Shown: one piece after another, positions 1-64,000 of the stretch
How the letters are laid out: the number at the start of each line of letters is the position of its first letter
How positions within the stretch are numbered: position 1 is the stretch's first letter
Source of the DNA: Terriglobia bacterium
Lineage (GTDB): Bacteria > Acidobacteriota > Terriglobia > 20CM-2-55-15
Direction of reading: 5' to 3'
Assembly: GCA_963664115.2 (NCBI GenBank)
Contig: CAXWPJ010000012.1
Coordinates: forward strand, 320,001 to 384,000
DNA: 64,000 nucleotides
Position numbers and translations under genes: made by a program
Notes under the pieces: generated by a model
What the model was told of the DNA's origin: nothing
Seen by the model: the letters and a program-made list of their open reading frames with translations, nothing else
Databases searched by the model: none

Positions 1-872
<872 letters not shown>

Positions 873-1023
873 CGCTTGGTTTCGTTCGCTTGCCGGTGAC
901 ACCGAAGCCGCCGCCCCCGGGCGGCCAAGCCCTCATTATAGCAGGACACGGGACGTGCCTCTCCGTGGGTCAAGCTGCCTGGGGCGGGTAATTTTGTTGG
1001 ATTACGGAAAGATGTGAGGCGGT

Positions 1024-2085
1024 TCAGGCGCTGATCATCCGGTCGAAAACGTCCGCTACGTAACCGACCACTGAAATTCCCTTGCGGTACTCCATCCGGG
1101 TAGGCCCGATGATTCCGAGAAAGCCCGCAGTACCGTCACGCCGTCCGTAAGGCGATGTGATGAAGGTCAAACCCTGCATGCACGGCGTACCGAGTTGGGA
1201 CCCGATCATGATCTGAACGCGCTCCTCCGGATCGTTGGGCAAACATTCGTTCAGTATCTTGACGAGGCGGTCTTTTTCCTCAAACAGCCGGAACAGTTCT
1301 TCGATTCGCTCCATGTCCCGAAAGTCGACTTTCGACAAAATGTTTCCAGTGCCTTGAACATAGACGAACTCCGCTGAGCTGTCTTCCTCGTCAAGACTTT
1401 CACTCCAGGACTCGAGCAGATGCGCCAGTAAGCGGTCATACAGCATGCGCTCTTCCCTCATCAGCTCTACGAGTTCTCTCCGGATCTCGGGCAGGGTGCT
1501 TCCCGTAAACCGCTCCACGAGGTAGTTTCCCGCCCTCGTCAGCTGCTCCTGACTGAATGCATCCTTAACGCGGATCAACTTCTGCTGCACAATCCCGGAT
1601 TGAGACACCAGGATAACGATGATTTTTTCGTCGTCCAGCCGAACAAACTCGATGTGTTGCATTACGCTGATCTCGATCGGCGGGGAGATGACGATACCGA
1701 CGTTGTTCGAGATGTCCGACAATAAATGACAGGCCGTCGACATCATGCCTTCAGGAGTGCTGGCACCGGCAAGCGCCTGGTTGATGTAGTCTTCGGCAGA
1801 ACGGGTTGGCTTCGCTGTGTGCCCCAGGCCCTCGACATAGAATCGGTATCCAATCTCCGATGGCACTCGCCCGGCCGAGGTGTGGGGTTGAACCAGGAAT
1901 CCCGCCTCTTCCAGATCCGACATGATGTTGCGGACGGTGGCTGGAGAAAGCCGGCGGTGCATCATCTTGGAAATGGTGCGAGAACCGATCGGTTCACCTG
2001 AACGAATATACTCGCCGACGATGAGCCGGAGAATCTCTCGCCCCCGTTCGTCCAACCCGCCTCCCATTGCCACCGCATCTACCAT
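1024..2085 (-). CDS. hrcA: Heat-inducible transcription repressor HrcA
   Basis: EPIGSRT, SPATVRNIMSDLEEAG, QPHTSAGRVP, IIGPTRMEY motifs; hrcA-grpE-dnaJ order. Confidence 0.95.
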   Translation of the reverse strand: MVDAVAMGGGLDERGREILRLIVGEYIRSGEPIGSRTISKMMHRRLSPATVRNIMSDLEEAGFLVQPHTSAGRVPSEIGYRFYVEGLGHTAKPTRSAEDYINQALAGASTPEGMMSTACHLLSDISNNVGIVISPPIEISVMQHIEFVRLDDEKIIVILVSQSGIVQQKLIRVKDAFSQEQLTRAGNYLVERFTGSTLPEIRRELVELMREERMLYDRLLAHLLESWSESLDEEDSSAEFVYVQGTGNILSKVDFRDMERIEELFRLFEEKDRLVKILNECLPNDPEERVQIMIGSQLGTPCMQGLTFITSPYGRRDGTAGFLGIIGPTRMEYRKGISVVGYVADVFDRMISA

Positions 2086-2093
2086 AGTTGAAC

Positions 2094-2122
2094 CATATAA
2101 CACCCGGCCCCGGGCGTGTCAA
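2094..2122 (-). promoter_or_regulatory. Sigma70-type promoter of hrcA
   Basis: Minus strand TTGACA-N17-TATATG ending 8 nt before ATG 2085. Confidence 0.6.
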
Positions 2123-2895
2123 CGCAGCCCGGTTGCAGAGGCCGGGATCCCCCTCCGATGCTCGAAGCGTGTTTCGAAATAGTCTGCGAACGCCTGAACG
2201 AAAATCGAAGTCATTTCGTCAACACCGGGACAGGAGTCCAAACATTCCGCGATTCCCATCATCTTGGCCTCCAGAACCCCCGGGTCTTCGAACCGTGTTG
2301 CCCCCGCCAACAGGTCGCGATCGCAATTGATCGGCATGGAACCATGTTGGAGGAAACCCCGCCGCAGTCGCCGCTGTGCACTCCCCACGAGTTTGCGTCC
2401 CCCGACCATCAATTCATATCGCGACGGTGAGACAAAACAGGGGTCATCGTACGCTCTATTCTCGCTTCGGTTGGGTCTATTGCGCCGAACAGTCTCCGGC
2501 GATAGAGTCGAATCGACGCCCAAGCGGCGATAGCCCAAGGACAAAGCCTCCGATATCCGGCGATAGGTGCCATATATCGAACCACCGTCGAACTGAGATG
2601 GATCGTTGGACGCGATCGCGTACGTGAGTTCGTCACCGTGGAGGACAGCACGGCCTCCGGTCGGACGCCCAACGACGCTGAGGCTGTGGGAGCCGCAAAA
2701 CTCGAGGTCAACGGCCTTTTGCAGATTCTGATTGCGGCCCAGCGAGATCGTGGGCCGGACCCAGGCGTAAAACCGTACGATGGTCAGCGGCGAATCGGAC
2801 TGGTCGACTTCTTGAAGAAGACCGCTGTCGACGGCCATGTTCGTCTCGCCGTCCAAGGCCGGATCCAGCACCAACTCCCAACTCCCCTTACTCAT
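2119..2895 (-). CDS. Lipoate-protein ligase A / octanoyltransferase family protein
   Basis: NMAVD, PTISLG, RPTGGRAVLH-DELTY, GRKLVGSAQRR, LQHGS motifs. Confidence 0.9.
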   Translation of the reverse strand: MSKGSWELVLDPALDGETNMAVDSGLLQEVDQSDSPLTIVRFYAWVRPTISLGRNQNLQKAVDLEFCGSHSLSVVGRPTGGRAVLHGDELTYAIASNDPSQFDGGSIYGTYRRISEALSLGYRRLGVDSTLSPETVRRNRPNRSENRAYDDPCFVSPSRYELMVGGRKLVGSAQRRLRRGFLQHGSMPINCDRDLLAGATRFEDPGVLEAKMMGIAECLDSCPGVDEMTSIFVQAFADYFETRFEHRRGIPASATGLR

Positions 2896-2925
2896 CGGGC
2901 AAGGCCATAGAGCACACAAGATTTC

Positions 2926-3074
2926 ACCGCAAAGGCGCAAAGACGCAAAGGACTTAGGCTGTGCAGGTTTTCGTTTGAATCAGCTGTCATGGGCTTGTCT
3001 GCCGCCTCTTGTAAACCCATTAAACTCCGATCAAGTAAGGGTTGCCAGTCCCTCTTTCTTTGCGCCTTTGCGGT
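2926..3074. repeat. 18-bp perfect inverted repeat pair (REP/MITE-like)
   Basis: ACCGCAAAGGCGCAAAGA 2926-2943 and TCTTTGCGCCTTTGCGGT 3057-3074, intergenic. Confidence 0.7.
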
Positions 3075-3090
3075 TCAACATCCAATCAGC

Positions 3091-3118
3091 AAAAAGGGGC
3101 GCCATAAGGCGCCCCCTT
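3091..3118 (-). terminator. Rho-independent terminator of degP
   Basis: GGGGCGCC-ttat-GGCGCCCC hairpin followed by a T run on the minus strand. Confidence 0.8.
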
Positions 3119-3144
3119 AACCTTATTTTGCCTTCGAATCACAT

Positions 3145-4638
3145 CTATGGCACCGTCATCGGCAGGAACTGATTTACGAATTCGTTGTTCTGGGGATTTC
3201 GGATCATGACCATGAAGGCGATGGTCGTACCCGATTCCAGACCTTGCATCGCACCCGTAAAATCAGAAACACTGGCGATTTCGAGGTTCTCTCGTCCGGC
3301 AACGATTCGGGAAATGATCATGCCACGAGCCAGACCCGCTTCGTCCGCCTCACTGCCGGGCTCGACCGATTCGATCATTACACCCCGCAGATCACGGCCA
3401 CCGGGAAGCGACCGTGCCTGCGGCGTGATGGCCTGCACTCGGATGCCCAACTCGGTCTCACTGTCCCCACTATCAGCGGGCGGCTGGACGGCAGCCCTCT
3501 GGTCTCCGAAAAGCACCTCGCGATCCGCGATCGTGACATTCAGTGTCAATTCATCTCCAGAGCGATAGACCGAAATCGGCACCGTGTCACCTACCCGCTG
3601 CCTGGCGACGATCTGAAGCAGGATATCCCCATCGATGACGGGCTCGCCGGCGATCTCCGTAATGACATCACTCGCCTGGAACCCGGCTTCCTCAGCGGGG
3701 CCACCTGGATACACACTGGAAACCACAACCCCATGGTCCAGACCGAAAGCGCGTATCAATGCCGGATCCGGATTGGCGTCATAAGTGATGCCAATCGATC
3801 CTCGTGTCACACGACCGCCGGTGACGATCTGGTTGTATACGTCGATGGCAACATTTGAAGGCAGTGCGAAGCCGAGGCCGGCAAATTGCTGAGTATTGGA
3901 AATGATCGCAGTATTGATACCGATGACCTCCCCCGCCATGTTGACGAGCGGGCCCCCGCTGTTACCGGGATTGATCGCGGCATCAGTCTGGATGAAGCTT
4001 TGAAACTGTCGACCCCCGGGAACATCCCTCCCTTTGGCGCTGATGATACCCGCCGTCAGAGTCCGCTCGAACCCAAACGGACTGCCCAGGGCCAACACCC
4101 AATCGCCCGCGTTGACAGCGTCGGAATTCCCCATCCTCGCAACCGGAAGCTCGCGTCCAGCATCAATCTTGACGACAGCCAGGTCGGTTTCCTCGTCCAC
4201 CCCGACGATGGTTCCTTCATATTCGGAATCGTCGTGGAGCTGGATCGTAATGGTGTCTGCCCCTTCAATCACATGGTTGTTTGTCAGGATGTAACCAGAT
4301 GGATCAACGATGAAACCGGAACCGAGACTCTGGACGGGCCGGTTTTGTTCAGGCGCGGGAGCCTGATCGCCGAAGAAATCGAAGAAGTCCCGGAACTGAT
4401 CGGGAATCGCGCCCCCGCCCGTCTCCCGGGTGGATTCCACGTCGATATTGACTACAGCGGGCCCGACCTGATTCGCGACAGTCGCGAATCCATTCGATAG
4501 TTCCACAGGATCGGGAATGGTCAGTACGTTGGGCTGCTGCGTCGCCGTTACCCGTTCCGATACGATCGTCCCGATCACGATCCCCAGTACCAGGGTAATC
4601 GCGATGAAGCCGGAGTAGAGGATGCGTCGTCTTTCCAT
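3145..4638 (-). CDS. degP: DegP/HtrA (Do family) serine protease with two PDZ domains
   Basis: GSGFIV, TNNHV, TDLAVVK, QTDAAINPGNSGGPL; N-terminal membrane anchor; PDZ segments. Confidence 0.92.
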   Translation of the reverse strand: MERRRILYSGFIAITLVLGIVIGTIVSERVTATQQPNVLTIPDPVELSNGFATVANQVGPAVVNIDVESTRETGGGAIPDQFRDFFDFFGDQAPAPEQNRPVQSLGSGFIVDPSGYILTNNHVIEGADTITIQLHDDSEYEGTIVGVDEETDLAVVKIDAGRELPVARMGNSDAVNAGDWVLALGSPFGFERTLTAGIISAKGRDVPGGRQFQSFIQTDAAINPGNSGGPLVNMAGEVIGINTAIISNTQQFAGLGFALPSNVAIDVYNQIVTGGRVTRGSIGITYDANPDPALIRAFGLDHGVVVSSVYPGGPAEEAGFQASDVITEIAGEPVIDGDILLQIVARQRVGDTVPISVYRSGDELTLNVTIADREVLFGDQRAAVQPPADSGDSETELGIRVQAITPQARSLPGGRDLRGVMIESVEPGSEADEAGLARGMIISRIVAGRENLEIASVSDFTGAMQGLESGTTIAFMVMIRNPQNNEFVNQFLPMTVP

Positions 4639-4790
4639 CGGTCAACCTTCCAGTGTAAGTAAGTTGTTTACTTTGGCGATTATAGCCCAACGGGCGCCGG
4701 GAGCGAAGCTAGTCGCACGTCGGAGCCGGCAAAGGTGCTGCATCAAACTCAACCATTCATTTGACGGAGAGATTCACAAATCGTCTGCGC

Positions 4791-5987
4791 CTATCGCAAA
4801 TTCCCGCTCATCTTCCGCCGGGCGATACCCTTCGCAGCCGTCAAACGCTCTTCTGCCAGAGCCAGGGTTTCCTCCTTCTTGCAGAACGTGAAGCGGATGA
4901 GGTCCTTTCCTGCAGCGGGGTCTCGGAAAAAGCTGCTTCCCGGAACGGCGGCAACGCCCACTTCCGTGACCAGGAAGCGGCAGAACTCGATGTCGTCAGG
5001 ATACGCCCATCCCGAGATGTCGCTCATCACGTAATAGGCGCCTTCAGGCACAATGGGGTCAAAGCCAGAAGAGTCGAGAATCTGGATCAACCTGTCCCGG
5101 CGCTTCTGATACGCTGAGGCAAGTTCGTCGTAGTAGCGATCGGGCAACCCCATGGCAATCACCCCGGCTTCTTGTAGCGGTGCCGCAGCACCCACACTGA
5201 TGAAGTCATGCATCTTACGGATGGCATCCGCAATGCGGGGAGGTGCAATCGAATACCGGACGCGCCAGCCGGTGACGCTGTAAGTCTTCGACATGCTGCC
5301 GATCACGACCGTCCGCTCTCGCATTCCGTCGATAGTAATCATCGAAACGTGGCGGGCTCCATCGTAAATTATATGTTCATAGATTTCGTCGGTAACGGCC
5401 AGAACGTCCCACTTCTGGCAAAGACGGGCTATGCACTTCAGTTCTTCCGTGGAGAAAACTTTTCCCGTCGGGTTGTTCGGCGTATTGATGATGATGGCCT
5501 TGGTCCGCTCGTTGAACCGGGATTCCAACTCCGTCTCGTCGAAGGTCCAGTCCGGATAGTTCAGCCGCACGTAACGGGGAGTCGCGCCCGAGATAACGGT
5601 GTCCGGCCCATAGTTTTCGTAGAAGGGCTCGAAAACGATAACCTCGTCACCGGGATTGATGACCGCCATCAAGACGTCCATCATCGCTTCCGTCGCCCCG
5701 CAGGCCACTGTAATCTCGGTCTCCGGATCAATGTCGATTCCGATGAAACGCTTGGTTTTCGCCGCAAGAGCGTCTCTGAAGTTTTTAGCGCCCCATGTGA
5801 TGGCGTACTGATTGACGTCCCCAAACACGGCGTCGGCCGCAGCTTTCTTGAGAACATCCGGAGCAGGAAAGTCCGGGTAACCCTGAGAGAGATTGATTGC
5901 GCCGTGCTCGGCGGCAAGCCGGGTCATCTCGCGGATCACGGACTCGGTAAACTGCCCGGCTTTATGTGAAATGGGTTTCTTGAACAT
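4791..5987 (-). CDS. PLP-dependent aminotransferase class I/II
   Basis: INLSQGYPDF, NTPNNPTG, TDEIY, SMSKTYSVTGWR (PLP lysine). Confidence 0.92.
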   Translation of the reverse strand: MFKKPISHKAGQFTESVIREMTRLAAEHGAINLSQGYPDFPAPDVLKKAAADAVFGDVNQYAITWGAKNFRDALAAKTKRFIGIDIDPETEITVACGATEAMMDVLMAVINPGDEVIVFEPFYENYGPDTVISGATPRYVRLNYPDWTFDETELESRFNERTKAIIINTPNNPTGKVFSTEELKCIARLCQKWDVLAVTDEIYEHIIYDGARHVSMITIDGMRERTVVIGSMSKTYSVTGWRVRYSIAPPRIADAIRKMHDFISVGAAAPLQEAGVIAMGLPDRYYDELASAYQKRRDRLIQILDSSGFDPIVPEGAYYVMSDISGWAYPDDIEFCRFLVTEVGVAAVPGSSFFRDPAAGKDLIRFTFCKKEETLALAEERLTAAKGIARRKMSGNLR

Positions 5988-6013
5988 CGTCCTTAGGCGA
6001 AGGACATGACTTT

Positions 6014-7102
6014 CTAGCGCTGTTCCAGTTCACTGGGACCTGGGTAATCTTCGCCCAGTCGCCGTGGATCATTGTCGGCAAGTATCTTGATGAGTTCTTC
6101 GTGGAAGTAATCAGAGCCGGGCTCTTCGACTTGTCTCCGATAAGTCTCGCGACCCGTGTCGATCTCTTTTTGCAGGCGGGAATATAGATCCGCATGAACC
6201 CGGCCTTCGAGAACCTGCGTCTCGTGTCCCAACTTGATCTCGGACACAAGCATTCGGGCCAGACGGCGCGCTTCCGCAGCAGGATCGGTACCGCCTTCTG
6301 GAGGGTCGGACCTTTCCAACGCCCGGTCCACGACATCGGACTCCGTCGCTCCGCCACGGCCAAAGAAGCGTATTCGAAGTCCGAAGTTCTCGATGGCCCG
6401 TTTCAGCGCATCTGTGATAACGCCAAACGCATCCCGGTCGGCGATCCCCGAAGCGCAGACGGCCGCGATCGTCTTGGACTGAACGACGATCGGTGTAAAA
6501 AACCATTCAGGATCGATGGTGTCTTCGGAAACCAAATCGGGGAAAGCCGTTTCACCCTGGGCGTTCCACAGGGCTAATCCGTCCGGCTTTTTCACATAGA
6601 TCGCCACACCTTCGGAGAGGTGATCCGCGGCTGTCAGGAACCGCCGCAAAATCTCCGTCTGGGACGCTGCGTCGCCGACACGCCGATGGAAGTCGGCCAT
6701 TAAACGCCAGCTCTCCGCTTCGGCCATCAAGTCGATTCTGTCTTTCTGCCATCGCTCCTGTGCATCGGCCGCTTCCTTCTGAAGGGTTCGTTTCAAGCCG
6801 TCGAGTTCCCCCGCCAGGTGTTCCTTGAACCGGGCCTCTAATTCGGAGGTGACTTCCCCTCGCACCGTTTGCCCCGTCTCTTCACGAATCCGTTGCTCTT
6901 CTTTGGCCCCACGCATACGGAACTCGGCTTCCTTATCGAGCAGCACTTTCTTGAGGCGAACCTTGGCTTCCGCTTCCAAGGTGGCGCGCAACTCTTCGAG
7001 CATGCGATCGAGTTCGTCTGAAAGCTGGGGTGCGACCGCTTCGAGAAGGCGGTCAACGGACACTTTTCCTTTGGCAGGGTCTTTGGGAACCTTGGCAGAC
7101 AC
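6014..7102 (-). CDS. Hypothetical protein (coiled coil, GAF-like middle, conserved-looking C-terminal ARRLARMLVSEIKL domain)
   Basis: 362-aa ORF with GGAGG RBS upstream of the GTG start. Confidence 0.75.
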   Translation of the reverse strand: MSAKVPKDPAKGKVSVDRLLEAVAPQLSDELDRMLEELRATLEAEAKVRLKKVLLDKEAEFRMRGAKEEQRIREETGQTVRGEVTSELEARFKEHLAGELDGLKRTLQKEAADAQERWQKDRIDLMAEAESWRLMADFHRRVGDAASQTEILRRFLTAADHLSEGVAIYVKKPDGLALWNAQGETAFPDLVSEDTIDPEWFFTPIVVQSKTIAAVCASGIADRDAFGVITDALKRAIENFGLRIRFFGRGGATESDVVDRALERSDPPEGGTDPAAEARRLARMLVSEIKLGHETQVLEGRVHADLYSRLQKEIDTGRETYRRQVEEPGSDYFHEELIKILADNDPRRLGEDYPGPSELEQR

Positions 7103-7263
7103 GCTTAAACAAACCTCCGGAGAAAGGCCAGATTATAGCATAAGGCCCTGTAAGACCATTATTGGTAACAACTTAAAAAGGAGTCAGAGAGATGGTAAAA
7201 AAGGGACCACAGGGCTCAGAGCCCTTTTTTTCAAGACAAACCTATATAATTGGGTGGACCTGC

Positions 7264-7617
7264 GGGGGCGCACCGGTTTCGACGGATGCGAAGATGCAGG
7301 AGATGCATACCGAGGTTCCACGATCCTCGTAAAACGCGTGGAAAACAATCAACTGCTGACAATCAGTTAGCAATGGCTGCCTAATACGCAGCCACGTCCT
7401 TGGTTAATTCGCCTGTAGGTTGATTAAAGGGCGTCACTTTTTGCAGGATAGCCTGTTGCGGCTGGCCCGGCGGCGGCGGGTGAAACTCAATGGGCTGGTG
7501 TTCCGGCCGGGTTGCAGGTGCCTTCGGGCCGGGACACGAGACAAATAGGAACCTGACAAGTATGTAGATTCTTCTGTTGAACGTTTTCGGACGCGGGTTC
7601 GATTCCCGCCGCCTCCA
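7264..7617 (+). ncRNA. ssrA: tmRNA
   Basis: 5' GGGGGCG...GGTTTCGAC; tag ORF 7355-7384 ADNQLAMAA*; 3' T-arm GCGGGTTCGATTCCCGC and acceptor CGCCTCCA; TATAAT at 7245-7250. Confidence 0.96.
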
Positions 7618-7655
7618 TCAGTAAGTTGTTTATAATCAATTAGTTGATTCCAGAG

Positions 7656-7680
7656 GCTGACCAGAAATTGGTCAGCTTTT
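7656..7680 (+). terminator. Hairpin/terminator downstream of ssrA
   Basis: GCTGACCA-gaaat-TGGTCAGC followed by TTTT. Confidence 0.6.
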
Positions 7681-7697
7681 GGCATGTTTGGGCATGG

Positions 7698-7724
7698 TTT
7701 GGTCAACATTTTGGTCAACATTTT
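7698..7724. repeat. Tandem 12-bp direct repeat, integrase arm-site-like
   Basis: TTTGGTCAACAT x2 plus TTT, 80 bp after the tmRNA 3' end. Confidence 0.6.
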
Positions 7725-7823
7725 CACCCCTTCCACCGCCACCCATTCGCCTCCTACCGACTGCCCGGTTCGGTGACGGAAACGCCCGGGCTCTCGGACG
7801 CCCTGCCCCGTCCTTGGGGTGAT

Positions 7824-8190
7824 TCAGAAGGGAATGTCGTCGTCGGTGAGCGTGTGGGTTCGCTCGATCTGAAGGTCCAGAAGGATTCTTGCCGCGTGAT
7901 CGAGAAACTCGTCTCGATCCATGAAAACCACGTGTCTCCGCATCCCCGCATCCAATTGCTCCACAAGCCACGTCTTCGCGGCGCGGGTGATTGCGCCGGC
8001 GGAAATGATGAAGACGTGATCAAGGAGCACCTTGCGGTTCGCGTCAGGATCGAAGATCGGATGCTCGATCGCCATTTTCGCTTAAGTGAGGACGTTCGCA
8101 ACGTTCTTGCTCCCTCCGAAGCCACTGGAGTCGATCTTCTCTTTCTTGATCTGCGTGCAGAAGTAGAGCCAGTGCCCCGTCGGTAGCTGA
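7824..8190 (-). pseudogene. Restriction-endonuclease-like (Mrr/PD-(D/E)xK-type) C-terminal fragment
   Basis: Frame reads QLPTGHWLYFCTQIKKEKID...VLT*AKMAIEHPIFD...VFIISAGAITRAAK; in-frame TAA; no start found. Confidence 0.5.
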
Positions 8191-8194
8191 CACT

Positions 8195-8360
8195 TCATCC
8201 AGAGGTCTTTCCCGAACTCCAGTGTCTGACGACGCGCCCGGGCGTTCCGATCACAGTGCAGATCGGCGGCACGTCGTGCATGATGATGAACGAGTTGGCA
8301 CCAATCTTACTGTTTTCGCCCGCACGAATCGGTCCGAGCAAGGCGATGCCGTACCAATGA
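8195..8360 (-). pseudogene. Serine O-acetyltransferase (CysE-like) C-terminal fragment
   Basis: LLGPIRAGENSKIGANSFIIMHDVPPICTVIGTPGRVV hexapeptide tail. Confidence 0.65.
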
Positions 8361-8369
8361 GAACGTTGT

Positions 8370-8393
8370 AAATCACTTCTCGGACGTTGAGAA
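8370..8393 (+). repeat. 40-bp site, copy a (right half only)
   Basis: AAATCAC-TTCTCG-GACGT-TGAGAA. Confidence 0.8.
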
Positions 8394-8494
8394 TTGGCCA
8401 ACATTCACGAGTAGACGCTTTCCTCGCCAATAACCCTCCCATGTAGATAGACTTACCAGAATTTCGCTGTTCTACTGAGCGACACACTCTGAAC

Positions 8495-8623
8495 ATGGAA
8501 TCTGGCACCAAACTCGGCCACTACGAGATCTCAACGCTCTTAGGTACGGACCAGGCCGACGCTCCCGCGAACCTCATCGCCGTACAGAACTGGCTCGAGG
8601 AGCTGATGCGGCTCGTGCCTTGA
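8495..8623 (+). pseudogene. Internally deleted Ser/Thr kinase gene (first 17 codons fused to the C-terminal tail)
   Basis: MESGTKLGHYEISTLLG (near-identical to the 15431 kinase start) + ...LIAVQNWLEELMRLVP*. Confidence 0.8.
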
Positions 8624-8832
8624 GGCTATAGAGGTTCGTCAAGGTACAGAGACTTTTAAAGATTGCGTTGACGGGCTTGTTCTGAATCTTACGCCTACTT
8701 TCCCGCACTACATCGCCTCCAGCGCCATGTCAGTTGACTGCTGCGATAGGGAGGTCAGGCAGGGCCCGTAGCAGGCTCCGAGCCCTGTCGAAACGACGGA
8801 TCGTCTTACCTGGCGAATTTCTATGGCAAGTC

Positions 8833-9726
8833 CTACCGGGAGCCGCTGGTGCCGGCCGCTGAGTAGGCGTTCTCGTTGAAGAAGTCCTCTTCGCTGGGAA
8901 CGCAAGGTTGATCCCACAGCTCGGCGCCGGGAGCCAACTTGGTCGTGAACACCTGGCCGACCCACGGTTCCGTATAAACCTCGGGATCGTAAATTGTGAG
9001 CTGGGATTCCAGGGTCCCGTAGGTCGGACGGCTCCACCGTTCGACGATCCGCATGTTGTTGGTGTGGGGCGCGCCGCCACCCGATGCCCGGGGGTCCTCG
9101 ACCTCAACTTCAAGGATCCACGAACGGTCGTCGAACCAGGCGGACTCGACGACGAACGTGTCACCCTCCCAGTGGCCGACGTTCCAGCCATTAAAGTTCA
9201 TCACCGGGGGCTCTTCCTCCGGAAGCTCGCGGCCGTCGGTATAAATCGTGCGCCAGGTGTGCTGGTACTCGAAGAACTGTAGAACCCGGTCGGGCAACAT
9301 CACGAACTCGAAGCCGCGGTTCTGGTTATAAAGCCGGGGCCAGCCCAACGGATCACAGGCCAGGAGTCCGAGGTCCTTTTCCGAGCCGCCATTTCCATAG
9401 ATCGGGAACCCGTCCGAGGTGAATTCTTCACCGCGAGTGTCCTCGAAGAGTTCCTCTCCGTACTCGGTGAAGGGAGGACGGGGCACCATGGAATCGCGTG
9501 CGCCGATATGACCCCAGACACCGGAAAGATCGCGCCGGTCGTAGTCGGTGATCTCGTCGATCCGGTTCTGGGCCCAGGCTTCGTCCCTGTCGGCGTTGTT
9601 CTGGCAGCGCGAGCAAGGGTACCAACCCTCCGGGAATTGAGCCGCTCGGCTCTCTTGGGCCAGCGCGAGCGACAGGCACAGGACAGCCGCCGTGACCACT
9701 GTCAGAATGACGATTCGATTTCGCAT
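8833..9726 (-). CDS. Secreted uncharacterised protein (DUF6152-partner type)
   Basis: Signal peptide; CSRCQNN; DLSGVW, CDPLGWPR, RTIYTDGR, GHWEGDTFVVES, DPEVYTEPW; paralog of 30695-31561. Confidence 0.85.
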   Translation of the reverse strand: MRNRIVILTVVTAAVLCLSLALAQESRAAQFPEGWYPCSRCQNNADRDEAWAQNRIDEITDYDRRDLSGVWGHIGARDSMVPRPPFTEYGEELFEDTRGEEFTSDGFPIYGNGGSEKDLGLLACDPLGWPRLYNQNRGFEFVMLPDRVLQFFEYQHTWRTIYTDGRELPEEEPPVMNFNGWNVGHWEGDTFVVESAWFDDRSWILEVEVEDPRASGGGAPHTNNMRIVERWSRPTYGTLESQLTIYDPEVYTEPWVGQVFTTKLAPGAELWDQPCVPSEEDFFNENAYSAAGTSGSR

Positions 9727-9913
9727 GGTAGTCCCCTCCCCTCATGCTCCAGAGATCTGGATAAACAAACGATACATAGCGATGGGTGCAATCTTTCGCC
9801 ATTGAACACTTGAGAGTCGTGCCTGTCAACAGCTAGCTGACGCGAAGTCGCCGCGAGGGAAACGCCCGTGAAGAAGAGTGCGCGCATCCAGTGGGAAGCC
9901 AGGGCAGCTGCCG

Positions 9914-10015
9914 GCGTGGACGCGGGATACTCTCTCCGTCGGCGACCGGGTAACCGTCGGCAATACCTATTTCACCGTCGAGACCATCAACGCTGCCGGC
10001 GAGACCGTCGATGGG
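9914..10015 (+). pseudogene. DUF6152-like fragments
   Basis: Reads WTRDTLSVGDRVTVGN-TYFTVETINAAGETVD; both segments resemble intact DUF6152 genes in this window. Confidence 0.4.
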
Positions 10016-10098
10016 GGTTTCGCATACTGTACTCGGTGACAACTCCTTCAAACGTCAAAGACCGAGTTCATATCCAGAGCAGCGTCGCTGTGATGACC

Positions 10099-11253
10099 TA
10101 GTGGTCCCCGTTAAACAGACTGTAACTTATCAAGATTTCGCCGGCCGCGCTGGACTTTAGCAAGGATGTCGGAAGCCGTTGCAGTCCAGATGAAGGGTTT
10201 CGGGTCTTCATTGTGACGAGCGAGGTAGTCCTCCACGGCCTGGATCAACTCGGGGACCGAGCGGAAAACGCCACGCCGGAGTCGTTGCTCGGACAGATCC
10301 CGGAAAAAGCGCTCGACCATGTTGAGCCACGACGCACTGGTTGGCGTGAAGTGCACATGAAAACGCTTGTTACGCTTGAGCCAGTTGACGACTTTCTGAT
10401 GTTTGTGAGTCGCATAGTTGTCGCAAATAATGTGGATCTCCTTATCTTTCGGCATGGCGCGTTTGATCTGATTCAGAAACCGGATCCATTCCTGATGGCG
10501 ATGCTTTGGCATGCAGGTTCCGATGACCGAACCGTCCAGGATGTTGAGCGCGGCGAAAAGCGTGGTTGTCCCGTTACGTTTGTAATCGTGGGTCATGGTG
10601 CCACACCGCCCCTTCTTCAGAGGTAACCCGGGTTGCGTGCGGTCCAGGGCCTGCATCTGGCTCTTCTCATCGCAGGACAAGACAATGGCGTTTTCCGGTG
10701 GGCTCAGATACAGACCGACCACATCCTCCAGCTTTTCGGCGAATCGTTTGTCGTTGGATAGTTTGAAGGTTCGTGACAGATGAGGCTTCAGTCCATGGAC
10801 CCGCCAGATTTTCCCGACCGTGGACTCGCTCACGCCAACGGCCTTCGCCATCGAGGCCCGACTCCAGTGCGTCGCGTTCGGGGGCTTCTCTTCCAGTGTC
10901 TTCTTGACGATCCGGGCTCGCTTCCGGCGACTGATCGTGGGAATCCGTCCGCTTCGCGGCGCATCCTTTTCGATCCCAGCCAAGCCCTGTTCCACAAAAC
11001 GATTGCGCCAGCGGCCCGCTTTCTGGCGCGTGATCTCCAAGCGGGCGGCGATCTCATAATTGTTCCGACCTTCAGCGGCCAGTAATACAATTCGGGATCG
11101 TTCCGCCAACCGGACCGATGTACTCCGGCTTCGACTCAGTCGCTCCAACTCCATCCGCTGCTTGTCATCCAATTCAATGGTCGGTGCTTTCCTCATTCTC
11201 TATTGGACGTTGGAAAGCTATTTTAGTTACATTACTTCGAGCGGGGTACACTA
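10099..11253 (-). mobile_element. IS630-family insertion sequence
   Basis: Ends TAGTGGTCCCCG / TAGTGTACCCCG within CTAG (TA duplication). Confidence 0.9.
10111..11196 (-). CDS. IS630 transposase
   Basis: HTH N-terminus, DEKSQ, HDYKRNGT, ICDNYATHK, HFTPTSASWLNMVE. Confidence 0.95.
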   Translation of the reverse strand: MRKAPTIELDDKQRMELERLSRSRSTSVRLAERSRIVLLAAEGRNNYEIAARLEITRQKAGRWRNRFVEQGLAGIEKDAPRSGRIPTISRRKRARIVKKTLEEKPPNATHWSRASMAKAVGVSESTVGKIWRVHGLKPHLSRTFKLSNDKRFAEKLEDVVGLYLSPPENAIVLSCDEKSQMQALDRTQPGLPLKKGRCGTMTHDYKRNGTTTLFAALNILDGSVIGTCMPKHRHQEWIRFLNQIKRAMPKDKEIHIICDNYATHKHQKVVNWLKRNKRFHVHFTPTSASWLNMVERFFRDLSEQRLRRGVFRSVPELIQAVEDYLARHNEDPKPFIWTATASDILAKVQRGRRNLDKLQSV

Positions 11254-11263
11254 GAACTGGTTG

Positions 11264-11292
11264 CCAGAAGTCGACTTCTGGGACGTTGAATT
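11264..11292 (+). repeat. 40-bp site, degenerate copy b
   Basis: CCAGAA-GTCGAC-TTCTGG-GACGT-TGAATT; inner arms remain complementary. Confidence 0.5.
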
Positions 11293-11466
11293 TGGATCGG
11301 TAAACGAAACGGCGTTTATCGAGGTTTAACTCTCGGAGGGCTGCGAGGCGGATAAGCGATACAAGCAGGGTCTGACGACTATGTCAGCGCGGACAGTGTC
11401 GCCGTATGGGTGTTGTGTCAAACCGCGCGCGGCCGCAGGCCGCCGCGCGAGTGTGCCGTCGTGATG

Positions 11467-12108
11467 TCAGTCCCCGGGTGGAAAGAAGATGCCAAAAGTA
11501 TCTGGGCCTCCGGACCGCAGGTCGATCATTAATTCGGTTCGCTCGACACCTGGAACCGTCTCCAATAGAGCAGCGAACTCTCCCGCCTGGATTTCACTCG
11601 CTTCGTCGTGGAACACGATGATCGACCGTGCGCCAACGAGGGTCCCGCTTGGCAGTCCGTACCCGCTTTCGTGGTAGTCCAGGGATCCGGCCCAGACAGT
11701 GGGCGTGTAACCCTGTAATTCCAGTAGTTCCTTGACACGTTGGAGAAGGGAGCTGTCTGAACGATCACCCGTGAGTAGCTGTATCGACAATCGTGCATTG
11801 GCCTGATTTATGACACCTTCCCCCGCCCGGGTTCGTTGTTCTGACTGCGCCTGTGCTGTACCCGCTGTTTCGCCTGACCTCAGTTCTGCCCTATCTTCCG
11901 ATTGGTCTGAGTCGGAAACCACGAACGTCGATGGAAATCCTGAATAGAAGAAGGAAAAGGCTACCAGCGTCAAACCGGTCAAACCCACACCGAGCCTTGC
12001 GATCGTAGTGCCCGTACCCACCTCTACCCCCTTGACCTTCACTCGACCCACTAGTCCCACCAGAAATAACGCTATGCCAAACGTGAGAAGGGCCCATTCA
12101 ATGCTCAT
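11467..12108 (-). CDS. Hypothetical membrane protein (two TM helices, possible LytR_C-like C-terminus)
   Basis: 213-aa ORF with hydrophobic N-terminal segments. Confidence 0.65.
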   Translation of the reverse strand: MSIEWALLTFGIALFLVGLVGRVKVKGVEVGTGTTIARLGVGLTGLTLVAFSFFYSGFPSTFVVSDSDQSEDRAELRSGETAGTAQAQSEQRTRAGEGVINQANARLSIQLLTGDRSDSSLLQRVKELLELQGYTPTVWAGSLDYHESGYGLPSGTLVGARSIIVFHDEASEIQAGEFAALLETVPGVERTELMIDLRSGGPDTFGIFFPPGD

Positions 12109-12281
12109 ATCGATCTTGCCTCCCGAAGTCCTCGCTCGCCGGCAGCCAGACTACGGCAACGATGACAACGACGATTGATTGCAACCGCACGACCGGGTTC
12201 GGTGTCCTTCAGAATCCCCACTTCGCCCGAGCCGCCTTTTCGGATTCCCGCTCGCTCGGCGCCGGGGCTGGGTGCCACGGG

Positions 12282-12351
12282 TGTACGTCGTCAAAGTAAT
12301 TCGCCCAGAATTGCGGATCTGCCAAGAGACGGTTTTTACGTTATACCACTC
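12282..12351 (-). mobile_element. Isolated end of the IS3-like element (related to 16235-16304)
   Basis: TGTACGTCGTCA...AAGAGACGGTTTT...GTTATACCACTC matches the end at 16235. Confidence 0.75.
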
Positions 12352-12411
12352 GAGTTCGACATAGTCCTGAACTGGTTTGAAGAACTGAAGGAACGGGTGC
12401 CGGTGCTCTAA
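12349..12411 (+). pseudogene. Ser/Thr kinase-family C-terminal tail
   Basis: LEFDIVLNWFEELKERVPVL*. Confidence 0.75.
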
Positions 12412-12544
12412 ACGACCATGAAAATGATTCTCAAGTCCTGTATCTGGACTCCTCTGTCAAGTAGGCGCAGCTCTCCCGTCAGCTTTCTTCGGCAAAATGC
12501 ATTCAGCAGGACTGACTAGAAGTTACGAGGTGAGTAGCTAGTCG

Positions 12545-12680
12545 ACTGCACCCGTATCTTCGGCCTCAAAAGTGGAACTGTATTGTTCCAGGCCATGATG
12601 GAAATTTGCGCGCGGGGAGCCAACCGATAAAATAACGGCCTCTAAGGGCCAAAGGACTTGTCGGCGTTGCCCCGCGCCGG
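12545..12680 (-). ncRNA. Predicted bridge/seek RNA of IS1111-A (boundaries approximate)
   Basis: Two stem-closed loops, each with an inner hairpin; guide segments match the target (CAAGTCCT, GATAAA) and the donor junction (CCATCAT, TATCT). Confidence 0.75.
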
Positions 12681-12748
12681 TCTGACCGGTACGCCATCAT
12701 CTCGAACCTCATCGCAGCTCGCTGAAAAGATATTCCGACTGTTCCGGG

Positions 12749-13783
12749 TCAGGCCGCCTGATACCGGGCCTGATGGTCACAGTCACGGTTCCAAACCGCC
12801 CACACGCGACGCGCCAACTTGTTGGCCAGTGCAACGATTGCCTTGTTGTGTCCGCGGAACTCGTGTTTCTGGAGACCCCATTGCTGGAGAGGTGTCGGTG
12901 TGGCGCCCTCTCGATGGGCACTCCACAACAGGGAACGGCCCCCATGAACCAACAGCATCCGGAGGTAACGATCGCCTTGCTTACTGATCCGGCCCATGCG
13001 TCGCTGGTTGCCACTGGAATGTTCCCGGGGTGTGAGTCCCAGATAACTGGCAAAATGGCGGGACGTTCGGAATCGTTTGATGTTTCCAACAAACCCCACC
13101 ATTGCCGTTGCCGTTAACAGGCCGATGCCGGGAATCGACGTCAGACGCGCGACCTCAGGCATCTGCCGAGCCAGCGTCTTCAACTCTTGTTCCACCGATC
13201 GCATGCGAGATTCCAATTCACGGATCTCGCCACACACCTGGTGAAACATCTCCCGAACGACACTGGGGATGACGACATCTGCATCTTCGATCAGCTCCAT
13301 TACCCCCGGCACCAGATGATCCGCTCCGGTCGGGATCACGTAGCCAAACTCCCGTAACAACCCCCGCACCGTATTGATCCGTGCGGTTCGGGTTCGCATC
13401 CACGCCGAACGGATTCGATGCAATGAGGTCAGTTGCTGTTGGGCCAGGGTTTTGACCGGCACTGGATGAATATCGCTGTCACGATAGGCTTCCAACAATC
13501 CTTTCACATCCGTACGGTCGGTCTTGTTGCGCCTGACGTAGGGCGTCACATACTGCGGCGAGATCAGAACGACCGTGTGTCCCAGTTCCCGGATCTTCCG
13601 ACCCCAGTAATGGGCGGATCCGCAGGCTTCCATCACCACGGTCGCCAGCTCCTGGTTCGCAAAGAACCCCAGAAACTTTGCCCGACTTAAACGATAGGTT
13701 TTCTCTACATGCCCGGGGCGATCTGAAACACCAATTTGAAAAACATTCTTTGCCAGATCCACTGCTATCGTTCTATTCTTCAT
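12749..13783 (-). CDS. IS110 DEDD recombinase/transposase A
   Basis: IAVDLAK, VMEACG, KTDRTD, SIPGIG, PREHSSG; AGGAG RBS before ATG 13783. Confidence 0.95.
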   Translation of the reverse strand: MKNRTIAVDLAKNVFQIGVSDRPGHVEKTYRLSRAKFLGFFANQELATVVMEACGSAHYWGRKIRELGHTVVLISPQYVTPYVRRNKTDRTDVKGLLEAYRDSDIHPVPVKTLAQQQLTSLHRIRSAWMRTRTARINTVRGLLREFGYVIPTGADHLVPGVMELIEDADVVIPSVVREMFHQVCGEIRELESRMRSVEQELKTLARQMPEVARLTSIPGIGLLTATAMVGFVGNIKRFRTSRHFASYLGLTPREHSSGNQRRMGRISKQGDRYLRMLLVHGGRSLLWSAHREGATPTPLQQWGLQKHEFRGHNKAIVALANKLARRVWAVWNRDCDHQARYQAA

Positions 13784-14145
13784 CTCGGACTCCTTTTTGT
13801 TCACACGTACACGTGTTTCGCCCGCTTTATTGCGAGGCTCAAAATGACTTTGGCACTTCGATGCCGACTCAGTCATCAAAGAGGAGTCCATACCATCAAT
13901 AAATCATCTTCTCGGACGTTGAGAATTGTGCGGCAGGTTTTGCCCCTCACAGGGAAATTTCAGTCCTCTGTGGGCGGGCGCGGTGCCAAAGCCTACGCTG
14001 ATGCACGATGCCTTGCGGGACGAGGACTGCCAGTCTGCCCGACTGGCCGAACACCTCCTATCGTTCGTTTAAATCCCAGTTTCGCCTTTGCCTCTCGGGC
14101 GAATCGAGTAGAATTATCCGTATACCGAAAACCACGAGGGGAGTC

Positions 14146-15156
14146 ATGCGTCAGCCCAGCAAATACTACCGCGCAGCGACCTTAACGTGTTTGCTGCTGT
14201 GTCCCATCACCGCCACTGCTCACCATCACAGAATCAACTTCCTCGACACGACTATCGCCTTTTACGGTGAGATCACTCGCGTCGATTGGCAAAACCCACA
14301 TGTGTATTTCTACGTCGATGCCGAGGACAATAGCGGTCGCACCGTCACGTGGCAAATCGAGAGCGGATCAACACCCAGCTTGACGCGACGTGGATTCAGC
14401 CGGGACTCGCTTAAGGTCGGGGATATGGTCACCGTCCGCGGTAACCCGGACCGCAACCCGGAACGCAAGCGCCTTGTCGCGTCGACGTTCACCAACAGAG
14501 ACGGCACTAATTACGTACTGCAGGGCCGCGCGCCGAACCGCTCGGAGACTCCCCAGGCAATCACGACGAGCATCGCCGGAGTCTGGCAGTCTATTGGCGG
14601 TCCATACGATCGCACGAGGGCCGCAACCCACTTGCCGCTGACCGAGGCAGGCGAGGCAGCGGCTGCAAGATTCAACGTCAACAATGACCCGTTCGCGGAC
14701 TGCGTACCGCCGCCCGTGCCAGACAGCTTGAGCACACCGTATTTGCACGAGGTCATCATCGGTGACGGCACGATCACACTTCGTGAGGAATACTGGGAGA
14801 TCGATCGCACGGTCTATATGGATGGCCGCAGCCATCCGGAAGAGGGTCGACGGACGAATCAAGGACACTCGATCGGACGTTTTGACGGCGAAGTGCTCGT
14901 GGTCGATACCGTCTTATTCGATGACCACGCATTCGGGAATGGGAGTGGCATACCGAATGGTGCCCGAAAGCATATGGTCGAGCGTTATTCGCTGACTGAC
15001 AATGGCACGATGCTTACGATCGACTATGTATTGGAAGATCCCGAGTATCTGGCTGAGGCGGTCACCGACACCCGTCAGTGGCGTTACGCACCGGAACTCG
15101 AGCTGTTGCCGAACCAATGCGACCTGGAGAACGCACGCCGCTACGTGGAAGACTAG
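14146..15156 (+). CDS. Secreted DUF6152-like domain fused to a partner-type domain
   Basis: ATA-HHH after signal peptide, WQNPH, GDMVTVRG; C-half DPFADCVPP, RTVYMDGR, GHSIGRFDGEVLVVDT, DPEYL. Confidence 0.85.
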   Translation: MRQPSKYYRAATLTCLLLCPITATAHHHRINFLDTTIAFYGEITRVDWQNPHVYFYVDAEDNSGRTVTWQIESGSTPSLTRRGFSRDSLKVGDMVTVRGNPDRNPERKRLVASTFTNRDGTNYVLQGRAPNRSETPQAITTSIAGVWQSIGGPYDRTRAATHLPLTEAGEAAAARFNVNNDPFADCVPPPVPDSLSTPYLHEVIIGDGTITLREEYWEIDRTVYMDGRSHPEEGRRTNQGHSIGRFDGEVLVVDTVLFDDHAFGNGSGIPNGARKHMVERYSLTDNGTMLTIDYVLEDPEYLAEAVTDTRQWRYAPELELLPNQCDLENARRYVED

Positions 15157-15289
15157 ATCGCGGCAGTAGGAGTCTTCCCCGCGGCGGAACCGGCATATCG
15201 CGTTTTAACGGACGGCGGTATCGAGCCGATGTGGCCACTCAAGCTTTTCTACCGAGGCAAGTTTCTAACCTCAACAGCCCTGAAAATGA

Positions 15290-15329
15290 TTCTCAAGTCC
15301 TGAGAAATCATCTTCTCGGACCTTGAGAA
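15290..15329 (+). repeat. 40-bp site, intact copy d
   Basis: TTCTCA-AGTCC-TGAGAA-ATCATC-TTCTCG-GACCT-TGAGAA. Confidence 0.92.
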
Positions 15330-15359
15330 TTGGCCGTGATACTCGGGCTCACAACTTCC

Positions 15360-15389
15360 TTGCTTATAAACCCCACCGGTAGTTAGATT
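15360..15389 (+). promoter_or_regulatory. Putative promoter in the kinase leader (also 8424-8453 on + and 21918-21947 on -)
   Basis: TTGCTT-N18-TAGATT; TCGCCA-N18-TAGACT; TTGCTT-N18-TAGACT at the same offset after three copies of the site. Confidence 0.55.
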
Positions 15390-15430
15390 TATCCAACTTT
15401 TTCACGTTTCGTTTCGGCACACACTAATTT

Positions 15431-16234
15431 ATGGAATCCGGCACCAAACTCCTCCATTACGAGATCTCAACGCTCTTAGGTAAGGGCGGGATGGGAGAAG
15501 TGTGGCGTGCCAAAGACACCAAACTCGGACGTGAAGTCGCCATCAAGACGCTTCCCGAAGAGTTCGCCAGAGACGCAGATCGGTTGGCCCGCTTTGAACG
15601 TAAAGCGAAACTTCTTGCCTCTCTGAATCACCCCAACATCGCAGCCATTCACGGATTTGAAGAAGACAACGGGACGCACTTCCTTGTTTTGGAACTCGTC
15701 GAGGGGGACACCTTAGCCGACCGGGTGAAACGGGGTGCCGTTCCTGTTGAAGAATCACTCAAATTGGCTCTACAGATTGCCGAAGCGTTAGAGGCTGCGC
15801 ACGAGAAGGGTGTGATCCACAGGGATCTGAAACCGGCGAACATCAAGGTCACGCCCGATGACAAGGTTAAGGTGTTGGACTTCGGGTTGGCAAAAGCGTT
15901 TGAGGGAGAGGCTGTAGACGCAAACCTCTCGCAGTCCCCCACGCTGAGCATGGCAGCCACGCAGCAAGGAATCATTCTCGGGACAGCAGCCTATATGAGT
16001 CCCGAGCAGGCGAGTGGATCACCTACGGATAAGCGCGCAGATATTTGGTCCTTTGGCGTTGTGCTGTTTGAAATGCTTACCGGACGGCAGATGTTCACGG
16101 GCAAGACTGTGTCCCACATTCTCGCTGATGTCCTGCGTGCTGAGCCTGAGTGGAGCAGTTTACCGGCCAACCTACATCCGAGGCTTCGGATGCTGCTGGA
16201 ACGCTGCTTGGAGAAAGAAGCAAAAGACCGCTGC
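15431..16234 (+). pseudogene. Hanks-type Ser/Thr protein kinase, truncated by the IS3-like element
   Basis: GKGGMGEV, VAIK, HRDLKPAN, DFG, GTAAYMSPEQ; the frame runs into the IS end at 16235. Confidence 0.9.
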
Positions 16235-16293
16235 TGTACGTCGTCAGAATAATTCGGACAAAAAGACCATTTAGCTAAGAGACGGTTTTGAAG

Positions 16294-17277
16294 TTATACC
16301 ACTCCAATCCTAAGGTTCTCGATTTTGCGTCGAGCCAGCGTTTTTCTTTTGATCTGGTCACGACGTGCAAGGATCTGCTGATCCCTCCCGAAGAACACGT
16401 CAGCCGGTGTCACGTTGTTCAGAGATTCGTGATACCGATGGTGGTTGTAGTGTTCGACCCATTGCGCGATCGCCTGCTCAAGTTCCCACGGATAATAGTA
16501 GTGTTCCAACTTGACCACGTTCTTCATCGAACGGTGATAGCGTTCGATCTTGCCCTGTGTCATCGGGTGATAGGGCGCACCCCGGGTGTGTTCCATACCA
16601 CGACGTTGTAAATAGTCTTTGAGTTCGTGCGATACGTAGCAGGGGCCGTTGTCGCTCAACAATCGCGGTCGGTGCCGGACTTGTACTTGTCCGACATCTG
16701 TCGCCTGTAGTGCAACGTCCAGCGTGTCCTGAACGTCAGATGCGGCCATGGTTTGAAAGAGCTTCCAGGCGATGATGTAGCGAGAGTAATCGTCCAGCAC
16801 GGTCGACAGGTAGTACCAACCCCAACCGACGACCCTGAAGTAAGTGAAATCAGTTTGCCAGAGTTCGTTCACACGCCGGGTTGGCTGCTGGAAGTGATCG
16901 CTGGCCGTCATCACGATGTATGCGGGACTGGTGATCAGGTCGCATCTCTTCAGAATCCGATACACGCTGGATTCGGAGATGAAGTAGTCCTGGGTGTCGG
17001 TGATCTGCCAGGCCAGTTCCCGCGGTGAGGCTTCCGGGTGGTTCAACGCGGTTTCGACCACCTGTTCCCGCACCGGTCCCGGAATCCGGTTCCAGCAGAA
17101 GCCGGGGCCGGAATGCCGATCTAACAAGCCGGCTGCGCCACGCTCTTTGTATCGTCGATACCAACCGTAGAACGTGCTGCGGGGGACGCCCAGCTCCCGG
17201 AGGGTCGCTGTCACCGACAACTCCGAGTCTTCCACCACTCGGATCGTCTCCAGCTTCTCAGATCCCGATTGCCTCAT
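16294..17277 (-). CDS. Transposase OrfB (rve integrase core)
   Basis: WQTDFT, LDDYSR, LSDNGPCY, PYHPMTQGKIER. Confidence 0.92.
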   Translation of the reverse strand: MRQSGSEKLETIRVVEDSELSVTATLRELGVPRSTFYGWYRRYKERGAAGLLDRHSGPGFCWNRIPGPVREQVVETALNHPEASPRELAWQITDTQDYFISESSVYRILKRCDLITSPAYIVMTASDHFQQPTRRVNELWQTDFTYFRVVGWGWYYLSTVLDDYSRYIIAWKLFQTMAASDVQDTLDVALQATDVGQVQVRHRPRLLSDNGPCYVSHELKDYLQRRGMEHTRGAPYHPMTQGKIERYHRSMKNVVKLEHYYYPWELEQAIAQWVEHYNHHRYHESLNNVTPADVFFGRDQQILARRDQIKRKTLARRKIENLRIGVV

Positions 17278-17615
17278 ATATCGATGCTCTCGGAGTCCGT
17301 TACGTTCAACGTTTTTTTCAGAAAACGATTCTTTAGCAGTATTTCGGCTACGACCTGCTTCAGCTGTTCGTTCTCCTGGCGTAATTCAGTGACTTCGCTC
17401 GATGTCGCTTCCCGCTTCGTGTCCCCAGCCAGCCGTTTCTTCCCCGCCTCCAGGAAGTCCTTGCTCCACCGGTAATACAAATTCGATGGAATCCCTTCGC
17501 GTCGGCACAGCGCTGCGATGCTCTCTTCGCCTCGCAGTCCTTCCAACACAATCTCGCACTTTCTCTTCCGACGAATCTCCCGTACCCGATTCTCTGCCGA
17601 CACTTTCTCACTCAT
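17274..17615 (-). CDS. Transposase OrfA (HTH), possibly with a short deletion
   Basis: IVLEGLRGEESIAALCRREGI...YYRWSKDFLEAGKKRL. Confidence 0.85.
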   Translation of the reverse strand: MSEKVSAENRVREIRRKRKCEIVLEGLRGEESIAALCRREGIPSNLYYRWSKDFLEAGKKRLAGDTKREATSSEVTELRQENEQLKQVVAEILLKNRFLKKTLNVTDSESIDI

Positions 17616-17775
17616 TCGATCCTCCTTCAGATCGTTCTGATTAGAAAAGTGTCTCTTAGTTTTTTAGGGTATTTCGTACGAAATGCTCTGACGGGCTACA
17701 ACTACGTGTTGTCAGAGCCGTTGAAGTGCCCGCGATGTATGGCGGTGGTTATTGAGAAGTCCTTTGGCCCATCGC

Positions 17776-18350
17776 TTACTTAAAATTGGCATCCGACAAC
17801 TTTTTATGAAGCTTGTCTTCTAGATCTTCAAAATTCCCATCTTTATCTTGATCTGGCACTTCCTTCTCGAACCATTGTTCTTCAACGTCAAGGTCAAAGT
17901 CTGGAAATCGGCCCCCAGTCTGGTTTCGGCTTGTCATCAGGGTCAGTGTCCCACCGTCCGAGCAATCGCACCGCCCAATACATTTTCGCTGCTGTGTACC
18001 AATCAACTCCATCACACCGCATAGCGTGATAGAACATCTTGTCCACATTCTTCCTTTCAATGTTTCTTGGTTCACGATCTGGCAGCGGGTAGTAGCAATC
18101 GTGAATGACGGCAGCACGACGGAAGTCACCAACGTAAGGCGAGCCATAACGCCTTCCCCAAAGAAACTCTGGGATATTTGCACCGCTGATTTCATCGCCC
18201 TCTTCTGCAAGCCGTGTATGGGGTCTTGTCTGGGTCCGTGTAAGTAAAGTCACAGTGGAGTCTCATATGTTTGTCTTTTCCGTTGTCGTCCCTTAGCCAC
18301 CGAGTGATCGGTACTTCGTCTCCTTCTTGGAACTCTCCATGATTACCCAT
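17776..18350 (-). pseudogene. DUF1353-like protein, frameshifted
   Basis: MRLHCDFTYTDP in one frame; GANIPEFLW-G-SPYVG-FRRAAVIHD, VDKMFYHAM in another; shift near 18210. Confidence 0.65.
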
Positions 18351-18419
18351 GTCCTTATCTCCAAAGTGAGGATGGCGTGGTGGTAGGCACGAAGATCGAT
18401 GCTTAAAGAGAACATTCGC

Positions 18420-19223
18420 ATGCCCGTGCATCGTTTGATTATCGGCGGCACAATCGCTTTGATCTTCGGTGCTGGCATAGTCCGGGCTCAGGATTCGCAC
18501 CCAGACTTCACGGGAATCTGGAGTGGTAGCTTCACGACGCAGGACAACGACTTCTGGGGAGCAGAGGACTTCACGGCGTGCTTCGCGGGCTGCACGCCTG
18601 CGTCTCGCGAGCATCTGTTGGCCCTGTTCGACGACCCAGCTAATGACGATCAATCTGTTAGGGAACTTTGGGATCAAACTGTCGCGTTTATGCGTCAAGA
18701 GCTGGCTGCAAAAGCCACACCGGAAGGATTGGCTCTGCAAAACGCCAACACGACGGCCAACGATCCGACAATTCTATGCAAGCCGTATGGGATCGTGCGC
18801 CAAGCAGCCAGTCCGTTACCGATGGCGGTTCGTCGCGACGGCGAAAATCTTGTCCTTGATTATGAGGAATGGAATCTAAGCCGCACAGTTTACATGGATG
18901 ACAGGAGCGAACCAGCCGACTTAACGTCTACACCGCTTGGTCATTCGGTTGGTTCCTACGAAGGTAACGTTCTCGTAATCAGTTCCTCTGGCATAGAAGG
19001 AGATATCTATTACTCATTTCAAAGCGGTGGTGGCTATAGTGATCAGGTATCAGTGGACGAGCGATATACAATTCACGACAATCCGAGACGCTTAGTGCTT
19101 GAGATGACTGTGACGGATCCCGTGACGCTCACCGAACCACACCTCACCGAGAAAATATGGCTGTGGACCCCCGATGTCGAAATGATCGAGGACAGCTGCG
19201 GTGACATTCCCGGACAACCCTGA
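18420..19223 (+). CDS. Secreted uncharacterised protein (DUF6152-partner type)
   Basis: Signal peptide; PDFTGIW, DPTILCKPYG, RTVYMD, GHSVGSYEGNVLV, DPVTLTEP. Confidence 0.85.
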   Translation: MPVHRLIIGGTIALIFGAGIVRAQDSHPDFTGIWSGSFTTQDNDFWGAEDFTACFAGCTPASREHLLALFDDPANDDQSVRELWDQTVAFMRQELAAKATPEGLALQNANTTANDPTILCKPYGIVRQAASPLPMAVRRDGENLVLDYEEWNLSRTVYMDDRSEPADLTSTPLGHSVGSYEGNVLVISSSGIEGDIYYSFQSGGGYSDQVSVDERYTIHDNPRRLVLEMTVTDPVTLTEPHLTEKIWLWTPDVEMIEDSCGDIPGQP

Positions 19224-19248
19224 GCAATGTATGTTGAGGAGATGGCTA

Positions 19249-19671
19249 ATGAAATCGATAGTCCTCAGGTCGTTTGTTAGTGCCGTACTACTGTTCTCTT
19301 CGCAGGCGAGTGCGCATCATGCCGCGGCCGTGCTGTATCACCTCGACCAGCAGGTCACCATCGAAGGTGTCGTCACGGAGTTTAGGCTTGGCAATCCCCA
19401 TGCGCGTATCTATATGACTGTCAGGAATGCGAACGGTGAGGAAAACCAATGGATGGCTGAAGGCGGTTCACGCACTGTTCTGACCAGGAACGGTTGGACT
19501 GGCGACGAGCTGCATGTGGGTGACGCCGTCACGATTATCGGTAACCCGTCGCGCAACGGTTCGAGAGTCATCCACTGGGAGAAAGTGGTATTGCCCGACG
19601 GCACCGAACGTTGGGGCGAGGATGTCCCGGAGGATTCCGTTCTCGAAGAGCTGCGCCAGCGACGCCGTTGA
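19249..19671 (+). CDS. DUF6152-like secreted protein
   Basis: ASA-HH, GVVTEF, NPH, W-AEGG, GW, GDAVTIIG. Confidence 0.85.
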   Translation: MKSIVLRSFVSAVLLFSSQASAHHAAAVLYHLDQQVTIEGVVTEFRLGNPHARIYMTVRNANGEENQWMAEGGSRTVLTRNGWTGDELHVGDAVTIIGNPSRNGSRVIHWEKVVLPDGTERWGEDVPEDSVLEELRQRRR

Positions 19672-19824
19672 GCACGAGCCGCGTTTGGCGTTGACGCGAG
19701 GAGCAACAGCACGCCGCGAACGCTTTTGCGAGGGAGCATGGTCCCCGCCCCTTCTAGCATGCCTGTTTGACCTTGGATCGCCGGGCCCAGTCTAAAAAAC
19801 ACCTGAATAAGGTGGGCGCTGAAA

Positions 19825-19864
19825 TTCTCAACGTCCGAGAAGATGATTTCTCAGGACTTGAGAA
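19825..19864 (-). repeat. 40-bp site, intact copy e (inverted)
   Basis: Reverse complement = TTCTCA-AGTCC-TGAGAA-ATCATC-TTCTCG-GACGT-TGAGAA. Confidence 0.92.
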
Positions 19865-19907
19865 CCTATCGATCAACCGACTGAAAGAAGTAGGGCTTCT
19901 TCGCCGC

Positions 19908-21755
19908 CTACCAACCCGCCGCCTGACCGTCCTTGCGGTGATCGGATCCGGCGCGGTAGATGCCGTTGACGGGATGATCCTCGTCGATGCTCTCGGGTCC
20001 GAACGTCGGTAAAGGAAGGCTCGGATCTCGGGTAAACAAAATGCCCTGGTAGCCTCCGACCGCACTACCGGTGACCGCGCACACGCGGTGGCCCTTGGCC
20101 TCTAGGGTGGCGCCGACCAGGTCAAACAGGTGACTTTCTAAAGACAGCACATCCGAGCCCTGGTTGTGGGTGAAGCGCGCCGCGTCCGTGGTCATCTGTA
20201 TGTTCATACCGTGATCGATGAGATTCACAATGTGTTGTGCATGTGTCTCGGGCTGCACGCTGCCGCCCATGTTGCCAAACGTCATCATAGGGTTGCCGTT
20301 CTGCGCGACGAACCCGGCGATGATCGTGTGAAACGGTCGCTTGCGGGGAGCAACAACATTCGGGCTCTCGGGGTCCAGCGAAAAGGCAGCACCGCGATTC
20401 TGAAGAACGAAGCCGTAGGGGGACACGGTCGCGCCGCTGCCGTACACCGAGAACACGCTGTGGATGAGGGACACCATGTTGCCCCACCGATCGGCTGTGG
20501 TGAGGTAGATCGTGCCGCCGTCCAGTCCGCCGCTGACCGGGGGGGCCGAGGCGCTGTCCATGCTGATTTTCCCACAGAGCGTGGCAGCATACGACTTCGA
20601 GAGCAACTCACCGACGGGAACGCGCGAAAACTCCGGATCGGCGTTATACGCGTAGAGGTCCGAATAGGCTAGTTTCTTGGCTTCGATAAGGAAGTGCCAG
20701 TAGTCCGGGTTCGTAGGTCCGAGTTGAGCCAGGTCCACGCCGTGCACCGGCGCGCAAACCTCGAGGATGTTGAGCATCTCTAGGGCGGCAAAGCCCTGGC
20801 CGGGGGGAGGCAGCTCGAAAACGTCGTAGCCGTGATAATTGGTGGAAACCGGCTCCACCCATTCGGACTCGAACTCCGCCAGGTCGGCCCTAGTCATCAC
20901 GCCACCGTTGGCCTGCACCTTGGCGACGATGGCATCGGCGATCTCGCCCTCGTAGAAGGCCTCGCGGCCCCGTTCCTGCATCAAGCGCAAGGCCGCCGCC
21001 AATTCCGGATTGCGCACCAGGCTGTACAGCGCCGGTGCTCTTCCGTCGTTCAGGAACGTTCGGTTGGAGTCGGGATCGCCACGGAGCTTTCCCTGGACGG
21101 CGACGATGTCGCGGTGGCGGCGCTCCGACTGCCCCCAGCCCTCCTCGGCAAGCTGGGCGGCTCGTGCAAACGTCTCACGGAACGTTAGGGTGCCGAAGCG
21201 TTGTAACAGGGCATCGTAGCCGGAGATGGCGCCCGGGACAGTGGTGGCATTCACTCCGCTTCCGGGCATCCGTTCCAGGCCGAGCTCGTCGCGAAAGAAC
21301 TCCGGTGTCCATCCCGCCGGTGCCCAGCCGGCGGAATTCAATGCATACAGTCTGTTGTCCTGGGCCACCCAAACGAGTGCGAAAAGATCGCCGCCAATGC
21401 CCGTGTCGTTCTGCGAAGTCACGTCCAGGACGGCGCCGGCCGCGACCGCCGCATCAATGGCGTTCCCGCCTCGCTGCAGGATTTCCAGCCCGGCCTGGAC
21501 CGCCAGTGGATCGCTGGTCGCCACGATCCCGTGACGGGCCAGCACCTCCGACCGGCCCTGCGCCAGCCAGCCCTGTGCTCTTGAGCCCGGTACCGCGGCG
21601 ATGGTGGCGGCAGGATTTGGCGCGTCTTCGGTAGGAGTCCCGAACGCGCTAGGCGACTGCACCGCCAGAGACAAGGGCGCCGCCAGCAAGACGGCGGCCA
21701 ACGCCGCGCACAAGAGATCCGCCCACCGACGAACGCTTCTGGTCTCTCTCTCCAT
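19908..21755 (-). CDS. ggt: Gamma-glutamyltransferase family protein, secreted
   Basis: GGNAIDAAVA, TGIGGD-F, TVPG, nucleophile region GTIYLTTADRWGN, PRKRPFHT, SDHRKDG. Confidence 0.92.
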   Translation of the reverse strand: MERETRSVRRWADLLCAALAAVLLAAPLSLAVQSPSAFGTPTEDAPNPAATIAAVPGSRAQGWLAQGRSEVLARHGIVATSDPLAVQAGLEILQRGGNAIDAAVAAGAVLDVTSQNDTGIGGDLFALVWVAQDNRLYALNSAGWAPAGWTPEFFRDELGLERMPGSGVNATTVPGAISGYDALLQRFGTLTFRETFARAAQLAEEGWGQSERRHRDIVAVQGKLRGDPDSNRTFLNDGRAPALYSLVRNPELAAALRLMQERGREAFYEGEIADAIVAKVQANGGVMTRADLAEFESEWVEPVSTNYHGYDVFELPPPGQGFAALEMLNILEVCAPVHGVDLAQLGPTNPDYWHFLIEAKKLAYSDLYAYNADPEFSRVPVGELLSKSYAATLCGKISMDSASAPPVSGGLDGGTIYLTTADRWGNMVSLIHSVFSVYGSGATVSPYGFVLQNRGAAFSLDPESPNVVAPRKRPFHTIIAGFVAQNGNPMMTFGNMGGSVQPETHAQHIVNLIDHGMNIQMTTDAARFTHNQGSDVLSLESHLFDLVGATLEAKGHRVCAVTGSAVGGYQGILFTRDPSLPLPTFGPESIDEDHPVNGIYRAGSDHRKDGQAAGW

Positions 21756-21859
21756 GTCGAGCTCCTATTGGTTGAGGGTATTGTCAGGTTAAATCGGTCA
21801 CGGCGCCATGCCGGGATGAAAAATCGCCGATCTCGCGACCTTAGTGCTCTGGCTCGTTG

Positions 21860-21876
21860 TTGGTGCCGGAGTCCAT
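21860..21876 (-). pseudogene. Kinase start remnant after the shared leader
   Basis: ATGGACTCCGGCACCAA (MDSGT) at the same distance from site f as the kinase ATGs from sites a and d. Confidence 0.65.
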
Positions 21877-22169
21877 CGTTTTACTATGTCGCGCAAAGGA
21901 ACCGCGTAATTCTGGCAAGTCTATCTATGTGGAAGGGTTATAAGCAAGAAAAGGCGCAACTCCCGCATCTTACCCAATTCTCAACGTCCGACAAGATGAT
22001 CTATGAAAGGGGATGTCAAGAGAAACAGCTCCCCGATGGCCGGCCAGGCGGACACTTTTGTCGTGACAGCCAGCCCCTCTACCGTTATGTGAAGCCCTGG
22101 TTCCGGCAATCCGCAGCGAAATCGTACATCTTTAAGACGGTCGATTCAGAAACTGAACAGCAGATGGGA

Positions 22170-22305
22170 CGGCATGTGCCGACCATGGATCTATCTGAGC
22201 CTCGAAGGCTATCGCTGTTTCAGGTCGTGCGAGGGGGGATAGAGATTTAAAAGTGTCCTCTGGACGTATCCAGGGACCACATCTTGTGCAGATCCTCACC
22301 CTCGA
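22170..22305 (-). ncRNA. Predicted bridge/seek RNA of IS1111-B (boundaries approximate)
   Basis: Loops with inner hairpins; guides GATTTA/CATCTTGT match the target, GATCTAT/ATCGCTGT match the donor junction. Confidence 0.75.
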
Positions 22306-22370
22306 TCCTCAGTTGTTCCGACTCCGTCTAACGACTCAGTACGGCTCTACCGGTCACGGATCGAAACGGC

Positions 22371-23435
22371 TTATGTTGTCATCCAGCTCAGTTTCTTTGG
22401 ATCGAACGATTCTCCTTTCTTCCAAAGCGTCAGCACCAGTGCGGCGATCTTACGGGCCAGAGTGACCCGCGCCATTTCCTCCCGCATCCCACGCATCTGG
22501 AGACTCTCCAGATAAATCCGATACGGCTCGCTTTGTTTTCCCGATGCCGCGGCTGAGAAGAACACCGACTTCAATCGCCGGTTGCAGTTCGCATTCAATC
22601 CGCGTGTGGCCACCGGTTTCCTCCGTCGCACCACACGTCCACTCTGCATCTCATACTCCGCGCTCATGTGGGTCACCACACCCAGGCCACTGTAGCTCCA
22701 GAACTGCGGTGTCGTGCGGAATCGGTACGGCGTGTCCACGATGGCGACGATCTGTGCCGCCCGAACCGGTCCCAGTTGTGGAATGGTCTCGAGCAGTTTC
22801 ACCGCCTCATGGTGCCGGCCCTCCACTCGCACCGCTTTTCTGGATTGTTTCCGCAGCAACTGGACCTGGTCCAGTTCCGCATACAACCATCGGGCGCGCT
22901 GCCTCATCCCCGGCTCGGTCAGCTTCTCCAACCACTGTTCGCGCTGACTCGGCCGATAGACTCCGTCCTTCGGTGTCGGGATCCCCCGTCCCCGGTATAT
23001 CGCTTTGATCCGCGACATCACCCGTTGCGTGTCCAACTGGAACGTGTCATAGGCCTGCACCAGTTGCTTCAATTCTCGCGTCGCTTCATGGCCGTGATAC
23101 ACCGAGCGCAACAGTCCCACCCGCAACAGCTCGGCCAGCTTCCGCGCATCCGGCTTATCCCCCTTCGACCCTTCTTGCATCCACTTGTTCTGTCGCGGAT
23201 CGCACACCACCACCTCGCTCACCCACGGCCGGATCACTTCCGATAACCAGCCCGCTTGCGTGGTCTCCTCCAACCCCACGTGCATCGGCCCACTCAATCC
23301 CTCCAGCAGCCGTGTGATACTCCCCGCCTCGGTTTCCACGATCGTTTCAAACACCAGTTTGCCGCTCCCGTCTCTCACCGCAACCACCGTCGTTGCCTGG
23401 TGCACATCCATACCCATATACTTGTCTTGTTTCAT
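22371..23435 (-). CDS. IS110 DEDD recombinase/transposase B
   Basis: GMDVH, LEET, KGDKPDA, TIPQLG, FWSYSGL...HMSA; AGGAG RBS. Confidence 0.93.
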   Translation of the reverse strand: MKQDKYMGMDVHQATTVVAVRDGSGKLVFETIVETEAGSITRLLEGLSGPMHVGLEETTQAGWLSEVIRPWVSEVVVCDPRQNKWMQEGSKGDKPDARKLAELLRVGLLRSVYHGHEATRELKQLVQAYDTFQLDTQRVMSRIKAIYRGRGIPTPKDGVYRPSQREQWLEKLTEPGMRQRARWLYAELDQVQLLRKQSRKAVRVEGRHHEAVKLLETIPQLGPVRAAQIVAIVDTPYRFRTTPQFWSYSGLGVVTHMSAEYEMQSGRVVRRRKPVATRGLNANCNRRLKSVFFSAAASGKQSEPYRIYLESLQMRGMREEMARVTLARKIAALVLTLWKKGESFDPKKLSWMTT

Positions 23436-23574
23436 CTCGAACGCTCCTTTTCTGGGATCAACGCTGTATACGTTGATCAGGTTGTTGAGTGAGTCTTCTC
23501 TCAACAACCCCCAGTCTAGGGGCGTCCTTTCATACTGCGATTTATCGGGATCTGAGAATCAATTTCACTGCTAT

Positions 23575-23632
23575 CTACGGAACCGGCACCCGTTCCTTCA
23601 GTTCTTCAAACCAGTTCTGGCAGATGTCGATT
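23575..23632 (-). pseudogene. Ser/Thr kinase-family C-terminal tail
   Basis: IDICQNWFEELKERVPVP*. Confidence 0.75.
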
Positions 23633-23661
23633 GTTGGGGAGAAGGGGCGAACACTTACTCC

Positions 23662-23750
23662 CTCATTCGATCCTCCTTCAGATCGTTCCAATCAGCAAAG
23701 TGTCTCTCAGTTTTTCAGCGGTTTCTGTCCGAAATGCTCTGACGGGCTAC
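23662..23750 (-). mobile_element. Isolated end of the IS3-like element (related to 17611-17700)
   Basis: CTCATTCGATCCTCCTTCAGATCGTTC...GAAATGCTCTGACGGGCTACA. Confidence 0.85.
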
Positions 23751-23828
23751 AATCCGCAAGCAATACTTTGCGGGGCATGTTTTAATGTCGGTCGAGGTTT
23801 CCAGAGAATGTTGATTCGGAGGTAGGAC

Positions 23829-24776
23829 ATGTATCAAACGCTGCTGATGGTGTCGCTGTTGTCCTTGGGTCTGCAGGAGTCGGACGAGGCGCAGCAGTAT
23901 CGACAGGACTATGCTCAGTACGAAGACATAGTGGCCATGACCGACACGGTCGAGCGTGCCACGGCGTTTATGGACTTCGTGGATCAGGGCTTCGACGATC
24001 GGCTCATCGGGGTGGTTGCTGTCGGCATCCAGACTGCCCTGGAGGAACTGTCCGGAGATGTTCTATATCCGCTGGGGGACCGCTGGGATGCGCAGACCGG
24101 TGCCATGACCGGCGCCGTCAGATCTCTCCAGAGTGCCGCAGGTGCCGGGGACCACGCGAACATCGTCAAGTACGGTGAAATCGTCTACGCTGCGAATCCG
24201 ATCACTGAAATCGCAGAAATCCTGGCAGGCAGCAACAGCGCCCTGGGAAACAATGACAAGTATCTGGAGTATGCCAACGTCGTCATCGAGGACAAGGGCG
24301 TCGCCGAAAGCTTTGATTTTGCCTATAACATCTTTCAGCAGGAACGGTCGACAGAGAATTGGGACGCGGCGGCCGGATGGGCAAACCGGCTGAAGGCCCT
24401 GAGTGCCGCGCCGCCCGGAGTGTCCGTCGCCGACTGGAGGAATATGGGGATCGAGTTCCAGAGGTCGATTGCCCGGGCGGAATTCGAAGGAGGGCGATAC
24501 CCGAACGCCATTACTCAATACCGGATGCTAGCCGATATGGACCGTTCGCTGCGCGCGATCTCGAATATCTATATGGGCCGCAGCCACATTGCGATCGGCG
24601 GACCCGACCAGGTGAATCAGGCGCTGGCCCGGTTCGCCGACGCTGCCGTGGTCAATGATCCGAATGTTTCAGACGCGGCGATGACGATGGTCGAGGAGAT
24701 CTACACAACGAACACAGGGACCCTTGAGAGAATTGACGAGAACGTCCTGGATGCCGCACGGGAGCGCATGCGATAG
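23829..24776 (+). CDS. Secreted all-helical (TPR-like) hypothetical protein
   Basis: GGAGG RBS, signal-like N-terminus, helical repeat character. Confidence 0.75.
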   Translation: MYQTLLMVSLLSLGLQESDEAQQYRQDYAQYEDIVAMTDTVERATAFMDFVDQGFDDRLIGVVAVGIQTALEELSGDVLYPLGDRWDAQTGAMTGAVRSLQSAAGAGDHANIVKYGEIVYAANPITEIAEILAGSNSALGNNDKYLEYANVVIEDKGVAESFDFAYNIFQQERSTENWDAAAGWANRLKALSAAPPGVSVADWRNMGIEFQRSIARAEFEGGRYPNAITQYRMLADMDRSLRAISNIYMGRSHIAIGGPDQVNQALARFADAAVVNDPNVSDAAMTMVEEIYTTNTGTLERIDENVLDAARERMR

Positions 24777-24802
24777 GCAACCGGGAACTCTCACGGGAAT
24801 CG

Positions 24803-24831
24803 AAAAAGGGCGGCCCCTTGGCCGCACTTTG
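24803..24831 (+). terminator. Possible terminator
   Basis: GCGGCC-cctt-GGCCGC hairpin flanked by A and T runs. Confidence 0.5.
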
Positions 24832-24854
24832 TTGTGCCTGCGCTCTGTCGGCAC

Positions 24855-25020
24855 GGTACTGTCATCTTGAGCCCATAACCGCCAGACTTGCGGCGTGAAA
24901 TCCGCCCGCCCCCTCGATCACGGATACCGCTATCCACGGGAAATCATCGGTCACGCAGTCTGGCTCTACCACAGAGGTACTGTCAAGTTAAGCTGAATCC
25001 GTCCGTTTCGGCGACGGAAT
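24855..25020 (+). mobile_element. IS6-family remnant(s)
   Basis: GGTACTGTCA at 24855 and 24976; between them GYRYPREIIGHAVWLYHR, a typical IS6 transposase N-terminus. Confidence 0.75.
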
Positions 25021-25296
25021 TTGCTGAAGTCGAGGTCAAGAGTCAATGACTTACAGGTGGTAGAGGTCGGCGAGAACGCCACCAAACAGCTTAAGTTGAC
25101 AGTACCCGCCCGCGGCATCACGATCACGTCGAATTCACCCATTGAGATAAGCGGAGCCGATATTACTTTGACCGGTCCAACGATCAAACTGAAATCAGAT
25201 TTGGTGCAGGTGAGCGGGATGCTGAAGGCACTCAGCGTGACCACCGGTAGCGTCATAGCCCAGAGCTACACAAACGGTGCGGGCAACATCTGGTAG
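25021..25296 (+). pseudogene. Phage baseplate assembly protein V / eCIS spike-like C-terminal fragment
   Basis: Beta-helix-like repeats ending VSGMLKALSVTTGSVIAQSYTNGAGNIW*. Confidence 0.55.
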
Positions 25297-25357
25297 CCCG
25301 GGAGGCGCCGCGGGCTAGTCTGCAGGCGATGAGCAGGAGCCTTCAGCCGGTGTCGCA

Positions 25358-25870
25358 TTAGCGGGGCACAGGACCCTCTGCAGGTAGCGATTCGTCGCCG
25401 AAGGCCGCCCTTCCCCCAACCGAATCGCAGTGCATCCCCGCAGCAGGCGTTTGACCCATAGGACATTTGTACAGACCTGATTCGCCCCGGTCTCCGCCGC
25501 GCCTGCCCGTCCGCAGGGGATGGATACCCATGCTGAAAACGGTGCCCTGTGGGAAGGTCTCTTCCGAGATGTTTTCCCGACGCGCCTGCGCGGCGCTTTC
25601 CATCTGAACCACCCAGACCGCAGGCTCGCCATCCTCACCCCGAAGCAAGCCATCCCGCTGTTCGTTCAAGGGGACAAAATGCATTTCGAAGTGGGCGGCG
25701 TTGGGGACGATGCGGACCATCACCCCGGTAAACACCCGGTACACGGTTGCATCATACATGGCGTAGGAATGATGCGCATCCGCCTGCGGCGCCCAGAAAC
25801 CCACGGCCAGGATCCCGACAACGAGCGCGATCGTCCATACTGCTGCAATGTTAACATTGCTCGTACGCAT
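25358..25870 (-). CDS. DUF6152-like secreted protein (divergent)
   Basis: ADA-HHSYAMYD, FTGV, NAAH, WVVQM, HPLRTG. Confidence 0.75.
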   Translation of the reverse strand: MRTSNVNIAAVWTIALVVGILAVGFWAPQADAHHSYAMYDATVYRVFTGVMVRIVPNAAHFEMHFVPLNEQRDGLLRGEDGEPAVWVVQMESAAQARRENISEETFPQGTVFSMGIHPLRTGRRGGDRGESGLYKCPMGQTPAAGMHCDSVGGRAAFGDESLPAEGPVPR

Positions 25871-25900
25871 TACCTTACCTCCGCCGAACTTAACTTAGTA

Positions 25901-27208
25901 TTAATTGAAACCAAGGTCCAGCTCCTCTTGGGGTCGCTGCATACCTTCCTCAAAATACAGTTCCCAGGATTCGGCCCACGGACGGCTCCCCATGTCCCGC
26001 ACCCGGAACTGGATGACCTCTCCCGGCGCAATCGGCGTGGCGCGCCCTTCGATCGGATACATCGGGCGGATACATTCTATGTTCGAAAACCGCCCCGACT
26101 CGCTCAAGGAGCGCTGATAGCTTCGGTGCCACAGAAGCCGCACCGGTTCGACCAGAGCCTGTGAGTCGTAGATGATCGCTTCCCAGTCGAGTCCGATCAG
26201 GTTGCCCGACGCATCGTTCACCGGGGTGAAAATTTCGACCGTCTCCAACGCATCGCTCCACTCCCAGCTCGAGTGCTGGTTCCAGCCCTGCACGTTCGAC
26301 GTCATGGTGATCAGCGCATCGCCATCCCAGAAACCGATTGTGTCGCCATACCATTGTGGCGGACCCGGAGCCAGGGGGAACTCACCATTGAGCATGACCG
26401 TCCGTTTCATCGTGTTGCCGATCATCAACACGACTTCTGGAGTAATCACAAAGCGTCCGGCTGCTGTTCCACCCGTCGCCCACTGCCTCATGAACCCTTC
26501 CGGAAAGCAGTAGGAGGCGGACCACTGATGGGCTCCGTCGACACCCTCATGATAGATCTGCTGGACCATGCGCTGTTGATGCTCCGGAGTCAGCAGCGAA
26601 AGGATCGTCGGCATCTGGTTGGCCCGCATGTAGTTCCACACAGCGCGGCGCGTGCCATCGCCTCCATAAGCGCCGTCCCACTTGGGCATGGTCTCGTAGG
26701 TGTGCTGGGTCGGCCCGCCACGGGATTCGGTATCCGCCAGCAGTGCAGCGTAGTGTTCCTCGGCGCTGTCGAAAGAATAGGGGCTGACGATGTTCTCACG
26801 GGGCCAGTCATCATCACAGTTGCCCCACCGGGCCGACGTCGGCTCATTGGCACCGATGCGCGGGTCGGAAGTGGCCACCCCGGCACCGCCGCTACGCATA
26901 TCCGCCATCATTCTGGGGGCGTTGCAGCGCCAGTAGCGCTGATCCATCCACAGGTCGCGGTCCTGGTAGAAATCCGTCGTAGTGAACACGTCCACGGGCA
27001 GTGCCTCGACACCATCCGGCGGCCGGGCATCAAACTCCGGACCTGCACCATAAGAGGTAACGGCCACCGGCGGGTAGGTGAGGGAAACAGCAAGCGGCGC
27101 GCCCCTCAGGCCATCAAGCTCCGGTGGGTTGTACTGGGCGGTGGCCACCCCGGCAAAGGTCACGAGCGATAAGATCATCGCTCCTACCGCATTGCGGACT
27201 GCGTTCAT
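25901..27208 (-). CDS. Secreted uncharacterised protein (extended partner type)
   Basis: Signal peptide; YCFPEGFMR, QWYGDTIGFWDGDAL, D--ALVEP. Confidence 0.85.
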   Translation of the reverse strand: MNAVRNAVGAMILSLVTFAGVATAQYNPPELDGLRGAPLAVSLTYPPVAVTSYGAGPEFDARPPDGVEALPVDVFTTTDFYQDRDLWMDQRYWRCNAPRMMADMRSGGAGVATSDPRIGANEPTSARWGNCDDDWPRENIVSPYSFDSAEEHYAALLADTESRGGPTQHTYETMPKWDGAYGGDGTRRAVWNYMRANQMPTILSLLTPEHQQRMVQQIYHEGVDGAHQWSASYCFPEGFMRQWATGGTAAGRFVITPEVVLMIGNTMKRTVMLNGEFPLAPGPPQWYGDTIGFWDGDALITMTSNVQGWNQHSSWEWSDALETVEIFTPVNDASGNLIGLDWEAIIYDSQALVEPVRLLWHRSYQRSLSESGRFSNIECIRPMYPIEGRATPIAPGEVIQFRVRDMGSRPWAESWELYFEEGMQRPQEELDLGFN

Positions 27209-27405
27209 TTGCTTCCTCCTCGACTATCTCTGCTAGGGCAACCATGATTGCCACAACAATGAAACGGTGGTCCCCGGTAGCGATATTAAACCACAGGACG
27301 GATCGAACCGGCCAGAATTGTCCCTGTGGAAATACGTGAAAACGATTCATTGAAAGGGAGTTACTGCGGGTCCGGCAAATCCGACCGATCAATCTTCCCT
27401 TAACG

Positions 27406-28032
27406 CTACCCGGGTGGCTCGCCTTCCTCGGACGGTGGCCCGAACAGAGGGTCAAGACCGCCTCCCTCACCGCCTTCGTTTGATGGAAACGGGAACAGCT
27501 CCTCGAGGTTGATGTCCGGGTCCAGCCGCACCTCGGTGGTCGATGTCGTGTAGCCGATCCAGCGGCCCATGAAGATGATTCCGACCCACAACAGGAGTGA
27601 GAAGGCCGCAGCGGCTTTCGCCGCTCGCGGCGTGGTGGTCGCCGCGCTCCAATCTCCGGACCTCTTGCCTGTGGTCAGCTCGAACACGAGCATGTTGATT
27701 CCCGCAAGCGCAAGCAGCAGCACCTTGGTCCGGAAGAAGAAGTTTCCGTAATACACTGTGGCGTTAGTGGTGAACATCAAGGTCCCGGTGATAACCGTCA
27801 GTATGAAAGCCCCCCAGAGCCACTTCAGGATGTCGGACTTGATGAGGGTAAACGGCCGGTTGCGGGACGCAATCCCAAGCAGACGGAAATCAAGGATCGT
27901 AGCCGTTCCGAAGACTATTGCCAGACCAAGGACATGGCAAGACTCGATGAGCGGAAACAGATACGAAGAGTCCCGGATACCCACAGCAATACTCGATGAT
28001 TGCACGGATGTCAGAAAGCTAGCGATGTCCAT
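27406..28032 (-). CDS. DUF6644-like membrane protein
   Basis: FPLIESCHVLG, DFRLLG, ITGTLMF, FRTK, GRWIGY. Confidence 0.85.
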   Translation of the reverse strand: MDIASFLTSVQSSSIAVGIRDSSYLFPLIESCHVLGLAIVFGTATILDFRLLGIASRNRPFTLIKSDILKWLWGAFILTVITGTLMFTTNATVYYGNFFFRTKVLLLALAGINMLVFELTTGKRSGDWSAATTTPRAAKAAAAFSLLLWVGIIFMGRWIGYTTSTTEVRLDPDINLEELFPFPSNEGGEGGGLDPLFGPPSEEGEPPG

Positions 28033-28063
28033 ACTTCCGATCCAGTTGAGATAACGACTCAGT

Positions 28064-28585
28064 TTACGCCGTTGACCCGAACAACAGCCCCCACACAAAG
28101 TCGTAGCCAATCATGCGCCCCATGAAGATGATCCCCACCCAGACGCACAGGTTCAGGACCGCGAGCAGTTTGACACCCACGCGGTTCACCAGGGTCTGCT
28201 CCCAATCTCGCTCGTTCTTGCCAAGGCTGATCAGGAATGCCGCCGCGATCACCGTGGCCACAGCCACAAGGAACATCTTGAGCCAGAATGAGATGGCGAG
28301 CAGCTGGCGCGGAGGCTCGCCGATGACCATCAGAAGGCCGGTCAAGAGCAGGGCCGCCCCGGAACATAGCAGCCAGGGGACGAACCGGTCTGTGGTTTCG
28401 CGGAGCGTTTGATCGCGTCCCGCCAATCCCAGGACACGCAGGTCGATCATCAGCACGGCCCCAACCGAGACGCCGATGGCGACGAGATGAACAGACTGAA
28501 TCGTCGGAATGACCCACGCGCTGTGCGTTTGAATCAGAACGCTGGGTGACGTCCGATAGAGCCAGTCGGCGAATTGTTGGATCAC
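28064..28585 (-). CDS. DUF6644-like membrane protein
   Basis: IPTIQSVHL, DLRVLG, LTGLLM, FWLKM, GRMIGY. Confidence 0.85.
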   Translation of the reverse strand: MIQQFADWLYRTSPSVLIQTHSAWVIPTIQSVHLVAIGVSVGAVLMIDLRVLGLAGRDQTLRETTDRFVPWLLCSGAALLLTGLLMVIGEPPRQLLAISFWLKMFLVAVATVIAAAFLISLGKNERDWEQTLVNRVGVKLLAVLNLCVWVGIIFMGRMIGYDFVWGLLFGSTA

Positions 28586-28833
28586 GTCAGTCGTCCTTAA
28601 AAAATTCTCGGGCGCCTAAATGTTTCATGCCTGAACGCCGCGCGGTATTATACGTTGATCGCCGCCATAAGTTCAGCTTGTCGACGCTTCAGCTCAACCA
28701 GGGCCAGCAGGCTCAACCTTGGCTCGTCATGCTATTGTGGGCCACTGCACTCGAGCGTGATCGACTACCATTTACCGGCTGTGCATGGATCCGGTCACCA
28801 CCGAAGAAAACAGGTTTGTGAAGGAGGTACGTT

Positions 28834-30018
28834 ATGAACCACAGATGTTTATTGGATCGTTATCCATTCTTGTTCATTGGTACGCTCGCATTGACGCTGG
28901 CGCTCGGTTGCGCGCCCACTGGCCCGGAAGTCCAACCCGATGACACCAACGACCGAACGGATGCGGGGGCAGAGGTCTTTGACACCAACGATTACAGAAT
29001 TCGCCTTGTCACCGTCACTGAGGGACTGACGCATCCCTATAGCTTTCAGTTCCTGCCCGACGGCAGCATGCTGGTGACCGAGATGGGTGGCCAACTCAGG
29101 GTCATCCGTGACGGCGCACTCGACCCCCTGCCCGTTGCTGGCGTTCCCGACGTGTATGCCAACCCTCCGTCTCACGGGTTGATGGACCTCGCCCTGCATC
29201 CTGACTTCGCGGAAAACGGTGTGCTCTATATGAGCTACAACACGATGGGTGCGCAGGGTGTCACCGAGGCGGTGGCCCGGGGAACTTTCGATGGAACGGA
29301 GTTGACCGGCATGACCGAGATTTTTGAGGCCGAAGCGTGGGCGATGACCAACGGGCGGCAGAACGCACGGCTCGCGTTCGCTCCTGACGGCACCCTCCAT
29401 ATGTCGGCCAGTGTCGGGGGCGACATCAGTGCCGCCCAGGACATGGAAACCCACAAAGGCAAGACCGTACGCTTGCTCGACGACGGCAGCGTGCCGGACG
29501 ACAATCCATTTGCGGACCTCCCCGGAGCACGTCCGGAGATCTTCACGACCGGGCACCAGAACGTTCATGGGATGGCGGCGCATCCGGAAACGGGAGAGAT
29601 CTGGGCAATCTCGCACGGTGACGAGATCAATATTCTCGCCCCGGGTAGCAACTACGGTTGGCCCTACACCAACTCGGGCGGGGGGACAAGCCAGGCATAC
29701 CTGCCGATGCCCGACGGTGTGGATCTGACCGCGGCATTCGTCGGGTTCGACCCTCAAATCCGTGTTTCCGGAATTGCCTTCTATACGGGTGACGGATTCC
29801 CTTCATGGCGGAACAACGTTTTTGTGGGGAGCATGAACGATCAGCATATCCGTCGCGTCGGGTACGACGACAACGGCCGGACAGTCCAGGAAGACCTGTT
29901 CATTTTGCCCGGCGAGCAGGTTCGCGACCTGAGAATGGGTCCGGATGGGATGCTCTACTACACCGTATTTGTGGACGACGGTCCCGGACGCCTCAGACGG
30001 ATCGAATCGGCGGAATAG
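28834..30018 (+). CDS. PQQ-dependent glucose/sorbosone dehydrogenase family lipoprotein
   Basis: LALG-C lipobox; FLPDG, LMDLALHPDF-NG, P-DNPF, NYGWP, VRDL-GPDG. Confidence 0.9.
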   Translation: MNHRCLLDRYPFLFIGTLALTLALGCAPTGPEVQPDDTNDRTDAGAEVFDTNDYRIRLVTVTEGLTHPYSFQFLPDGSMLVTEMGGQLRVIRDGALDPLPVAGVPDVYANPPSHGLMDLALHPDFAENGVLYMSYNTMGAQGVTEAVARGTFDGTELTGMTEIFEAEAWAMTNGRQNARLAFAPDGTLHMSASVGGDISAAQDMETHKGKTVRLLDDGSVPDDNPFADLPGARPEIFTTGHQNVHGMAAHPETGEIWAISHGDEINILAPGSNYGWPYTNSGGGTSQAYLPMPDGVDLTAAFVGFDPQIRVSGIAFYTGDGFPSWRNNVFVGSMNDQHIRRVGYDDNGRTVQEDLFILPGEQVRDLRMGPDGMLYYTVFVDDGPGRLRRIESAE

Positions 30019-30114
30019 CATCGATTGAGAGAAAGTGCGAGAAAGCAGAGGTGGGCGTTGATGTTCTGGCGGCAGCTATGATCAAGGCGCGCCACTGGCG
30101 CACCGGTCATCATT

Positions 30115-30141
30115 TACACCGACTACACCGACTACACCGAC
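30115..30141. repeat. 9-bp tandem repeat x3
   Basis: TACACCGAC x3, intergenic. Confidence 0.7.
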
Positions 30142-30210
30142 CTGTAGCGCGGGTCGGCTCAAAAACGGAAATGGCGTCGCTCGGTCGCGACGCCATCTCG
30201 GGTCAGCCAA

Positions 30211-30606
30211 TCAGTTTCCGCGCGTGTCCCGTGTGTAGCCGCTCTGGACGATCTCCGTGCCATCTTCTCTCCAGGCACCACCGAGCACCGCATAAGGCGC
30301 GCCCGATGTTGCCACCCGCGCCTCGAACCGTATGACGTCTCCCGGCCTGAAAGTGTTTCGAGTGAAACCCGCGGCCATCATCGAGGTGACGGACGAATAT
30401 TCACCCCTCCAGGTGACAAGTTCTCCATCCTCAGCCTTCACGTCAAACACGACTTGGGCGTGCGGATTTCTCCAGACGAAGTCGGTGACGGTTCCCACCA
30501 GCGTCACATCTTCCTCGCTATAAGCGGAACGGGCATGGTGCGCCACGGCCACGCCACCAAGTAGGGAGAACACGGCCACAACAACCAATATTCGCCGAAT
30601 ATCCAA
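30211..30606 (-). CDS. DUF6152-like secreted protein
   Basis: TTG start after GGAGG; AVA-HH, GTVTDF-WRNPH, W-GE, PGDVI. Confidence 0.85.
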   Translation of the reverse strand: MDIRRILVVVAVFSLLGGVAVAHHARSAYSEEDVTLVGTVTDFVWRNPHAQVVFDVKAEDGELVTWRGEYSSVTSMMAAGFTRNTFRPGDVIRFEARVATSGAPYAVLGGAWREDGTEIVQSGYTRDTRGN

Positions 30607-30694
30607 GAGCCACCTCCTTGAACAAGAACCTTTTAGTCTATAAGCACAAAACTCTGTCCGATTCTTGCATTGAAGCCCCTGACTGTCAACAGCC

Positions 30695-31561
30695 TCATCG
30701 AACTTCATCGCGCGAGTTAAATTCGTCCAGCTCGGTCGCCACGCACATACTCTCCCATATCTCCGTTTCGGGAACCAGCCGGATCGTGGCAGTCTCGGTC
30801 ACCCAAGGCTCGGTATACACCAGTGGATCGATTATCGTCAGCTCGGCTTCCAGCGTGCCGTAGGTCGTACGCGTGTAGCGTTCGATGACTCGCATCTGGT
30901 CGCTGTGGGGCAGGCCGCCGCCAGCGATGTCGCCCTCGGCGGCGGTTCTGTCGATCCAGGACCGCTCGTCATATCCGTTCGACTCGATCACCAAGGTGTC
31001 GCCCTCCCAGTGAGCGACGTTCCATCCCAGCCAATTCAACACCGGAGCTTCCTCGGGAAGTTCCCGGCCGTCGGTCCAAATGGTGCGCCAGGTGTGCTCC
31101 AATTCGAGGAACTGGACGACCTTGCCGGGGAGCATCGCGAACTCGAACCCGTAGTTGTATGTATACATCCGCGGCCAGCCCAGTGGATTGCAGTCCAGGA
31201 GCCCGTAGTCCTTCTCCGAACCGCGCCCGTAGAGCCAATCCCCGTTCTGGCTTTTTAGTTCGGCCTGCGTCTCCGCGTGCAGCTCCCGTCCGTACTCTGT
31301 CAGAGGCGGCGGGTTTCTGAACGCATTGCTGACACCGTCATATCCCCATACTCCCGACAGATCATGCCTGTCGTAGTCCGTAATCTCGTCAATGTTGTTA
31401 CGTGCCCAGGCTGCGGTTCTGTCCGCGTTGTTCTGGCACCGCGGGCAATCATTCCAGCCCTCCGGGGTTTGAGCCCGGGCAAGACCGTCCTGGGCCAGCG
31501 CGAGGGACAGTCCGAGCACCGATGCCACGACCACTGCCGCGATAAAGATTCGATTCCGCAT
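30695..31561 (-). CDS. Secreted uncharacterised protein (partner type), paralog of 8833-9726
   Basis: CPRCQNNADR, DLSGVWG, CNPLGWPR, WEGDTLVIES, DPLVYTEPW. Confidence 0.87.
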   Translation of the reverse strand: MRNRIFIAAVVVASVLGLSLALAQDGLARAQTPEGWNDCPRCQNNADRTAAWARNNIDEITDYDRHDLSGVWGYDGVSNAFRNPPPLTEYGRELHAETQAELKSQNGDWLYGRGSEKDYGLLDCNPLGWPRMYTYNYGFEFAMLPGKVVQFLELEHTWRTIWTDGRELPEEAPVLNWLGWNVAHWEGDTLVIESNGYDERSWIDRTAAEGDIAGGGLPHSDQMRVIERYTRTTYGTLEAELTIIDPLVYTEPWVTETATIRLVPETEIWESMCVATELDEFNSRDEVR

Positions 31562-31844
31562 TGTAGTTAAACCCCCTAGTTCTTCTTCATACACCTGAGA
31601 CACGGATGACAAACGCTACAATAATCAATGCTCGCCAAATCTCCGGGACCCACCTTACTGATAATAGCCGTTCCGGAGGATAGTCAAAACAACAGCACTT
31701 TTTCAATGAAAATTAGATCATGCGCAGTGGTTTCATTGCGCGATCAAGGCAATTACGACCGTCGAGGTGAACCGAAAAGCTAAAGAGACGGGCTATTGAA
31801 CTGGAAGCTGCCCCGATGGCGCGGGTAGCGGGAACAACGAGAAC

Positions 31845-32327
31845 GTGATAGGAGTCATTTCCGCTGCTGACCATACAACTGTAACGGGTGCCATTCCCAG
31901 TAGTCGTCTGGGAAACTATACCGGCGTGAGGGGATCAACGCCCGACGTTGCCGATATAAGCGGTGAACTGGACCCGCTCTTGACAACGGTGGCCGGTCTC
32001 GAGAGTCTGGTGTCCGGTATCGAAGCGTCTTCGACAGACATCTACAATCCGGCCTACGGGAGTTCTTCATCGATTGGGACCATCGGTAGTTCGTCAGACC
32101 CTCGCATCGTCACGGTCAATGGCGACGCGACCTTCGGTCCTGGAACTGGAGTTGGCATCCTTCTGGTTCGAGGCACACTGCCAACGACCGGCAATTGCAG
32201 TTGGGAGAGTTTAATGCTGGTGATCGGTCAGGGGGAACTGATCTGGAGCGGCGGTGGAAGCGGCCAAGTTCGAGGCGGCATTTTCATTGCCAAGACAGGC
32301 GAACGGCATCCCTGCCGCGATACTTGA
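31845..32327 (+). pseudogene. Fragment resembling the C-terminus of PilX-like pilus assembly proteins
   Basis: VTVNGD, GVGILLVRG, LVIGQG, GGGSG-VRGGIFIAKT; no N-terminal part. Confidence 0.45.
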
Positions 32328-32557
32328 CCTCAAAAATTACGGCGCTTCAGACCGAATTATTTTGACGGCGTGACCACCAGTGCGGCTTGTGGATCACTTC
32401 CAGTTCCGATTTGCTTTGAACAATCTCAGCCCGCCCTGTAGGCTACCTCACATACTGGAAGAGTCTTACCGATCAAGATTTGTACCAATTGAATCAACAC
32501 TGCCTCAGATATTAAGCCGCGGCATGAGAAACACGGATCCTTCGGAGGAAACCCCGA

Positions 32558-33723
32558 TGAAACAAGCAATCGCACCTAAAATGCTCAAGACTCTGTTTCT
32601 CGCGATCGTTATAGCGTTGTTTAGTTCACTGAGTTTCGCGGATTTTCATGGCTGGACAATTAGCGAGATTTACACCAACAGTGACGGTAACGTGCAATAT
32701 ATCGAATTGTTTACGTCTCTTGAGGGCCAACAGAATATGGCAGGTCATGCCATCAGCGCATTTCAGGCTGACGGAACCGCAGGGCAGACTTTTATCTTTC
32801 CATCAAACTTGTCCGGTGCGACGGCACAAAAAAGTCTCCTGATCGCAACAGAGGATTTTCAGGATCTGGCTGGAATCGCTCCCGATTTCATCTTGCCGAA
32901 GGACTTTTTGTTTGCTGACGGCGGCCGCATCGATTTTGCTGGAGTGGATTCAGTGGAGTATGCCAACAGCCAATTACCCAAAAACGGAATTCAGGCTTTG
33001 GATGGAAATCTGTCACCTGTAGAGACAAGTCCAACTAATTTCTCTGGCGAAACGGCCACAGTTATCTCAGATATTACTGCTTCATTTGACAGTTCAACGT
33101 CGCAATTAAATTTGCCGGTTATCGATGTGCCTGGGATTGGCGTGGTCAGTGCCACGCTTTTACTGGTTAACGCGGACCCCCTTGAATTCAGGCTGGGGGA
33201 TTTTTATCTGTACGGTGACGGTATCGTCGCGGGCAGTTCTGCGGCGACATTCTTAGGGACTTCTTTATCTATCCCATCCGTCGACGTCGGTGGCGTGTAC
33301 TACGAAGTGACCTTGGGTCTGACCGATGGCGAGCTATTTGTCTTCGGCAATCTGCAAGTGCTGAGTGTCACAGACCCTGGGACCAATGGTGTTGTCGACG
33401 TGACCGGATTCTGGACTGGGGACTTCGTACTCGAAGTGCGGGGTGGCGAGAATGGCTTAACCGGTGGCACGATCGGGTTCTTTTTGACGCAGAACGGCAG
33501 CGCCGTATCGGGAATACAGACGGAGGATCAGGACGAGGGCGCGGACGACTCCGGCACCGTGTCCGGTTCAATCAACGGGAACACTCTCACGCTCGTGTGG
33601 CTGACCGACGACACCAGTGCGGATTGTGCGGTGTTCGAAGTGACGCTAGTCTTCACCGTTTCGGGCACGAGGCTGGTCTTGGCCGGCGCGTCAGGTCGGC
33701 TGTGCGATAGCGGAGAGGGCTAG
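32558..33723 (+). CDS. Secreted hypothetical protein, possibly chimeric
   Basis: GGAGG RBS; signal peptide then DFHGWTISEIYTNSDGNVQYIEL (lamin-tail-like). Confidence 0.7.
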
Positions 33724-33797
33724 GGATGCCATATTCGGGAGACCTAAGCGGAGAACTGGTGTTTGACGCCGACCAGTTGAGCGTTCCAATCGTAGAG

Positions 33798-33869
33798 AGC
33801 GATCCAGCTGAAGACAGCGACCCAGTTGAAGACAGCGATCCCGTCGGAGACAGCGATCCAGTCGAAGAC
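33798..33869 (+). repeat. 18-bp imperfect tandem repeat x4 (SDPVED)
   Basis: AGCGAYCCNGYYGRAGAC x4 inside short ORF 33726-33917. Confidence 0.75.
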
Positions 33870-34223
33870 TACGTCGAGGCCGGATCTGCCCAAAGACTCC
33901 TGCGGCGAGAACGATAAGGGAGTGGGAAATGATTCCCCCAGGCGGTCTCCGCAGAGCGAAACAAATCCTCGGGGCTTGTCACGTCACGCTGCAGAGTGGC
34001 TTTTTCGCTTTTTCGCCGCCCTCTGCCCCGTCTGTGTAATTAGATTTCGGGTTTCGACTCCGCCGACACCGTCCCAAAAACGGACGGATTCTCCTTAAGT
34101 TGCTGAAATTATGCTTGCCGTAACCGCGAACTGCTTCCAATCGCCTACTAACACGCCCGATCGTGCCACGGGGATGTTAGAATCGGCCCCACGATCAAAC
34201 TTTCCCAGATTAAGGAGTGCGAA

Positions 34224-36335
34224 ATGAGGATGGCGAATGGCTTGTTCCGAATCGGTATCACGATAGCGGTATGCGCGCTTGCGGGCTTGCTGGCTGCAGC
34301 GTGTCAGCCGCAAGGTGGTTCCGGCACGGTTGAAATTGACGGCGACGATATTGGCGGTGTGGTGGCCAGTACGAACGGACCGGAAGCCGGCGTCTGGGTC
34401 ATCGCGGAAACTGACGATTTCGAAACGCGCTTTGTGCGGATCGTGGTGACCGACGATCAAGGCCGTTACGTCATCCCGGATCTTCCCGATGCCGACTACA
34501 GCATTTGGGTTCGGGGCTATGGACTCACGGATTCAACGAAGGTCGATGCCTCCCCGGGCGGAATGCTCGATCTTACTGCAGTCGTTGCACCGACTCCGGC
34601 GGCCGCCGCTGAATACTATCCGGCAAGCCACTGGTATTCGATGATGGGTCTACCCACTGAAGCCGAACTGGAAAAGGTGCAGGGCGGCCGGGACAGCTAC
34701 CTCTCCTGGATGAAAAACCAGGGCTGCATCGGTTGTCATCAGCTGGGCCAGAAATCCACGCGAACCATTCCCGAATCGCTGGGAGAGTTTGAGTCTTCGG
34801 CCGATGCCTGGCTGCGCCGGGTTCAATCCGGACAGGCCGGTGCGCAGATGGCCGGACAGGTGCAGGGTCGATTGCAGGGACTGCCGCTGAAGTACCTGGC
34901 GGAATGGACAGACCGCATTGCAGCAGGTGAGTTGCCGTCGACGGTGCCCGAACGCCCCTCCGGTGTTGAACGCAACGTGGTCGCCACGATCCGGGATTGG
35001 GGCAGCCCGTCTGTGTATATGCACGACCTGGTCTCTACCGACCGTCGCGATCCGACCGTCAACAGCTACGGCCGGATCTATGGTTCTCCTGAGCTCAGCA
35101 CCGATGACTTTCCTATCCTGGATCCGGTCGCCAACATCGACACGAATTTCAGGGCTCAAGTCCAGGACCCGGACACGCCGACGACGGCCAGCACCCTACC
35201 GTTAGAGCCATCACCATACTGGGGTGACGAAGTCATCTGGGACAGCCAGGCCAACTCACACAACGCAATGATCGATGAGACGGGCCGCGTCTGGTACACG
35301 GCGAGGGGCCGGGGTCCAACCAACCCCGATTTTTGTCAGGAAGGCTCAGACCACCCGTCGGCACAGTTCTTTCCGAACGGCCGCTCAAACCGGCAGCTGG
35401 CCCACTACATACCGGAAACCGGAGAATACACATTCGTCGATACCTGTTTCCAGACGCATCACCTCCAGTTTGCCGAGGACGCAAACGACACGCTTTGGAC
35501 CAGCGGTGGCGGTGCGGTCGTCGGCTGGTTCAACACGAAAATGTACGATGAAACCGGCGATGCCCAGGCATCTCAAGGCTGGGCCCCCATGATCCTCGAC
35601 ACCAACGGCAATGGCCGCCGGGACGACTACGTCGAGCCCGATGAGCCGGTCAACCCGGAACTCGACAAACGCATCGTCGCAAGCTTCTACGCGGTCATGC
35701 CGAACCCGGCCGACGGCTCGATCTGGGGATCGGTCAGTTTCCGGGTTCCCGGTTCGATTGTGCGGTTCGATCCCGAGACGATGCTCGGAGAAATCTACAA
35801 CGTGCCGCAGCCGGGCTTCGGCGTGCGGGGTGCCGACATTGACAGCAACGGTGTCGTCTGGGTATCGCTGGGCAGTGGACACCTCGGCGAATTCGACCGG
35901 AGCAAGTGTGCGGGACCGCTCAACGGCCCTGCCGCAACCGGGGACCATTGCCCGGAGGGCTGGACCTTCCATAATTTACCCGGACCGGGTTTCGACGACC
36001 TCCCGGAGTTCAGCGTGGAATCGAGCTATTACACCTGGGTCGATCAGCACAACACCTCGGGCCTGGGTGCGAACGTACCGATCGCTACGGGAAATCTGGC
36101 GGACGGCGTGCACGCCCTGGTGGACGGAGAGTTCGCAACTCTCCGGATTCCGTACCCGATGGGCTTTTACAGCAAGGGATTCGACGGACGGATCGATGAC
36201 CCGGACGCGGGCTGGAAGGGTCGTGGCCTGTGGGTGTCTGAAGGCGATCGGACTCCGTGGCTCATGGAAGGCGGTACGACGAATCGGCCGCTCGTCGTGC
36301 ACTTCCAGGTACGTCCAGACCCCCTGGCGAAGTAG
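34224..36335 (+). CDS. Lipoprotein with carboxypeptidase-regulatory-like domain, one heme-c motif and a beta-propeller-like region
   Basis: LAAA-C lipobox; GPEAGVWVIAET, VVTDDQGRY-IPDLP, WVRGYGL; CIGCH. Confidence 0.85.
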   Translation: MRMANGLFRIGITIAVCALAGLLAAACQPQGGSGTVEIDGDDIGGVVASTNGPEAGVWVIAETDDFETRFVRIVVTDDQGRYVIPDLPDADYSIWVRGYGLTDSTKVDASPGGMLDLTAVVAPTPAAAAEYYPASHWYSMMGLPTEAELEKVQGGRDSYLSWMKNQGCIGCHQLGQKSTRTIPESLGEFESSADAWLRRVQSGQAGAQMAGQVQGRLQGLPLKYLAEWTDRIAAGELPSTVPERPSGVERNVVATIRDWGSPSVYMHDLVSTDRRDPTVNSYGRIYGSPELSTDDFPILDPVANIDTNFRAQVQDPDTPTTASTLPLEPSPYWGDEVIWDSQANSHNAMIDETGRVWYTARGRGPTNPDFCQEGSDHPSAQFFPNGRSNRQLAHYIPETGEYTFVDTCFQTHHLQFAEDANDTLWTSGGGAVVGWFNTKMYDETGDAQASQGWAPMILDTNGNGRRDDYVEPDEPVNPELDKRIVASFYAVMPNPADGSIWGSVSFRVPGSIVRFDPETMLGEIYNVPQPGFGVRGADIDSNGVVWVSLGSGHLGEFDRSKCAGPLNGPAATGDHCPEGWTFHNLPGPGFDDLPEFSVESSYYTWVDQHNTSGLGANVPIATGNLADGVHALVDGEFATLRIPYPMGFYSKGFDGRIDDPDAGWKGRGLWVSEGDRTPWLMEGGTTNRPLVVHFQVRPDPLAK

Positions 36336-36379
36336 GACACGCTACGCGGCGCGGGGTTGACCATGAATCGGCGGGCGAG

Positions 36380-36412
36380 GGAAGGACACCGGATACTCAC
36401 AGGTGTCCTTCC
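36380..36412. terminator. Hairpin downstream of 34224-36335
   Basis: GGAAGGACACC-N11-GGTGTCCTTCC. Confidence 0.5.
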
Positions 36413-36494
36413 GATTGACCGGGCACCTGCGGTTATATAAGCTTTATCGAACTTTGCGAATCTAGCGGATATTTAAGCGAGAGCGAGCGTCCTC

Positions 36495-36734
36495 ATGAAA
36501 ACACCCAAAGTTGGTCGGAACGATAGCTGCCCCTGTGCCAGTGGAAAGAAATACAAGCACTGTTGCGGCAAACCCTCCGCGGCGAATAACAACTCACGCT
36601 CCAAGCTAATCATGCTGGTCGTGGGCGGTTTACTCGCACTGGGAACCATCGGGTTCGTCAGGGCCCTTGCCACCAGCGAGCCGTCGGATACCCCCGCCGC
36701 GGTGTGGTCACCCGAACACGGCCACTATCATTAG
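36495..36734 (+). CDS. Small SEC-C motif membrane protein
   Basis: [20 protein letters not shown], one TM helix, C-terminal WSPEHGHYH. Confidence 0.85.
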
Positions 36735-36856
36735 ACCCAGGGGTCCGTTCCCACCCCCAGAGGGTGACTCCACCGAGAAGACGCCCCGCGAGTGCAGGCC
36801 GCCGGCTGGAAATCAGTATTGAATTGAAATCTAGGACTGCGGTTGGACCCGGCCAA

Positions 36857-37777
36857 TCAGAAAAAGCGCTCCGCCTGATGGCTCCCGACGTACTCGGAAA
36901 GAAAGGTCTGATAGAGCTCTGACATTTTCCGGGTCAGCGTCCCGCCCCCAGCAGGAAACTCGATGACTTCGCCGCTCTGAAACTTCAGGCTTCTCACCGG
37001 CATTATCTCGCGCGTCGCGCTGGTAAGAAAACTCTCGCTGCCTTCCCTCATATCTCCGAGGCCCACAGCCGACTCGACATACTCGATTCCCCCTTCGCGA
37101 CAGAGACCCAGCAAGGTCTCTTTGGTCAGGCCGATCAGGTTGCCGGCACTCTGAAAGGGCGTTACCAGGCGATCTGCGATGACAAAGAATATGTTGCTGT
37201 TCGATGATTCCGTCGCCAAACCCTTTTCGTTGAGGAAAAGACAGTCATCGGCGTCGAGCCCCCTCGCTTCGATCACGCCCAGGACATTGTTGAGGTAGTT
37301 GCCACCCTTGATGTTCGGGTTCAACGCGTTCGACGGATTACGCCTGACGTTCGGAATCGCCAGGGTCACGCCCTCGGTATAGAACTTCGGATCCCAGACG
37401 GGGACTTCCTTGACCATGATCACAAAACGGCCCCGGAGCCCGGGCTCGGGAAACAACTCGACCGGACCGTCGCCCCGTGTCACGGTGTAGCGCACATAGA
37501 CATCCTCACCGGCTTCGGCCGCACCACTCGAAATAATCGTTTGGCGAATCTCTTCGAACAACTGGGCAGAGCTATAGGGGATGTCCATGTGAATCAACCG
37601 GGCAGAGTTTTCCAAACGCCTCCAGTGTTCCTCGAAGAGCAAGCCCACACCGGAATAAGTCCGGAACACTTCGTAGACAGAATCCCCGTAAAGAAATCCC
37701 CTGTCGGCTACAGGAATCCGCGCCTCGGAAAGAGGGGCAACGACTCCGTCGATGTTGGCTGTGCTGCGAACGGTCAT
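36857..37777 (-). CDS. Aminotransferase class IV (IlvE/Dat/PabC family)
   Basis: DRGFLYGDSVYE, H--RL-NSA, IKGGNYL, ESSNSNIF, ESFLTS. Confidence 0.9.
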   Translation of the reverse strand: MTVRSTANIDGVVAPLSEARIPVADRGFLYGDSVYEVFRTYSGVGLLFEEHWRRLENSARLIHMDIPYSSAQLFEEIRQTIISSGAAEAGEDVYVRYTVTRGDGPVELFPEPGLRGRFVIMVKEVPVWDPKFYTEGVTLAIPNVRRNPSNALNPNIKGGNYLNNVLGVIEARGLDADDCLFLNEKGLATESSNSNIFFVIADRLVTPFQSAGNLIGLTKETLLGLCREGGIEYVESAVGLGDMREGSESFLTSATREIMPVRSLKFQSGEVIEFPAGGGTLTRKMSELYQTFLSEYVGSHQAERFF

Positions 37778-37779
37778 AT

Positions 37780-38784
37780 TTATCGAACAGTCCGGTTCTC
37801 GATCATACCTCGGACCAGTGACACGTCGTTGGTCCAGATACCCCCGTCATAGCCGGACGGAATCCGGGACAGGTCTTCCAATGTGTCCATCCCGGGTGAA
37901 ATTCCAGATCCGTACCTTCCGACTACGACAACCGAGCTCCCGGCCGCTTCCATACGATTCATGAAGCGATTGGGCCAGCCCCACAGGAAGGGCGCGATGT
38001 TAATCGGAACGTAGACGGGCATATTCCGACATGGGGAAGGAACATGGCCGGCCCAGCCAACCACAAAGTAGCGGATGAGGCAGCGACGGATAGAATCCAG
38101 AGAAAACGCCGGAACTTCGGAGAGGTCCTCTCTGAATGCCACTAATACGGCTTCCCGACCGAAGACAGTCAGCAAGCGACGTCTCGCGTCGGGAAATTGG
38201 GCGAGGCGACGGCCCAGCAGGGCACCGTCGCCGGGGTTGTTCGACTTGATATCCAAAAGGAATGATCGTCCGGGAAATGCATCAAATACCTGACGCATGG
38301 ATGGCATGGCCCCGACTCCCCGACCTCGAAACGGGAAAGTCAGTCCCCCGTCCGAGGTGTAACCGTAGCCAACATCCAGGGCTTGCAGCTCGTCAAGTGT
38401 ATGTTCCGAAGCCTGGCCGTGCCCGTCTGTGCGGCATTCCAGTCGCCGGTCATGAAAGACCGCCCACTGGTCATCACGGGTCAACTGGACGTCGAACTCG
38501 ACGACATCCGCACCCCGATCGAAAGCAGCCCCGATCGAGGAGATTGTGTTCTCGATGTAGTCGTGCGACGGCAGGGTCATACGCGCGGATTCGCACCCCC
38601 GGGGGGAGCCCTCTTCGTTTTCAAATTGCTGCGAAACCCCTCGGTGGGATAACACAGACGGCGATCCCGTTCTTGCGGTTGAACCCCGAGACGTATTGTT
38701 CGCGTAAACGAACAACAGGAACAGGGTCACGAAAGCGACCCCGCCTTTAAGTACTCGTCGTGACACTCGTCGCATGGCGAACAC
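37780..38784 (-). CDS. Glycerophosphodiester phosphodiesterase family protein
   Basis: SHRG, ENTI, VEFDVQLTRD, VFHD, DIK, IWTN. Confidence 0.9.
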   Translation of the reverse strand: MFAMRRVSRRVLKGGVAFVTLFLLFVYANNTSRGSTARTGSPSVLSHRGVSQQFENEEGSPRGCESARMTLPSHDYIENTISSIGAAFDRGADVVEFDVQLTRDDQWAVFHDRRLECRTDGHGQASEHTLDELQALDVGYGYTSDGGLTFPFRGRGVGAMPSMRQVFDAFPGRSFLLDIKSNNPGDGALLGRRLAQFPDARRRLLTVFGREAVLVAFREDLSEVPAFSLDSIRRCLIRYFVVGWAGHVPSPCRNMPVYVPINIAPFLWGWPNRFMNRMEAAGSSVVVVGRYGSGISPGMDTLEDLSRIPSGYDGGIWTNDVSLVRGMIENRTVR

Positions 38785-39187
38785 GTCCCTGCTGCGATAA
38801 AACGCTCTGATTCTACATCTTCGGTCGACTAAATGACCCTCCGGCTGCGCCGAAGTAGTCTAGAATACGGAGGTTTATTATCCATAACTTAAAAGGACGA
38901 ATGATGATCTACACCCTATCCTTCCTGTTGATGCTCCAGTTAAACGGCAACACCGATACGTTCGACCTCGCCCGGCAATCCCGACAACTCGAGGCCGTCA
39001 AGATTTCCGAGACCATCACCAACCATGGCGATCGGAGCCAATCGGTATGGAACGGTCAGAGTTCCATCCCGTTTCGACCACTCAAATTCCGTGAACATGA
39101 CCTCCAGAGCTGGGGAGGCCACTTCCACCGCGGTCTCCCCAACGATGAGCGCGTTCGGGGCACCCACATCGCTTCGGAGAAACACCC

Positions 39188-40147
39188 ATGAATGTGACAT
39201 CCCTGGACGCAGTCACCTACGGCGTCGACGCACTGCCGGCGGCGAAGACGTTTTGGAACGACTTTGGCCTGACTCTCCTTGACGAAGACGCCTCGCGGCT
39301 CTTGTTTGAGGCCCAGGACAAATCCACCGTCGAGGTCCGTCTGAGCAGCGACACTTCCCTGCCGGGGCCGATTGAAAAGGGCCCGGGAGTCCGGGAGTCA
39401 ATTTTCGGTGTGGCTTCCGAGGCAGATATGGCAGCCATCGAAGCAGAGCTATCCAAAGACCGGCCGGTGAGAAAAGATCCCGACGGCACACTTCACACGA
39501 TCGACCCACTCGGGTTTGGGGTCGGCTTTCGGGTGACGCGCTGCCAGAAGGTCACGGCCCCGGACCCGGAATTCAACATGCCCGGACGCGTGGGCCGTCT
39601 CAACGGTCGCGCAAAGTTCTACGAGTCTGCCCATCCCATGGAGATGACACATGTCGTCTTCATGGTCACGGATACACAGATCGAGATCGATTTTTATGTC
39701 AAGCGTCTGGGCTTCAAAGTAAGCGACAGCTATCCCGGTCTGGCCTACTTTCTGCGGGGCGGGGCGTCCAATAACCACCACAATCTCTTCTTACTGAATC
39801 CGGGAGGCAAGAGTGAAAAACTCGGATTCCATCACCTCGCCTTTGAAATGGCCAACATACACGAAATGTTCGGTGGAGGCCTGAACATGACGCGCAAGGG
39901 ATGGAAGACGATGCTGGGACCCGGACGCCACCCCATTTCCTCATGCTACTTTTGGTATTTCATAAACCCCTGCGGCGGCGGAGCCGAGTACGACTTCGAC
40001 TCCGACGTTGTCGATGAAAACTGGGTGCCTGGAGAGTTCGATCAGAAGCCGGAAGTATTTGCCGAGTGGTGCCTGGAAGCCGGCATGGAAGAGTCCCTCC
40101 TTTACAGAGGCGTTCAGACGGGCGACACGATCAAGGATTCGCAGTAG
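39188..40147 (+). CDS. Two-domain VOC family protein (extradiol dioxygenase-like)
   Basis: HVVF, HHNLFL, FHHLAFE, GPGRHP, FWYF-NP-GG-AEY. Confidence 0.85.
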   Translation: MNVTSLDAVTYGVDALPAAKTFWNDFGLTLLDEDASRLLFEAQDKSTVEVRLSSDTSLPGPIEKGPGVRESIFGVASEADMAAIEAELSKDRPVRKDPDGTLHTIDPLGFGVGFRVTRCQKVTAPDPEFNMPGRVGRLNGRAKFYESAHPMEMTHVVFMVTDTQIEIDFYVKRLGFKVSDSYPGLAYFLRGGASNNHHNLFLLNPGGKSEKLGFHHLAFEMANIHEMFGGGLNMTRKGWKTMLGPGRHPISSCYFWYFINPCGGGAEYDFDSDVVDENWVPGEFDQKPEVFAEWCLEAGMEESLLYRGVQTGDTIKDSQ

Positions 40148-40297
40148 TGGTCAGCGCCTACGGTCGGAGCAGAGAGATCATCATGCTCGGTTTGATCGTT
40201 ATTCTTACGCTGACGCCTCGGCTGCTGCCTCGTTGTCCACCCGCACCGTCGGACCGGTGCGAGTTTTTTCCGGAAGGGGCCGGACACTTCAGTCTAG

Positions 40298-42146
40298 TCC
40301 CTGAACAAGCGTGATTGACGAGGAAATGATAGTGCAATAAGAGCGGAAGTACCCGAAATGCCCCCTCTCCGTGCGAAAAAAACCTTGGACAGATTCTTCG
40401 GAAAAGGAGGCATTTCAGATGAACGATTATACGCGCAAGAACATGAGGAACCGCAAGCGGCGAATCGAACGTCGGCTTGGGGACCGGCATTGGACGGATC
40501 AGGTAGAGCCGATGTTTTCGGCGAGCAACATTCAGTACGAGATGGGAGAGCGGACGCGGGGCACATCGGTTGGTGGTATCGGGACGATGCAACTGGTGGC
40601 GCGGCGGACCGGGCTGATCGAAGCCATCGACAAGGGCGTGCATGTGTTGAAGCGGCACCTGCCGTATCACGAGTCGGATCACGTGCTGAACATCGCCTAC
40701 AACGCCTTGAGCGGAGGAACGTGCCTGGAAGACATCGAACTGCGGCGCAACGATGCGGTGTATCTGGATGCGCTGGGAGCGCAACGGATTCCGGATCCGA
40801 CGACGGCGGGAGACTTCTGCCGGAGATTCGAGGCCGACGACGTGGAGTGTCTGATGGAGGCAACCAATCAAGTCCGGCTCGGAGTCTGGCGACAGCAACC
40901 GGCGGCGTTTTTCGAAGAAGCGGTGTTGGACGCGGACGGGACACTGGCCGAAACCACGGGGGAATGCAAGCAAGGGATGGACGTGGCCTACGACGGGACG
41001 TGGGGATATCACCCGCTGATGATCTCGCTGGCCAACACCGCCGAACCGCTGTATCTGGTCAATCGTAGCGGCAACCGGCCGTCGCATGAAGGAGCCGCGG
41101 TCCGGTTCGACCAAGCCATCGCATTGTGCCGGCATGCGGGGTTTCGCCAGATCCTGCTGCGCGGGGACACGGACTTCAGCCAGACCCGGCATCTGGACGG
41201 ATGGGACGACCAGCAGGTGGGTTTCATATTCGGGATTGACGCGATGGCGAACCTGAAGGCCCGGGCCGATGAACTGGAGCCGCGCCAGTGGAAGCGCCTG
41301 GAACGGCCCGCGAAATACGACGTGGCGACCGAACCGCGCCAACGTCCCGACAACGTGAAGGAAGAGATCGTTCGGCAGCGCGGTTTCGACAATATCCGCT
41401 TGCAGGGTGAGGATGTGGCCGAGTTTCGGTATCGACCCGGAGCCTGCGATCGGGACTACCGTGTCGTCGTGGTGCGGAAGAATCTGTCGGTGGCCAAAGG
41501 AGAGCAGGTGTTGTTTGACGACATCCGGTACTTCTTCTACATTACCAACCGTTCGGATCCGGCCGACCAGATTGTGATGCGTGCCAATCAACGGTGCAAT
41601 CAGGAGAATCTCATTGAGCAGTTGAAGAACGGCGTTCAGGCGTTGCGGATGCCGGTCGGAGATCAGACCAGCAACTGGGCCTACATGGTGATCGCGTCAC
41701 TGGCCTGGACACTGAAAGCGTGGTTTGCATTGCTGCTTCCCGAAACCGGACGTTGGGGCCAAAAATATCAGGCTGAGAAGCAAACCGTGCTGCGCATGGA
41801 GTTCAAAACCTTCTTGAACGCTTTCATGCTTGTGCCGTGCCAACTCGTGCGCACCGGGCGGCGCATTCTGTTCCGGATCCTGGCCTGGAACCGGTGGTTG
41901 CCGGTCTTGTTCCGCGGGGTGGATGTGTTGCGTCAGCCTCTGCGATGTTGACCCGATCATGACTCTGAGCCCAGGCGATCGAGGTCCCGGTTTCTGTCAA
42001 CCGTCCAACACCAGCGAGGCTGAACTGAAACAGATTCAACAGAAACTCGATACCTGGAACAGGCCATCCGGGAACGGGATTCTATGCCTCGAATTCTATC
42101 GGCGCGAACTGGGCCTCGGCGGACTGGTTATGCGCTTGTTTTGGGG
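40298..42146 (+). mobile_element. IS1380-family insertion sequence
   Basis: IRs TCCCTGAACAAGCG / CCCCAAAACAAGCG; CTAG duplicated at 40294-40297 and 42147-42150. Confidence 0.9.
40371..41951 (+). CDS. IS1380 transposase
   Basis: PDPTT-GDF, LDADGT, GYHPL, RSGN, RGDTDF, NQRCNQENLI-QLKNG. Confidence 0.92.
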   Translation: MRKKPWTDSSEKEAFQMNDYTRKNMRNRKRRIERRLGDRHWTDQVEPMFSASNIQYEMGERTRGTSVGGIGTMQLVARRTGLIEAIDKGVHVLKRHLPYHESDHVLNIAYNALSGGTCLEDIELRRNDAVYLDALGAQRIPDPTTAGDFCRRFEADDVECLMEATNQVRLGVWRQQPAAFFEEAVLDADGTLAETTGECKQGMDVAYDGTWGYHPLMISLANTAEPLYLVNRSGNRPSHEGAAVRFDQAIALCRHAGFRQILLRGDTDFSQTRHLDGWDDQQVGFIFGIDAMANLKARADELEPRQWKRLERPAKYDVATEPRQRPDNVKEEIVRQRGFDNIRLQGEDVAEFRYRPGACDRDYRVVVVRKNLSVAKGEQVLFDDIRYFFYITNRSDPADQIVMRANQRCNQENLIEQLKNGVQALRMPVGDQTSNWAYMVIASLAWTLKAWFALLLPETGRWGQKYQAEKQTVLRMEFKTFLNAFMLVPCQLVRTGRRILFRILAWNRWLPVLFRGVDVLRQPLRC

Positions 42147-42363
42147 CTAGTTACACTCGCCAGGCCACAGTGTGGATTGAAGTGTCCGTCCCCTTACGCG
42201 AGTTTAATATTGACTGCCCCGCCTCCGTGGGGTAAATGATGGGCTCTGAATTCGATCTGATGGCTTCAGCGGGACGCCGAGTTTCTTCTGGTAGAGGCGT
42301 ACCCGATGCTCGACCGGATCATCGATCAAACCTGTGTCGACCATGCAATCGAGGAGATACACC

Positions 42364-43164
42364 GTGAAATACGCGTCGAGAAAGAGTCAATCGCCGATCT
42401 TGAGGCTCCTTCTGTTTGGAGGGACCCTGCTCTTATCAAGTTCCTATAGCGCGGTCTCCGCCACACAAACGCCGACGCCGCATAACCCAAGCGTATCCGA
42501 CATCATCGAAACCGACGAAGGCGACCTGACGATCACGCCAATCGGCCATGCCAGCCTGATGATGGAACTTAACGGGCGCACGATACATGTCGACCCGGTC
42601 GGCGATTACTCGGAAATGAGTGACCAGAAAGCCGATATCATCATGATTACCGATATTCACGGTGACCACATGAACCCGGAGTCCGTAAGGTCGATCGCCA
42701 AGACGGGAGCCGTTGTGATTGCCCCGCGCGAAGTGTGGAACACGATCACGACCGCGACGGTTTATTTGAATGGTGAGACCAGCCGCATTACGCTGCCGAA
42801 CACGGTAGTCGGTGTCGAAGCCATTCCTGCCTACAATCTGACGCGCGGACCGGAAGAAGGCCAACTCTACCATCCCATGGGCCGGGGCCAGGGCTATGTC
42901 ATGACGATCGGCGGCACGCGTGTCTTCGTGTCGGGAGACACCGAATGTGTTCCAGAGATTCAGGCCTTAGAAAACATTGACGTCGCCTTTTTACCAATGA
43001 ACCTGCCCTTCACGATGACGCCGGAAGAGGCAGCGGAATGCGCGAAGGCCTTCCGGCCTTCGATCGTATACCCCTATCACTATCGTGGACAAGATCCTGA
43101 GGAATTCGCCAGCGCGCTCAGCGGCGAAAGCGACATTGAAGTTCGAATCCGGGAGTGGTATTAG
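42364..43164 (+). CDS. MBL-fold metallo-hydrolase, secreted
   Basis: GHAS, VDP, TDIHGDH, PAYN, HP-G-G-GY, SGDTE, PYHY; start uncertain. Confidence 0.88.
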   Translation: MKYASRKSQSPILRLLLFGGTLLLSSSYSAVSATQTPTPHNPSVSDIIETDEGDLTITPIGHASLMMELNGRTIHVDPVGDYSEMSDQKADIIMITDIHGDHMNPESVRSIAKTGAVVIAPREVWNTITTATVYLNGETSRITLPNTVVGVEAIPAYNLTRGPEEGQLYHPMGRGQGYVMTIGGTRVFVSGDTECVPEIQALENIDVAFLPMNLPFTMTPEEAAECAKAFRPSIVYPYHYRGQDPEEFASALSGESDIEVRIREWY

Positions 43165-43171
43165 GAAATCT

Positions 43172-43206
43172 GGGACGGACGCGTATTCAGAGTGTCCGTC
43201 CCCTTA
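43172..43206. repeat. REP-like hairpin / terminator
   Basis: GGGACGGACGC-N9-GTGTCCGTCCC. Confidence 0.65.
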
Positions 43207-43293
43207 ATTTTCTTTCCCGCCGCTTGAATTTACTTCCCGGATACACCGATTGGTACTAAGCTAAGAGAAGTGTTTTTCCAAGGGAAGAAGAGC

Positions 43294-43677
43294 ATGCAAC
43301 GTCTACTGACCGCTTTCGTTCTCGTCGCTCTCTTTGCGGGGGTCACCGCGGGAGCCCATCACTCCTTCGCCAGCTTTTACTTCGAAGACGATACGGTATT
43401 GATCGAGGGCGAATTGTTCGAGTTCAATTTCAGAAGCCCCCACGCGTGGCTCTACGTAATGGCCCAGGACGCGGACGGTGAAATGCGCTTGTATGCAGCC
43501 GAATGGGCCAACCCCAACCGCTTGGGCCGCCAGGGTGTCAACGAAGACACGCTCAGTCCCGGTGACCACCTCATCATTGCCGGCAGCCCCGGACGGGATC
43601 CATCCGAACACCAGATCCACCTGAATCGTATCGAACGCCCCGTGGACGGATGGACCTGGCTTCGGAATCGACCCTGA
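43294..43677 (+). CDS. DUF6152-like secreted protein
   Basis: AGA-HHSF, F-SPH, AEW, L-RQG, PGD, G-PGR. Confidence 0.85.
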   Translation: MQRLLTAFVLVALFAGVTAGAHHSFASFYFEDDTVLIEGELFEFNFRSPHAWLYVMAQDADGEMRLYAAEWANPNRLGRQGVNEDTLSPGDHLIIAGSPGRDPSEHQIHLNRIERPVDGWTWLRNRP

Positions 43678-43795
43678 AGGCCGAATTCTTCCCGTTTACT
43701 CCGACCCTCCTGTAGCATGCCTTCGCCAGCGTTGATCTTATCCCCAGCTTCCGATACCATGCCCGCGACCTGGGACGGTAGCAAGACAAAGCCAA

Positions 43796-44299
43796 ATGGA
43801 TGTCCTCATCTGGTTCGAACAAAGCGCCTACGGCACGTGGCTACGCGAGTCGCCTTCGATGTGGGCCTTTCCATTGCCGTTAATCTTGCATGCCATCGGC
43901 ATGGGGTTCCTGGTCGGCACGAACGCCGCCCTCAATTTCAGAATCCTTGGTTTTGCCGCATCCATTCCGCTACGTTCGATGGAACGGGTCTTTCCTGTCA
44001 TGTGGTTCGGTCTGGTGGTCAACGTCCTGTCCGGCATTGCCCTGCTGATGGCGTACCCCATCAAGGCTTTCACGAATCCCGTCTTCTACATCAAATTGAT
44101 TCTCATCGCGCTTGCACTCAGCGTCCTGGCCAAGTTACGAAACTATGTTCGCGGGACCAGCTCGGACGATCTCGTCCCGAATAGAGTCAAGCTGCTTGCA
44201 AGCACCTCGCTCGTGCTCTGGGTCTCGGCAACAACGGCGGGTCGCTTGCTGGCATACACGTACAACCGCCTGACCAGCCAGGACGTTTTCTTTTTCTAA
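43796..44299 (+). CDS. DUF6644-like membrane protein
   Basis: FP---ILHAIGMG, FRILG, SG--L, FYIKL, GRLLAY. Confidence 0.85.
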   Translation: MDVLIWFEQSAYGTWLRESPSMWAFPLPLILHAIGMGFLVGTNAALNFRILGFAASIPLRSMERVFPVMWFGLVVNVLSGIALLMAYPIKAFTNPVFYIKLILIALALSVLAKLRNYVRGTSSDDLVPNRVKLLASTSLVLWVSATTAGRLLAYTYNRLTSQDVFFF

Positions 44300-44301
44300 T
44301 T

Positions 44302-44814
44302 ATGACCGGCTTTCTCAGATCCCTGGACTTCGTGACATCCTTCACATTCTGGCTGGACAACTCGGCCCTATCGGTGTGGGTCATAAGCAACGGGTACTTG
44401 TGGCCTGCACTGGAGTCCATCCACTTCCTCGGACTTTCACTATTGATCGGAACCGTCGGATTATTTGATTTGCGTCTGCTCGGGTTCGCAAGGAACATCG
44501 AGCCAAAGACTCTCCATCGGCTCGTACCTCTGGGTGTGCTCGGGTACGGAATAAACGCGATCACCGGCGCCCTGTTTTTCGTTGGCGACACGGGACAATA
44601 CGTCTACAACGACGCGTTTCACTTCAAAATACTTTTCATGTTGCTGGCCGGTATCAACGTTGCTGTCTTCTATCTCACGACCTATCGGCAGGTTGGAGGG
44701 GTCAGCGCCGGGGGCCACACACCGCTGTTGGCCAAAATTATTGGTGGCATCTCCCTGGTGCTATGGTTGGGCGTCATCACTTGTGGCCGTTTGCTCACCT
44801 TCTACAGGCCTTAG
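44302..44814 (+). CDS. DUF6644-like membrane protein
   Basis: WPALESIHFLG, DLRLLG, ITG-LF, FHFK, GRLLTF. Confidence 0.85.
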   Translation: MTGFLRSLDFVTSFTFWLDNSALSVWVISNGYLWPALESIHFLGLSLLIGTVGLFDLRLLGFARNIEPKTLHRLVPLGVLGYGINAITGALFFVGDTGQYVYNDAFHFKILFMLLAGINVAVFYLTTYRQVGGVSAGGHTPLLAKIIGGISLVLWLGVITCGRLLTFYRP

Positions 44815-45034
44815 CAGTCTCAGGCACAACCCTCTAAGATCGCGTCACTGACAAAGGAAAAAGCTGGAGCTCTTTTGGGATGGTTTCATTTGAGCGGTCG
44901 CGATGCTTTGTCGGCGTGCGTGGACCGGCCCTCAAGCTGGTTACGCGTCAGGCCTCCGGAGGCACAGCATCCCGGCGGACGGTTGTAATGATCGGCCAGG
45001 AACGCGCCAATCATGTGGAAGAAGCGTCGGACTT

Positions 45035-45157
45035 TCAGAAGCATAAATGCAGTGTATCACCCACATCCAGCCAAGCTCCGTCGCAGGCCGCACAACGATC
45101 GATTGCACCGCCTTCCAAGTCAAGCATAATCATCGGTTCGCGACAACGAGGGCACAT
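45035..45157 (-). pseudogene. Zinc-ribbon (zf-TFIIB-like) fragment
   Basis: MCPRCREPM...IDRCAACDGAWLD-G. Confidence 0.5.
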
Positions 45158-45332
45158 AGGAAATTGTGTCTGGTCAGCTTCAGCAATATGTATAGGTGAG
45201 ACGACCCGAATATCCCACGTCCCCGCGATCGGGCAAAGATGGAAACCACCCTCCAATGACACGGGCGTCGATTGACAGCGCGGCGTGATCGTTCCACAAT
45301 AGCCAACATTACGCGACCGGGAGAATTCTCTG

Positions 45333-45740
45333 TTGACGCTGGGACGCAAAACCAAATCCGATGAATTCAAGGGCTTCCTGGACGAAGGAACAGCCCTGAC
45401 CGGAGAACTCAGTTTTTCAGGTACACTGCGCATCGACGGGAGCGTTCACGGCTCCATCAAGACTTCTGACGTTCTGATTGTGGGTCAGCGCGCCTCCATT
45501 CATGCCGACATCAAGGCTGGGGAGGTGCAGATTCACGGCTCCGTGTCCGGCATGATCGATGGTTACCGGCGCGTAGAAATATTTGCAACCGGTCGCGTAC
45601 ATGGCGAAATCCGGACACCGCAGTTGGTCGTTGAAGAAGGGGGACGGTTCGACGGGCGTAGCCGCAGCACATCGGGCGAGGGGGAGGAAACTTCGCCGAC
45701 TCATCCTACATCCGAAGCCAGCCGGGCGCCGAACGAATAG
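45333..45740 (+). CDS. Bactofilin (polymer-forming cytoskeletal protein)
   Basis: GELSFSGTLRIDG-V-G-I, I-G-V-G, G-V-GEI---L-VEEGG-F-G. Confidence 0.9.
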   Translation: MTLGRKTKSDEFKGFLDEGTALTGELSFSGTLRIDGSVHGSIKTSDVLIVGQRASIHADIKAGEVQIHGSVSGMIDGYRRVEIFATGRVHGEIRTPQLVVEEGGRFDGRSRSTSGEGEETSPTHPTSEASRAPNE

Positions 45741-45878
45741 AGACGCGTTGGACGGAAGCGTCTCACTCGGAAGTAAATTCGAATCAATCGCCATCTTCGA
45801 CCGTGGCCGTTCCTCACTTCGCGTTTGCGACTCGGAGACCGCTCAAGTTGGTCCTCGAGGCTGCTTTCACGAGCTGCA

Positions 45879-46481
45879 ATGAGCAAATCACCCGACCCGA
45901 ACCAGTTTGATGAGGAGTTCTTCGACCGGTTCTACAACAGACCCGAAACACGCGCCTCGAGTCCTGAGGAGTTTGCCCGGCTCTCCCGGTTTGTCCTGAG
46001 CTACCTCGAGTACCTGGAGATTCCCCTGAATGAGGTTCTCGATCTCGGGTGCGGGCTGGGCCGTTGGCGGGAAGCTCTCGCGACGCATGATGCGACGATC
46101 GCTTACACCGGCGTCGACGTGTCCCCCTATTTGTGTCGTCAGTACGGGTGGATCGAGGCGTCGGTGAGCGACTTCATGTCCCGGCGCCGATACGACCTTG
46201 TCATCTGCCAGGACGTCCTTCCATACCTGACGCGACGTGGCATTCGTGACGCTCTGGCCAACATTGCGCGGCGCTGCCGGGGGGCCGTGTATCTCCAGGT
46301 TCTCACCGAGGAAGACTGGGACGAGAACCACTGCGATCCTGACCGGACTGACCAAAGCATGAACCGTATCGAAGCGGCATGGTACAGAAAAGCGATTTCC
46401 CGGCACTTCACCAACTGCGGCGGTGGACTCTTCGTCCCTAAAAACAGTGGCGTGGTTCTCTGGGAGCTGGAACGGGCCTAG
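45879..46481 (+). CDS. Class I SAM-dependent methyltransferase
   Basis: VLDLGCGLG, GVDVS, YDLVIC-DVL-Y. Confidence 0.88.
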   Translation: MSKSPDPNQFDEEFFDRFYNRPETRASSPEEFARLSRFVLSYLEYLEIPLNEVLDLGCGLGRWREALATHDATIAYTGVDVSPYLCRQYGWIEASVSDFMSRRRYDLVICQDVLPYLTRRGIRDALANIARRCRGAVYLQVLTEEDWDENHCDPDRTDQSMNRIEAAWYRKAISRHFTNCGGGLFVPKNSGVVLWELERA

Positions 46482-46555
46482 CAGGCAGCCGCGCTTTCCC
46501 AATGATTATCCATCTGTTGGCAGCATTGAGGCTGGAGGCACCTGGTGTCGCCAGC

Positions 46556-48831
46556 CTACTTGGAAGTCATGATCCAGACACCGTCCCAGTCCTCGGCCGG
46601 AGGGTTGGAACGTAGTTGCTGGCAGCGCTCCACATAGAGTTTCGAGAGCTGATCGTCGGGTTCCAGCACCAAGGCTTGGCCGAATGCCTTCTCGGCGTTA
46701 CTCCATTGCTGGCTGCGGTAGGACTGATGCCGTCCCGAAAATGGCCCAGCATCTCGATGATGTTCGGGAATGACTCTTCGGAGTGATAGTCGAGAATTTC
46801 GAACACGTCCACAGGTTGCGTCTTGCCCTTGACGATCACGCGATCGACTTCCCGAACACGGTACGTGCCCTTCACTTGCTTGTATGTGTATTCGCTGACA
46901 AGAACGCATGTGCCATACTGCTTGCACGCACTTTCAAGACGCGACGCCAGATTCACCCCGTCCCCGATGACCGTGTAATCCATCCGCTTGGGTGATCCGA
47001 TGTTTCCGGAGACGATGGAGTCCGTGTTGATGCCGACTCCGATGTTGACTGGTTTCCGGGCCGACGCCGCTCTTTCGGCGTTGAATTCAGCGAGAGCCCG
47101 CATCATGTCGATCGCAGCCCGAACCGCACGGTCCGGATCGTCTTCGTGTGCCACAGGTGTCCCAAACACGGCCATGATCGCGTCGCCGATAAACTTATCC
47201 AGCATTCCTCCCCGTTCCTGAATGCACTCCACCATCAAGGTGAAGTATTCGTTGAGCAAAGCGACCGTCGCCTGAGCACCCAGCTCTTCGGTAAAAGAAG
47301 TAAAGCTGCGAATATCGGAAAACAGCACCGTCGCCACGCTGCTCTGTCCCCCCAGGACGTCCTCATCTGCCTGCAACAGCTTGTCCGCGAGAGATGCGTC
47401 CATATACCGGGACATCGTCGATTTCATGCGCTTTTCGCCACTGATGTCCTCGATCATGATCATTGATCCCAGCTTCTTTCCGTTGGTGCTGATTAACGGC
47501 ATGATCGTTACGTTCGCGGAGACCGTCTCCTCGCCGAACTCCATTTCCGTGTCCATCATGACGTCCTGGGCCTGGCTGTCGACGACCTGCGCCATCTTCT
47601 CAAGCACCCACGCATTGCTGTCACTGAAGAACTCCGCGGCGGGTTTCAAGAGGACATCGGTGTCTTTGGCCTTCATGATCTCGAGTCCGGCCCTGTTGCA
47701 GGTCAGAATGATTCCATCCTCGTTCACCGTCATCACACCGCTCGCCATACTTTCGAGCATGCTCTCACTGTAATTCTTCATGTTCTGAACGTCGTCGAAG
47801 AGCTTGGCGTTTTCCAGCCCGATGGCAATCTGTGAAGTGAAGGCCTTGAGTCGGGCTTCGTCATCGTCGGTGAATGGACCGCCTTTTTTGTTCAGAACCT
47901 GCGTGACTCCAATCGCCTTCCCTTTCTTGTTGATCACAGGTACGCAAAGAATGGAACGGGTAAAGAACCCGGTCTGCCTGTCAAAGCTGGGATTGAACCG
48001 GAGGTCGGCATACGCATGCGGGATATTCATGCTCTCGCAAGAGGTGAACACGGTTCCGGCGATGCCCGCCGTATTGGGTAATCGGATCTGGGTCGCGCCC
48101 AGGCCCTGACCGATTTCAGTAAACAACTCCTTCGTTTTTTCGTCGTTGATGAAAAGCGTCGACCTTTCCGCGTCCAGCATTTGCGTCACAGTTGCGATCA
48201 ACTTCTGGAGCAAGGGGCCGAGCTTGAGCTCCGAGGAAACCTCGGACACAACGTTGAGAAACTCCAGCTCCTGTTGCCGCGCACTTTCAATGTTCTCAAC
48301 GATGCGGAGATTCTCGAGCGCAATCGCAGCCTGCTCGATCATGGCTTCCAGCAGATCGAGGTCATCACGGGTGAAATCTCCATCCTTCTTGTTCAGAAGC
48401 TGAGAAACTCCGATCTTGTCACCGCGAAGCGTCAGCAGAGGAGCGCACAGAATACTCGTGGTCGTGTAACCGGTTTTGCTGTCAACTTCTGGATTAAATC
48501 TCTCGTCTGCATAGGCGTCATTGATGACCGCGCCTTCACCGGTCGTAAACACGTGCCCAGCGACCCCGGTCGTATTCAGCATCCGTATCTCGCGACTGAA
48601 GTTCCCGTCGGCTACGCGTGTATAGAGTTCGTCGGAGGCGGCATCGTTCAGGAAAATCGATCCGCGCTCGGCACCGATTGTGGCAGCTGTCAGCTCGACC
48701 AGCGTATCGAGGGCTTCGGTCAGCGTTTTCGACAACGCGAGGCTGTTGGAAACACCCAGAAGCAATTCGGGAGAAGGTAAGCTCCGGCTTCGGGTTTGGG
48801 TCGTTTCCTTTGGGTCACTTATGTCGCGCAT
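46556..48831 (-). CDS. GAF-GAF-PAS class III adenylate/guanylate cyclase with a frameshift in the C-terminal TPR tail
   Basis: NKKxG-F GAF motifs, FSDIRSFT, DKFIGDA, DYTVIGDGVNLASRLE; tail ...WDGVWIMTSK continues in another frame after about 46726. Confidence 0.88.
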
Positions 48832-49297
48832 GCAGATTTTCCAGTTCCTGTCTCAAGACGGTAATCGTGTCCTGAAGCTGTGCCCTCTCACTATGGTAAC
48901 GCCGCTCCAAGACCTGCTCCCTATCCTCGGCTTCGAGCCGGTTGGTTTCCAGAGTGTCTCGCAGTGCATTTACGGCATTTCTGAGTTGAGTGATTTCACC
49001 GTTGGCATGCGCCACGGCCTGTTCGGTGCGTTCTTCCTCTCCAATACGGCGGCGTTCCAGTTCATCACGCAAGGCATTAATGGTTTGCTGCAGTTGCACA
49101 ATTTCGGTGTTTGCCGCTGCAACAGCTCTCTGCGTCCGCTCATCCTCGCCGATCCGAAACTGCTCCAGTTCATTCCTTTGCGCGCTGATGGTTTCCTTCA
49201 GTTGCCGGACTTCACCATGCATCGCTGCCAGTGATTTCTCGAACTGTTCAATGTCATTCGCCATGGTGTCCGTCTGAGAGTGTGAATGCGACATCAA
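48815..49297 (-). CDS. Coiled-coil protein with an internal repeat
   Basis: Repeated RIGE-ERT--AVA-AN-EI-QL---NALRD; overlaps the cyclase start. Confidence 0.75.
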   Translation of the reverse strand: MMSHSHSQTDTMANDIEQFEKSLAAMHGEVRQLKETISAQRNELEQFRIGEDERTQRAVAAANTEIVQLQQTINALRDELERRRIGEEERTEQAVAHANGEITQLRNAVNALRDTLETNRLEAEDREQVLERRYHSERAQLQDTITVLRQELENLHARHK

Positions 49298-49408
49298 TCC
49301 GCCTCACCCGTCCCACGACGGTCTCTCCATTCCGAGCCTGTAGTATATTGTCAAATCGGGAGAAGCTATTCAAAAGCGGTCTGAGAATACACAGAGGAGG
49401 ACCCCACG

Positions 49409-50269
49409 ATGAAATTCCGCGCCCCTGTTCAAACTGTTGTCGGTCAGGACACTTCCGATGGAGCGGGCGTTCGGCTGCGACGCAGCATCGGGACGCCCTC
49501 ACTCGATCACCTCGACCCTTTCCTTCTCCTCGACGAGTTCAGGTCGGACAATGCCGATGACTACATTGCCGGTTTTCCGGATCATCCCCATCGTGGGTTC
49601 GAGACCGTCACCTACATGCTCGCCGGGCGCATGGAACACCGTGACCATACCGGTGTTCAGGGGAACCTTGAAGCAGGCAGCATTCAGTGGATGACCGCCG
49701 GGCGCGGCATCATACATTCAGAAATGCCGAAGCAGGAAGAAGGGTTGATGTGGGGCTTTCAACTCTGGATCAACCTTCCCGCTGACCAAAAGATGACCCA
49801 ACCGCGATATCAGGATATTCCTCCTGGAAACATACCTGAAGTGGTCCGTGACAACGCACGGATCCGGGTCCTGGCAGGAGAGGTTCAAGGGCAGCGCGGT
49901 CCGATCGAGGGCATCGTAACCAACCCGACATACCTGGATGTATCTCTCGAGCCGCACTCACATTTCACCCACCCGCTGCCCCTTGGACACACGGCATTTG
50001 CCTACGTTTTCGACGGCAGCGGTTACATCGGACAATCGGAACCCACCGGCGACCCGCACAGGCGCAGCCATCTGGTGGTTCTCGGCGACGGCGACGGCGT
50101 CGCGGCAGTAACAGGCGAGGACTCAATGCGTTTCATCCTGCTTGCGGCCAAACCCATCGGCGAACCGATCGCCCGATATGGGCCCTTCGTCATGAACACG
50201 CAAGAGGAACTGAGGCAGGCCTTCAGGGAAATGCAGGATGGGACGTTTCTGGAAAGCCCTGGGACTTAG
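49409..50269 (+). CDS. Pirin family protein
   Basis: DPFLLLD, GFPDHPHRGFETVTY, WMTAGRGIIHSE, FQLW-NLP, YGPFVMNT. Confidence 0.95.
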   Translation: MKFRAPVQTVVGQDTSDGAGVRLRRSIGTPSLDHLDPFLLLDEFRSDNADDYIAGFPDHPHRGFETVTYMLAGRMEHRDHTGVQGNLEAGSIQWMTAGRGIIHSEMPKQEEGLMWGFQLWINLPADQKMTQPRYQDIPPGNIPEVVRDNARIRVLAGEVQGQRGPIEGIVTNPTYLDVSLEPHSHFTHPLPLGHTAFAYVFDGSGYIGQSEPTGDPHRRSHLVVLGDGDGVAAVTGEDSMRFILLAAKPIGEPIARYGPFVMNTQEELRQAFREMQDGTFLESPGT

Positions 50270-50344
50270 GGTGATGAGAATCTATGAGTGCATAGTTGTG
50301 CGACCTGGACGCTTGATGGTTAACAGTTAACTCTAAACGCCCCG

Positions 50345-50593
50345 TCACTCGTCACTATTGTTAAGTATCTCCCTCCTCAAACGACGCAGCGTCTCCTCCT
50401 CTTCCGGGTCTTCCGGAATCGGCCATAATTTCTTTGTGGCGTTGCTCAAAGCTTTCAACTGCAATTTGTAGCGGCGGCACTTATCGCAAAGTAACAGATG
50501 CAAGCCGATCAGCAGACGGTCACGCCAGCGGGCCGCGAGGTATTCGTCGCTCGCGAGACGCCGCGTCACTTCTCTGCAGTTCAGTGTCATCAT
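50345..50593 (-). CDS. Zinc-binding anti-sigma factor (zf-HC2/ZAS)
   Basis: C-EV...HLLLCDKC (HxxxCxxC), directly downstream of the ECF sigma. Confidence 0.85.
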   Translation of the reverse strand: MMTLNCREVTRRLASDEYLAARWRDRLLIGLHLLLCDKCRRYKLQLKALSNATKKLWPIPEDPEEEETLRRLRREILNNSDE

Positions 50594-51199
50594 TTAATTC
50601 ACGCCTTTGGCTTCGAGACACTCTCGGAGGCGATTGCGACCGCGATAGAGCAGCACTCCTAAATTAGTGCGGGAGACGTCCAGAATCTTACATATTTCTT
50701 CGGTCGCCATTTCTTCCTTCTCCCGAAAGACGAACGCCATCCGTTGAGCGGTCGACAAAGTGTCCACACATGCTTCGATCAACTTCCCAAGCTCTCGGCT
50801 ATAGACAGTCATCGACTGCGGCGGATTGCTCCAGGTCCCGTCGGGATGGAAACGCCGTTCCATGACGTGATCGATGTCATCGGATAGTCTCTCCCGCCCG
50901 AGGGCTCGACGCGCTTCGGCGATCTTGCGATACAAGATACCAAAGAGCCAAGTCCTTACCCGGGAACGCCCTTCGAATGAGGGAGCTTTTTCAATGAACG
51001 TCGCGAACGTTGATTGAGTGACGTCTTCCGCTCGGTGTGAGTCCAGGCCTGAGGCTCGCGCCGCGTTGAGAATATGTGACAAGTAAGTCTCGACGACGGC
51101 AGCAATCGCCGCGCGGTCACCACTGCGGATACGTTTCCCAAACTGTGAATCGTCAAAATTCATACAAATCAGATGTAATAAATCCCGCCCTGCTCCCAC
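50594..51199 (-). CDS. ECF RNA polymerase sigma factor
   Basis: AEDVTQSTF, FEGRS---TWL-GI, EEIC-IL-VS-TNL-VLL-R-R; start uncertain. Confidence 0.9.
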   Translation of the reverse strand: MGAGRDLLHLICMNFDDSQFGKRIRSGDRAAIAAVVETYLSHILNAARASGLDSHRAEDVTQSTFATFIEKAPSFEGRSRVRTWLFGILYRKIAEARRALGRERLSDDIDHVMERRFHPDGTWSNPPQSMTVYSRELGKLIEACVDTLSTAQRMAFVFREKEEMATEEICKILDVSRTNLGVLLYRGRNRLRECLEAKGVN

Positions 51200-51259
51200 T
51201 CATTAACGAAACCCGCCGGGTTTTCAAAGAAATAACCAGTCACCGAGGAGTATACAAAC

Positions 51260-51721
51260 ATGATTTTCAAGAGCATCCAAAACGGAGCCATCGCGGGCAT
51301 AGCGGGTGGCGTAGTGTTCGGAGCCATGATGGGTATGATGGGCATGCTACCTATGATCGGCCAGATGGCCGGATCGCCAACGGCCGCCGCTGGGTTCTTC
51401 GTTCACCTCATAATCAGTGCTTTTATCGGCGGCTCCTTCGCGCTGCTTTTCCGATCGCGCGTTACGGGACCAGCGGCCGGGTTGGCTTTTGGTGGGACCT
51501 ACGGAGTCGCATGGTGGTTTCTCGGTCCACTGACCCTCATGCCAGCAATGATGGGCATGGGAATCGGCGTCAATTGGAATGCCACCGCGGCCACCGCCAT
51601 GTTCCCCAGCCTGATCGGCCACATCGTTTATGGCCTGATCCTTGGCTTCACCTACGCTCGGCTCACGCGTAACGGATGTGTCCGAGCTACATGCGAAGAT
51701 CCAGTCTCCGGCGTGGTGTAA
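51260..51721 (+). CDS. Met/His-rich four-TM membrane protein
   Basis: MMGMMGMLPMIG, GFFVH, GPLTLMP-MMGM, SLIGH--YG. Confidence 0.8.
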   Translation: MIFKSIQNGAIAGIAGGVVFGAMMGMMGMLPMIGQMAGSPTAAAGFFVHLIISAFIGGSFALLFRSRVTGPAAGLAFGGTYGVAWWFLGPLTLMPAMMGMGIGVNWNATAATAMFPSLIGHIVYGLILGFTYARLTRNGCVRATCEDPVSGVV

Positions 51722-51746
51722 GCGAACCGGGGCGATATCAATCGCA

Positions 51747-51798
51747 AGTTAAAAGTTATGAGCGGGTTCTTCGAATGCTGAACTCATAACTTTTAACT
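51747..51798. terminator. 16-bp perfect hairpin between convergent genes
   Basis: AGTTAAAAGTTATGAG-N20-CTCATAACTTTTAACT. Confidence 0.65.
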
Positions 51799-51810
51799 CG
51801 CGTGACACCA

Positions 51811-53124
51811 CTATTTATCCAAGTAGGCCGCTAGGTATTGATATCTCTCCGTCAGTGCGCCCCGATGCACGATGATCGCGTTCTTCAACGCGGCCCCCAT
51901 CGCCAGTTCTTCGACCGGGCGCCGGAAATCGGTGGCGGCAAGAATCCCGATATGCGGGGCGAGCATATCGCCAAAACTGAGTGACGCTTCTCGCGGAACC
52001 TCAGCAGGCAAGGTATCCACAGCCATGACGACCACGCCCTCCCCTTCCCACCCATCGAGAACACGCCCGCTCGACGGGATGTAGGTGTAAACGGGTTTAC
52101 CCGGTCCGGTCGCTTTGACGGTACATTCGATCGACCCTTCGATGTCGCAAGTGATGTCTCCAATCACACGCAGTCGTGGCTGTACGGCCTTGTCCCACTC
52201 CGATTGCAGCCACGCCTTCGCAACCAGCCGGGGATAGCTTTTCTCCCAATAGATACAGTTGATCAACACGGTCAAGTGCGGCAGGTATTGTTCGAATATG
52301 CCCCTGTATCTTTCAGGATGCCGGTAGTAATCATCCAGATCGAAGGATTCTGCCGGGTCGATCGAATCGGCGATGTCCTCTTCCTTGAAGACTACCTTAT
52401 AGAGTTTTTTGTCCGAGAAATTCCCTGCAGCCATAAAAGCGTGCAGTCGCCCCGGAGCAATTTCTTCGTGCGGCAACAGATCGAAGAATTCCTGAGCGCC
52501 ACGTGAAACATTCCCATATCCGGCGAACCCGACGACGAACGGTGCCAGGGCCTGACCCACACCTTCCCTTGCGATCCGCGCCGCGGTTTCTACGAGCAAA
52601 GTTCGACCCGCGTCAAGGCTGGAAAAGTTCAGAGGCCGGTCCAGAGATAAGAGCGGTGTGGGATGCCCCTCCCACTCCAGCCGCTTTCCCGCAGCGTAGA
52701 GCGTCTCGAAAAGACCCGCAGCGCCGGCATGGTTCCCGAAATACACCAGACGACGGTTCTCTCTGTCGACGATGTGTTCGTAGTCGAGCAACGTAGCCCT
52801 GAGCTTCAGAATGCGCCGCAGCATACCCATGTTGTAAGGCTGACCCTTCGAAACGTGGGCAAAGAACAGGTATGCCGACTCGGGTCTGAAATATTTGGCC
52901 GGAACTTCCTTGATCGCCAGGACCAGGCCGCAGTCGGAAAGATCTTCTGAAACGCTGGCACCGGAACGCTGATATTCGGCATCGGAGAAAATGCGGATCT
53001 GCGAGGGCTGGATTTTGATTTCCACTCCGGAGTTGACGAGCTGTGCGACATGTGAAGGAGCCAGCGGCGCCCGGCGCTCCCATTGATTCTTGTCTTCTCT
53101 CCGGATGCCGATCTTTCCCAACAC
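51811..53124 (-). CDS. Lysine-ketoglutarate reductase / saccharopine dehydrogenase-like protein (AlaDh/PNT fold)
   Basis: IRRED---WERRAPL-P, KE-P, FAH--KGQ--NM, LLDYE, G-GNVS-GA, YW---YPRL, DITCD--GS. Confidence 0.85.
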   Translation of the reverse strand: MLGKIGIRREDKNQWERRAPLAPSHVAQLVNSGVEIKIQPSQIRIFSDAEYQRSGASVSEDLSDCGLVLAIKEVPAKYFRPESAYLFFAHVSKGQPYNMGMLRRILKLRATLLDYEHIVDRENRRLVYFGNHAGAAGLFETLYAAGKRLEWEGHPTPLLSLDRPLNFSSLDAGRTLLVETAARIAREGVGQALAPFVVGFAGYGNVSRGAQEFFDLLPHEEIAPGRLHAFMAAGNFSDKKLYKVVFKEEDIADSIDPAESFDLDDYYRHPERYRGIFEQYLPHLTVLINCIYWEKSYPRLVAKAWLQSEWDKAVQPRLRVIGDITCDIEGSIECTVKATGPGKPVYTYIPSSGRVLDGWEGEGVVVMAVDTLPAEVPREASLSFGDMLAPHIGILAATDFRRPVEELAMGAALKNAIIVHRGALTERYQYLAAYLDK

Positions 53125-53259
53125 CTGCCCTCGCTCTGTTGCTTGCGTTGTTTCCTAAAACAGTTTAATTTCTCGGGGAAGCTTCTTTCCAGTACTGTCA
53201 GGATAAAATCAGGTCGTATCGCCGGCCACGAGAGAGCCACACCGCACGGGAGACAAACA

Positions 53260-55872
53260 ATGACACGCACGATTCAATATTTATCCTTGATTATCATGGT
53301 GTGCCTGCTTGGCGCAGCGTCCACCCTCGCAGCTCCTCAGGATCCGGAACCGGACGATCCTCCCCGGACCGAAGGGGAGTCGGTAGAGGCAGAAGACGAA
53401 GACGGGAACCGCCGCGGTGGCCGAGATGGAGAAGACACGGAAGGCATTCAACCCTACGATGAGGTGATCACTGACGAAGCTGTATCGGATGAGGGTGTCT
53501 TCCTAGTGCACCAGATCGATGACAGTTATTACTACGAGATCCCGGAATCTGAATTCGGGCGCGAATTTCTGTGGGTCGCACGCATTGCCCGGACCATCGC
53601 CGGGCAGGGTTACGGCGGGCAGAAATTTGATACGCGAGTCGTGCGATGGGAACGCCGGGGGGAGCGTGTCTTTCTCCGAAACGTTTCATACGAAATCGTT
53701 GCCGACGAAAGCCTTCCCATCGCTCAGGCCGTCGGAGCCGCCAACAACGACACGATACTGATGGCATTCGACATTGCGGCTCTCGGAGCAAACGAATCGG
53801 TCGTCATTGACGTCAGTTCTCTGTTCGACACCGAAGTGCCGGAACTCAGTGCTCGCTCGCGGCTCCAGGCCCGGGGTTTCGACCGCCGCCGATCCTTCGT
53901 GGATCGCATCGTGTCGTTTCCTGAAAACATCGAAGTCCGTGCCGTCCACACCTACACGCGTCCGCCGGACAATAATACCGAAGGGCAAGGCAGAGGTGAC
54001 GCCAGCCCACGGCGCGGTATGGCTCCCGGCAGTGCGACACTCGAAATGGCCTACAGCATGGTGAAGCTACCGGAAGAGCCGATGATGCCCCGCCTCTTCG
54101 ATGACAGGGTGGGTTATTTTTCCGTTACCCAGACCGACTACGGCGTGGATGAGCACCGGTCTCCAGAACGCCGCTATATCACGCGTTGGCGTCTGGAGAA
54201 ACAGGATCCCCTGGCCGATATTTCAGATCCTGTAAAACCGATTGAATACTGGATCGATCCGGCGACGCCGACCGAATGGATCCCTTATATCAAACAAGGT
54301 GTTGAGGACTGGCAGGAGGCTTTCGAAGCCGCGGGGTTCTCCAACGCTATCGTGGCACGCGACGCGCCGACGCCGGAGGAGAATCCGGATTGGAGCCCCG
54401 AAGATGCACGCTATTCAGTCATTCGCTGGCTGCCGTCCGACGTTGAAAACGCCCAGGGCCCGCACGTCCACGATCCACGCACGGGAGAGATTCTTGAATC
54501 GGACATCCAGTTCTACCACAACGTCCAGAACCTCCTCAGGGACTGGTACTTCGTGCAGGCGGCCCCCCTCGACCCGCGCGCACAAAACCTTCCCTTTCCC
54601 GATGAATTGATGGGGCGGCTTCTCCAATTCGTCGTCGCCCACGAAGTTGGACATACCTTGGGCTTTCAGCACAATATGAAGGCCAGCTCCACATATCCGT
54701 TCGAGAATATTCGCGATCCGGAATGGCTTCGAACGATGGGACACACACCCACTCTCATGGACTACTCGCGCTTCAACTATGTCGCGCAACCGGAAGACAA
54801 CATTCCCGTCGCAGACCTTGTTCCCGGCATTGGACCCTACGACGTCTGGGCCACGGTGTGGGGTTACGCTCCGATTCCCGGCGCTGCCACGCCGGACCAA
54901 GAGCTACCGACCCTGAATACCTGGGCGCTGGAACAGGAGACCACCCCGTGGTACCGGTTTTCAACCGACGGGTCCGGTGGGTCCGATCCCGGCCAACTGA
55001 CCGAAGCTGTCGGGGATGCAAACGCAATTGAAGCGACGCGGCTGGGAGTGCGAAACCTGGGCCGGGTCATGGATCTGCTGCTGAACACCGCCACGCAGTC
55101 CGGGAAAAACTGGGATGAACTGGAGGAACTCTACGGACGCCTGCTGGCACAGTGGGTCCGCGAGATGAACCACGTGGGTGCCCTGGTCGGCGGTTTCGAT
55201 TCGCGACAACTACACGGGGGGCAGGATGGTGTCCGTTTCACCGCCGTGCCTCCGGACGTTCAGCGCGCCGCGGTAGAATTCCTGAACCAAAATGCTTTCG
55301 AAACCCCGGATTTCCTGGTCCGGCCCGAGATCCTGCGACGGATCGAACCCTCAGGCGTCCTCTCCAGACTACGCAACAGCCAGCGATCGGTACTGAACTT
55401 TCTCTTAAACGCGGGCCGCTTCACACGCTTAGTGGAACAGAACGCGCTTGACGGTACCGCCTATGATCCTATCGACTTTCTGGGTGATCTGCGGAACGGT
55501 ATATGGGCCGAGCTGTCGGAATCATCCGTAACGACCGATGCCTTTCGAAGGAACCTGCAGCGCCTCTATATCGATCTGATCGATACCCGGCTTAACGCTG
55601 ACGACGTGGGGTGGAACGACATGCGGGCGTTCCTGAGGGGCCAATTGAAGACGCTCGACTCTGAGGTCGCGTCTTCCATCACGCGCACGGATGACGATGC
55701 GACGCGTTTCCACCTGGAGGACGTAAGGGACGAAATAGCGGCGATTTTAAATCCTGAAATCTATCGGCCGGAAACCAATTCCACTCAGCTTGACGGATTC
55801 AACGAAGCACCCGACCCTTTCGATCCGTATACGGTGTACGGGTGTTGGGTGGACTTCCTCATCCAGCCCTAG
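53260..55872 (+). CDS. Secreted zinc-dependent metalloprotease (DUF5118/DUF5117/DUF4953, EcxA-like)
   Basis: MPR-FD-RVGYF, RWRLE, DPRTGEIL, HEVGHTLG--HN, MDY, GPYD. Confidence 0.9.
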   Translation: MTRTIQYLSLIIMVCLLGAASTLAAPQDPEPDDPPRTEGESVEAEDEDGNRRGGRDGEDTEGIQPYDEVITDEAVSDEGVFLVHQIDDSYYYEIPESEFGREFLWVARIARTIAGQGYGGQKFDTRVVRWERRGERVFLRNVSYEIVADESLPIAQAVGAANNDTILMAFDIAALGANESVVIDVSSLFDTEVPELSARSRLQARGFDRRRSFVDRIVSFPENIEVRAVHTYTRPPDNNTEGQGRGDASPRRGMAPGSATLEMAYSMVKLPEEPMMPRLFDDRVGYFSVTQTDYGVDEHRSPERRYITRWRLEKQDPLADISDPVKPIEYWIDPATPTEWIPYIKQGVEDWQEAFEAAGFSNAIVARDAPTPEENPDWSPEDARYSVIRWLPSDVENAQGPHVHDPRTGEILESDIQFYHNVQNLLRDWYFVQAAPLDPRAQNLPFPDELMGRLLQFVVAHEVGHTLGFQHNMKASSTYPFENIRDPEWLRTMGHTPTLMDYSRFNYVAQPEDNIPVADLVPGIGPYDVWATVWGYAPIPGAATPDQELPTLNTWALEQETTPWYRFSTDGSGGSDPGQLTEAVGDANAIEATRLGVRNLGRVMDLLLNTATQSGKNWDELEELYGRLLAQWVREMNHVGALVGGFDSRQLHGGQDGVRFTAVPPDVQRAAVEFLNQNAFETPDFLVRPEILRRIEPSGVLSRLRNSQRSVLNFLLNAGRFTRLVEQNALDGTAYDPIDFLGDLRNGIWAELSESSVTTDAFRRNLQRLYIDLIDTRLNADDVGWNDMRAFLRGQLKTLDSEVASSITRTDDDATRFHLEDVRDEIAAILNPEIYRPETNSTQLDGFNEAPDPFDPYTVYGCWVDFLIQP

Positions 55873-57071
55873 CGCAGGGTGAAATTGATCTCAATGTTGA
55901 CGGCGACGTCGACGGGTACACCCTGACGGGTTGCGGGGCTGAAGCGCCACTCGCTCAATGCCTCCATCGCGTTTTCGTCCAGGCCCAGACCCAGACCCCG
56001 GATGACACGCAATATCTCGACAGACCCGTCCTTGCGGACGATCGCTTCAAGAACGACCGTGCCTTCATACTGCGCTTTGCGAGCGTCTTCAGAATAGATG
56101 GGATCGCGACGATAGATGACCGTCGGAGGGGACACGCCGCCCCCGACATCGAATACTCCACCTCCAAAGCCGCCACCGGTTCCCGATCCAAGTCCCGGAC
56201 CCCCGCCTTCACCAACGCCACGGCCTTGTCCCGTGCCGATGCCCGCACCTGCGCCCGGCCCCGATGAGGGCGGTGCGGGAATGCCGGCCATGGGATCGCC
56301 CAGGTTAGGCAAAGTGACGGGAATCAGCGACGCCAGCTGCGGCGCAACGATCGTGGGTTCGGCCACCAACAGCGGATCCAGATTCAGCGGAGGTTCGGCA
56401 GCGGGAGGAACCAGTTGCTCGTCGGCAGCTCGCGGGGCAGGTCCCAACGACGGCGCGGTCAATGTCTCCCGGCCCCCACCGCCACCCCCTGCGGACGTTC
56501 GATCTTCGTCAGGAAGAACCATCAGGTCGACCGGCAGGAACAGGGGAATAAAAGTTTCGCGGACTACGGCTGGGGCATCGGTTCTGAAACTCAGTCCGGA
56601 GAATACCAAACCGATCAGCAACAGATGGGCGGCGATCGTAACGTAAGTCGGGACATTGAGGTGTGTCTCTGACCATATCGAAGGCGTATCGACAGGATCC
56701 GCAGTGGCCTGAAACTCGGAAGGGTTCTTAAAATCGCTGACGATCGCGCGAACCTGACGGATGATCGACTCTATCGGCGACTGTGGGTCAATCAGGCCGG
56801 AGAGAGCCGATGGGTCCGCGGCGGCGGTAATCTTTACGGGTTCCGAGGGAAAGCGAAACTCTTGGTAGAGCTCGCGCAACTGGGACGACAGCGACGAGAG
56901 TGGCGACCGGCGACCGACCATTTTGTCCAGAACAGAGGTGTCCGGTTCAGCGGTCACTTCAATTTCGACCCTGTTGCGTTTTTCCTCCCGCAGTCCGCGA
57001 ACTTGACGGACTAACGATGTGAACCACTTCTCGCTCGTAATCTCGCGGTAGAAGTCCCCTTTCTCGTTCAC
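55869..57071 (-). CDS. TonB family energy transducer
   Basis: TM helix, Gly/Pro-rich linker, P-YSEDARKA--EG-V-L, GL-LDE-A, WRF-PA---G-PV. Confidence 0.88.
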   Translation of the reverse strand: MNEKGDFYREITSEKWFTSLVRQVRGLREEKRNRVEIEVTAEPDTSVLDKMVGRRSPLSSLSSQLRELYQEFRFPSEPVKITAAADPSALSGLIDPQSPIESIIRQVRAIVSDFKNPSEFQATADPVDTPSIWSETHLNVPTYVTIAAHLLLIGLVFSGLSFRTDAPAVVRETFIPLFLPVDLMVLPDEDRTSAGGGGGGRETLTAPSLGPAPRAADEQLVPPAAEPPLNLDPLLVAEPTIVAPQLASLIPVTLPNLGDPMAGIPAPPSSGPGAGAGIGTGQGRGVGEGGGPGLGSGTGGGFGGGVFDVGGGVSPPTVIYRRDPIYSEDARKAQYEGTVVLEAIVRKDGSVEILRVIRGLGLGLDENAMEALSEWRFSPATRQGVPVDVAVNIEINFTLR

Positions 57072-57307
57072 ATGCCCTCTCCCGTGGTTGACCTCAATAT
57101 CTATAGACTATAGACGCGCCCGGCGAAATTCCGTTTGACCAAATAATACACCAGCGTGATGACGCCTGCAGTCCCCCGGGGTCTAGGGTCCTATGATTGT
57201 GGACGGACGGGTGGCTGGCAATCTAAATCGCATGACCCATAGCGATTCAGGGACACTTTTGACCGACAGTCCTCGAAGATGGGGACTCCGCCTTTCGAGG
57301 AAAACGT

Positions 57308-58381
57308 CTAGCTCTGTTCTTCGGCCACCGTGGGGCCGGACTCGCTGGGCGTTTTATCCAGGAGGATCGCGATCCAACGCAGTTCATCGCTGTTTTGCAT
57401 GAGGATCTTGACAACCATCGTGAGCGGCACCGAAAGCAGCATCCCGACACCACCCCACACCCAGCCCCAAAACACGAGAGACATGAAGACGACGAGAGTG
57501 GACAGACCCAAACGCGCGCCCATCATTCGCGGCTCTGCCACGTTTCCAACGACAAGATTCAACGCAACGTACCCGATAGCCACTGTGAGCGCGAGGCCGA
57601 AACTGCCTCCCGGTTGAATCAGTCCCACCAGAATCGGGGGGACGGCCGCCATGATCGATCCGATATTTGGGACGTAGTTCAAAAGAAAAGCCAACAGGCC
57701 CCACAGCAGGGGGAAATCAACACCCAGGGCCCATACCCAGGTGCCCAACACGGTGCCCGTAAAGAGGCTGATCGCCGTCTTGATGATCAGATAATGGTGC
57801 ACCTGGGTCATGACGCTGGAGAATTGGAGCATTCTTGAACCGGCGTCTCCCCAGGCCGCCCGGATCTTGGCCGGAAAACCTGTGGCCTCGGTCAACATGA
57901 AGACGGTCGTCAGAAAAACCAGGAGGAAACTGGACACGATCCCCGCCAGACGCGATAAGAGTCCCCCCGCAAATTGAAGGATCTGCCCCGGATTGATCAA
58001 GTCTCCGACAACCGTGGAAAAGGAAACGTTAACGCCCCAGGAGGCCAGTTGTTCTTCGCCCGACACCAAAAGTAGCGTCAATCGTTCCTGATACTGCGGC
58101 AATGCCTGTGTAAATGCGTTCACCGACCCCCCGACGATCGCGCCCACACCGACCAGCACCACGACAAGACCGAGAACAACAGCGATAATCGATATTGACT
58201 GTGGGACTCCAAGCCGCCGAAGCCACATCAGCAGGGGGAACCCCAACATGGCGAGAAACACCGACAACAGGAACGGCACGACCACGGGCTCGGCAGCCCT
58301 CAAGCCGGCAATCAATACGATCAGGCACGCCAGTGGCAGCAACAGTCCGGAACCGACCTCGGGTTTGACGATCTCACGCAT
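57308..58381 (-). CDS. AI-2E family transporter
   Basis: LNYVPNIGS, EPRMMG--LGLS, FWGWVWG--GMLLSVPLT. Confidence 0.92.
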   Translation of the reverse strand: MREIVKPEVGSGLLLPLACLIVLIAGLRAAEPVVVPFLLSVFLAMLGFPLLMWLRRLGVPQSISIIAVVLGLVVVLVGVGAIVGGSVNAFTQALPQYQERLTLLLVSGEEQLASWGVNVSFSTVVGDLINPGQILQFAGGLLSRLAGIVSSFLLVFLTTVFMLTEATGFPAKIRAAWGDAGSRMLQFSSVMTQVHHYLIIKTAISLFTGTVLGTWVWALGVDFPLLWGLLAFLLNYVPNIGSIMAAVPPILVGLIQPGGSFGLALTVAIGYVALNLVVGNVAEPRMMGARLGLSTLVVFMSLVFWGWVWGGVGMLLSVPLTMVVKILMQNSDELRWIAILLDKTPSESGPTVAEEQS

Positions 58382-58477
58382 TGGCTGATCGAAGCATTTT
58401 ATCCTTGAGGCATGTCGCTCTCAATCGGCCCACTCTATCGTTAAACGGCACGTCGTGCAGAAAAGTTCTGTATAAGG

Positions 58478-59929
58478 TCATTTCCGCCAGAATGCAGGGG
58501 TCAGTATGACAAGTACAGTGTAGTACTCCAGACGGCCTGCAATCATGCAACCTGCGAGAACCCACTTGGCCAAATCGGGCAGGCTTCCGTAGTTTTCTGC
58601 CGGACCGACGCTTCCCAATCCGGGACCAATATTAAACATCGAGGCCGCTACCGCCGTTATGGAGGTCAACACGTCCACACCGAGTGCCGCAAGCGCCAGG
58701 CATGACACGAAGTTGATGACGAAGGCCAGGTAGACGAGGTTGAGCAGACTCTGTATCGTCGCTTCGGGTACGACCTGTCCACCCAGGCGCACGGCGAAGA
58801 CACCCCGGCGCTCGACCATGCGCTTGAACTCACGATCGACGACCCGCGCCAGCAAGAGGATCCGCGATGTTTTCATGCCACCCGCCGTGGACCCGGTGCA
58901 CCCGCCAACGAACATCAAGGCCAGGAGGATCAACTGCGGGAGCGGGTGCCACACCTCGAAGTTGTCGGTTACGAATCCGGTGGTCGTAACGATTGCCGCA
59001 ACCTGGAACAGCGAGTTACGGATCGCCAGTGGCATTCCATAACCGTCGTTCAAAATCAAAACGGCGCCGATAACGCCGGCAGCAACCAGTGTGATCAGAG
59101 CGTAGTACCGCAACTCCACATCTTTGAATACACTTCGGGGATTACGTTCAACCCAGAAGCGGTAGTGCTGGATAAAACTGATTCCCGCCATCAGCATGAA
59201 CACGATGATGATGGCCTCGATAAGGGGACTATTAAAGCCCGCGATGCTTTCGGTACGCGTAGAAAATCCGCCCGTTCCCAGCGTCGAGAAGGTATGGCAC
59301 ATGGCTTCGAATCCCGTCATCCCGGCCAGGCGCAGCGCGATGAACTCGGCCACGCTCAATGTCAAATAGATCTTCCAGAGCGCAATCGCCGTCTCGGCGA
59401 TACGGGGCTTCAATCTTTCTGATTTAGCGCCCGAAAATTCGGCACGGTAGAGGTGCATCCCACCGTGACCGACGAGAGGGAGAATAGCGATGCCCAGGAC
59501 AACGATGCCCATTCCACCGAGCCAGTGCGAAAAGCATCGCCAGAACTGCAGGGCTTCGGGCAGAACTTCGACACGTTCCAGAATTGTGGCACCGGTTGTC
59601 GAGAATCCGGAAATGGATTCAAAAAAGGCGTCCGTAAAACTTGAAAAGTAGGGGGAGAGATAAAAAGGAATGCTGCCAAAGAGGCCGACCGCACCCCAGA
59701 CGGAAACCACCAGAAGCAATCCTTCGCGCCGGGTCAACTCCCGATCTGGCTTCCCTGCAAACCGGATCAGCAATAGGGCACTGCCAGCGGTGATCAGAGC
59801 GCCATAGACAAGGGGCAGCAAGCCTTCACTGCCGGTAATCCACCCGTAGGCCAATGGAATAAGCATTGTCGCGGCCAGAGCCAGTAGAAATTGGCCCAGA
59901 ACGTAGCCGACGGCAGACAGGTGAATCAA
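58478..59929 (-). CDS. trkH: Trk potassium uptake membrane protein
   Basis: SGFSTTGAT, WLGGMG, TGGFS, TTTGF, GG--GST-GG-K, N-GPG, GRLE. Confidence 0.93.
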   Translation of the reverse strand: MIHLSAVGYVLGQFLLALAATMLIPLAYGWITGSEGLLPLVYGALITAGSALLLIRFAGKPDRELTRREGLLLVVSVWGAVGLFGSIPFYLSPYFSSFTDAFFESISGFSTTGATILERVEVLPEALQFWRCFSHWLGGMGIVVLGIAILPLVGHGGMHLYRAEFSGAKSERLKPRIAETAIALWKIYLTLSVAEFIALRLAGMTGFEAMCHTFSTLGTGGFSTRTESIAGFNSPLIEAIIIVFMLMAGISFIQHYRFWVERNPRSVFKDVELRYYALITLVAAGVIGAVLILNDGYGMPLAIRNSLFQVAAIVTTTGFVTDNFEVWHPLPQLILLALMFVGGCTGSTAGGMKTSRILLLARVVDREFKRMVERRGVFAVRLGGQVVPEATIQSLLNLVYLAFVINFVSCLALAALGVDVLTSITAVAASMFNIGPGLGSVGPAENYGSLPDLAKWVLAGCMIAGRLEYYTVLVILTPAFWRK

Positions 59930-59992
59930 GGAAATCCTCTGACCAACGAGCTGTTAATAGCCTGAACTAAACCCTTTTGGGCCCCCAGGCTA

Positions 59993-61348
59993 TTAGGATA
60001 TAAACGCCGCCTCCAACTCGGAGACAACGCTTTCCAACGCAAAGAAAATGACACGGTCTCCAGCCTGAATCGAACAATCACCGCGAGGCACGACCACCGC
60101 ACCGTCCGGTCGGGCGATTGCGCCGACAATGGCGCCTCTGGGAAATCGGATGTCGCTCAGTTTTCGACCGACATAAATTGTGCCCTGGGCAGCAATCAGC
60201 TCGATCGCCTCCGCTTCTTCCGCTCCGAACGTTGTGACGCTGAGCACACGACCTTTGCGAACATATTGAAGAATGCTATCGACGGCCGCCAGACGGGGGC
60301 TGACCGTCGTGTTGATACCAAGGCGTTGAACCATCGGTAGATAACTCAAGCGATTGATCAGGGCCACGACCTTCTTGACGCCAAGACGACGGGCCAGCAG
60401 CGACGCGATGATGTTGTCCTCGTCGTGGTTCGTCAAGGTCAGAAAAGCATCCACGCCCTCGACGTTCTCTTCCATCAAAGTGGATTGGTCCGTGCCGTCA
60501 CCGTGAATTACGATCGTTTTGTCGAGTATTGTGGAAATCTTCTCACAACGATCCAGTTCGCGTTCGAACAGCTTCACATGAACGTTCGTTTCTTCCAGAA
60601 TCTCGGCGATTCCGATTCCGAGCTGCTTTCCCCCGACGATGAAGACTCGCTCCAGTGTTTTCCGGCTCTCGAGCCCCATGAAGGCGATGACGTCGTCCAA
60701 GTTGTCCCGTGTCGCCATGACATAAATGTGATCACCGGTTTTGAGTCGCTCGGCGCCATGGGGGATGATCACCTGTTGCCCGCGAAAGATCATCGCGATC
60801 AGCGAATTCTCCGGGGGGTCTGCCTGTTCCAGTTCCAGCAGCGTCTTACCGGCAACCCAACTCCCGGATTCAACGTTCATTCCGAAGAGCCGGGCACCGC
60901 CATCGGCAAAATCGATAATATCGGAGACACCGGGATAATTAAGGACGCGCATGATCCGATCAGAGACGTCGGATTCCGGGTGAATGATGAGGTCGATGTC
61001 GAGGTTGGATTCGGCGGCGATACGCCGCCAGTGTTCTACTTCGTGAGTCCGCATCCGGGCCACCTTGACCCGAACGTTGGATTCGACCTTTGCGACCAGG
61101 CACGCAAGTATGTTGGTTGCATCCGAATTCGTTGCCGCAATCAACATATCGGCCGTCTCGAGGCCGGCACGTCTCAGTGCTAAAACGCTGGCTGCATTGC
61201 CGTGAACGATCTTCGCGTCGAGCGTGTCTTCGAGTTCAGAGCAACGCTCTTCCTCTTGCTCGATGAGGATGACCTCATTGCCCTCACCTATCAGGCGGCC
61301 TGCGATCAGGGCGGCCACTTCGCCGCCGCCAGCAATCAGAATTCGCAT
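59993..61348 (-). CDS. trkA: Trk potassium uptake regulator
   Basis: Two RCK N/C pairs (IAGGGEV, IVGG-QLG, GDGTD); upstream of trkH. Confidence 0.93.
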   Translation of the reverse strand: MRILIAGGGEVAALIAGRLIGEGNEVILIEQEEERCSELEDTLDAKIVHGNAASVLALRRAGLETADMLIAATNSDATNILACLVAKVESNVRVKVARMRTHEVEHWRRIAAESNLDIDLIIHPESDVSDRIMRVLNYPGVSDIIDFADGGARLFGMNVESGSWVAGKTLLELEQADPPENSLIAMIFRGQQVIIPHGAERLKTGDHIYVMATRDNLDDVIAFMGLESRKTLERVFIVGGKQLGIGIAEILEETNVHVKLFERELDRCEKISTILDKTIVIHGDGTDQSTLMEENVEGVDAFLTLTNHDEDNIIASLLARRLGVKKVVALINRLSYLPMVQRLGINTTVSPRLAAVDSILQYVRKGRVLSVTTFGAEEAEAIELIAAQGTIYVGRKLSDIRFPRGAIVGAIARPDGAVVVPRGDCSIQAGDRVIFFALESVVSELEAAFIS

Positions 61349-61492
61349 CAGTACTCGCCAGTATTCTCTCACCGATTAGAGCCCGGCGCATCATAGGCAT
61401 CCCATTTATTTTCTTGAGGGTAGTCCCGAATCGTGCCGTGCGCCAAACGGTGCAACTTGAACGGCGCCCGACACCCCCGGCCCTCGGACAAG

Positions 61493-62323
61493 TTACCGGG
61501 CCAGCAAAACCGACTTCCGGCGTTCTACCGGAGAATCCCGTATCAGGGCAGCCATGTCGGGAGACTCAACCCCGCGCTGCGGGATCAGAAACCGGCCGTC
61601 GAAATACACCTCCAGGCCATTGCTCCGAAATGGATAAGGCGTGAGAGTATAGGTGTCTTCACTCTGGGGCCGAATCACGATGTCGCCATCATGAGTCTCG
61701 CTCAGCGGAACGTGGGTAAACGTCGCCTCGCCCCGTGCCCCCTCAGGCGTGCAATTAAAATAGAGCGCCAGCGTATCGAAGAACTGCAGCCGCTTATAGT
61801 TCGCAAACAGAGCCGCGGCCTCAACCCAGTCCGCAGTCTTCGGGTCCCCCCTCAGTGACGCTGTCAGCCGGACCTGCCGCTGTTGCTCGGAGTGCAGCAT
61901 GGCATCTGCCGCCGTCCGATGTTCCTCGGGGATCGAGTCGATCAGCACCATCGCCGACATTCCATAACGACCGTTATAGAGCCCCCAAACGTGCATGCTG
62001 GCGATCAACCCGCTATAGGGATGGTGGGCCTCGTTGTGCTCCGGTGAGCGCGCACCCGCGAGCATGATAATTGGAATCGGTGTCTCCACCAGGTTGTAGG
62101 GCAGACCCGTATCAGGGTTCAGTGGCGGATTGAGGTCGAGGTCACGCCACCCGCGATCATGCCAGCGGCAGGCATAAATAAACTCATCACGCGGTTCCGG
62201 TTTCTCGAACGTATCATTACCAAAATTTTCAGCCAGTTGACCCACCAGTTCGAGGTGCTCTTCGAGACTGATCACGAAGCGCCTGCTGTCATTCCGTCCC
62301 TCGGGTACTGACTGTATGATCAT
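61493..62323 (-). CDS. DUF3891-like protein
   Basis: H----GQLA, HDRGW, G-P-N, LI-S-H, LQFFD-L-L, L-PYPF. Confidence 0.75.
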   Translation of the reverse strand: MIIQSVPEGRNDSRRFVISLEEHLELVGQLAENFGNDTFEKPEPRDEFIYACRWHDRGWRDLDLNPPLNPDTGLPYNLVETPIPIIMLAGARSPEHNEAHHPYSGLIASMHVWGLYNGRYGMSAMVLIDSIPEEHRTAADAMLHSEQQRQVRLTASLRGDPKTADWVEAAALFANYKRLQFFDTLALYFNCTPEGARGEATFTHVPLSETHDGDIVIRPQSEDTYTLTPYPFRSNGLEVYFDGRFLIPQRGVESPDMAALIRDSPVERRKSVLLAR

Positions 62324-62365
62324 CGCGCGTCTCCCCTGCTTCCCCGTCTCGTCGAAATCCCAGGT

Positions 62366-64000
62366 TTAAAATACCTGCATCCCGACGCTGAAATGAATGC
62401 CGGAATCCTGCAGCGATCCACTCCGGGCAGAAGTCGGGTTTGCATCCACCAGACTTTTGCCCCAGTACATTTCAAATTCGGGATTCCAGCGCAGCGATTC
62501 ACCAAAGACGGCATTCCAGCGGACACCCACGCCCACGCTATAAATACTGGAGGGTGGGGCCGGCAGCAGAATGCGTCCCCGACCCGCAGCCTCTGCCCGG
62601 GTGTGCCAGCCATTCCCGAAATCAAAGAAGGGCGCCAGTTCGAGACTACGCGCCCACCTGCGGTCGGACACGATGGCGACACGTGATTCGATAGAGCTGA
62701 TCACGGCGTTGTCCCGGACGAGCTGATTTTCACGATATCCGCGGACGCTGTGGCGTCCACCGACCGGAAGCTGTTCTGTAGCCAGAAGCGGGTCGGCCGC
62801 CATTTGCACATCGCTTCTAAATATCAGTTGCCATGCCCCGACACGTCGGGCCCACTGCAGTTTTCCCAACCATGAAAAGAAGCGGCCATCCGGGGCGTCT
62901 CGGACACCAATCTGCTCATAGATCGAATCCTGTCCATGAACAGTGGCCCCGAACAGATCCACACCGAAACTGAATCTGGATTGAACGGACACGGCCTGAT
63001 TCTGAGATCTGTGAGTCCACTCCTGGACAATCCGTAAGGCCGTGACATTGGAACGCCCACTATCGGCGCCCAGAGAAAATGAAAAGGGCTCCCCCAGCAT
63101 GAAAGTTCGGTTCTGCAACCGCTCCGAAGTGAATCCCAGGAGAAATTCGGAATTCAGCGTCCGGTAAACGCGATGCCGCAGCGTAAAGCCATAACCCGAG
63201 GATTCGCTTTGCACGTTCAAGCCGTCAAATGGCATCTCGACAACGGTGAAATCATTCTTGCTCCATGACAACCCCACGGTCGTGGAGTTGCCGAAAAGCG
63301 GCAACTGGTAGCTGGCCGAGATCGAGGGGCTCACACCGGCAGACCTCCCGACCGTTAAACTCAGAGCATCTCCGAAACCTGTCAGGTTCTGGTGCATTGC
63401 CCCCGACATCAAGCGGGACGAACCAACGGTCGGTGACTGGTGGTTGTCGAAGGCAAGCGATACGCTGTATGGGCTTTCTTCCTGGATCGCGAGATTCAGT
63501 CGTGCTTCGCCCGGGCGAAATCCCGGGCGTAGCTCCGCAGCAAAGCGAGAGATCCGCGGGTCCTGCTCGAGTAGCTGCAAACGCTCCTGAAGGTCCTGTA
63601 TTCTCAGCGGCCCTGAGGTTTCCAGGTCCAGGCGACTCCTAAGATGGCTGGCTCGAAACCACCGCGGAGGATCTATCTCCACTGCGGTCAAACGACCTTC
63701 CACTATTTCAACGACGAGCACACCATCGCTAACGCTCTGGTCCGGTATTCGGGCTCCTGAATTGACATAACCATTCTGAACGTAAAGGTCTGTCAAATCC
63801 CGTCTGATAAATCCAAGATCTTCCGATGTCAGGGTTTGGTTTACGTAGGCCCGGGTAATGGCATCCAATTCATCATGAGTAAATACTGTGCTTCCGGAAA
63901 CCTGGATCTCGATGATTCGAACGCTGAGAGCTGTGAGGGATTCGCCGGGGCCGGAAACTTGAGGCAAGACGTCCTGCACTGGATGTGCCCCGTACACCAG
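62366..64000 (-). CDS. TpsB (ShlB/FhaC/HecB) outer-membrane transporter, 5' end outside the window
   Basis: POTRA (Y---GYV-S, V-EG-L), DN-QSP-VG, GG--SVRGY-EN, F-DFG, terminal F. Confidence 0.9.
   Translation of the reverse strand: MVYGAHPVQDVLPQVSGPGESLTALSVRIIEIQVSGSTVFTHDELDAITRAYVNQTLTSEDLGFIRRDLTDLYVQNGYVNSGARIPDQSVSDGVLVVEIVEGRLTAVEIDPPRWFRASHLRSRLDLETSGPLRIQDLQERLQLLEQDPRISRFAAELRPGFRPGEARLNLAIQEESPYSVSLAFDNHQSPTVGSSRLMSGAMHQNLTGFGDALSLTVGRSAGVSPSISASYQLPLFGNSTTVGLSWSKNDFTVVEMPFDGLNVQSESSGYGFTLRHRVYRTLNSEFLLGFTSERLQNRTFMLGEPFSFSLGADSGRSNVTALRIVQEWTHRSQNQAVSVQSRFSFGVDLFGATVHGQDSIYEQIGVRDAPDGRFFSWLGKLQWARRVGAWQLIFRSDVQMAADPLLATEQLPVGGRHSVRGYRENQLVRDNAVISSIESRVAIVSDRRWARSLELAPFFDFGNGWHTRAEAAGRGRILLPAPPSSIYSVGVGVRWNAVFGESLRWNPEFEMYWGKSLVDANPTSARSGSLQDSGIHFSVGMQVF

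Follow-up and report, generated by a model that had tools for sequence, protein, structure and literature searches.

The 40-bp element that recurs along the stretch of DNA analysed here (the 'window', 64,000 nucleotides from a Terriglobia bacterium) is probably the double-stranded target of a dedicated Xer-like recombinase, for which the protein P0001 is our candidate; sequence comparison suggests that the element and the genes between its copies form a cassette system resembling dif modules. A first-pass annotation of the window had proposed recombination sites of a cassette array with the recombinase encoded elsewhere, and breakpoints, clustering and the P0001 locus all lend weight to this; it is from these that we infer recombination. 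Below, G000 denotes the genome holding the window and G001–G004 four congeners.

Looking at the element itself, we see two arms on either side of a spacer of 6 bp (or perhaps 8), with an intrinsic orientation and a conserved core of 34 bp (14-6-14), positions 1–3 and 38–40 being variable; the spacers fall into two classes, A (ATCATC) and B (ACGAC[A/C]). The earlier description of two inverted 17-bp arms around a 6-bp spacer holds for the layout, whilst the conserved arm shrinks to 14 bp. The co-variation also reported between the arms does not survive: positions 15 and 26 are complementary in 53/129 sites, where chance predicts 53.8, and 0/16 pairs rise above shuffles among 278 sites from four genomes. 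With no arm pair exceeding chance, the hairpin argument built upon it fails.

When folded, either strand of the site gives a hairpin that leaves two bases bulged out (z from about −4.1 to −4.6); the site also receives insertions of IS110 elements and of a group II intron-like remnant, and the genome carries an integron integrase. Use as a single-stranded hairpin, in the manner of attC with integron integrase or REP with HUH transposase, can be argued from these features. We consider this highly improbable, given the fixed length of 40 bp, the conserved loop and the absence of compensatory change at the 16 pairs, the reverse of an integron site in which structure is conserved above sequence. 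By definition, R'' and R' boxes flank an attC site; searching within 40 bp we find both in 0/177 sites, in agreement with the annotation's view that this is not attC. The true IntI of G000 (C9:714590; 439 bits) was rejected as cognate enzyme, there being no site within its 18-kb locus.

Within the window, the two intact copies (d and f) score 59 and 60 bits, against maxima of 9.7–19.3 in 20 shuffled windows, and the two IS-split copies are restored upon removal of the IS110 element, to 40 bp for site c and to 43 bp for site e, the latter because a 3-bp ATC core is present at both IS ends. The half copy given as 8370–8393 is a right arm only, ending at 8393 (27 bits in the half-site scan). Of the degenerate copy annotated at 11264–11292 the right arm alone is recognisable, passing the half-site scan and having a twin at C12:544093, the full-length score lying inside the shuffle range; a further possible copy at 8636–8674 drops out, with scores of −16 to −44. 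As had been noted, direct repeats of the site bracket the DUF6152 fusion (c–d) and ggt (f–e).

Table 1. Features of the variable island in the window (positions are those of the window).
Feature	Position	Strand	Basis or remark
tmRNA gene	7264..7617	+	left boundary of variable island
Half site, right arm (left arm lost)	8377..8393	+	perfect arm, half-site scan
Collapsed kinase scaffold of 42 codons: start of Ser/Thr kinase-PD40 gene joined in frame to its end	8495..8623	+	compared with intact family members
Cargo block with 297-aa ORF (8833-9726), no Pfam match	8665..9916	-	96% identity to G002 block, other locus (L145)
IS630-family transposase	10111..11196	-	not site-targeted
Weak, degenerate site with spacer GTCGAC; right arm can be recognised	11253..11292	+	16.4 bits
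Kinase 3'-end remnant ahead of site c, limits approximate	12359..12411	+	sequence
Site c, left part, class A, IS110-split	12428..12440	+	rejoined sequence
IS110-family element within site c	12441..13898	-	Pfam
Site c, right part	13899..13925	+	rejoined sequence
DUF6152 fusion ORF, sole cargo of unit c-d	14008..15156	+	ORF, Pfam
Site d, intact, class A, spacer ATCATC	15290..15329	+	59 bits
Ser/Thr kinase scaffold gene, 5' part, IS-truncated	15431..16252	+	Pfam
rve-type (IS3/IS481-like) transposase ORFs	16294..17615	-	Pfam; not site-targeted
Cargo pair: 274-aa ORF and DUF6152 gene	18399..19671	+	ORF, Pfam
Site f, intact, class A	19825..19864	-	60 bits
Gamma-glutamyltranspeptidase gene (ggt), sole cargo of unit e-f	19908..21755	-	Pfam
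Site e, spacer and right arm	21978..22000	-	rejoined sequence
Second IS110-family element, at ATC of site e	22001..23538	-	Pfam
Site e, left arm and repeated ATC core	23539..23558	-	rejoined sequence

Homology with the four congeners stops at, or within about 110 bp past, the 3' end of the tmRNA gene (the sole Rfam match), and the content downstream differs in each; no attR-like repeat of the tmRNA end was found in G000. Many paralogous matches at the kinase 5' part start at the site (15293), and promoter and terminator scans return chance levels (5 vs 6.6 and 13 vs 14.7, respectively). The best reading of the window is that of an orphan array beside the tmRNA gene.

Both IS110-family elements of the window favour the site, with 6/8 full copies of the first (that in site c) and 7/7 of the second (site e) lying at a site arm, as compared with 1/26 copies of the IS630-family element and 1/18 of the rve-type element near an arm. 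The site is a common landing pad for three IS types.

A profile scan of the whole of G000 finds 177 full copies, against 0 in shuffled DNA, far beyond the island of the window. They are clustered (143 sites in 21 clusters that make up 8% of the genome; 128/168 gaps of 10 kb or less, vs 31% at random) and almost all intergenic, 5/177 lying inside long ORFs where 77% would be expected; this distribution, together with the position of copies at breakpoints, speaks against REP/REPIN elements or operators scattered independently of synteny breaks, the outcome that would have told against the original proposal, and the 41 recurrent island families that were scanned include no RAYT transposase. The orientation of neighbours follows a simple rule, A following A mostly as a direct repeat (84 direct, 6 inverted) and A facing B always inverted (36 inverted, 0 direct); B pairs number one direct and one inverted, the inverted pair being the recombinase locus. 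Direct, 'fused-type' units are thus the commonest (84 of 128 neighbour pairs). The site is found in 4/4 congeners (98 copies in G002, 48 in G003) and in 4/5 genomes of one sister genus, and is absent from nine other genera of the family; in a sample of the phylum, 1/400 other genomes has a match, a single one with three mismatches, and viral contigs contain no exact match.

The annotation had named synteny breaks in relatives as a test, and on running it we find that they coincide with the site. Sixty-two site pairs have at least 250 bp in common on one flank, of which 54 have at most 58 bp in common on the opposite flank, and 42 at most 3 bp, in a comparison anchored at sites and including some one-sided pairs that are kinase paralogues or ISs; all 31 cross-genome pairs are one-sided. 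Whole site-to-site units also recur: one unit of 1289 bp (99.6%) and one of 389 bp are each present at two loci whose neighbours differ on both flanks, a 715-bp unit is common to G000 and G001, and the ggt unit (19828–21818) has 92% identity to a site-bounded unit at another locus of G002, the homology ending in the site. Read lay-outs from four runs gave unitigs only, breaking at repeats, with joints that involve paralogous repeats. From the genome comparisons we infer that accessory-gene units have been swapped between loci and species at the site.

Much of the shared sequence in this genus belongs to a kinase gene. A kinase 3' remnant stands ahead of 69/129 A sites in G000 (131/278 over four genomes), and the distance from a B site to the kinase start that follows is often 76 bp; with the remnants this makes 100–250 bp of common sequence. 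Many units seem to have arisen from a single kinase-gene module, its promoter and last codons left as a scaffold around captured cargo. These remnants could also point to a site bound by a protein (an operator, or part of a promoter) that multiplied along with the kinase family and across which, remnants included, RecA-type recombination or gene conversion takes place. Polymorphisms inside the site would fit this, being unlinked to either flank: position 15 differs in 10/14 left-sharing pairs and position 26 in 11/22 right-sharing pairs, about as at random, a pattern not predicted by a single central crossover. Such an origin seems unlikely to us, however, since 42/62 breakpoints lie no more than 3 bp from the edge of the site, spacer classes and strict A–B inversion are unexpected for an operator, and the grammar is also that of Terriglobia arrays, where one unrelated gene stands between successive sites and no kinase scaffold can be made out from the ORFs.

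Turning to the enzyme, the annotation had suggested looking for a tyrosine recombinase adjoining the arrays, and one such gene, that of P0001 (G000 C5:52189-53154), is intact and lies elsewhere in the genome between two inverted sites. The protein comprises core-binding and catalytic domains (Pfam), with no arm-binding domain, and keeps the full catalytic set (R164, K191, H261, R264, H287, Y296). Scores against the XerC and XerD models (127 and 123 bits) are under the cut-offs of 335 and 330, as is that against IntI (61 bits; cut-off 265); the nearest solved structure is 4a8e, an archaeal XerC-like protein. Homologues make up 7720 of 8000 scored clusters at E 1e-60, almost all from Acidobacteriota, and the R-K-H-R-H-Y motifs are kept in 117–120 of 120. 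Around them we find 75 related sites in 28 long loci, against 1 in shuffled sequence, again with no direct A–B pair. Ten loci hold at least two sites, and in 8/10 the gene sits inside a B+/B− module, the block common to these loci, with unrelated cargo outside; the other 18/28 hold fewer than two under the single site model used. Site similarity does not strictly track protein similarity, to judge from the arms: those of homologues at 61–63% resemble the G000 arms more closely than do those of homologues at 66–69%, and the arms of two loci (L216 and L338) are nearly identical to those of G000. A homologue on a Granulicella plasmid has no clear array, only weak matches of 12–13 bits, and phage records contain no homologue at 1e-30. 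A six-copy tyrosine recombinase found near sites was rejected as cognate enzyme: it belongs to an IS91-type element with a Y2 transposase, 3/6 copies are near an arm, and 21 related G001 copies have no site nearby.

P0001 is interrupted in G001 and was not found in G002, G003 or G004, though G002 and G003 are site-rich, and XerC and XerD are the sole tyrosine recombinases common to all five genomes of the genus. The sites could accordingly be divergent chromosomal dif-module sites worked by the host enzymes, P0001 being mere cargo; the inner right arm matches 8/11 bases of the XerC-side arm of host dif, and the grammar is like that of Acinetobacter C/D modules (described in parts of PMC13141974). 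We regard this as having a small chance of being correct: the left arm matches the XerD-side arm at 5–6/11 bases, nine other genera of the family lack the site, and the grammar recurs at P0001 homologues despite different arm sequences. In line with the annotation, the site is not dif itself either, a separate canonical dif being conserved in 5/5 relatives tested. The association points to the P0001 family, rather than host XerC/XerD, as catalyst.

With P0001 or a homologue as the enzyme, tyrosine-recombinase biochemistry and dif-module precedent would allow recombination only between matching spacers: an A x A event would remove or add a unit, A x A coupled with B x B would exchange a B–A module, and A and B would be barred from recombining with each other. 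The recombinase module should itself be exchangeable, so that arrays such as that of the window could persist as orphans.

On balance we lean towards a third type of bacterial platform for gene cassettes, alongside integrons and Xer dif modules, in which Acidobacteriota-wide, self-bounded recombinase modules nucleate mirror-symmetric arrays with two non-interchangeable addresses and cassettes are exchanged naturally; within the present genus the system would comprise about 175 sites, some 20 arrays and a kinase gene as recyclable capture scaffold. The literature searched contains no description of this recombinase–site system. If correct, a very large protein family of an abundant, mostly uncultured phylum, annotated only as 'XerD' or 'integrase', drives unrecognised accessory-gene exchange by a route that integron and dif searches miss, and dif-module grammar can run without host Xer; the enzyme–site pair would be open to direct test, its orthogonal natural spacer classes offering possible cassette-exchange tools.

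Integrons and CALINs (IntI, attI, attC) likewise have arrays of mostly single-gene units, their own tyrosine recombinase, enzyme-less orphan arrays and sites parasitised by IS110 and intron-like elements; the present system differs in having no R boxes, co-variation or IntI, a fixed site length, two mutually inverted site classes and units often with a long shared leader. P0001 shares its domains and catalytic set with the simple tyrosine recombinases of the Xer group (PMC8138268, of which the sections consulted make no mention of Acidobacteria) and differs in scoring under the XerC/XerD cut-offs and in its almost wholly Acidobacteriota hits. Closest are the Acinetobacter dif modules (pdif/cdif, XerC/XerD), for which the portions consulted of PMC13141974 and PMC12907356 describe oriented arm/6-bp/arm sites with spacer classes, alternating modules with one or other arm inward, fused modules between direct sites and chromosomal multi-module arrays; target-specific ISs are a further parallel (cf. 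PMC10132070). Alternating inward-arm and fused modules, and exchange with breakpoints at sites, are all seen here; paired XerC and XerD arms like those of host dif are not, the arms being of 14 bp with no match to the XerD arm. Distinctive of the present system are a non-Xer recombinase gene in its own module, about 175 chromosomal sites with only two main spacer classes, and arrays that extend mirror-wise outward from the recombinase.

Within the window, we see that the 40-bp site is present as two intact copies, two copies split by IS110 elements and one right-arm half copy, each where the first-pass annotation had placed it; the intact copies score 59–60 bits against our matrix, compared with maxima of 9.7–19.3 bits in 20 shuffled windows. 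Copy e, rejoined across its insertion sequence (IS), measures 43 bp because ATC is present at each IS end. Two proposed degenerate copies fare less well: one scores 16.4 bits, within the shuffled-window range, and the other finds no support. Direct copies do flank both the DUF6152 fusion and ggt, as claimed. The suggested co-variation of the arms is refuted: positions 15 and 26 pair in 53 of 129 sites (53.8 expected), and none of 16 position pairs exceeds shuffles amongst 278 sites from four genomes, a comparison in which invariant pairs are uninformative in either direction.

Coordinates of features (in the window unless a host contig, C1–C12, is named)
Feature	Location	Locus
AT-rich segment after tmRNA	7618-7730	
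Half copy	8370-8393	
Degenerate copy, no support	8636-8674	
Degenerate copy, 16.4 bits	11253-11292	
Copy c (split)	12428-12440+13899-13925	
DUF6152/DUF6644 genes	14008-45275	
Copy d (intact)	15290-15329	
Copy f (intact)	19825-19864	
ggt unit	19828-21818	
Copy e (split)	21978-22000+23539-23558	
Block shared with G002 array	23752-24912	L131
High IS load (also genome-wide)	40371-41951	
P0001 gene	C5:52189-53154	
Canonical dif	C2:108118	L185
Second dif copy	C2:111513	L185
Integron integrase locus	C9:706000-724000	L186
Group II intron-like remnants	C12:17046, 20183, 564501	L184
IS91-type elements	C1:92926-93846 and five places	L005-L010
Duplicated blocks	C6/C11; C2:487-5321/C2:161973-166806	

Searching the host genome (G000) with an iterated matrix gave 177 full sites, with none in shuffled DNA, and beyond these 50 left and 65 right orphan arms; the 177 include three exact duplicates and a few more within duplicated blocks, possibly assembly overlaps. 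Near-identical multi-kilobase blocks on C6/C11 and at two positions on C2, some at contig ends, represent either assembly overlap or recent duplication. That the motif might be a repeat scattered genome-wide regardless of genes is at odds with its distribution: 143 sites fall into 21 clusters covering 8% of the genome, and 5 of 177 lie within long ORFs against 77% expected. The core is conserved as 14-6-14, the spacer defining class A (ATCATC; 129/173) and class B (ACGAC[A/C]; 20/173). Neighbours within 10 kb (n = 128) obey a grammar of orientation: AA pairs are direct in 84 cases and inverted in 6, AB pairs inverted in 36 and direct in none, with two BB pairs; 12 of the inverted AB pairs are spaced by <200 bp, right arms facing inward.

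Synteny breakpoints coincide with the site, in keeping with the recombination role first proposed for it. In a comparison anchored at sites, with kinase paralogues or ISs among the pairs, 62 site pairs are homologous for ≥250 bp to one side, the opposite flank sharing ≤58 bp in 54 and ≤3 bp in 42; all 31 cross-genome pairs, from the fetched island regions of relatives, are one-sided. Recurring whole units are the stronger evidence for mobility: units of 1289 bp (99.6% identity) and 389 bp each occur at two loci with differing neighbours, a 715-bp unit is common to the host and congener G001, and the ggt unit has a site-bounded counterpart (92% identity) in congener G002, far from the tmRNA there, homology stopping within the site. 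Outer positions 1–3 and 38–40 track their flanks; 14/15, 26/27 and 32/33 track neither, which counts against a simple model and could reflect branch migration, gene conversion or RecA.

Synteny between the window and four congeners ends at the tmRNA, after which a short tandem repeat in an AT-rich segment resembles an integrase attachment remnant; neither a second tmRNA end nor an integrase for it was found in the host genome. In congener G003, an integrase directly follows the tmRNA. One further block, 98.5% identical to a block inside one G002 array, ends in the window away from any recognisable site.

Among 27 tyrosine-recombinase matches in the host, only XerC and XerD are common to all congeners. 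The site is not the host dif, a canonical dif being found separately, here and in 5/5 relatives tested; a second, degenerate dif with the same spacer lies 3.4 kb away, and the pair may have been left behind by an element that had integrated there. An integron integrase (439 bits, cut-off 265) was rejected as cognate enzyme, having no site nearby; several small same-strand ORFs adjoin it, and this is probably a classical integron separate from the site system.

Our candidate is P0001, a Xer-like tyrosine recombinase with all catalytic residues kept, enclosed by a pair of inverted B sites and flanked on either side by A sites that point outward. Of 8000 clusters scored for homology to it, 7720 pass E 1e-60, and the taxa of its homologues point to an acidobacterial host. 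Motif fitting seeded with the host site exceeds 10 bits upstream of 35/61 homologues (shuffles 10–18) and downstream of 26/57 (shuffles 9–19); within subfamilies, using anchors picked by eye, the outer arm varies while spacer and inner arm do not. From 71 non-redundant homologue loci, the 28 of at least 6 kb hold 75 sites, in two spacer classes, versus one when shuffled (spacer-masked model). Ten carry at least two sites, eight of these with the gene inside a B+/B- module and none with direct AB pairs; 18 have fewer than two under that one model. This module is the block common to homologue loci, single unrelated genes lying between sites outside it. Arms at L216 and L338 are nearly identical to those of the host, arm similarity and protein identity showing no strict correspondence overall. 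P0001 was not found in G002, G003 or G004 and is interrupted in G001. In many homologues (L197-L289) the ribosome-binding site falls within a conserved upstream hairpin, which suggests that translation of the recombinase is damped.

In 131 of 278 cases an A site comes after the final codons of a Ser/Thr kinase-PD40 gene, and B sites commonly lie, inverted, 76 bp upstream of a kinase start; the ancestral module thus appears to have been B-kinase-A with the left arms facing each other. Kinase remnants, whose lengths differ between the host and G002, enclose cargo genes, ggt being one example. DUF6152 is among the largest near-site cargo families in four genomes, the window holding five such genes and four of DUF6644.

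Certain mobile elements favour the site: full copies of the window's two IS110 types lie near an arm in 7/7 and 6/8 cases and an IS30-like element in 6/6, versus 0/53, 0/76, 1/26 and 1/18 for four other types and 0.5% of random places (family names are partly presumed, with Pfam support). What we take, from its motifs, to be an ORF-less group II intron-like remnant occupies the same right-arm position three times. Six identical IS91-type elements encode a tyrosine recombinase, several ~25–30 bp from a site. IS load is very high in the window and genome-wide (a DDE element and an IS256-type element have 76 and 53 full copies, respectively).

The pattern recurs in 4/4 congeners (17, 98, 48 and 3 copies in G001–G004, the spacer differing in G004) and in 4/5 genomes of one sister genus; it was found in 0/25 genomes across nine other genera, and a 400-genome phylum sample gave a single match, with 3 mismatches.

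We thus have a site, its classes, their grammar, breakpoints and a link to an intact recombinase family. Our joint reading, which we consider fairly likely, is that a P0001-type enzyme would recombine double-stranded sites between matched spacers; A x A events would excise or insert units, paired A and B sites would permit module swaps, the recombinase module itself being exchangeable, and the window would represent an orphan array, its two rows converging, within a tmRNA island.

No description of this system was found in the literature searched outside subscription journals; the accessible parts of 10.1101/542381 and PMC8138268 do not mention Acidobacteria, although their supplements may list the P0001 family. 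The system differs from integrons in integrase, co-variation and attC features. It works like Acinetobacter dif modules, for which the accessible parts of PMC13141974 describe C and D modules that alternate or are fused, with rearrangement between identical or near-identical spacers, and those of PMC12907356 chromosomal module islands (see also PMC10132070); its arms, however, are not those of dif modules. We regard the system as real and large, apparently not described before, of the dif-module kind and with what is probably a dedicated recombinase.

Follow-up and report, generated by a model that had tools for sequence, protein, structure and literature searches.

RNA-guided insertion is an established mechanism (PMC11187229, PMC11208160), and the closest described systems are the IS1111 elements that use a seekRNA, together with IS621 and ISCro4 (IS622). 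According to PMC11187229, IS1111 elements have 11-13-bp subterminal inverted repeats at 7 nt and 3 nt from their ends and make no target duplication. ISEc11, ISPa11 (REP) and ISKpn4/ISPst6 (attC) have the same subterminal repeats, 7+3 extensions and downstream non-coding region as the element studied here, and the seekRNA elements described there share with it the 330-350-aa DEDD enzyme, the order of a top-strand match before a bottom-strand match in the element's own sense, and repeat targets with natural reprogramming among relatives. The present element differs from them in its target, in a second loop whose covarying donor guide and handshake can be read, and in that single-base variants and both arms of one repeat serve as targets for several lineages. 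With IS621/ISCro4 it shares, as far as those elements are described in the papers cited, the guide registers and a handshake at -3/-4 with one pair before and three after (PMC11208160, PMC11208158, PMC13626964); unlike IS621, it carries its RNA downstream, has no common CT core (target TG/CG, donor CA) and has a fixed left donor segment for which pairing with the RNA 5' end is predicted. IS1202-family elements at pdif/dif sites and the Acinetobacter dif modules (PMC10132070; PMC12907356) likewise show insertion sequences aimed at a repeated, possibly Xer-type site bounding mobile segments, but those elements are, as far as described, not RNA-guided, and here neighbouring sites are mostly direct repeats. 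The points of interest at our locus are a core that is unmatched throughout the clade and an undescribed repeat that is heavily targeted. Our main reading, to which we give a probability of about 0.88, is that copies of this IS1111 element occupy a single point in the repeat's ATAAA variant, likely by means of a small RNA from the downstream end that pairs with both target strands and with the joined element ends.

The element occupies positions 12441-13898 (minus strand, 1458 bp, delimited by its ends and inverted repeats) of the window, by which we mean the whole 64,000-nt stretch analysed, and is an intact IS1111-group insertion sequence. Its recombinase gene (12749-13783, minus strand) is a full 344-aa frame with PF01548 and PF02371 domains; it scores 316.6 bits against NF033542 (cut-off 140) and holds D9, E52, D89, D92 and S257, so that both the DEDD RuvC domain and the C-terminal catalytic serine of the IS1111 group are present, and the intact recombinase of the preliminary description is borne out. 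The only relatives found in the PDB are IS621/ISCro4 (IS622), with E values of 2e-11 to 3e-11. The inverted repeats start 7 nt and 3 nt inside the ends, as the IS1111 rule has it: the upstream end (13880-13898) consists of the subterminal repeat 13880-13891 and the 7-nt extension 13892-13898, in which the donor core CA lies on the plus strand, while the downstream end (12441-12455) consists of the 3-nt extension 12441-12443 and the subterminal repeat 12444-12455, the right donor being 12441-12445 (all minus-strand features). Non-coding sequence amounts to 308 nt downstream of the gene versus 115 nt upstream of the ATG, and the IS1111 anatomy proposed earlier, with the non-coding end after the gene, is therefore correct. 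In the genome under study (G000; C labels denote its contigs, and G024, G025 and the like are comparison genomes) the element occurs as six uninterrupted reading frames at 99-100% identity, two broken near-full copies and two partial relatives; no plasmid record spanned 80% of it in a plasmid record search. Two copies (C10:422122 and C5:206591) are interrupted in the non-coding end by another element, in both cases at the position equivalent to about window 12543, which is the 3' edge of the predicted RNA.

The insertion interrupts a 40-bp repeat whose left part lies at 12428-12440 (plus strand; its last two bases, TG, are the target core) and whose right part, beginning with the right target ATAAA, adjoins the upstream end at 13899-13925 (plus strand). 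Throughout the genome, identical downstream, RNA-side ends adjoin CAAGTCC(T/C)G in all nine cases, and seven of eight upstream ends adjoin ATAAA within a repeat; the eighth, in the C3 copy, adjoins ATAGA outside any repeat. Defining the uninterrupted site from 168 empty repeat copies gives the same target junction as that reconstituted from the window alone, and other copies occupy it, as these ends show. The empty copies fall into variants (ATAAA 33, AGAAA 81, ACAAA 25), and the occurrence of ATAAA at 7/7 occupied ends versus 33/168 empty repeats (Fisher p 2.1e-5, a test in which the window copy is counted, as is one variant end that has lost its guide RNA) argues that the element picks the variant spelled by its right guide. 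Exact targets for the window guide that are still empty number 22, and the window itself holds two empty copies of the AGAAA variant, at 15290-15331 (plus strand, unmatched by the window guide) and 19823-19864 (minus strand). Insertion is thus site- and orientation-specific and without duplication, the exceptions being the C3 upstream end and a relic at C7:45106, which has a truncated RNA end and a different right guide and lies outside the repeat. A further relic with a truncated RNA end, C12:18906, is inside a standard repeat site though its right guide reads TTGGG, possibly through placement in trans or change after insertion. In four other sequencing runs the element has roughly 10-18 times the depth of its flank and unitigs begin at 12440, and in runs X1 and X3 the upstream end continues into ATAAA at nearly full element depth. 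Copies are therefore found at one exact point in a repeat of ~170 copies, where they were likely steered by a small RNA.

The repeat is an imperfect palindrome of two arms around a 6-bp spacer, and a profile scan of the genome finds the 168 empty copies clustered in islands, with the spacer ATCATC in 129 and ACGACA/ACGACC in 20. Of four other genomes in the genus, three contain it (72, 33 and 8 pattern matches); four genomes of a single other genus have it one to three times each, and the other 53 genomes searched do not have it. The exact pattern had no match in viral contigs. On the transposase tree adoption of the repeat needs two changes, the well-supported branches being also compatible with one. 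The literature searched held no paper on this repeat, or on IS1111 at dif sites, although supplements may hold such cases. Eleven whole-segment matches were found, of which four pairs, representing three distinct segments of 347, 1247 and ~2750 bp, run from site to site, their flanks on either side being unrelated, while the remaining matches fall within larger duplications. These three recurring segments make the repeat cassette-like, which bears out only in part the earlier proposal that the target is a cassette site: no recombinase could be assigned to the repeat. One candidate, the tyrosine recombinase L219 (C5:52189-53139), was not found in G024 or G025; its gene is flanked by two ACGAC-class sites in inverted orientation. 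Another, a multi-copy recombinase/transposase pair, starts at no fixed distance from the sites and has no match among the G025 loci.

The repeat might be a dif-like site for host XerC/XerD, the element then being a parasite of a chromosomal module-shuffling system, a reading that we regard as a serious possibility short of even odds. The two arms around a 6-bp spacer fit it, and 13 of 22 arm positions equal those of a site on C2, a likeness with p 0.0015 against random 28-mers that rises to 0.09 with the inner motifs held fixed. This C2 site, which came from a pattern search, is close to a GC-skew switch and is one that we take to be dif-like. A XerC/XerD-like pair (C2:150503 and C9:863627 in G000) is common to G000, G024 and G025, but so is one phage-type integrase family, and the recombinase check in G024 covered 18 of 27 matches. 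The segments that recur from site to site would be expected of shuffled modules, for which the Acinetobacter dif modules, as described (PMC12907356; PMC10132070), are a precedent; against this, no whole segment is common to G000 (106 segments) and the fetched part of G024 (58), and neighbouring sites are mostly direct repeats (80/115).

Alternatively, the repeat could be a REP-like or attC-like single-strand hairpin and the element an ordinary REP- or attC-targeting IS1111, which we consider possible but rather doubtful. The repeat is an imperfect palindrome, often located immediately behind the end of a gene (a site or half-site comes after 83 of 123 kinase-tail motifs), and it forms inverted pairs at a spacing of 56-57 or 146 nt; two Y1 transposase matches (PF01797) and one integron integrase are present in the genome, and ISPa11 and ISKpn4 are described as targeting REP and attC sites (PMC11187229). 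Against it, the sites are clustered, and three contigs and the first 911 kb of C9 have none. As for attC sites, these have an invariant GTT box, a size above ~55 bp and a linked IntI; the present repeat is shorter, the base that would belong to GTT is G in only 48% of copies, and the integron integrase, at 196 kb from the closest site, has no match among the 12 G025 recombinase loci. The repeat therefore lacks the features of an integron attC.

Other mobile elements use the same repeat. An IS30 element (L309, C10:219900-221260; NF033563) is inserted at the spacer centre, 18 of its 19 ends lying in repeat halves, in either orientation and with an apparent 2-bp duplication. A second IS110-like element at window 21992-23540 (354 aa; 122 bits, below the cut-off) has 8/8 upstream ends at the repeat spacer, after ATAAA or TTAAA variants, and, by eye, 6/6 downstream ends at the repeat, which the scripted test missed. 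Three insertion sequence families that converge on the repeat point to a functional, undescribed site. Four ATAAA sites (C2:255646, C2:757888, C9:1129200 and C12:552683) lack 3 bp of the spacer, possibly as excision footprints of one of the elements.

How the element finds this site is, we believe, written in its non-coding end, where the six motifs of the preliminary description are all found at the coordinates given. Homologue alignments place the conserved core of the predicted bridge/seek RNA at ~12538-12700 (minus strand, as are all its parts), which is shorter than the full interval 12441-12748. In IS621, as reported in PMC11208158, left guides face -9..-1 of the bottom strand and right guides -2..+5 of the top strand, the handshake is at -3/-4 and the cut follows -1. 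Here, the putative target-binding loop (12611-12676) has an outer stem 12670-12676/12611-12617 and an inner hairpin 12636-12651; its left target guide (12652-12660) would face target -9..-1 with an 8/9 match, and its right guide region (12623-12631) comprises the guide 12627-12631, a core-facing CG (12625-12626) and the handshake GU (12623-12624). In the second loop, the right donor guide region (12551-12559) is built alike, with the guide at 12555-12559, a core-facing CG at 12553-12554 and the handshake GG at 12551-12552, and a candidate left donor guide (12595-12601) has a position like that of the left target guide, is invariant across donors and is also a helix arm, since it is predicted to pair through 12597-12601 with a 5' GAUGG (12694-12698; 100% paired, two of five pairs compensatory).

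Taken singly these matches are short. When the non-coding end is shuffled 100,000 times by a crude dinucleotide-block method, a 6-nt match recurs in 41% and a 5-nt match in 81%, both target matches together in 1.4%, both donor matches together in 3.5%, and all four in 0.017%; the real support for the guides is therefore comparative. The same holds for the fold. Folding the minus strand of 12441-12748, as had been proposed, gave no support, the whole 308 nt being no more stable than shuffles (z -0.69), and the interval was significant on neither strand; the target loop alone folds modestly better than shuffles (z -2.2, 3/200), the donor loop alone no better (z -0.74, 45/200). A consensus fold on 21 homologues has 96.4% of cells paired and compensatory change in 14 of 32 pairs, reached by 0/500 shuffles, a figure inflated by deriving the fold from the alignment on which it was scored. 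The predicted RNA structure is thus supported by covariation. An Rfam search of the window returned the tmRNA only and no family for the RNA at 12538-12700.

The comparative evidence comes from relatives at E <1e-40, present in 11 of 34 genomes of the family. In permutation tests the left guide scored 6.1 matches to its own target versus 4.37 permuted (19 groups), the right guide 4.16 versus 2.52 (13 groups) and the donor-loop handshake bases 1.55 versus 1.01 against target -3/-4 (19 groups), each with p 2e-5; in these tests five rows are left out as false or duplicate end calls, the relatives are not independent, and mis-parsing of the left guide in the L100 group and of the right guides of L173 and L183 lowers the observed scores. 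With distinct targets only, p is 2e-5 for the left guide (n=10), 4e-5 for the right (n=8) and 0.002 for the handshake (n=10). Two relatives outside the permutation parse, L090 and L091, fit by eye. Single bases are tracked as well: the right guide spells AGAAA in L097 and L112, and TTAAA in L086. Eleven G024 copies with the left guide CAACGUCCG are located in the repeat's other arm, as is the partial relative C10:272103 of the genome under study. Exceptions are L085, whose left guide matches at 5/7, and the G019/G026 and G016 groups, which tolerate several mismatches. Among 102 distant homologues, own-target matches exceed those to swapped targets and 0/300 permutations reach them. The claim that the target guides covary with their targets in homologues is in this way confirmed for both guides. 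The genus amounts to a natural specificity series, with near-identical RNAs for ATAAA, AGAAA, TTAAA and the repeat's other arm.

For the second loop the outcome is divided. Of 122 distinct non-coding ends, 92 contain a right donor guide for their own element end (permuted mean 23.8, 0/2000) and 30 do not, among them all 11 TCTGT ends, so that this guide covaries with the element end. The left segment, for which a programmed 7-nt donor match had been claimed, shows no covariation with the element end across homologues, where only an invariant CCAT matches throughout: the equivalent of 12595-12601 reads CCAUCA in most distant homologues despite donor ends of CCATTG (37), CCATTA (23) and CCATTT (3). 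In every aligned sequence the segment's first five bases are paired with the 5' GAUGG, two of the five pairs showing double changes; the 7-nt match is therefore partly scaffold, and its reading as a programmed guide finds no support in these homologues. Its CCAU is nonetheless a plausible constant donor contact, and we suggest that the segment is probably dual-use, a helix arm in the free RNA and a short fixed contact on the donor. In IS1111 elements donor-binding bases often sit in a multi-loop, according to Durrant et al. (PMC11208160).

The invariant, helix-forming left segment, along with the unremarkable fold of the donor loop, would also suit a scheme in which the target loop is enough, protein does most of the end recognition at the subterminal repeats and the second loop serves as scaffold; for ISEc11 an 82-nt RNA with the target matches is reported to have sufficed (PMC11187229). 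We think this unlikely, because the right donor guide changes with the element end across five end types (own 88/100, others 2/510) and the two bases that follow it track target -3/-4, from which it follows that the second loop must touch DNA. That the guide matches are chance, with targeting by protein or DNA structure, is highly improbable: single matches of 5 or 6 nt do turn up often in shuffles, but guides and sites covary in relatives and distant homologues alike. We conclude that the guides for the left target, the right target and the right donor change with their own sites in homologues.

Under RNA-guided insertion, a small RNA would be made from the element's downstream end and would base-pair with the target on its two strands and with the element's own joined ends. 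By analogy with IS621 and ISEc11, a circular intermediate would join the element ends and supply a promoter, and the recombinase would cut the top strands after target position -1 and then exchange them; for IS621, copy-out through one strand has been described (10.64898/2026.08.31.748434). Read directly, the window handshake goes from one Watson-Crick pair to three on top-strand exchange, the target-loop part being read by eye and for the window copy only. IS621 is reported to have the same one pair before and three after (PMC13626964), and as in that system handshake pairing may drive insertion forward. The donor loop's core-facing C follows the target, so that strand exchange would shift a C-A mismatch beside the cut out of the donor loop and into the target loop.

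As to the proposed intermediates, the computed circle junction has a TTGACA followed at 17 nt by a -10 box with three of six bases; no circle junction was found among the joints listed in contigs of eight runs, and a minus-strand promoter search at the element gave no good promoter. RNA-library contigs span 12541-12739 (X17) and 12419-12721 (X18) with a sequence identical to the window. The contigs of libraries X17-X20 are, however, unstranded and also cover the transposase and are therefore not counted as expression; strand-resolved RNA from the non-coding end was not seen in them.

The core of the element is unusual in that the base before the crossover differs between target (TG/CG) and donor (CA). 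In a census with ends placed by the 7+3 rule, and checked against empty sites only for repeat-targeting elements, target and donor have the base before the cut (-1) in common in 97 of 110 elements below 47% identity and in 0 of 30 closer ones, whose target is mostly CG or TG and whose donor is CA. The base after the right donor guide pairs, in 79 distant elements, with donor -1 in 77 and with target -1 in 73, whereas in the close clade it pairs with target -1 only. CA is kept at 35/35 homologue upstream ends and is absent from the downstream junctions (0/41; CG 33, TG 4, CC 4), so the products keep the top-strand letters. Unmatched cores in this way record which strand fixes the insertion product. 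No description of a natural core mismatch was found in the literature searched, in main text passages, although supplements may hold cases. Design of bridge recombinases is described as filtering for matching cores between both DNAs (10.1101/2025.05.14.653916), and a natural multi-copy clade with unmatched cores would, if true, loosen that rule. Only tentatively, and with more doubt than belief, do we put these observations together as an IS1111 clade that lacks an identical core base at the cut, whose donor-loop handshake has spread into the core, and which has been re-aimed repeatedly at an undescribed dif-like cassette-shuffling site (~170 copies per genome) also exploited by IS30 and a second IS110.

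Some observations concern the surroundings of the repeat. Sites of the ACGAC class have a conserved upstream flank of 200-290 nt and are often paired tail-to-tail with an ATCATC site at a distance of 56-57 or 146 nt. Many sites are preceded by the end of a Ser/Thr kinase gene and some are followed by a kinase start, many of these being relics; examples in the window are at 12364-12406 and 15431-16252. A full-length integron integrase (L001, C9:714608-715549) with a run of cassette-like genes lies far from the sites. Further repeat sites in the window are at 8369 and 21975, and the mobile-element-rich, repeat-bearing stretch starts ~750 nt after the tmRNA gene at 7264-7617.

Follow-up and report, generated by a model that had tools for sequence, protein, structure and literature searches.

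Two unrelated IS110-family elements converge on a dif-like 40-bp repeat, a likely recombination site of gene modules in a Terriglobia genome

IS1111 elements known to work with a seekRNA or bridge RNA (ISEc11, ISKpn4, ISPa25 and ISPa11) encode a DEDD transposase followed by a downstream non-coding region, carry sub-terminal repeats with 7 + 3 extensions, make no target duplication, and have the segment matching the top strand 5' of the one matching the bottom strand (PMC11187229, PMC11208160). Of the two elements described here, A shares all of these features, and B shares the transposase type, the downstream non-coding region and the order of the matches. Divergent elements with one target are also known, as ISKpn4 and ISPa25 (46% identical) use the same attC site (PMC11187229, PMC11208160). 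In contrast, A and B are only 23% identical, cut 5 bp apart in opposite orientations, and target a dif-like double-stranded dyad instead of an attC site, a REP sequence or a transposon end; B, moreover, has a TC core and falls in a distant clade. The repeat that they enter resembles the pdif/dif modules of Acinetobacter (PMC13141974) in its two arms, 6-bp spacer and XerC-type arm, and in the occurrence of modules with either arm inside, empty mini-modules, fused direct-repeat modules and shuffling at the sites. It differs from them in that the second arm is no XerD site, the arms are longer (14 bp), and the chromosome holds about 160 copies, among which one spacer predominates and two spacer classes exist. 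The IMEX sites attP(TLC) and difGGI likewise combine an intact XerC arm with a very divergent XerD arm, and are nonetheless recombined by XerCD, but they keep the chromosomal dif spacer and integrate at dif, whereas the present spacers are unlike that of the host dif and the sites lie in many islands (PMC5357621). Finally, insertion sequences of the IS1202 family, the dif site hunters, also home in on dif-like sites with a fixed orientation; their transposases are of the DDE type, and insertion takes place 5 bp beyond the XerC arm, duplicates 5 bp and leaves the site whole, whereas A and B lie inside the site and have predicted RNA guides (PMC10132070).

The DNA analysed (hereafter the window) comprises 64,000 nt of a Terriglobia bacterium (assembly GCA_963664115.2, contig CAXWPJ010000012.1, positions 320,001-384,000, forward strand). 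Apart from A, B and the sites that they split, the features of its site island are the following:

7264..7617, plus strand: tmRNA gene, left island edge
8377..8393, plus strand: lone right arm of the site, about 100 bp ahead of a kinase remnant
8495..8623, plus strand: 42-aa mini-gene in which the first and last codons of a Ser/Thr kinase are fused
12370..12411, plus strand: kinase 3' remnant (NWFEELKERVPVL, then stop) directly ahead of a site
14140..15156, plus strand: cargo gene with DUF6152, lying between two sites in direct repeat (the ORF is listed from 14008; the start at 14140 is our reading)
15290..15329, plus strand: intact site, spacer ATCATC
15431..16233, plus strand: 5' part of a Ser/Thr kinase gene, starting 101 bp past the site and broken by an IS3-like element
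19825..19864, minus strand: intact site, spacer ATCATC
19908..21755, minus strand: cargo gene for a gamma-glutamyltranspeptidase, with minus-strand sites in direct repeat on its two sides
23579..23622, minus strand: kinase 3' remnant ahead of the site split by B, right island edge

The tmRNA was the sole match of an Rfam search, and a tRNA or tmRNA lies within 5 kb of only 7 of the 33 site clusters. The site is a 40-bp dyad (17-bp arm, 6-bp spacer, 17-bp arm), and a site profile found 158 intact copies genome-wide, grouped in islands, against none in 2.6 Mb of shuffled sequence. Together with ten half-site matches in the window, where 0.53 were expected, these counts rule out chance. The repeat is common in two Terriglobia families.

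Element A severs the outer left arm of a plus-strand site, between positions 13 and 14:

12428..12440, plus strand: site positions 1-13 (outer left arm)
12441..13898, minus strand: element A, IS110 family, IS1111 type, 1458 bp; ends TGATGGT + sub-terminal repeat and sub-terminal repeat + ATA, no target duplication
12610..12677, minus strand: target-binding loop of A in the downstream non-coding region, predicted from sequence
12749..13783, minus strand: transposase A, 344 aa, DEDD + Transposase_20, motifs VDLAK/EACG; NF033542 317 bits (cut-off 140)
13899..13925, plus strand: site positions 14-40 (inner left arm, spacer ATCATC, right arm)

The ends of A were set from the varying flanks of its homologues, which fix them without common bases, and a two-base TA or AT core was hence rejected. 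The sub-terminal repeats (ATGGACTCCTCT, 11/12 matching) fall within the 11-13 bp of the IS1111 type and have the 7-bp left and 3-bp right extensions of the published rule (PMC11187229); the transposase is within the range of 330-350 aa of DEDD + Transposase_20 proteins of this type. In the 308-bp downstream non-coding region, the top-strand match precedes the bottom-strand match (IS1111 order): predicted guide 1 (12653-12660) pairs with the right flank and guide 2 (12626-12631) straddles the insertion point. A homologue search with A returned 7990 matches, without context.

Element B splits a minus-strand site within the spacer, between positions 18 and 19:

21978..21999, minus strand: site positions 19-40 (remaining spacer, right arm)
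22000..23540, minus strand: element B, IS110 family, 1541 bp, with a downstream non-coding region, 9-bp sub-terminal repeats and TC common with the target
22230..22304, minus strand: target-binding loop of B, predicted likewise
22371..23435, minus strand: transposase B, 354 aa, motifs MDVH/EETT; NF033542 122 bits, under the cut-off of 140
23541..23558, minus strand: site positions 1-18 (degenerate left arm)

The sub-terminal repeats of B (TATGAAAGG) match at 9/9 positions, and its extensions fit 7 + 3 given an 8-bp repeat, which is shorter than the usual 11-13 bp, with TC common to element and target. Its 371-bp downstream non-coding region has predicted guide 1 at 22280-22287 and guide 2 at 22244-22249, in IS1111 order, and a donor-matching segment (22188-22194) downstream of the predicted loop. 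Full-length relatedness of transposase B to IS1111-type proteins was judged on A and NF033542: it is 23% identical to A and scores below the cut-off.

An earlier note on this DNA had described two divergent IS110 transposases with different terminal repeats, inserted a few bp apart and in opposite orientations, and all of this was borne out. Both proteins carry PF01548 and PF02371 and are 23% identical over 293 aa. The insertion points are 5 bases apart and, since both transposase genes are on the minus strand and the two sites face opposite ways, the elements are oppositely oriented relative to the site. The note had also predicted the circle junctions: joining the ends did give TTGACA-N17-TGGTAT for A and TTGACA-N17-CAGTAT for B, but an active promoter is unsupported so far, as the -10 hexamer matches TATAAT at only 3/6 positions in each. 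In the assembled contigs of six public runs, no circle joint was present among the matches listed, and joints skipping A extended 26-27 bases a side, indistinguishable from other site copies. The reversible silencing of a cassette boundary that the note had put forward is likewise unsupported so far, as neither a circle nor a regenerated site came to light.

Genome-wide, 18 of the 19 A-type ends are in the site (left 7/8, right 11/11), as are all 15 B ends (left 8/8, right 7/7); the one exception, an A copy with its left flank off-site, is like the outcome of an IS-made deletion. Other elements seldom end there (IS3-like 1/23, IS630 0/27), and an IS30-type element is also inserted at the spacer centre. 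The seven insertions of A into the site all hit the ATAA variant (34 of the 158 intact sites), and the eight of B all hit T15 variants (40 of 158), a sub-variant choice that fits guide 2. Predicted guide 1 matches the flank of its own element at six or more bases in 10/14 A-type and 9/12 B-type rows, against means of 2.7-4.5 matches to the flanks of other elements. One filled/empty pair was found for B (C11:2637 and C6:45070), which does not itself give the direction; the search of the genome and 30 regions yielded empty alleles for one of seven complete B copies, none of seven complete A copies, and none for the copies in the window.

The transposase tree contains two fully supported groups, and mapping the site label on it takes three changes, of which at least two are forced. 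The A and B groups are 21-30% identical to each other, each lies among kin with different targets, and the guide-like segments of their non-coding regions covary with the targets. Convergence through reprogrammed guides is therefore well supported, as are the independent origins proposed earlier. The motif is absent from the flanks of 20 of the 21 B homologues with located ends; to the letter this contradicts the proposal, but it reflects recent retargeting. A and B are unrelated IS110-family elements whose predicted guide RNAs match the 40-bp repeat, and the convergence, taken by itself, is nearly certain. It had been offered as independent evidence of a widespread functional element. What convergent targeting demonstrates is the abundance and conservation of the site, which can be called "widespread" in two families only; a function is indicated by breakpoints, spacer classes and a XerC-like arm, not by IS targeting.

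One alternative is that the dyad acts as a single-stranded hairpin, either a REP sequence moved by a Y1 transposase (RAYT) or an attC-like site of an integron integrase. Integron attC sites have RYYYAAC and GTTRRRY ends and a hairpin maintained by compensatory changes, and REP hairpins lie on both sides of a Y1 transposase gene. The site does fold well (-12 kcal/mol, z about -5), and an integron-integrase-like gene occurs in the genome, as do two Y1 genes, of which one is 300 bp from a degenerate site. However, no compensatory changes were found between dyad positions (T at 15 never occurs with A at 26, 0/55), the AAC and GTT triplets never co-occur in the site, 180 kb separate the integrase gene from the nearest match, and none of ten Y1 loci in five site-rich genomes has a site. 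Although IS1111 elements target attC and REP (PMC11187229), both identities were rejected, and a hairpin substrate, largely refuted, is very improbable.

The arms point instead to Xer recombination. The right-arm consensus ACGTCCGAGAA, which adjoins the 6-bp spacer, agrees at 10/11 bases with the Terriglobia dif XerC consensus ACGTCCGATAA, built from 21 dif sites; in its outer seven bases, which are independent of the search, only 2 in 10,000 random 11-mers score as high. The site is not the chromosomal dif, a reading rejected on its many copies and on a separate canonical dif near C2:108138 at the GC-skew change. None of the 158 left arms reaches 9/11 to any of the 21 XerD arms. The repeat is best read as a likely recombination site of the dif-module kind whose second arm is non-canonical and which serves as a landing pad, and participation of the host XerC is slightly favoured by the arm sequence.

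The left arm is nevertheless conserved (above 90% at 10 of 11 inner positions, and common to family f6 too), it is weakly XerC-like (0.5% tail), and over the 158 sites the conserved arms extend 14 bp either side, past the 11-bp Xer footprint. In XerH and XerS systems one protein acts on both arms. These features would suit XerC alone, or a single unidentified host protein, on both arms, or a partner encoded by another gene; the PF00589 lists, compared by length and position, show no evident third Xer-like gene shared by the genomes rich in sites, and this explanation is unlikely.

A dedicated mobile tyrosine recombinase of another family (P0121; C5:52189-53139 in this genome, G000) could recombine the site in place of host Xer, with the IS part unaltered. 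Its gene has sites on both sides in G000 and one about 100 bp upstream in L126; a site or a dyad with a 6-bp spacer lies upstream at 8 of 20 distinct loci of the family, and copies occur in site-rich stretches of G517 and G593. Against this, the recombinase was not found at E 1e-30 in G002 (84 sites, 97% complete) or G003 (37 sites), is common in site-free families (f5 16/61, f4 20/60) and rare in f6 (7/62), and has an upstream dyad at only 2 of 27 further loci, the closest relatives having none. Viral contigs contained no relative of P0121, and their four pattern matches to the site all failed the site profile. This alternative is rather doubtful. IS91-associated tyrosine recombinases were rejected as the enzyme of the site, as their genes belong to multi-copy IS91-like elements at or beside sites. 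Three serine recombinase genes are also listed in the genome.

Sequence comparison indicates that modules move with crossovers within the site. Site-to-site modules recur at more than one locus (C2:264297-265623 equals C6:43763-45089, 99.3%), and breakpoints inside the 40-mer were found in 14 pairs with downstream DNA alone in common and in 9 with upstream DNA alone; these pairs are not independent, as several come from C6 and C11, maybe strain variants of one region. The two contigs are also unlike at IS ends. No module bounded by sites was common end to end with 20 regions from G002. Only two spacer classes exist, with one spacer dominant; they are set by the three bases adjoining the left arm and linked to site orientation. 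Inverted neighbours are of unlike class in 22/27 cases in G000 and 21/22 in f6. Neighbouring sites are inverted in 27 and direct in 55 pairs in G000 (22 and 23 in f6), and the 55 pairs are direct repeats of one spacer, against strict pdif alternation.

Could the repeat be an operator, or the passive end of a kinase module, with breakpoints made by homologous recombination on 40 bp or by ISs? A kinase 3' remnant precedes 68 of 124 ATCATC sites and a kinase start follows 15 of 22 ACG-class sites; the crossover, moreover, is blurred, as positions 15 and 26 track neither flank and do not place it in the spacer, and one A copy has the off-site flank mentioned above. Yet sites bound unrelated cargo at either end of the gene, the link between spacer class and orientation recurs in two families, the right arm is XerC-like, and an operator would have no use for a 6-bp spacer of fixed length whose first triplet is conserved. 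That explanation is quite unlikely, and on these comparisons the repeat is probably a recombination site.

By analogy with the tested ISEc11 and IS621, A and B would circularise and insert by RNA-guided recombination. Each lineage would have gained the site as target by mutating 6-9 guide bases, perhaps for the safe landing that an abundant intergenic site affords. Host XerC (C9:863231) would probably act on one arm, and XerD (C2:150455) or another partner on the divergent one. Sites with the same spacer would recombine, direct copies giving excision and inverted copies inversion or exchange, and an insertion, which severs an arm from the spacer, would inactivate that junction. The whole account (unrelated guide-matched elements, a dif-like site, XerC likely on one arm, and shuffling of island modules) is somewhat better than an even bet. 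A broader picture is tentative: in Acidobacteria, XerC, with a non-XerD partner or with XerD and an unknown activator, might be redirected to hundreds of two-class 40-bp sites for chromosomal gene-module exchange; this system would have spread a Ser/Thr kinase module whose ends now bracket most cargo, and its dominance may have turned three or more transposase lineages, two of which are RNA-guided, into hunters of the site.

The elements show guide reprogramming as a natural series across two distant IS110 clades, and their targets are defined to the single base; no characterisation of the B clade was found in the literature searched. As a likely Xer-type recombination site of a kind not described before, the repeat would shuffle gene modules, and it points to a third route of accessory-gene shuffling, after integrons and the dif modules of Acinetobacter, in a phylum that is large and for the most part uncultured. 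Should XerC indeed act at some 160 places in the chromosome where its usual partner site is lacking, the control confining Xer recombination to dif would have been bypassed in a new way.

Elements A and B are IS110-family insertion sequences that each split one copy of a 40-bp dyad repeat (arms and spacer, 17+6+17; hereafter the site), and the records that share this repeat are MAGs of Terriglobia (Acidobacteriota). The window corresponds to C12:320001-384000 of the source genome, G000. The island that holds both elements starts directly after the tmRNA gene, has its right end near 23750 and contains Ser/Thr kinase fragments, DUF6152 genes, one gamma-glutamyltranspeptidase gene and, beside A and B, IS630 and IS3-like elements.

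Features of the island (window coordinates)
7264-7617, tmRNA, left edge of the island
12441-13898, element A, transposase of 344 aa
22000-23540, element B, transposase of 354 aa

Short end remnants of the IS3-like element (16234-17701) were also visible at 12275-12351 and 23651-23752. Two paralogous secreted-protein genes, one in the island (8833-9726) and the other outside (30695-31612), are 72-77% alike in DNA and gave no Pfam match; four to five tandem 18-bp units span positions 33780-33869.

Targeting of the site by A and B is strict in the source genome (G000). Seven of eight A left ends were located in a site, as were all 11 A-type right ends, ten in the left arm and one, belonging to a relative of A, in the right arm; the counts for B were 8/8 and 7/7. 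With 18 A-type and 15 B ends in the site, the convergence of two elements proposed in the earlier note is true. Among control ends, 1/23 of the IS3-like element and 0/27 of IS630 lay in a site. Element A was found only in ATAA variants (7/7 insertions; 34/158 intact sites) and B only in variants with T at position 15 (8/8; 40/158 intact sites), and in the site-rich relative G002 a B-type and an A-type element were present inside a single site (loci L066 and L044). A third element, which we take to be of IS30 type from its motifs, occupied the middle of the spacer, in either orientation (left ends 8/8; right ends, judged by eye, 14/17 clear, with 2 doubtful and another elsewhere). Its presence there is less surprising, because IS30 prefers nearly palindromic hot spots (PMC9333248). 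Three IS91-like ends fell at site position 15/16. Of eight examined copies of IS91-like elements that carry a tyrosine recombinase gene upstream, six started inside a site or no more than about 40 bp from one (C1:92965, C1:107675, C2:196490, C12:158198, C12:569262 and C3:2990 of G000).

The insertion points agreed with those read earlier from the sequence, A in the left arm and B in the spacer: A splits the plus-strand site at 13/14 and B the minus-strand site at 18/19, where TC is common to B and its target. The ends of A, set by the varying flanks of its homologs with zero shared core, extend past the sub-terminal repeat by 7 and 3 bases, which is the rule for IS1111 (PMC11187229). One B copy (C11:2637) is matched by an unoccupied site whose flanks are identical (C6:45070), confirming the B ends and the absence of duplication. 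Regions C6:1-46165 and C11:1-83160 of G000 represent a single region in two versions, with blocks >99.6% identical, and differ by IS insertions and a break within a site; they may be strain variants or a duplication. One same 1.85-kb element, inserted at CTAG, interrupts one A and one B copy (C10:425328, C9:938003). The joined ends predicted for the circle junctions, TTGACA-N17-TGGTAT (A) and TTGACA-N17-CAGTAT (B), stood, with a perfect -35 conserved in most homologs; the -10 fell short, with only 3/6 positions in both. Because of this -10 the junctions are candidate promoters only.

Homologous loci were compared across other genomes belonging to the family. Among 25 A-type loci, 7 were in the site (75-93% identical), 17 elsewhere (61-78%) and 1 was unclear; among 24 B-type loci, one fragment (97.5%) was in the site, 20 were elsewhere (48-70%) and 3 had no located ends. 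The suggested independent origins were borne out by a midpoint-rooted tree of 27 of the 60 loci, built without reference proteins, in which the A and B groups stand apart with full support (inter-group identity 21-30%); the different motif variants quoted for the two transposases are present, and their mutual identity is 23%. The site label needs three changes on this tree, and well-supported branches force two of these. The aligned non-coding regions share a conserved stem, interrupted by an internal loop in which two variable segments track the target. The predicted guide segments are ACAAGTCCT and TTTATC in A, ACAACGTCCG and TTTCTC in its right-arm relative, and ACAAGATG and TAAATC in B, and elements with other targets carry other sequences in both loop segments. 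Guide 1 matched its own flank at at least 6 bases in 10/14 A-type and 9/12 B-type rows (near-copies included), and the flanks of other elements with a mean match of 2.7-4.5. The top-strand match comes first, the same order as in the IS1111 seekRNAs (PMC11187229). These predicted guides would explain the variants chosen, ATAA by A and T15 by B. The convergence is of a kind already known, and its visible cause is probably the guide segments following the target.

A profile scan of G000 yielded 158 full, 48 left-only and 62 right-only sites, and 2.6 Mb of shuffled sequence contained none that was full. Of the 268 genomic hits, 256 fall into 33 clusters, which make up 12% of the genome. The spacer is ATCATC in 124 sites and ACGACA or ACGACC in 18. 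Opposite-facing neighbours differ in spacer class in 22/27 cases, direct ATCATC repeats among neighbours number 55, and five inverted pairs are spaced 97-98 bp. Site-bounded segments were found again at other loci (91-99.7% identity), and 14 site pairs have only downstream DNA in common and 9 only upstream DNA. These pairs are not independent, and C6 and C11 are possibly strain variants of one region. Mapping of the crossover position gave no placement within the 40 bases. No compensatory change was seen between dyad positions, which, despite the hairpin that a single strand forms on folding, points to a predicted double-stranded binding site. The commonest neighbours are kinase gene ends: a kinase 3' remnant precedes 68/124 ATCATC sites, and 15/22 ACG-class sites stand before a kinase start. 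One Ser/Thr kinase gene (~880-900 aa) is present as about 50 fragments and four or five whole copies, nearly all tied to sites, with pieces in the 33 islands (in the window at 8495-8623, 12370-12411, 15431-16233 and 23579-23622). Unrelated cargo is bracketed by its first and last codons, as if new modules arose via replacement of its middle.

The host carries XerC, XerD and a canonical dif. The XerC arm consensus of 21 dif-like sites of the class (the host's own plus 20 fetched among 33 listed, a list in which the host's dif also stands; unpublished genome G404 excluded) is ACGTCCGATAA, and the inner right arm of the site is ACGTCCGAGAA; the score of the right arm's outer seven bases, unconstrained by the dif search, was beaten by only 2/10,000 random 11-mers. 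The left arm is the more conserved one, and a XerD arm was found there in 0/158 sites at 9 of 11. Hence, the pdif label was dropped; the site is predicted to work in a pdif-like manner. Its layout, a XerC-type arm plus a divergent second arm, is that of attP(TLC) and difGGI, in which the XerC arm is intact, the XerD arm is divergent and XerCD recombines both (PMC5357621), and its module layout is that of the Acinetobacter dif modules (PMC13141974), whose sites are sought out by IS1202-family elements (PMC10132070). The enzyme might instead be a mobile tyrosine recombinase of the P0121 family, distinct from host Xer, a gene of which adjoins the site in G000 and locus L126. However, two site-rich members of the genus gave no hit to this family, whose distribution across families (a tally that takes in G404) does not track the site. 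For these reasons host XerC is put first as the candidate recombinase, with XerD or another partner as the candidate binder of the second arm. Members of the P0121 family (L162, L163, L168, L169, L234 and L236) are often preceded, at a distance of 60-180 bp, by a dyad of their own whose spacer is 6 bp, resembling a plasmid resolution site. An integron-integrase-like gene (C9:714590-715759 of G000) is distant from every site copy.

Insertion parts an arm from the spacer, so the junction should be inactivated. On whether such insertions revert, the published accounts disagree: scarless excision is described in PMC11208160, whereas the regenerated target of ISEc11 was not detected in PMC11187229. 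For this question the public runs offered assembled contigs only. Exactly three spacer bases are missing in eight sites of G000 (C2:255643, C9:1129197, C12:552695, C2:757900, C2:1000416, C9:1144098, C9:1227631 and C9:1118041), six with T15, the variant preferred by B (40/158 intact); these losses may be scars left by imprecise excision or may result from slippage.

The site pattern was present in 63/351 genomes of the class (unpublished G527 and G601 included, one hit each, on which nothing stated here rests): 16/34 in the own family, 34/62 in a second site-rich family, f6, and 0/61, 4/60, 5/63 and 1/31 in four further families. Single hits are near chance, because a reversed control pattern matched 18 genomes. 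In f6, the arms are preserved in 72 sites (20 regions, five genomes); the spacer opens with the triplet GTC (34) or ACG (32), its last three bases are variable, and opposite-facing neighbours differ in class in 21/22 cases. The same variant was found in eight metagenome contigs. At soil-type loci L138, L202, L212, L144, L207 and L211, sites adjoin genes that we assign to ABC-permease-like proteins, with DPMVALRY/HE-type tails, and to further Ser/Thr kinases. Both are large families in Acidobacteria. Nothing relevant on the site or its system in Acidobacteria, or on IS110 elements at dif-like sites, was found in the available parts of the literature, and ISfinder target lists in supplements could hold related cases. 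Novelty lies in the target, a dif-like site of high copy number, of which one arm is XerC-type and the other is not a XerD arm, and which forms the boundaries of mobile modules in two families of Acidobacteriota.

What the first reader, a model, noticed from the sequence alone, without database searches (positions are those of the whole stretch)
22001..22370. IS1111-B has an independent bridge/seek RNA aimed at the spacer of the same site
Seen: the junctions share a GAT core (ACAAGAT-GAT-ctatg... and ...actgc-GAT-TTATCG). One loop, closed by CGAGGGGGGAT/ATCCTCACCCTCG, carries GATTTA (22244-49) and CATCTTGT (22280-87) around a GTCC..TGGA/TCCA..GGAC hairpin, matching target ACAAGATGATTTA. A second loop carries GATCTAT (22188-94) and ATCGCTGT (22211-18) around AGCCT/AGGCT, matching donor ACTGCGATCTAT with one mismatch. 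The guide reads the TTGTCG variant present in this copy rather than the TTCTCG majority variant. The RNA function is inferred.
Basis: partly seen in the sequence, partly recalled or inferred. Interest (0 to 1): 0.83.

Follow-up and report, generated by a model that had tools for sequence, protein, structure and literature searches.

The report
IS1111 guide RNA targeting repeat spacer
This jumping gene encodes a predicted folded guide RNA whose letters spell out the spot where its copies sit, the middle of a short repeat found about 150 times in the genome; it is a new example of a known RNA-guided mechanism, here likely aimed at a recombination-type site.

Summary
Observation confirmed; interpretation mostly right. 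The stretch is the downstream non-coding end of an IS1111-type element (7 copies in the genome); the RNA is read from the minus strand. Both target guides track the insertion flanks across relatives (6.62 of 7 and 3.81 of 4 matches; 0 of 10,000 permutations as high), and the stems covary. The element prefers the variant its guide spells: 5 of 6 complete insertions versus 4 of 123 empty sites (p 3e-6). Corrections: the core is probably GA, not GAT; the right-arm variant (TTA) is selected at least as strongly as TTGTCG; IS-A enters the arm, not the spacer; and the supposed left donor guide (22211-18) is mostly paired in a covarying RNA helix that crosses a second helix (pseudoknot or switch). 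Only the right donor guide tracks the element end. The target is an 11-6-11 palindrome resembling a Xer site; a distant clade of relatives aims other guides at the same site family. Expression and activity are not shown. The scan noted IS1111 guide RNAs on other DNA before. New member of a known kind.

The parts
21979..21994 (+). Left arm of the target palindrome (TCTCAACGTCCGACAA, the GACAA variant)
21995..22000 (+). 6-bp spacer GATGAT; the second GA (21998-99) is the likely recombination core
   Evidence: register of relatives
22002..22010 (+). Subterminal inverted repeat at the element's right end (TATGAAAGG)
22014..22019 (-). -35 hexamer TTGACA of the predicted circle-junction promoter
   Evidence: activity untested
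22153..22161 (-). 3' strand (GCUGUUCAG) of helix B, which pairs with the supposed left donor guide
22178..22184 (-). 3' strand (GGUCGGC) of helix A, which crosses helix B
22188..22194 (-). Donor guide AUAGAUC, matching the element's right end plus core
22198..22210 (-). Inner hairpin of the donor domain (AGCC/GGCU)
   Evidence: 100% of cells paired, 2 of 4 pairs with two-sided change
22211..22223 (-).
22223..22230 (-). 5' strand (GCACGACC) of helix A
22230..22304 (-). Target-binding domain (about 75 nt): outer stem 22230-40/22292-304 and inner hairpin 22253-79
22244..22249 (-). 3' target guide UAAAUC (reads core plus right arm, GA-TTTA)
22280..22287 (-). 5' target guide ACAAGAUG (reads left arm, spacer and first core base)
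22371..23435 (-). IS110-family DEDD transposase, 354 aa; D10, E56/E57, D93, D96 and S258 invariant in 42 of 42 aligned relatives
23526..23534 (+). Subterminal inverted repeat at the element's left end (CCTTTCATA)
23532..23537 (-). -10 hexamer CAGTAT of the predicted junction promoter, 17 bp from TTGACA in the circle
   Evidence: activity untested
23539..23557 (+). Second copy of the core and right arm of the target palindrome (TTA variant)

Best explanation
This is the guide-RNA region of an IS1111-type insertion sequence whose copies sit in the 6-bp spacer of a repeated palindromic site; the RNA is predicted to bind the transposase and likely selects that site by pairing with both DNA strands. 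Shown: element anatomy, seven copies at this position, covariation of both target guides with flanks, covariation of the stems, and the variant preference. Inferred from IS1111/IS621 work: the element excises or copies out as a circle, the joined ends form a TTGACA-17-CAGTAT promoter, a roughly 180-nt RNA (and perhaps a 75-nt target-only form) is made from the minus strand, ACAAGAUG pairs with one strand and UAAAUC with the other around a GA core, and the DEDD/Ser258 active site exchanges strands. The donor is likely read one-sidedly: AUAGAUC pairs with the right end plus core, while the left side is held by at most GCGAU and by protein contacts on the subterminal repeats, because the rest of that segment is paired in helix B.
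For: Seven copies with 100% identical transposase, all at this site position. 5' guide versus flank 6.62 of 7 over 16 distinct guides, permuted mean 3.18, 0 of 10,000; 3' guide 3.81 of 4 over 16 distinct guides, permuted 1.27, 0 of 10,000. The sister lineage keeps the same core and register but has other guides and matching other targets (tree). Target-domain stems: 93.8% of cells paired, 11 of 17 pairs with two-sided change, 0 of 500 shuffles, slid controls 40-59%. Strand: 22 G-U against 6 A-C cells. Guide order is the IS1111 order of PMC11187229. Variant preference: left C 6 of 7 versus 35 of 123 empty sites (p 0.004); right A 6 of 6 versus 30 of 123 (p 3e-4); both 5 of 6 versus 4 of 123 (p 3e-6), stable when IS-A-held sites are added. 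Donor guide follows the right end in three separate changes: AAC to ATC, ATAG to ACAG in L009, AAC to GAC in L101. Helix B: column pair 15-81 is AU 28, CG 7, UA 1, other 1; forcing the open loop costs about 7 kcal/mol.
Against: No direct proof of expression: four RNA runs of one study give only short unstranded contigs at depth about 2-10. No circle junction among the joints listed for four DNA-like runs (contigs drop rare forms). Counter-examples: C12:167620 and L056 sit in the G variant, L056 with two guide mismatches; 4 of 23 relatives match at only 1-2 of 4 3'-guide positions; donor guide and end disagree in L031 and L059. No handshake signal (p 0.11). The transposase scores below the NCBIfam IS110 cut-off (122 against 140). 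Relatives are not independent, so covariation counts are a few events each.
Confidence: 0.7

Rival explanations
1. One reading: a symmetric IS621-like donor loop closed by helix A, with ACAGCGAU open and pairing with the left donor (one mismatch). Helix B would be a resting fold that opens when the donor binds.
For: RNAalifold picks helix A and leaves the segment open; helix A has 97% of cells paired and 3 of 7 pairs with two-sided change; the architecture mirrors the target loop; in the GA-core lineage GCGAU matches the donor 5 of 5.
Against: The A-to-C change in the segment is matched by a compensating change in the internal partner while the donor changed TAGC to CTGC, which the segment does not follow. 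In the AC-core relatives the two core-facing letters vary freely and rarely match the donor core. Pair probabilities for helix B are 0.99-1.0 at four pairs in the window sequence.
Confidence: 0.15
2. SeekRNA-only model: the 75-nt target domain does all the guiding, ends are recognised by protein on the subterminal repeats, and the second domain is scaffold or processing signal.
For: For ISEc11 the 82-nt RNA alone supported movement (PMC11187229); subterminal repeats are present; no handshake signal.
Against: AUAGAUC follows the element end through three separate changes. A preprint reports that target-only RNA supports only part of the reaction in another IS110 (10.1101/2025.10.25.684509, passages).
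Confidence: 0.12
3. Targeting comes from protein or DNA structure (for example a bound recombinase or the hairpin), as proposed for IS1202-family elements at dif sites, and the RNA match is incidental.
For: Unrelated elements crowd the same site: IS-A (7 of 8 left ends) and an IS30-family element. IS1202 precedent (PMC10132070, abstract).
Against: Close relatives with other guides sit at other, matching sites; the preference for single-base site variants follows the guide letters.
Confidence: 0.02

Closest known systems
IS1111-family seekRNA elements ISEc11, ISPa11, ISKpn4, ISPst6 (Siddiquee et al. 2024, PMC11187229; parts 1-3 of 9, section 13 and passages read)
   Same: DEDD transposase of similar size, long non-coding region after the gene, subterminal inverted repeats, no target duplication, two target matches with the top-strand complement first, target domain of about 75 nt, natural re-aiming between relatives, repeated palindromic landing sites (REP, attC).
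   Different: Divergent transposase (GL-V----SA instead of GL-P----SG; below the NF033542 cut-off); perfect repeat of 9 bp with 8 bp between the repeats in the circle (paper: 11-13 bp, 7+3); target is the central spacer of an 11-6-11 site.
IS621 bridge RNA (Durrant et al. 2024, PMC11208160; Hiraizumi et al. 2024, PMC11208158; PMC13626964; passages read)
   Same: Target domain followed by donor domain, two-letter core, guides on both strands, DEDD plus serine residues at equivalent places.
   Different: RNA lies after the gene and reads the site in reverse; donor domain has two crossing helices and only one clear guide; no handshake covariation found. Durrant et al. already note multi-loop donor domains in many IS1111 orthologues.
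IS1202 family (ISAjo2) targeting pdif/dif (Harmer et al. 2023, PMC10132070; abstract only)
   Same: Insertion sequence that homes to Xer-type sites in one orientation.
   Different: DDE transposase, no RNA, inserts 5 bp outside the XerC site with a duplication; this element enters the spacer itself by RNA pairing.
XerCD dif / pdif sites (layout recalled; PMC3025954 passages)
   Same: Two roughly 11-bp arms around a 6-bp spacer; left arm matches the XerC arm of the genome's own dif candidate at 8 of 11 (by eye); arms constant while the spacer differs between genomes.
   Different: Right arm matches the XerD arm at only 6 of 11; about 150 copies in same-direction clusters; recombinase unknown.

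Membership tests
IS1111 family | DEDD RuvC domain plus Transposase_20 domain with catalytic serine | tested here: met
   PF01548 and PF02371 above cut-off; D10, E56/57, D93, D96, S258 invariant in 42 of 42
IS1111 family | Score above the curated IS110 equivalog cut-off / GL-P----SG motif | tested here: inconclusive
   NF033542 122 bits against cut-off 140, E 2.5e-35 over the full length; motif reads GL-V----SA, with SG in 4 of 42 relatives
IS1111 family | Long non-coding region downstream of the gene | tested here: met
   370 nt downstream against about 100 nt upstream
IS1111 family | Subterminal inverted repeats with asymmetric extensions | tested here: met
   TATGAAAGG at both ends, extensions unequal; shorter than the usual 11-13 bp and 8 rather than 10 bp apart in the circle
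IS1111 family | No target duplication; one fixed site and orientation | tested here: met
   Empty allele with 300/300 identical flanks has one GAT; 7 of 7 copies in the same position and orientation at the right end, 6 of 6 at the intact left end
IS1111 family | Top-strand complement precedes bottom-strand match in the RNA | tested here: met
   ACAAGAUG precedes UAAAUC on the gene strand; rule from PMC11187229
IS1111 family | Circular intermediate with junction promoter | tested here: inconclusive
   Joined ends give TTGACA-17-CAGTAT; no circle joint listed in four runs held as contigs
IS1111 family | RNA co-purifies with the transposase and is needed for movement | not testable with these tools
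   RNA-run contigs are unstranded and shallow
Bridge RNA (IS621 type) | Target loop with two guides that covary with insertion sites | tested here: met
   (0 of 10,000 for both guides); stems
Bridge RNA (IS621 type) | Donor guide matching the end plus core on one strand | tested here: met
   three separate joint changes, two misses
Bridge RNA (IS621 type) | Second, open donor guide matching the other end | tested here: not met
   segment covaries with an internal RNA partner, not with the end; an alternative open fold is not excluded
Bridge RNA (IS621 type) | Handshake bases covary with the opposite substrate | tested here: inconclusive
   24 matches against 19.8 expected over 39 guide groups, p 0.11
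Xer/dif-type site (for the target) | 11-6-11 layout with conserved arms and lineage-specific spacer | tested here: met
Xer/dif-type site (for the target) | XerD-binding arm (TTATGT-like) | tested here: not met
   right arm TT(C/A/G)TCAGGACT, 6 of 11 to the dif candidate's arm
Xer/dif-type site (for the target) | Recombined by XerC/XerD or another tyrosine recombinase | not testable with these tools
   XerC, XerD and an integron integrase are encoded; none is linked to the site by my calls
attC (for the target) | RYYYAAC/GTTRRRY boxes, extra bases on one arm, length of about 57 bp or more (recalled) | tested here: not met
   site is about 40 bp, majority right end CTTGAGA, unpaired bases on opposite arms

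The most novel reading that the evidence does not exclude
One IS1111 clade has been re-aimed more than once, by RNA guides alone, at the central spacer of an undescribed Xer-like site family that punctuates gene-cassette clusters in Acidobacteriota, and its donor domain is a pseudoknot or two-state switch that hides the left donor guide, giving one-sided donor recognition or a built-in control of direction.
Probability: 0.3. Interest if true: 0.65.

Novelty: new member of a known kind. Interest (0 to 1): 0.42.

Why it matters
It is a clean natural test of guide-directed targeting: one genome offers about 120 near-identical empty sites differing at two bases, and the element picked the variant its RNA spells. 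The clade supplies dozens of naturally re-aimed guides with fixed scaffolds, useful for learning IS1111 programming rules. How IS1111 elements recognise their own ends is an open dispute (seekRNA versus bridge RNA); this clade gives a sharp test because the right donor guide tracks the end while the left one is paired inside the RNA. The landing site itself, a repeated recombination-type site used by three unrelated IS types, may be the more novel object and is unexplained.

Tried and rejected
Single-sequence folding gave no excess stability on either strand. Rfam: 0 matches at E up to 1. Handshake covariation: not significant. A 3-bp GAT core: rejected in favour of GA because relatives share only two letters in that register. 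Target duplication: rejected by the empty allele. attC and REP readings of the site: attC boxes not met; the two variable arm positions that would pair in a hairpin do not covary (ACAA with TTG only 4 of 123), which argues against a folded single-strand site. A first orientation count double-counted strands and was replaced. Literature searches for an IS110/IS1111 element aimed at Xer/dif-type sites, for a pseudoknot in bridge RNAs and for this site family gave nothing relevant in the listings; the library lacks most subscription papers, and the supplements of PMC11208160 and of preprint 10.64898/2026.10.21.760802 (bridge-RNA clusters), which I did not see, may already hold this clade. A look-up of the site among earlier scan notes returned nothing.

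Full report
Observation. The stretch 22001-22370 lies between the stop codon of a 354-aa gene on the minus strand (23435-22371) and a junction with a palindromic repeat. The protein has both IS110-family Pfam domains above cut-off, matches NF033542 over its length but below that model's cut-off (122 against 140), and has D10, E56/E57, D93, D96 and S258 invariant in 42 of 42 aligned relatives; IS621 uses D11, E60, D102, D105 and S241 (PMC11208158, passages). A 9-bp subterminal inverted repeat flanks the element, and joining the ends gives TTGACA-17-CAGTAT. The host is likely an acidobacterium (record titles of the two hits; earlier scan notes); I did not test this.

Copies and target. The genome holds 7 copies with identical transposase; 6 are complete (1538 bp plus one core) and 1 has lost its left end to another insertion. 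All follow ...G(A/C)AAGATGAT and the six complete ones precede GATTTA. C11:1098 has an empty allele on C6 with 300 of 300 identical bases on each side and a single GAT, so no bases are duplicated. The target is a repeat of two 16-bp arms (inner 11 bp Xer-like) around a 6-bp spacer: 154 distinct intact sites, 121 with spacer GATGAT, in clusters where 86 of 91 adjacent GATGAT pairs face the same way at a median 2.6 kb; 8 of 129 lie inside long ORFs that cover 79% of the genome. It is found in 3 of 4 congeners at 8-79 matches and once in each of two other genomes among 60 relatives, and with other spacers in a second family.

Target guides. Relatives came (2 loci; 49 loci). Of 53 sequences examined first, 41 had a detectable right end and 38 could be anchored on the scaffold without using flanks (L016, L017 and the in-genome relative dropped). 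Allowing a shift of 0 or 1 base for observed and permuted pairs alike, the 5' guide matched the flank at 6.62 of 7 positions over 16 distinct guides (permuted mean 3.18, maximum 4.81, 0 of 10,000). The 3' guide matched the other flank at 3.81 of 4 over 16 distinct guides from 23 loci (permuted 1.27, 0 of 10,000); four loci matched only 1-2 of 4. An unanchored scan of all alignment windows put the best left-flank match at 22250 (3.75 of 4, next 1.69). The window's element uses the shifted register; so does its whole sister lineage (G001, G002, G029, G021), which has the same GA core and end but guides and targets such as AAGTT-GA-CAGT (sister relation 97/89). The element therefore arose by re-aiming. 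In relatives only two letters are shared at both junctions (AC on the gene strand; TC here), so the core is likely GA on the plus strand. On the gene strand the top-strand complement comes first, the IS1111 order of PMC11187229 (parts 1-3 of 9 read).

Variant preference. Against 123 empty GATGAT sites, occupied sites have C in the left arm in 6 of 7 (35 of 123; p 0.004), A in the right arm in 6 of 6 (30 of 123; p 3e-4) and the full 13-mer in 5 of 6 (4 of 123; p 3e-6). Adding the six IS-A-held sites to the background leaves p at 0.004 and 7e-4. Outside this genome L010 sits in the C variant and L056 in the G variant with two guide mismatches, giving 7 of 9 (p 0.005). Perfect 13-mers remain unoccupied at 7 places, and 66 of 72 sites within one mismatch are in the repeat.

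Structure. The window sequence alone folds no better than shuffles and Rfam has no match. On 37 sequences (the window plus 36 of 37 representatives chosen from 83 anchored loci at 93% identity; alignment), the target domain has 93.8% of cells paired and 11 of 17 pairs with two-sided change; 0 of 500 shuffles reach this and slid controls give 40-59%. Wobble pairs favour the minus strand, 22 G-U to 6 A-C. These controls do not remove relatedness.

Donor domain. AUAGAUC (22188-94) equals the right end plus core and changes with it three times (AAC to ATC in this lineage, ACAG in L009, GAC in L101); it disagrees with the end in L031 and L059. Its AACAGC pairs with GCUGUU at 22156-61; relatives have AAAAGC with GCUUUU, and the changed column pair reads AU 28, CG 7, UA 1, other 1 of 37. 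The donor meanwhile changed TAGC to CTGC, which the segment does not follow, and three distant relatives have TTGC against TAGC or AAGC. This helix B crosses helix A (GCACGACC/GGUCGGC; 97% paired, 3 of 7 pairs with two-sided change), so the domain is a pseudoknot or has two states; forcing A alone costs about 7 kcal/mol. Durrant et al. note multi-loop donor domains in many IS1111 orthologues (PMC11208160, passages). A handshake test was not significant (p 0.11).

Independence from IS-A and convergence. IS-A (window about 12440-13900) is 23% identical in protein, shares no significant non-coding similarity, lies in the opposite orientation to the site and enters the right arm after TTA in 7 of 8 left ends found. 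A motif marking an IS30-family element (one copy tested) occurs 16 times, mostly right after an arm and spacer (by eye). Relatives at 46-49% identity in another family carry different guides that read the same right arm or the spacer (L102, L105, L107, L108, L119, L122, L127). They lie in a separate supported clade (100/99) from the window's element (100/100), each clade with members aimed elsewhere (L122 left out; the tool's change count ignored unlabelled rows, so I read the topology). Separate re-aiming is the simpler reading but is not proven, and some of these flanks match the site only loosely.

What the site is. A single dif candidate lies on C2 near 108 kb where the GC skew changes sign. 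The repeat's left arm resembles its XerC arm (8 of 11), the right arm does not resemble the XerD arm (6 of 11). XerC, XerD and an integron integrase are encoded. I call the site Xer-like by layout only.

Expression. Four RNA runs of one study hold short contigs over the non-coding end at depth about 2-10; strand and ends cannot be read, and DNA carry-over is possible. Four other runs hold the element, with no circle joint listed. Neither counts as support or refutation.

Mechanism and verdict. By analogy with ISEc11/ISPa11 and IS621 (PMC11187229; PMC11208160; PMC11208158; PMC13626964 passages; preprint 10.1101/2025.10.25.684509 passages; review PMC13604230 passages), the joined ends likely drive an RNA that loads the transposase, opens the site with two guides and recombines at GA, with the donor read mainly from one side. 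It works like a bridge RNA and meets the testable IS1111 criteria; it does not meet the open second donor guide of the IS621 pattern. IS1111 elements aimed at repeated palindromes are known, and this scan has noted several on other DNA (unchecked notes). My searches found no paper on an IS110-family element aimed at Xer-type spacers or on a pseudoknotted donor domain, within a library that lacks most subscription papers and with supplements unseen (PMC11208160; preprint 10.64898/2026.10.21.760802, passages only). Verdict: real, well supported, a new member of a known kind with two features worth testing. Interest 0.42.

Noticed in passing
window 8369, 13901, 15305, 19823, 21979 and about 150 places in G000: Undescribed 11-6-11 palindromic site family, intergenic, in same-direction clusters about 2.6 kb apart; a second spacer type (TGTCGT/GGTCGT, 16 sites) mostly faces the other way. 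Looks like a tyrosine-recombinase cassette system; recombinase unknown.
   Followed up: partly
L102, L105, L107, L108, L119, L122, L127 (G169, G071, G121, G243): Distant relatives of this transposase aim different guides at the same site family; in L119 and L127 the guide and flank carry opposite variants of the arm, hinting at tolerance or action in trans.
   Followed up: partly
G000 C12:531495 (minus): Transposase-less relative with the same RNA scaffold, the GT core and other guides; 10 of 11 match to its own flank.
   Followed up: partly
window 22445 to 22244: Two RNA runs (X3, X4) hold a contig that joins 22445 back to 22244 at a shared GAT; the left side resembles the donor (GC-GAT-CT) and the right side is the DNA of the 3' guide. 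Could be a circular RNA, self-targeted recombination or a template switch; depth 3-4, not listed in the four other runs.
   Followed up: no
window 12440-13900 (minus): IS-A, a second IS1111-type element (above the NCBIfam cut-off), enters the right arm of the same site; candidate guides CAAGTCCT and TTTATC lie in its downstream end.
   Followed up: partly
L129 (G000 C12:495090-496600) and 15 further motif matches: IS30-family element inserted at the spacer/arm boundary of the same site, from either side.
   Followed up: partly
L056 (G002): A 97% identical copy, 5'-truncated, lies next to an IS-A-like element that appears to have entered the left arm in mirror orientation.
   Followed up: partly
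G000 C1:92965, C1:108556, C2:196490, C12:36231, C12:159079, C12:487026: Six identical copies of a tyrosine recombinase plus a 340-aa ORF, five of them next to a site; similar units at C3:2990 and C12:570146 interrupt a site's right arm.
   Followed up: no
G000 C2 near 108139 (minus): Candidate chromosomal dif site at a GC-skew switch.
   Followed up: partly
G000 C11:1-58000 and C6:24000-48400: Partly duplicated site-rich region in opposite orientation, one copy with and one without this element.
   Followed up: no
window 16294-17615 (minus): Integrase-core transposase (IS481/IS3-like scores) with an upstream small ORF.
   Followed up: no
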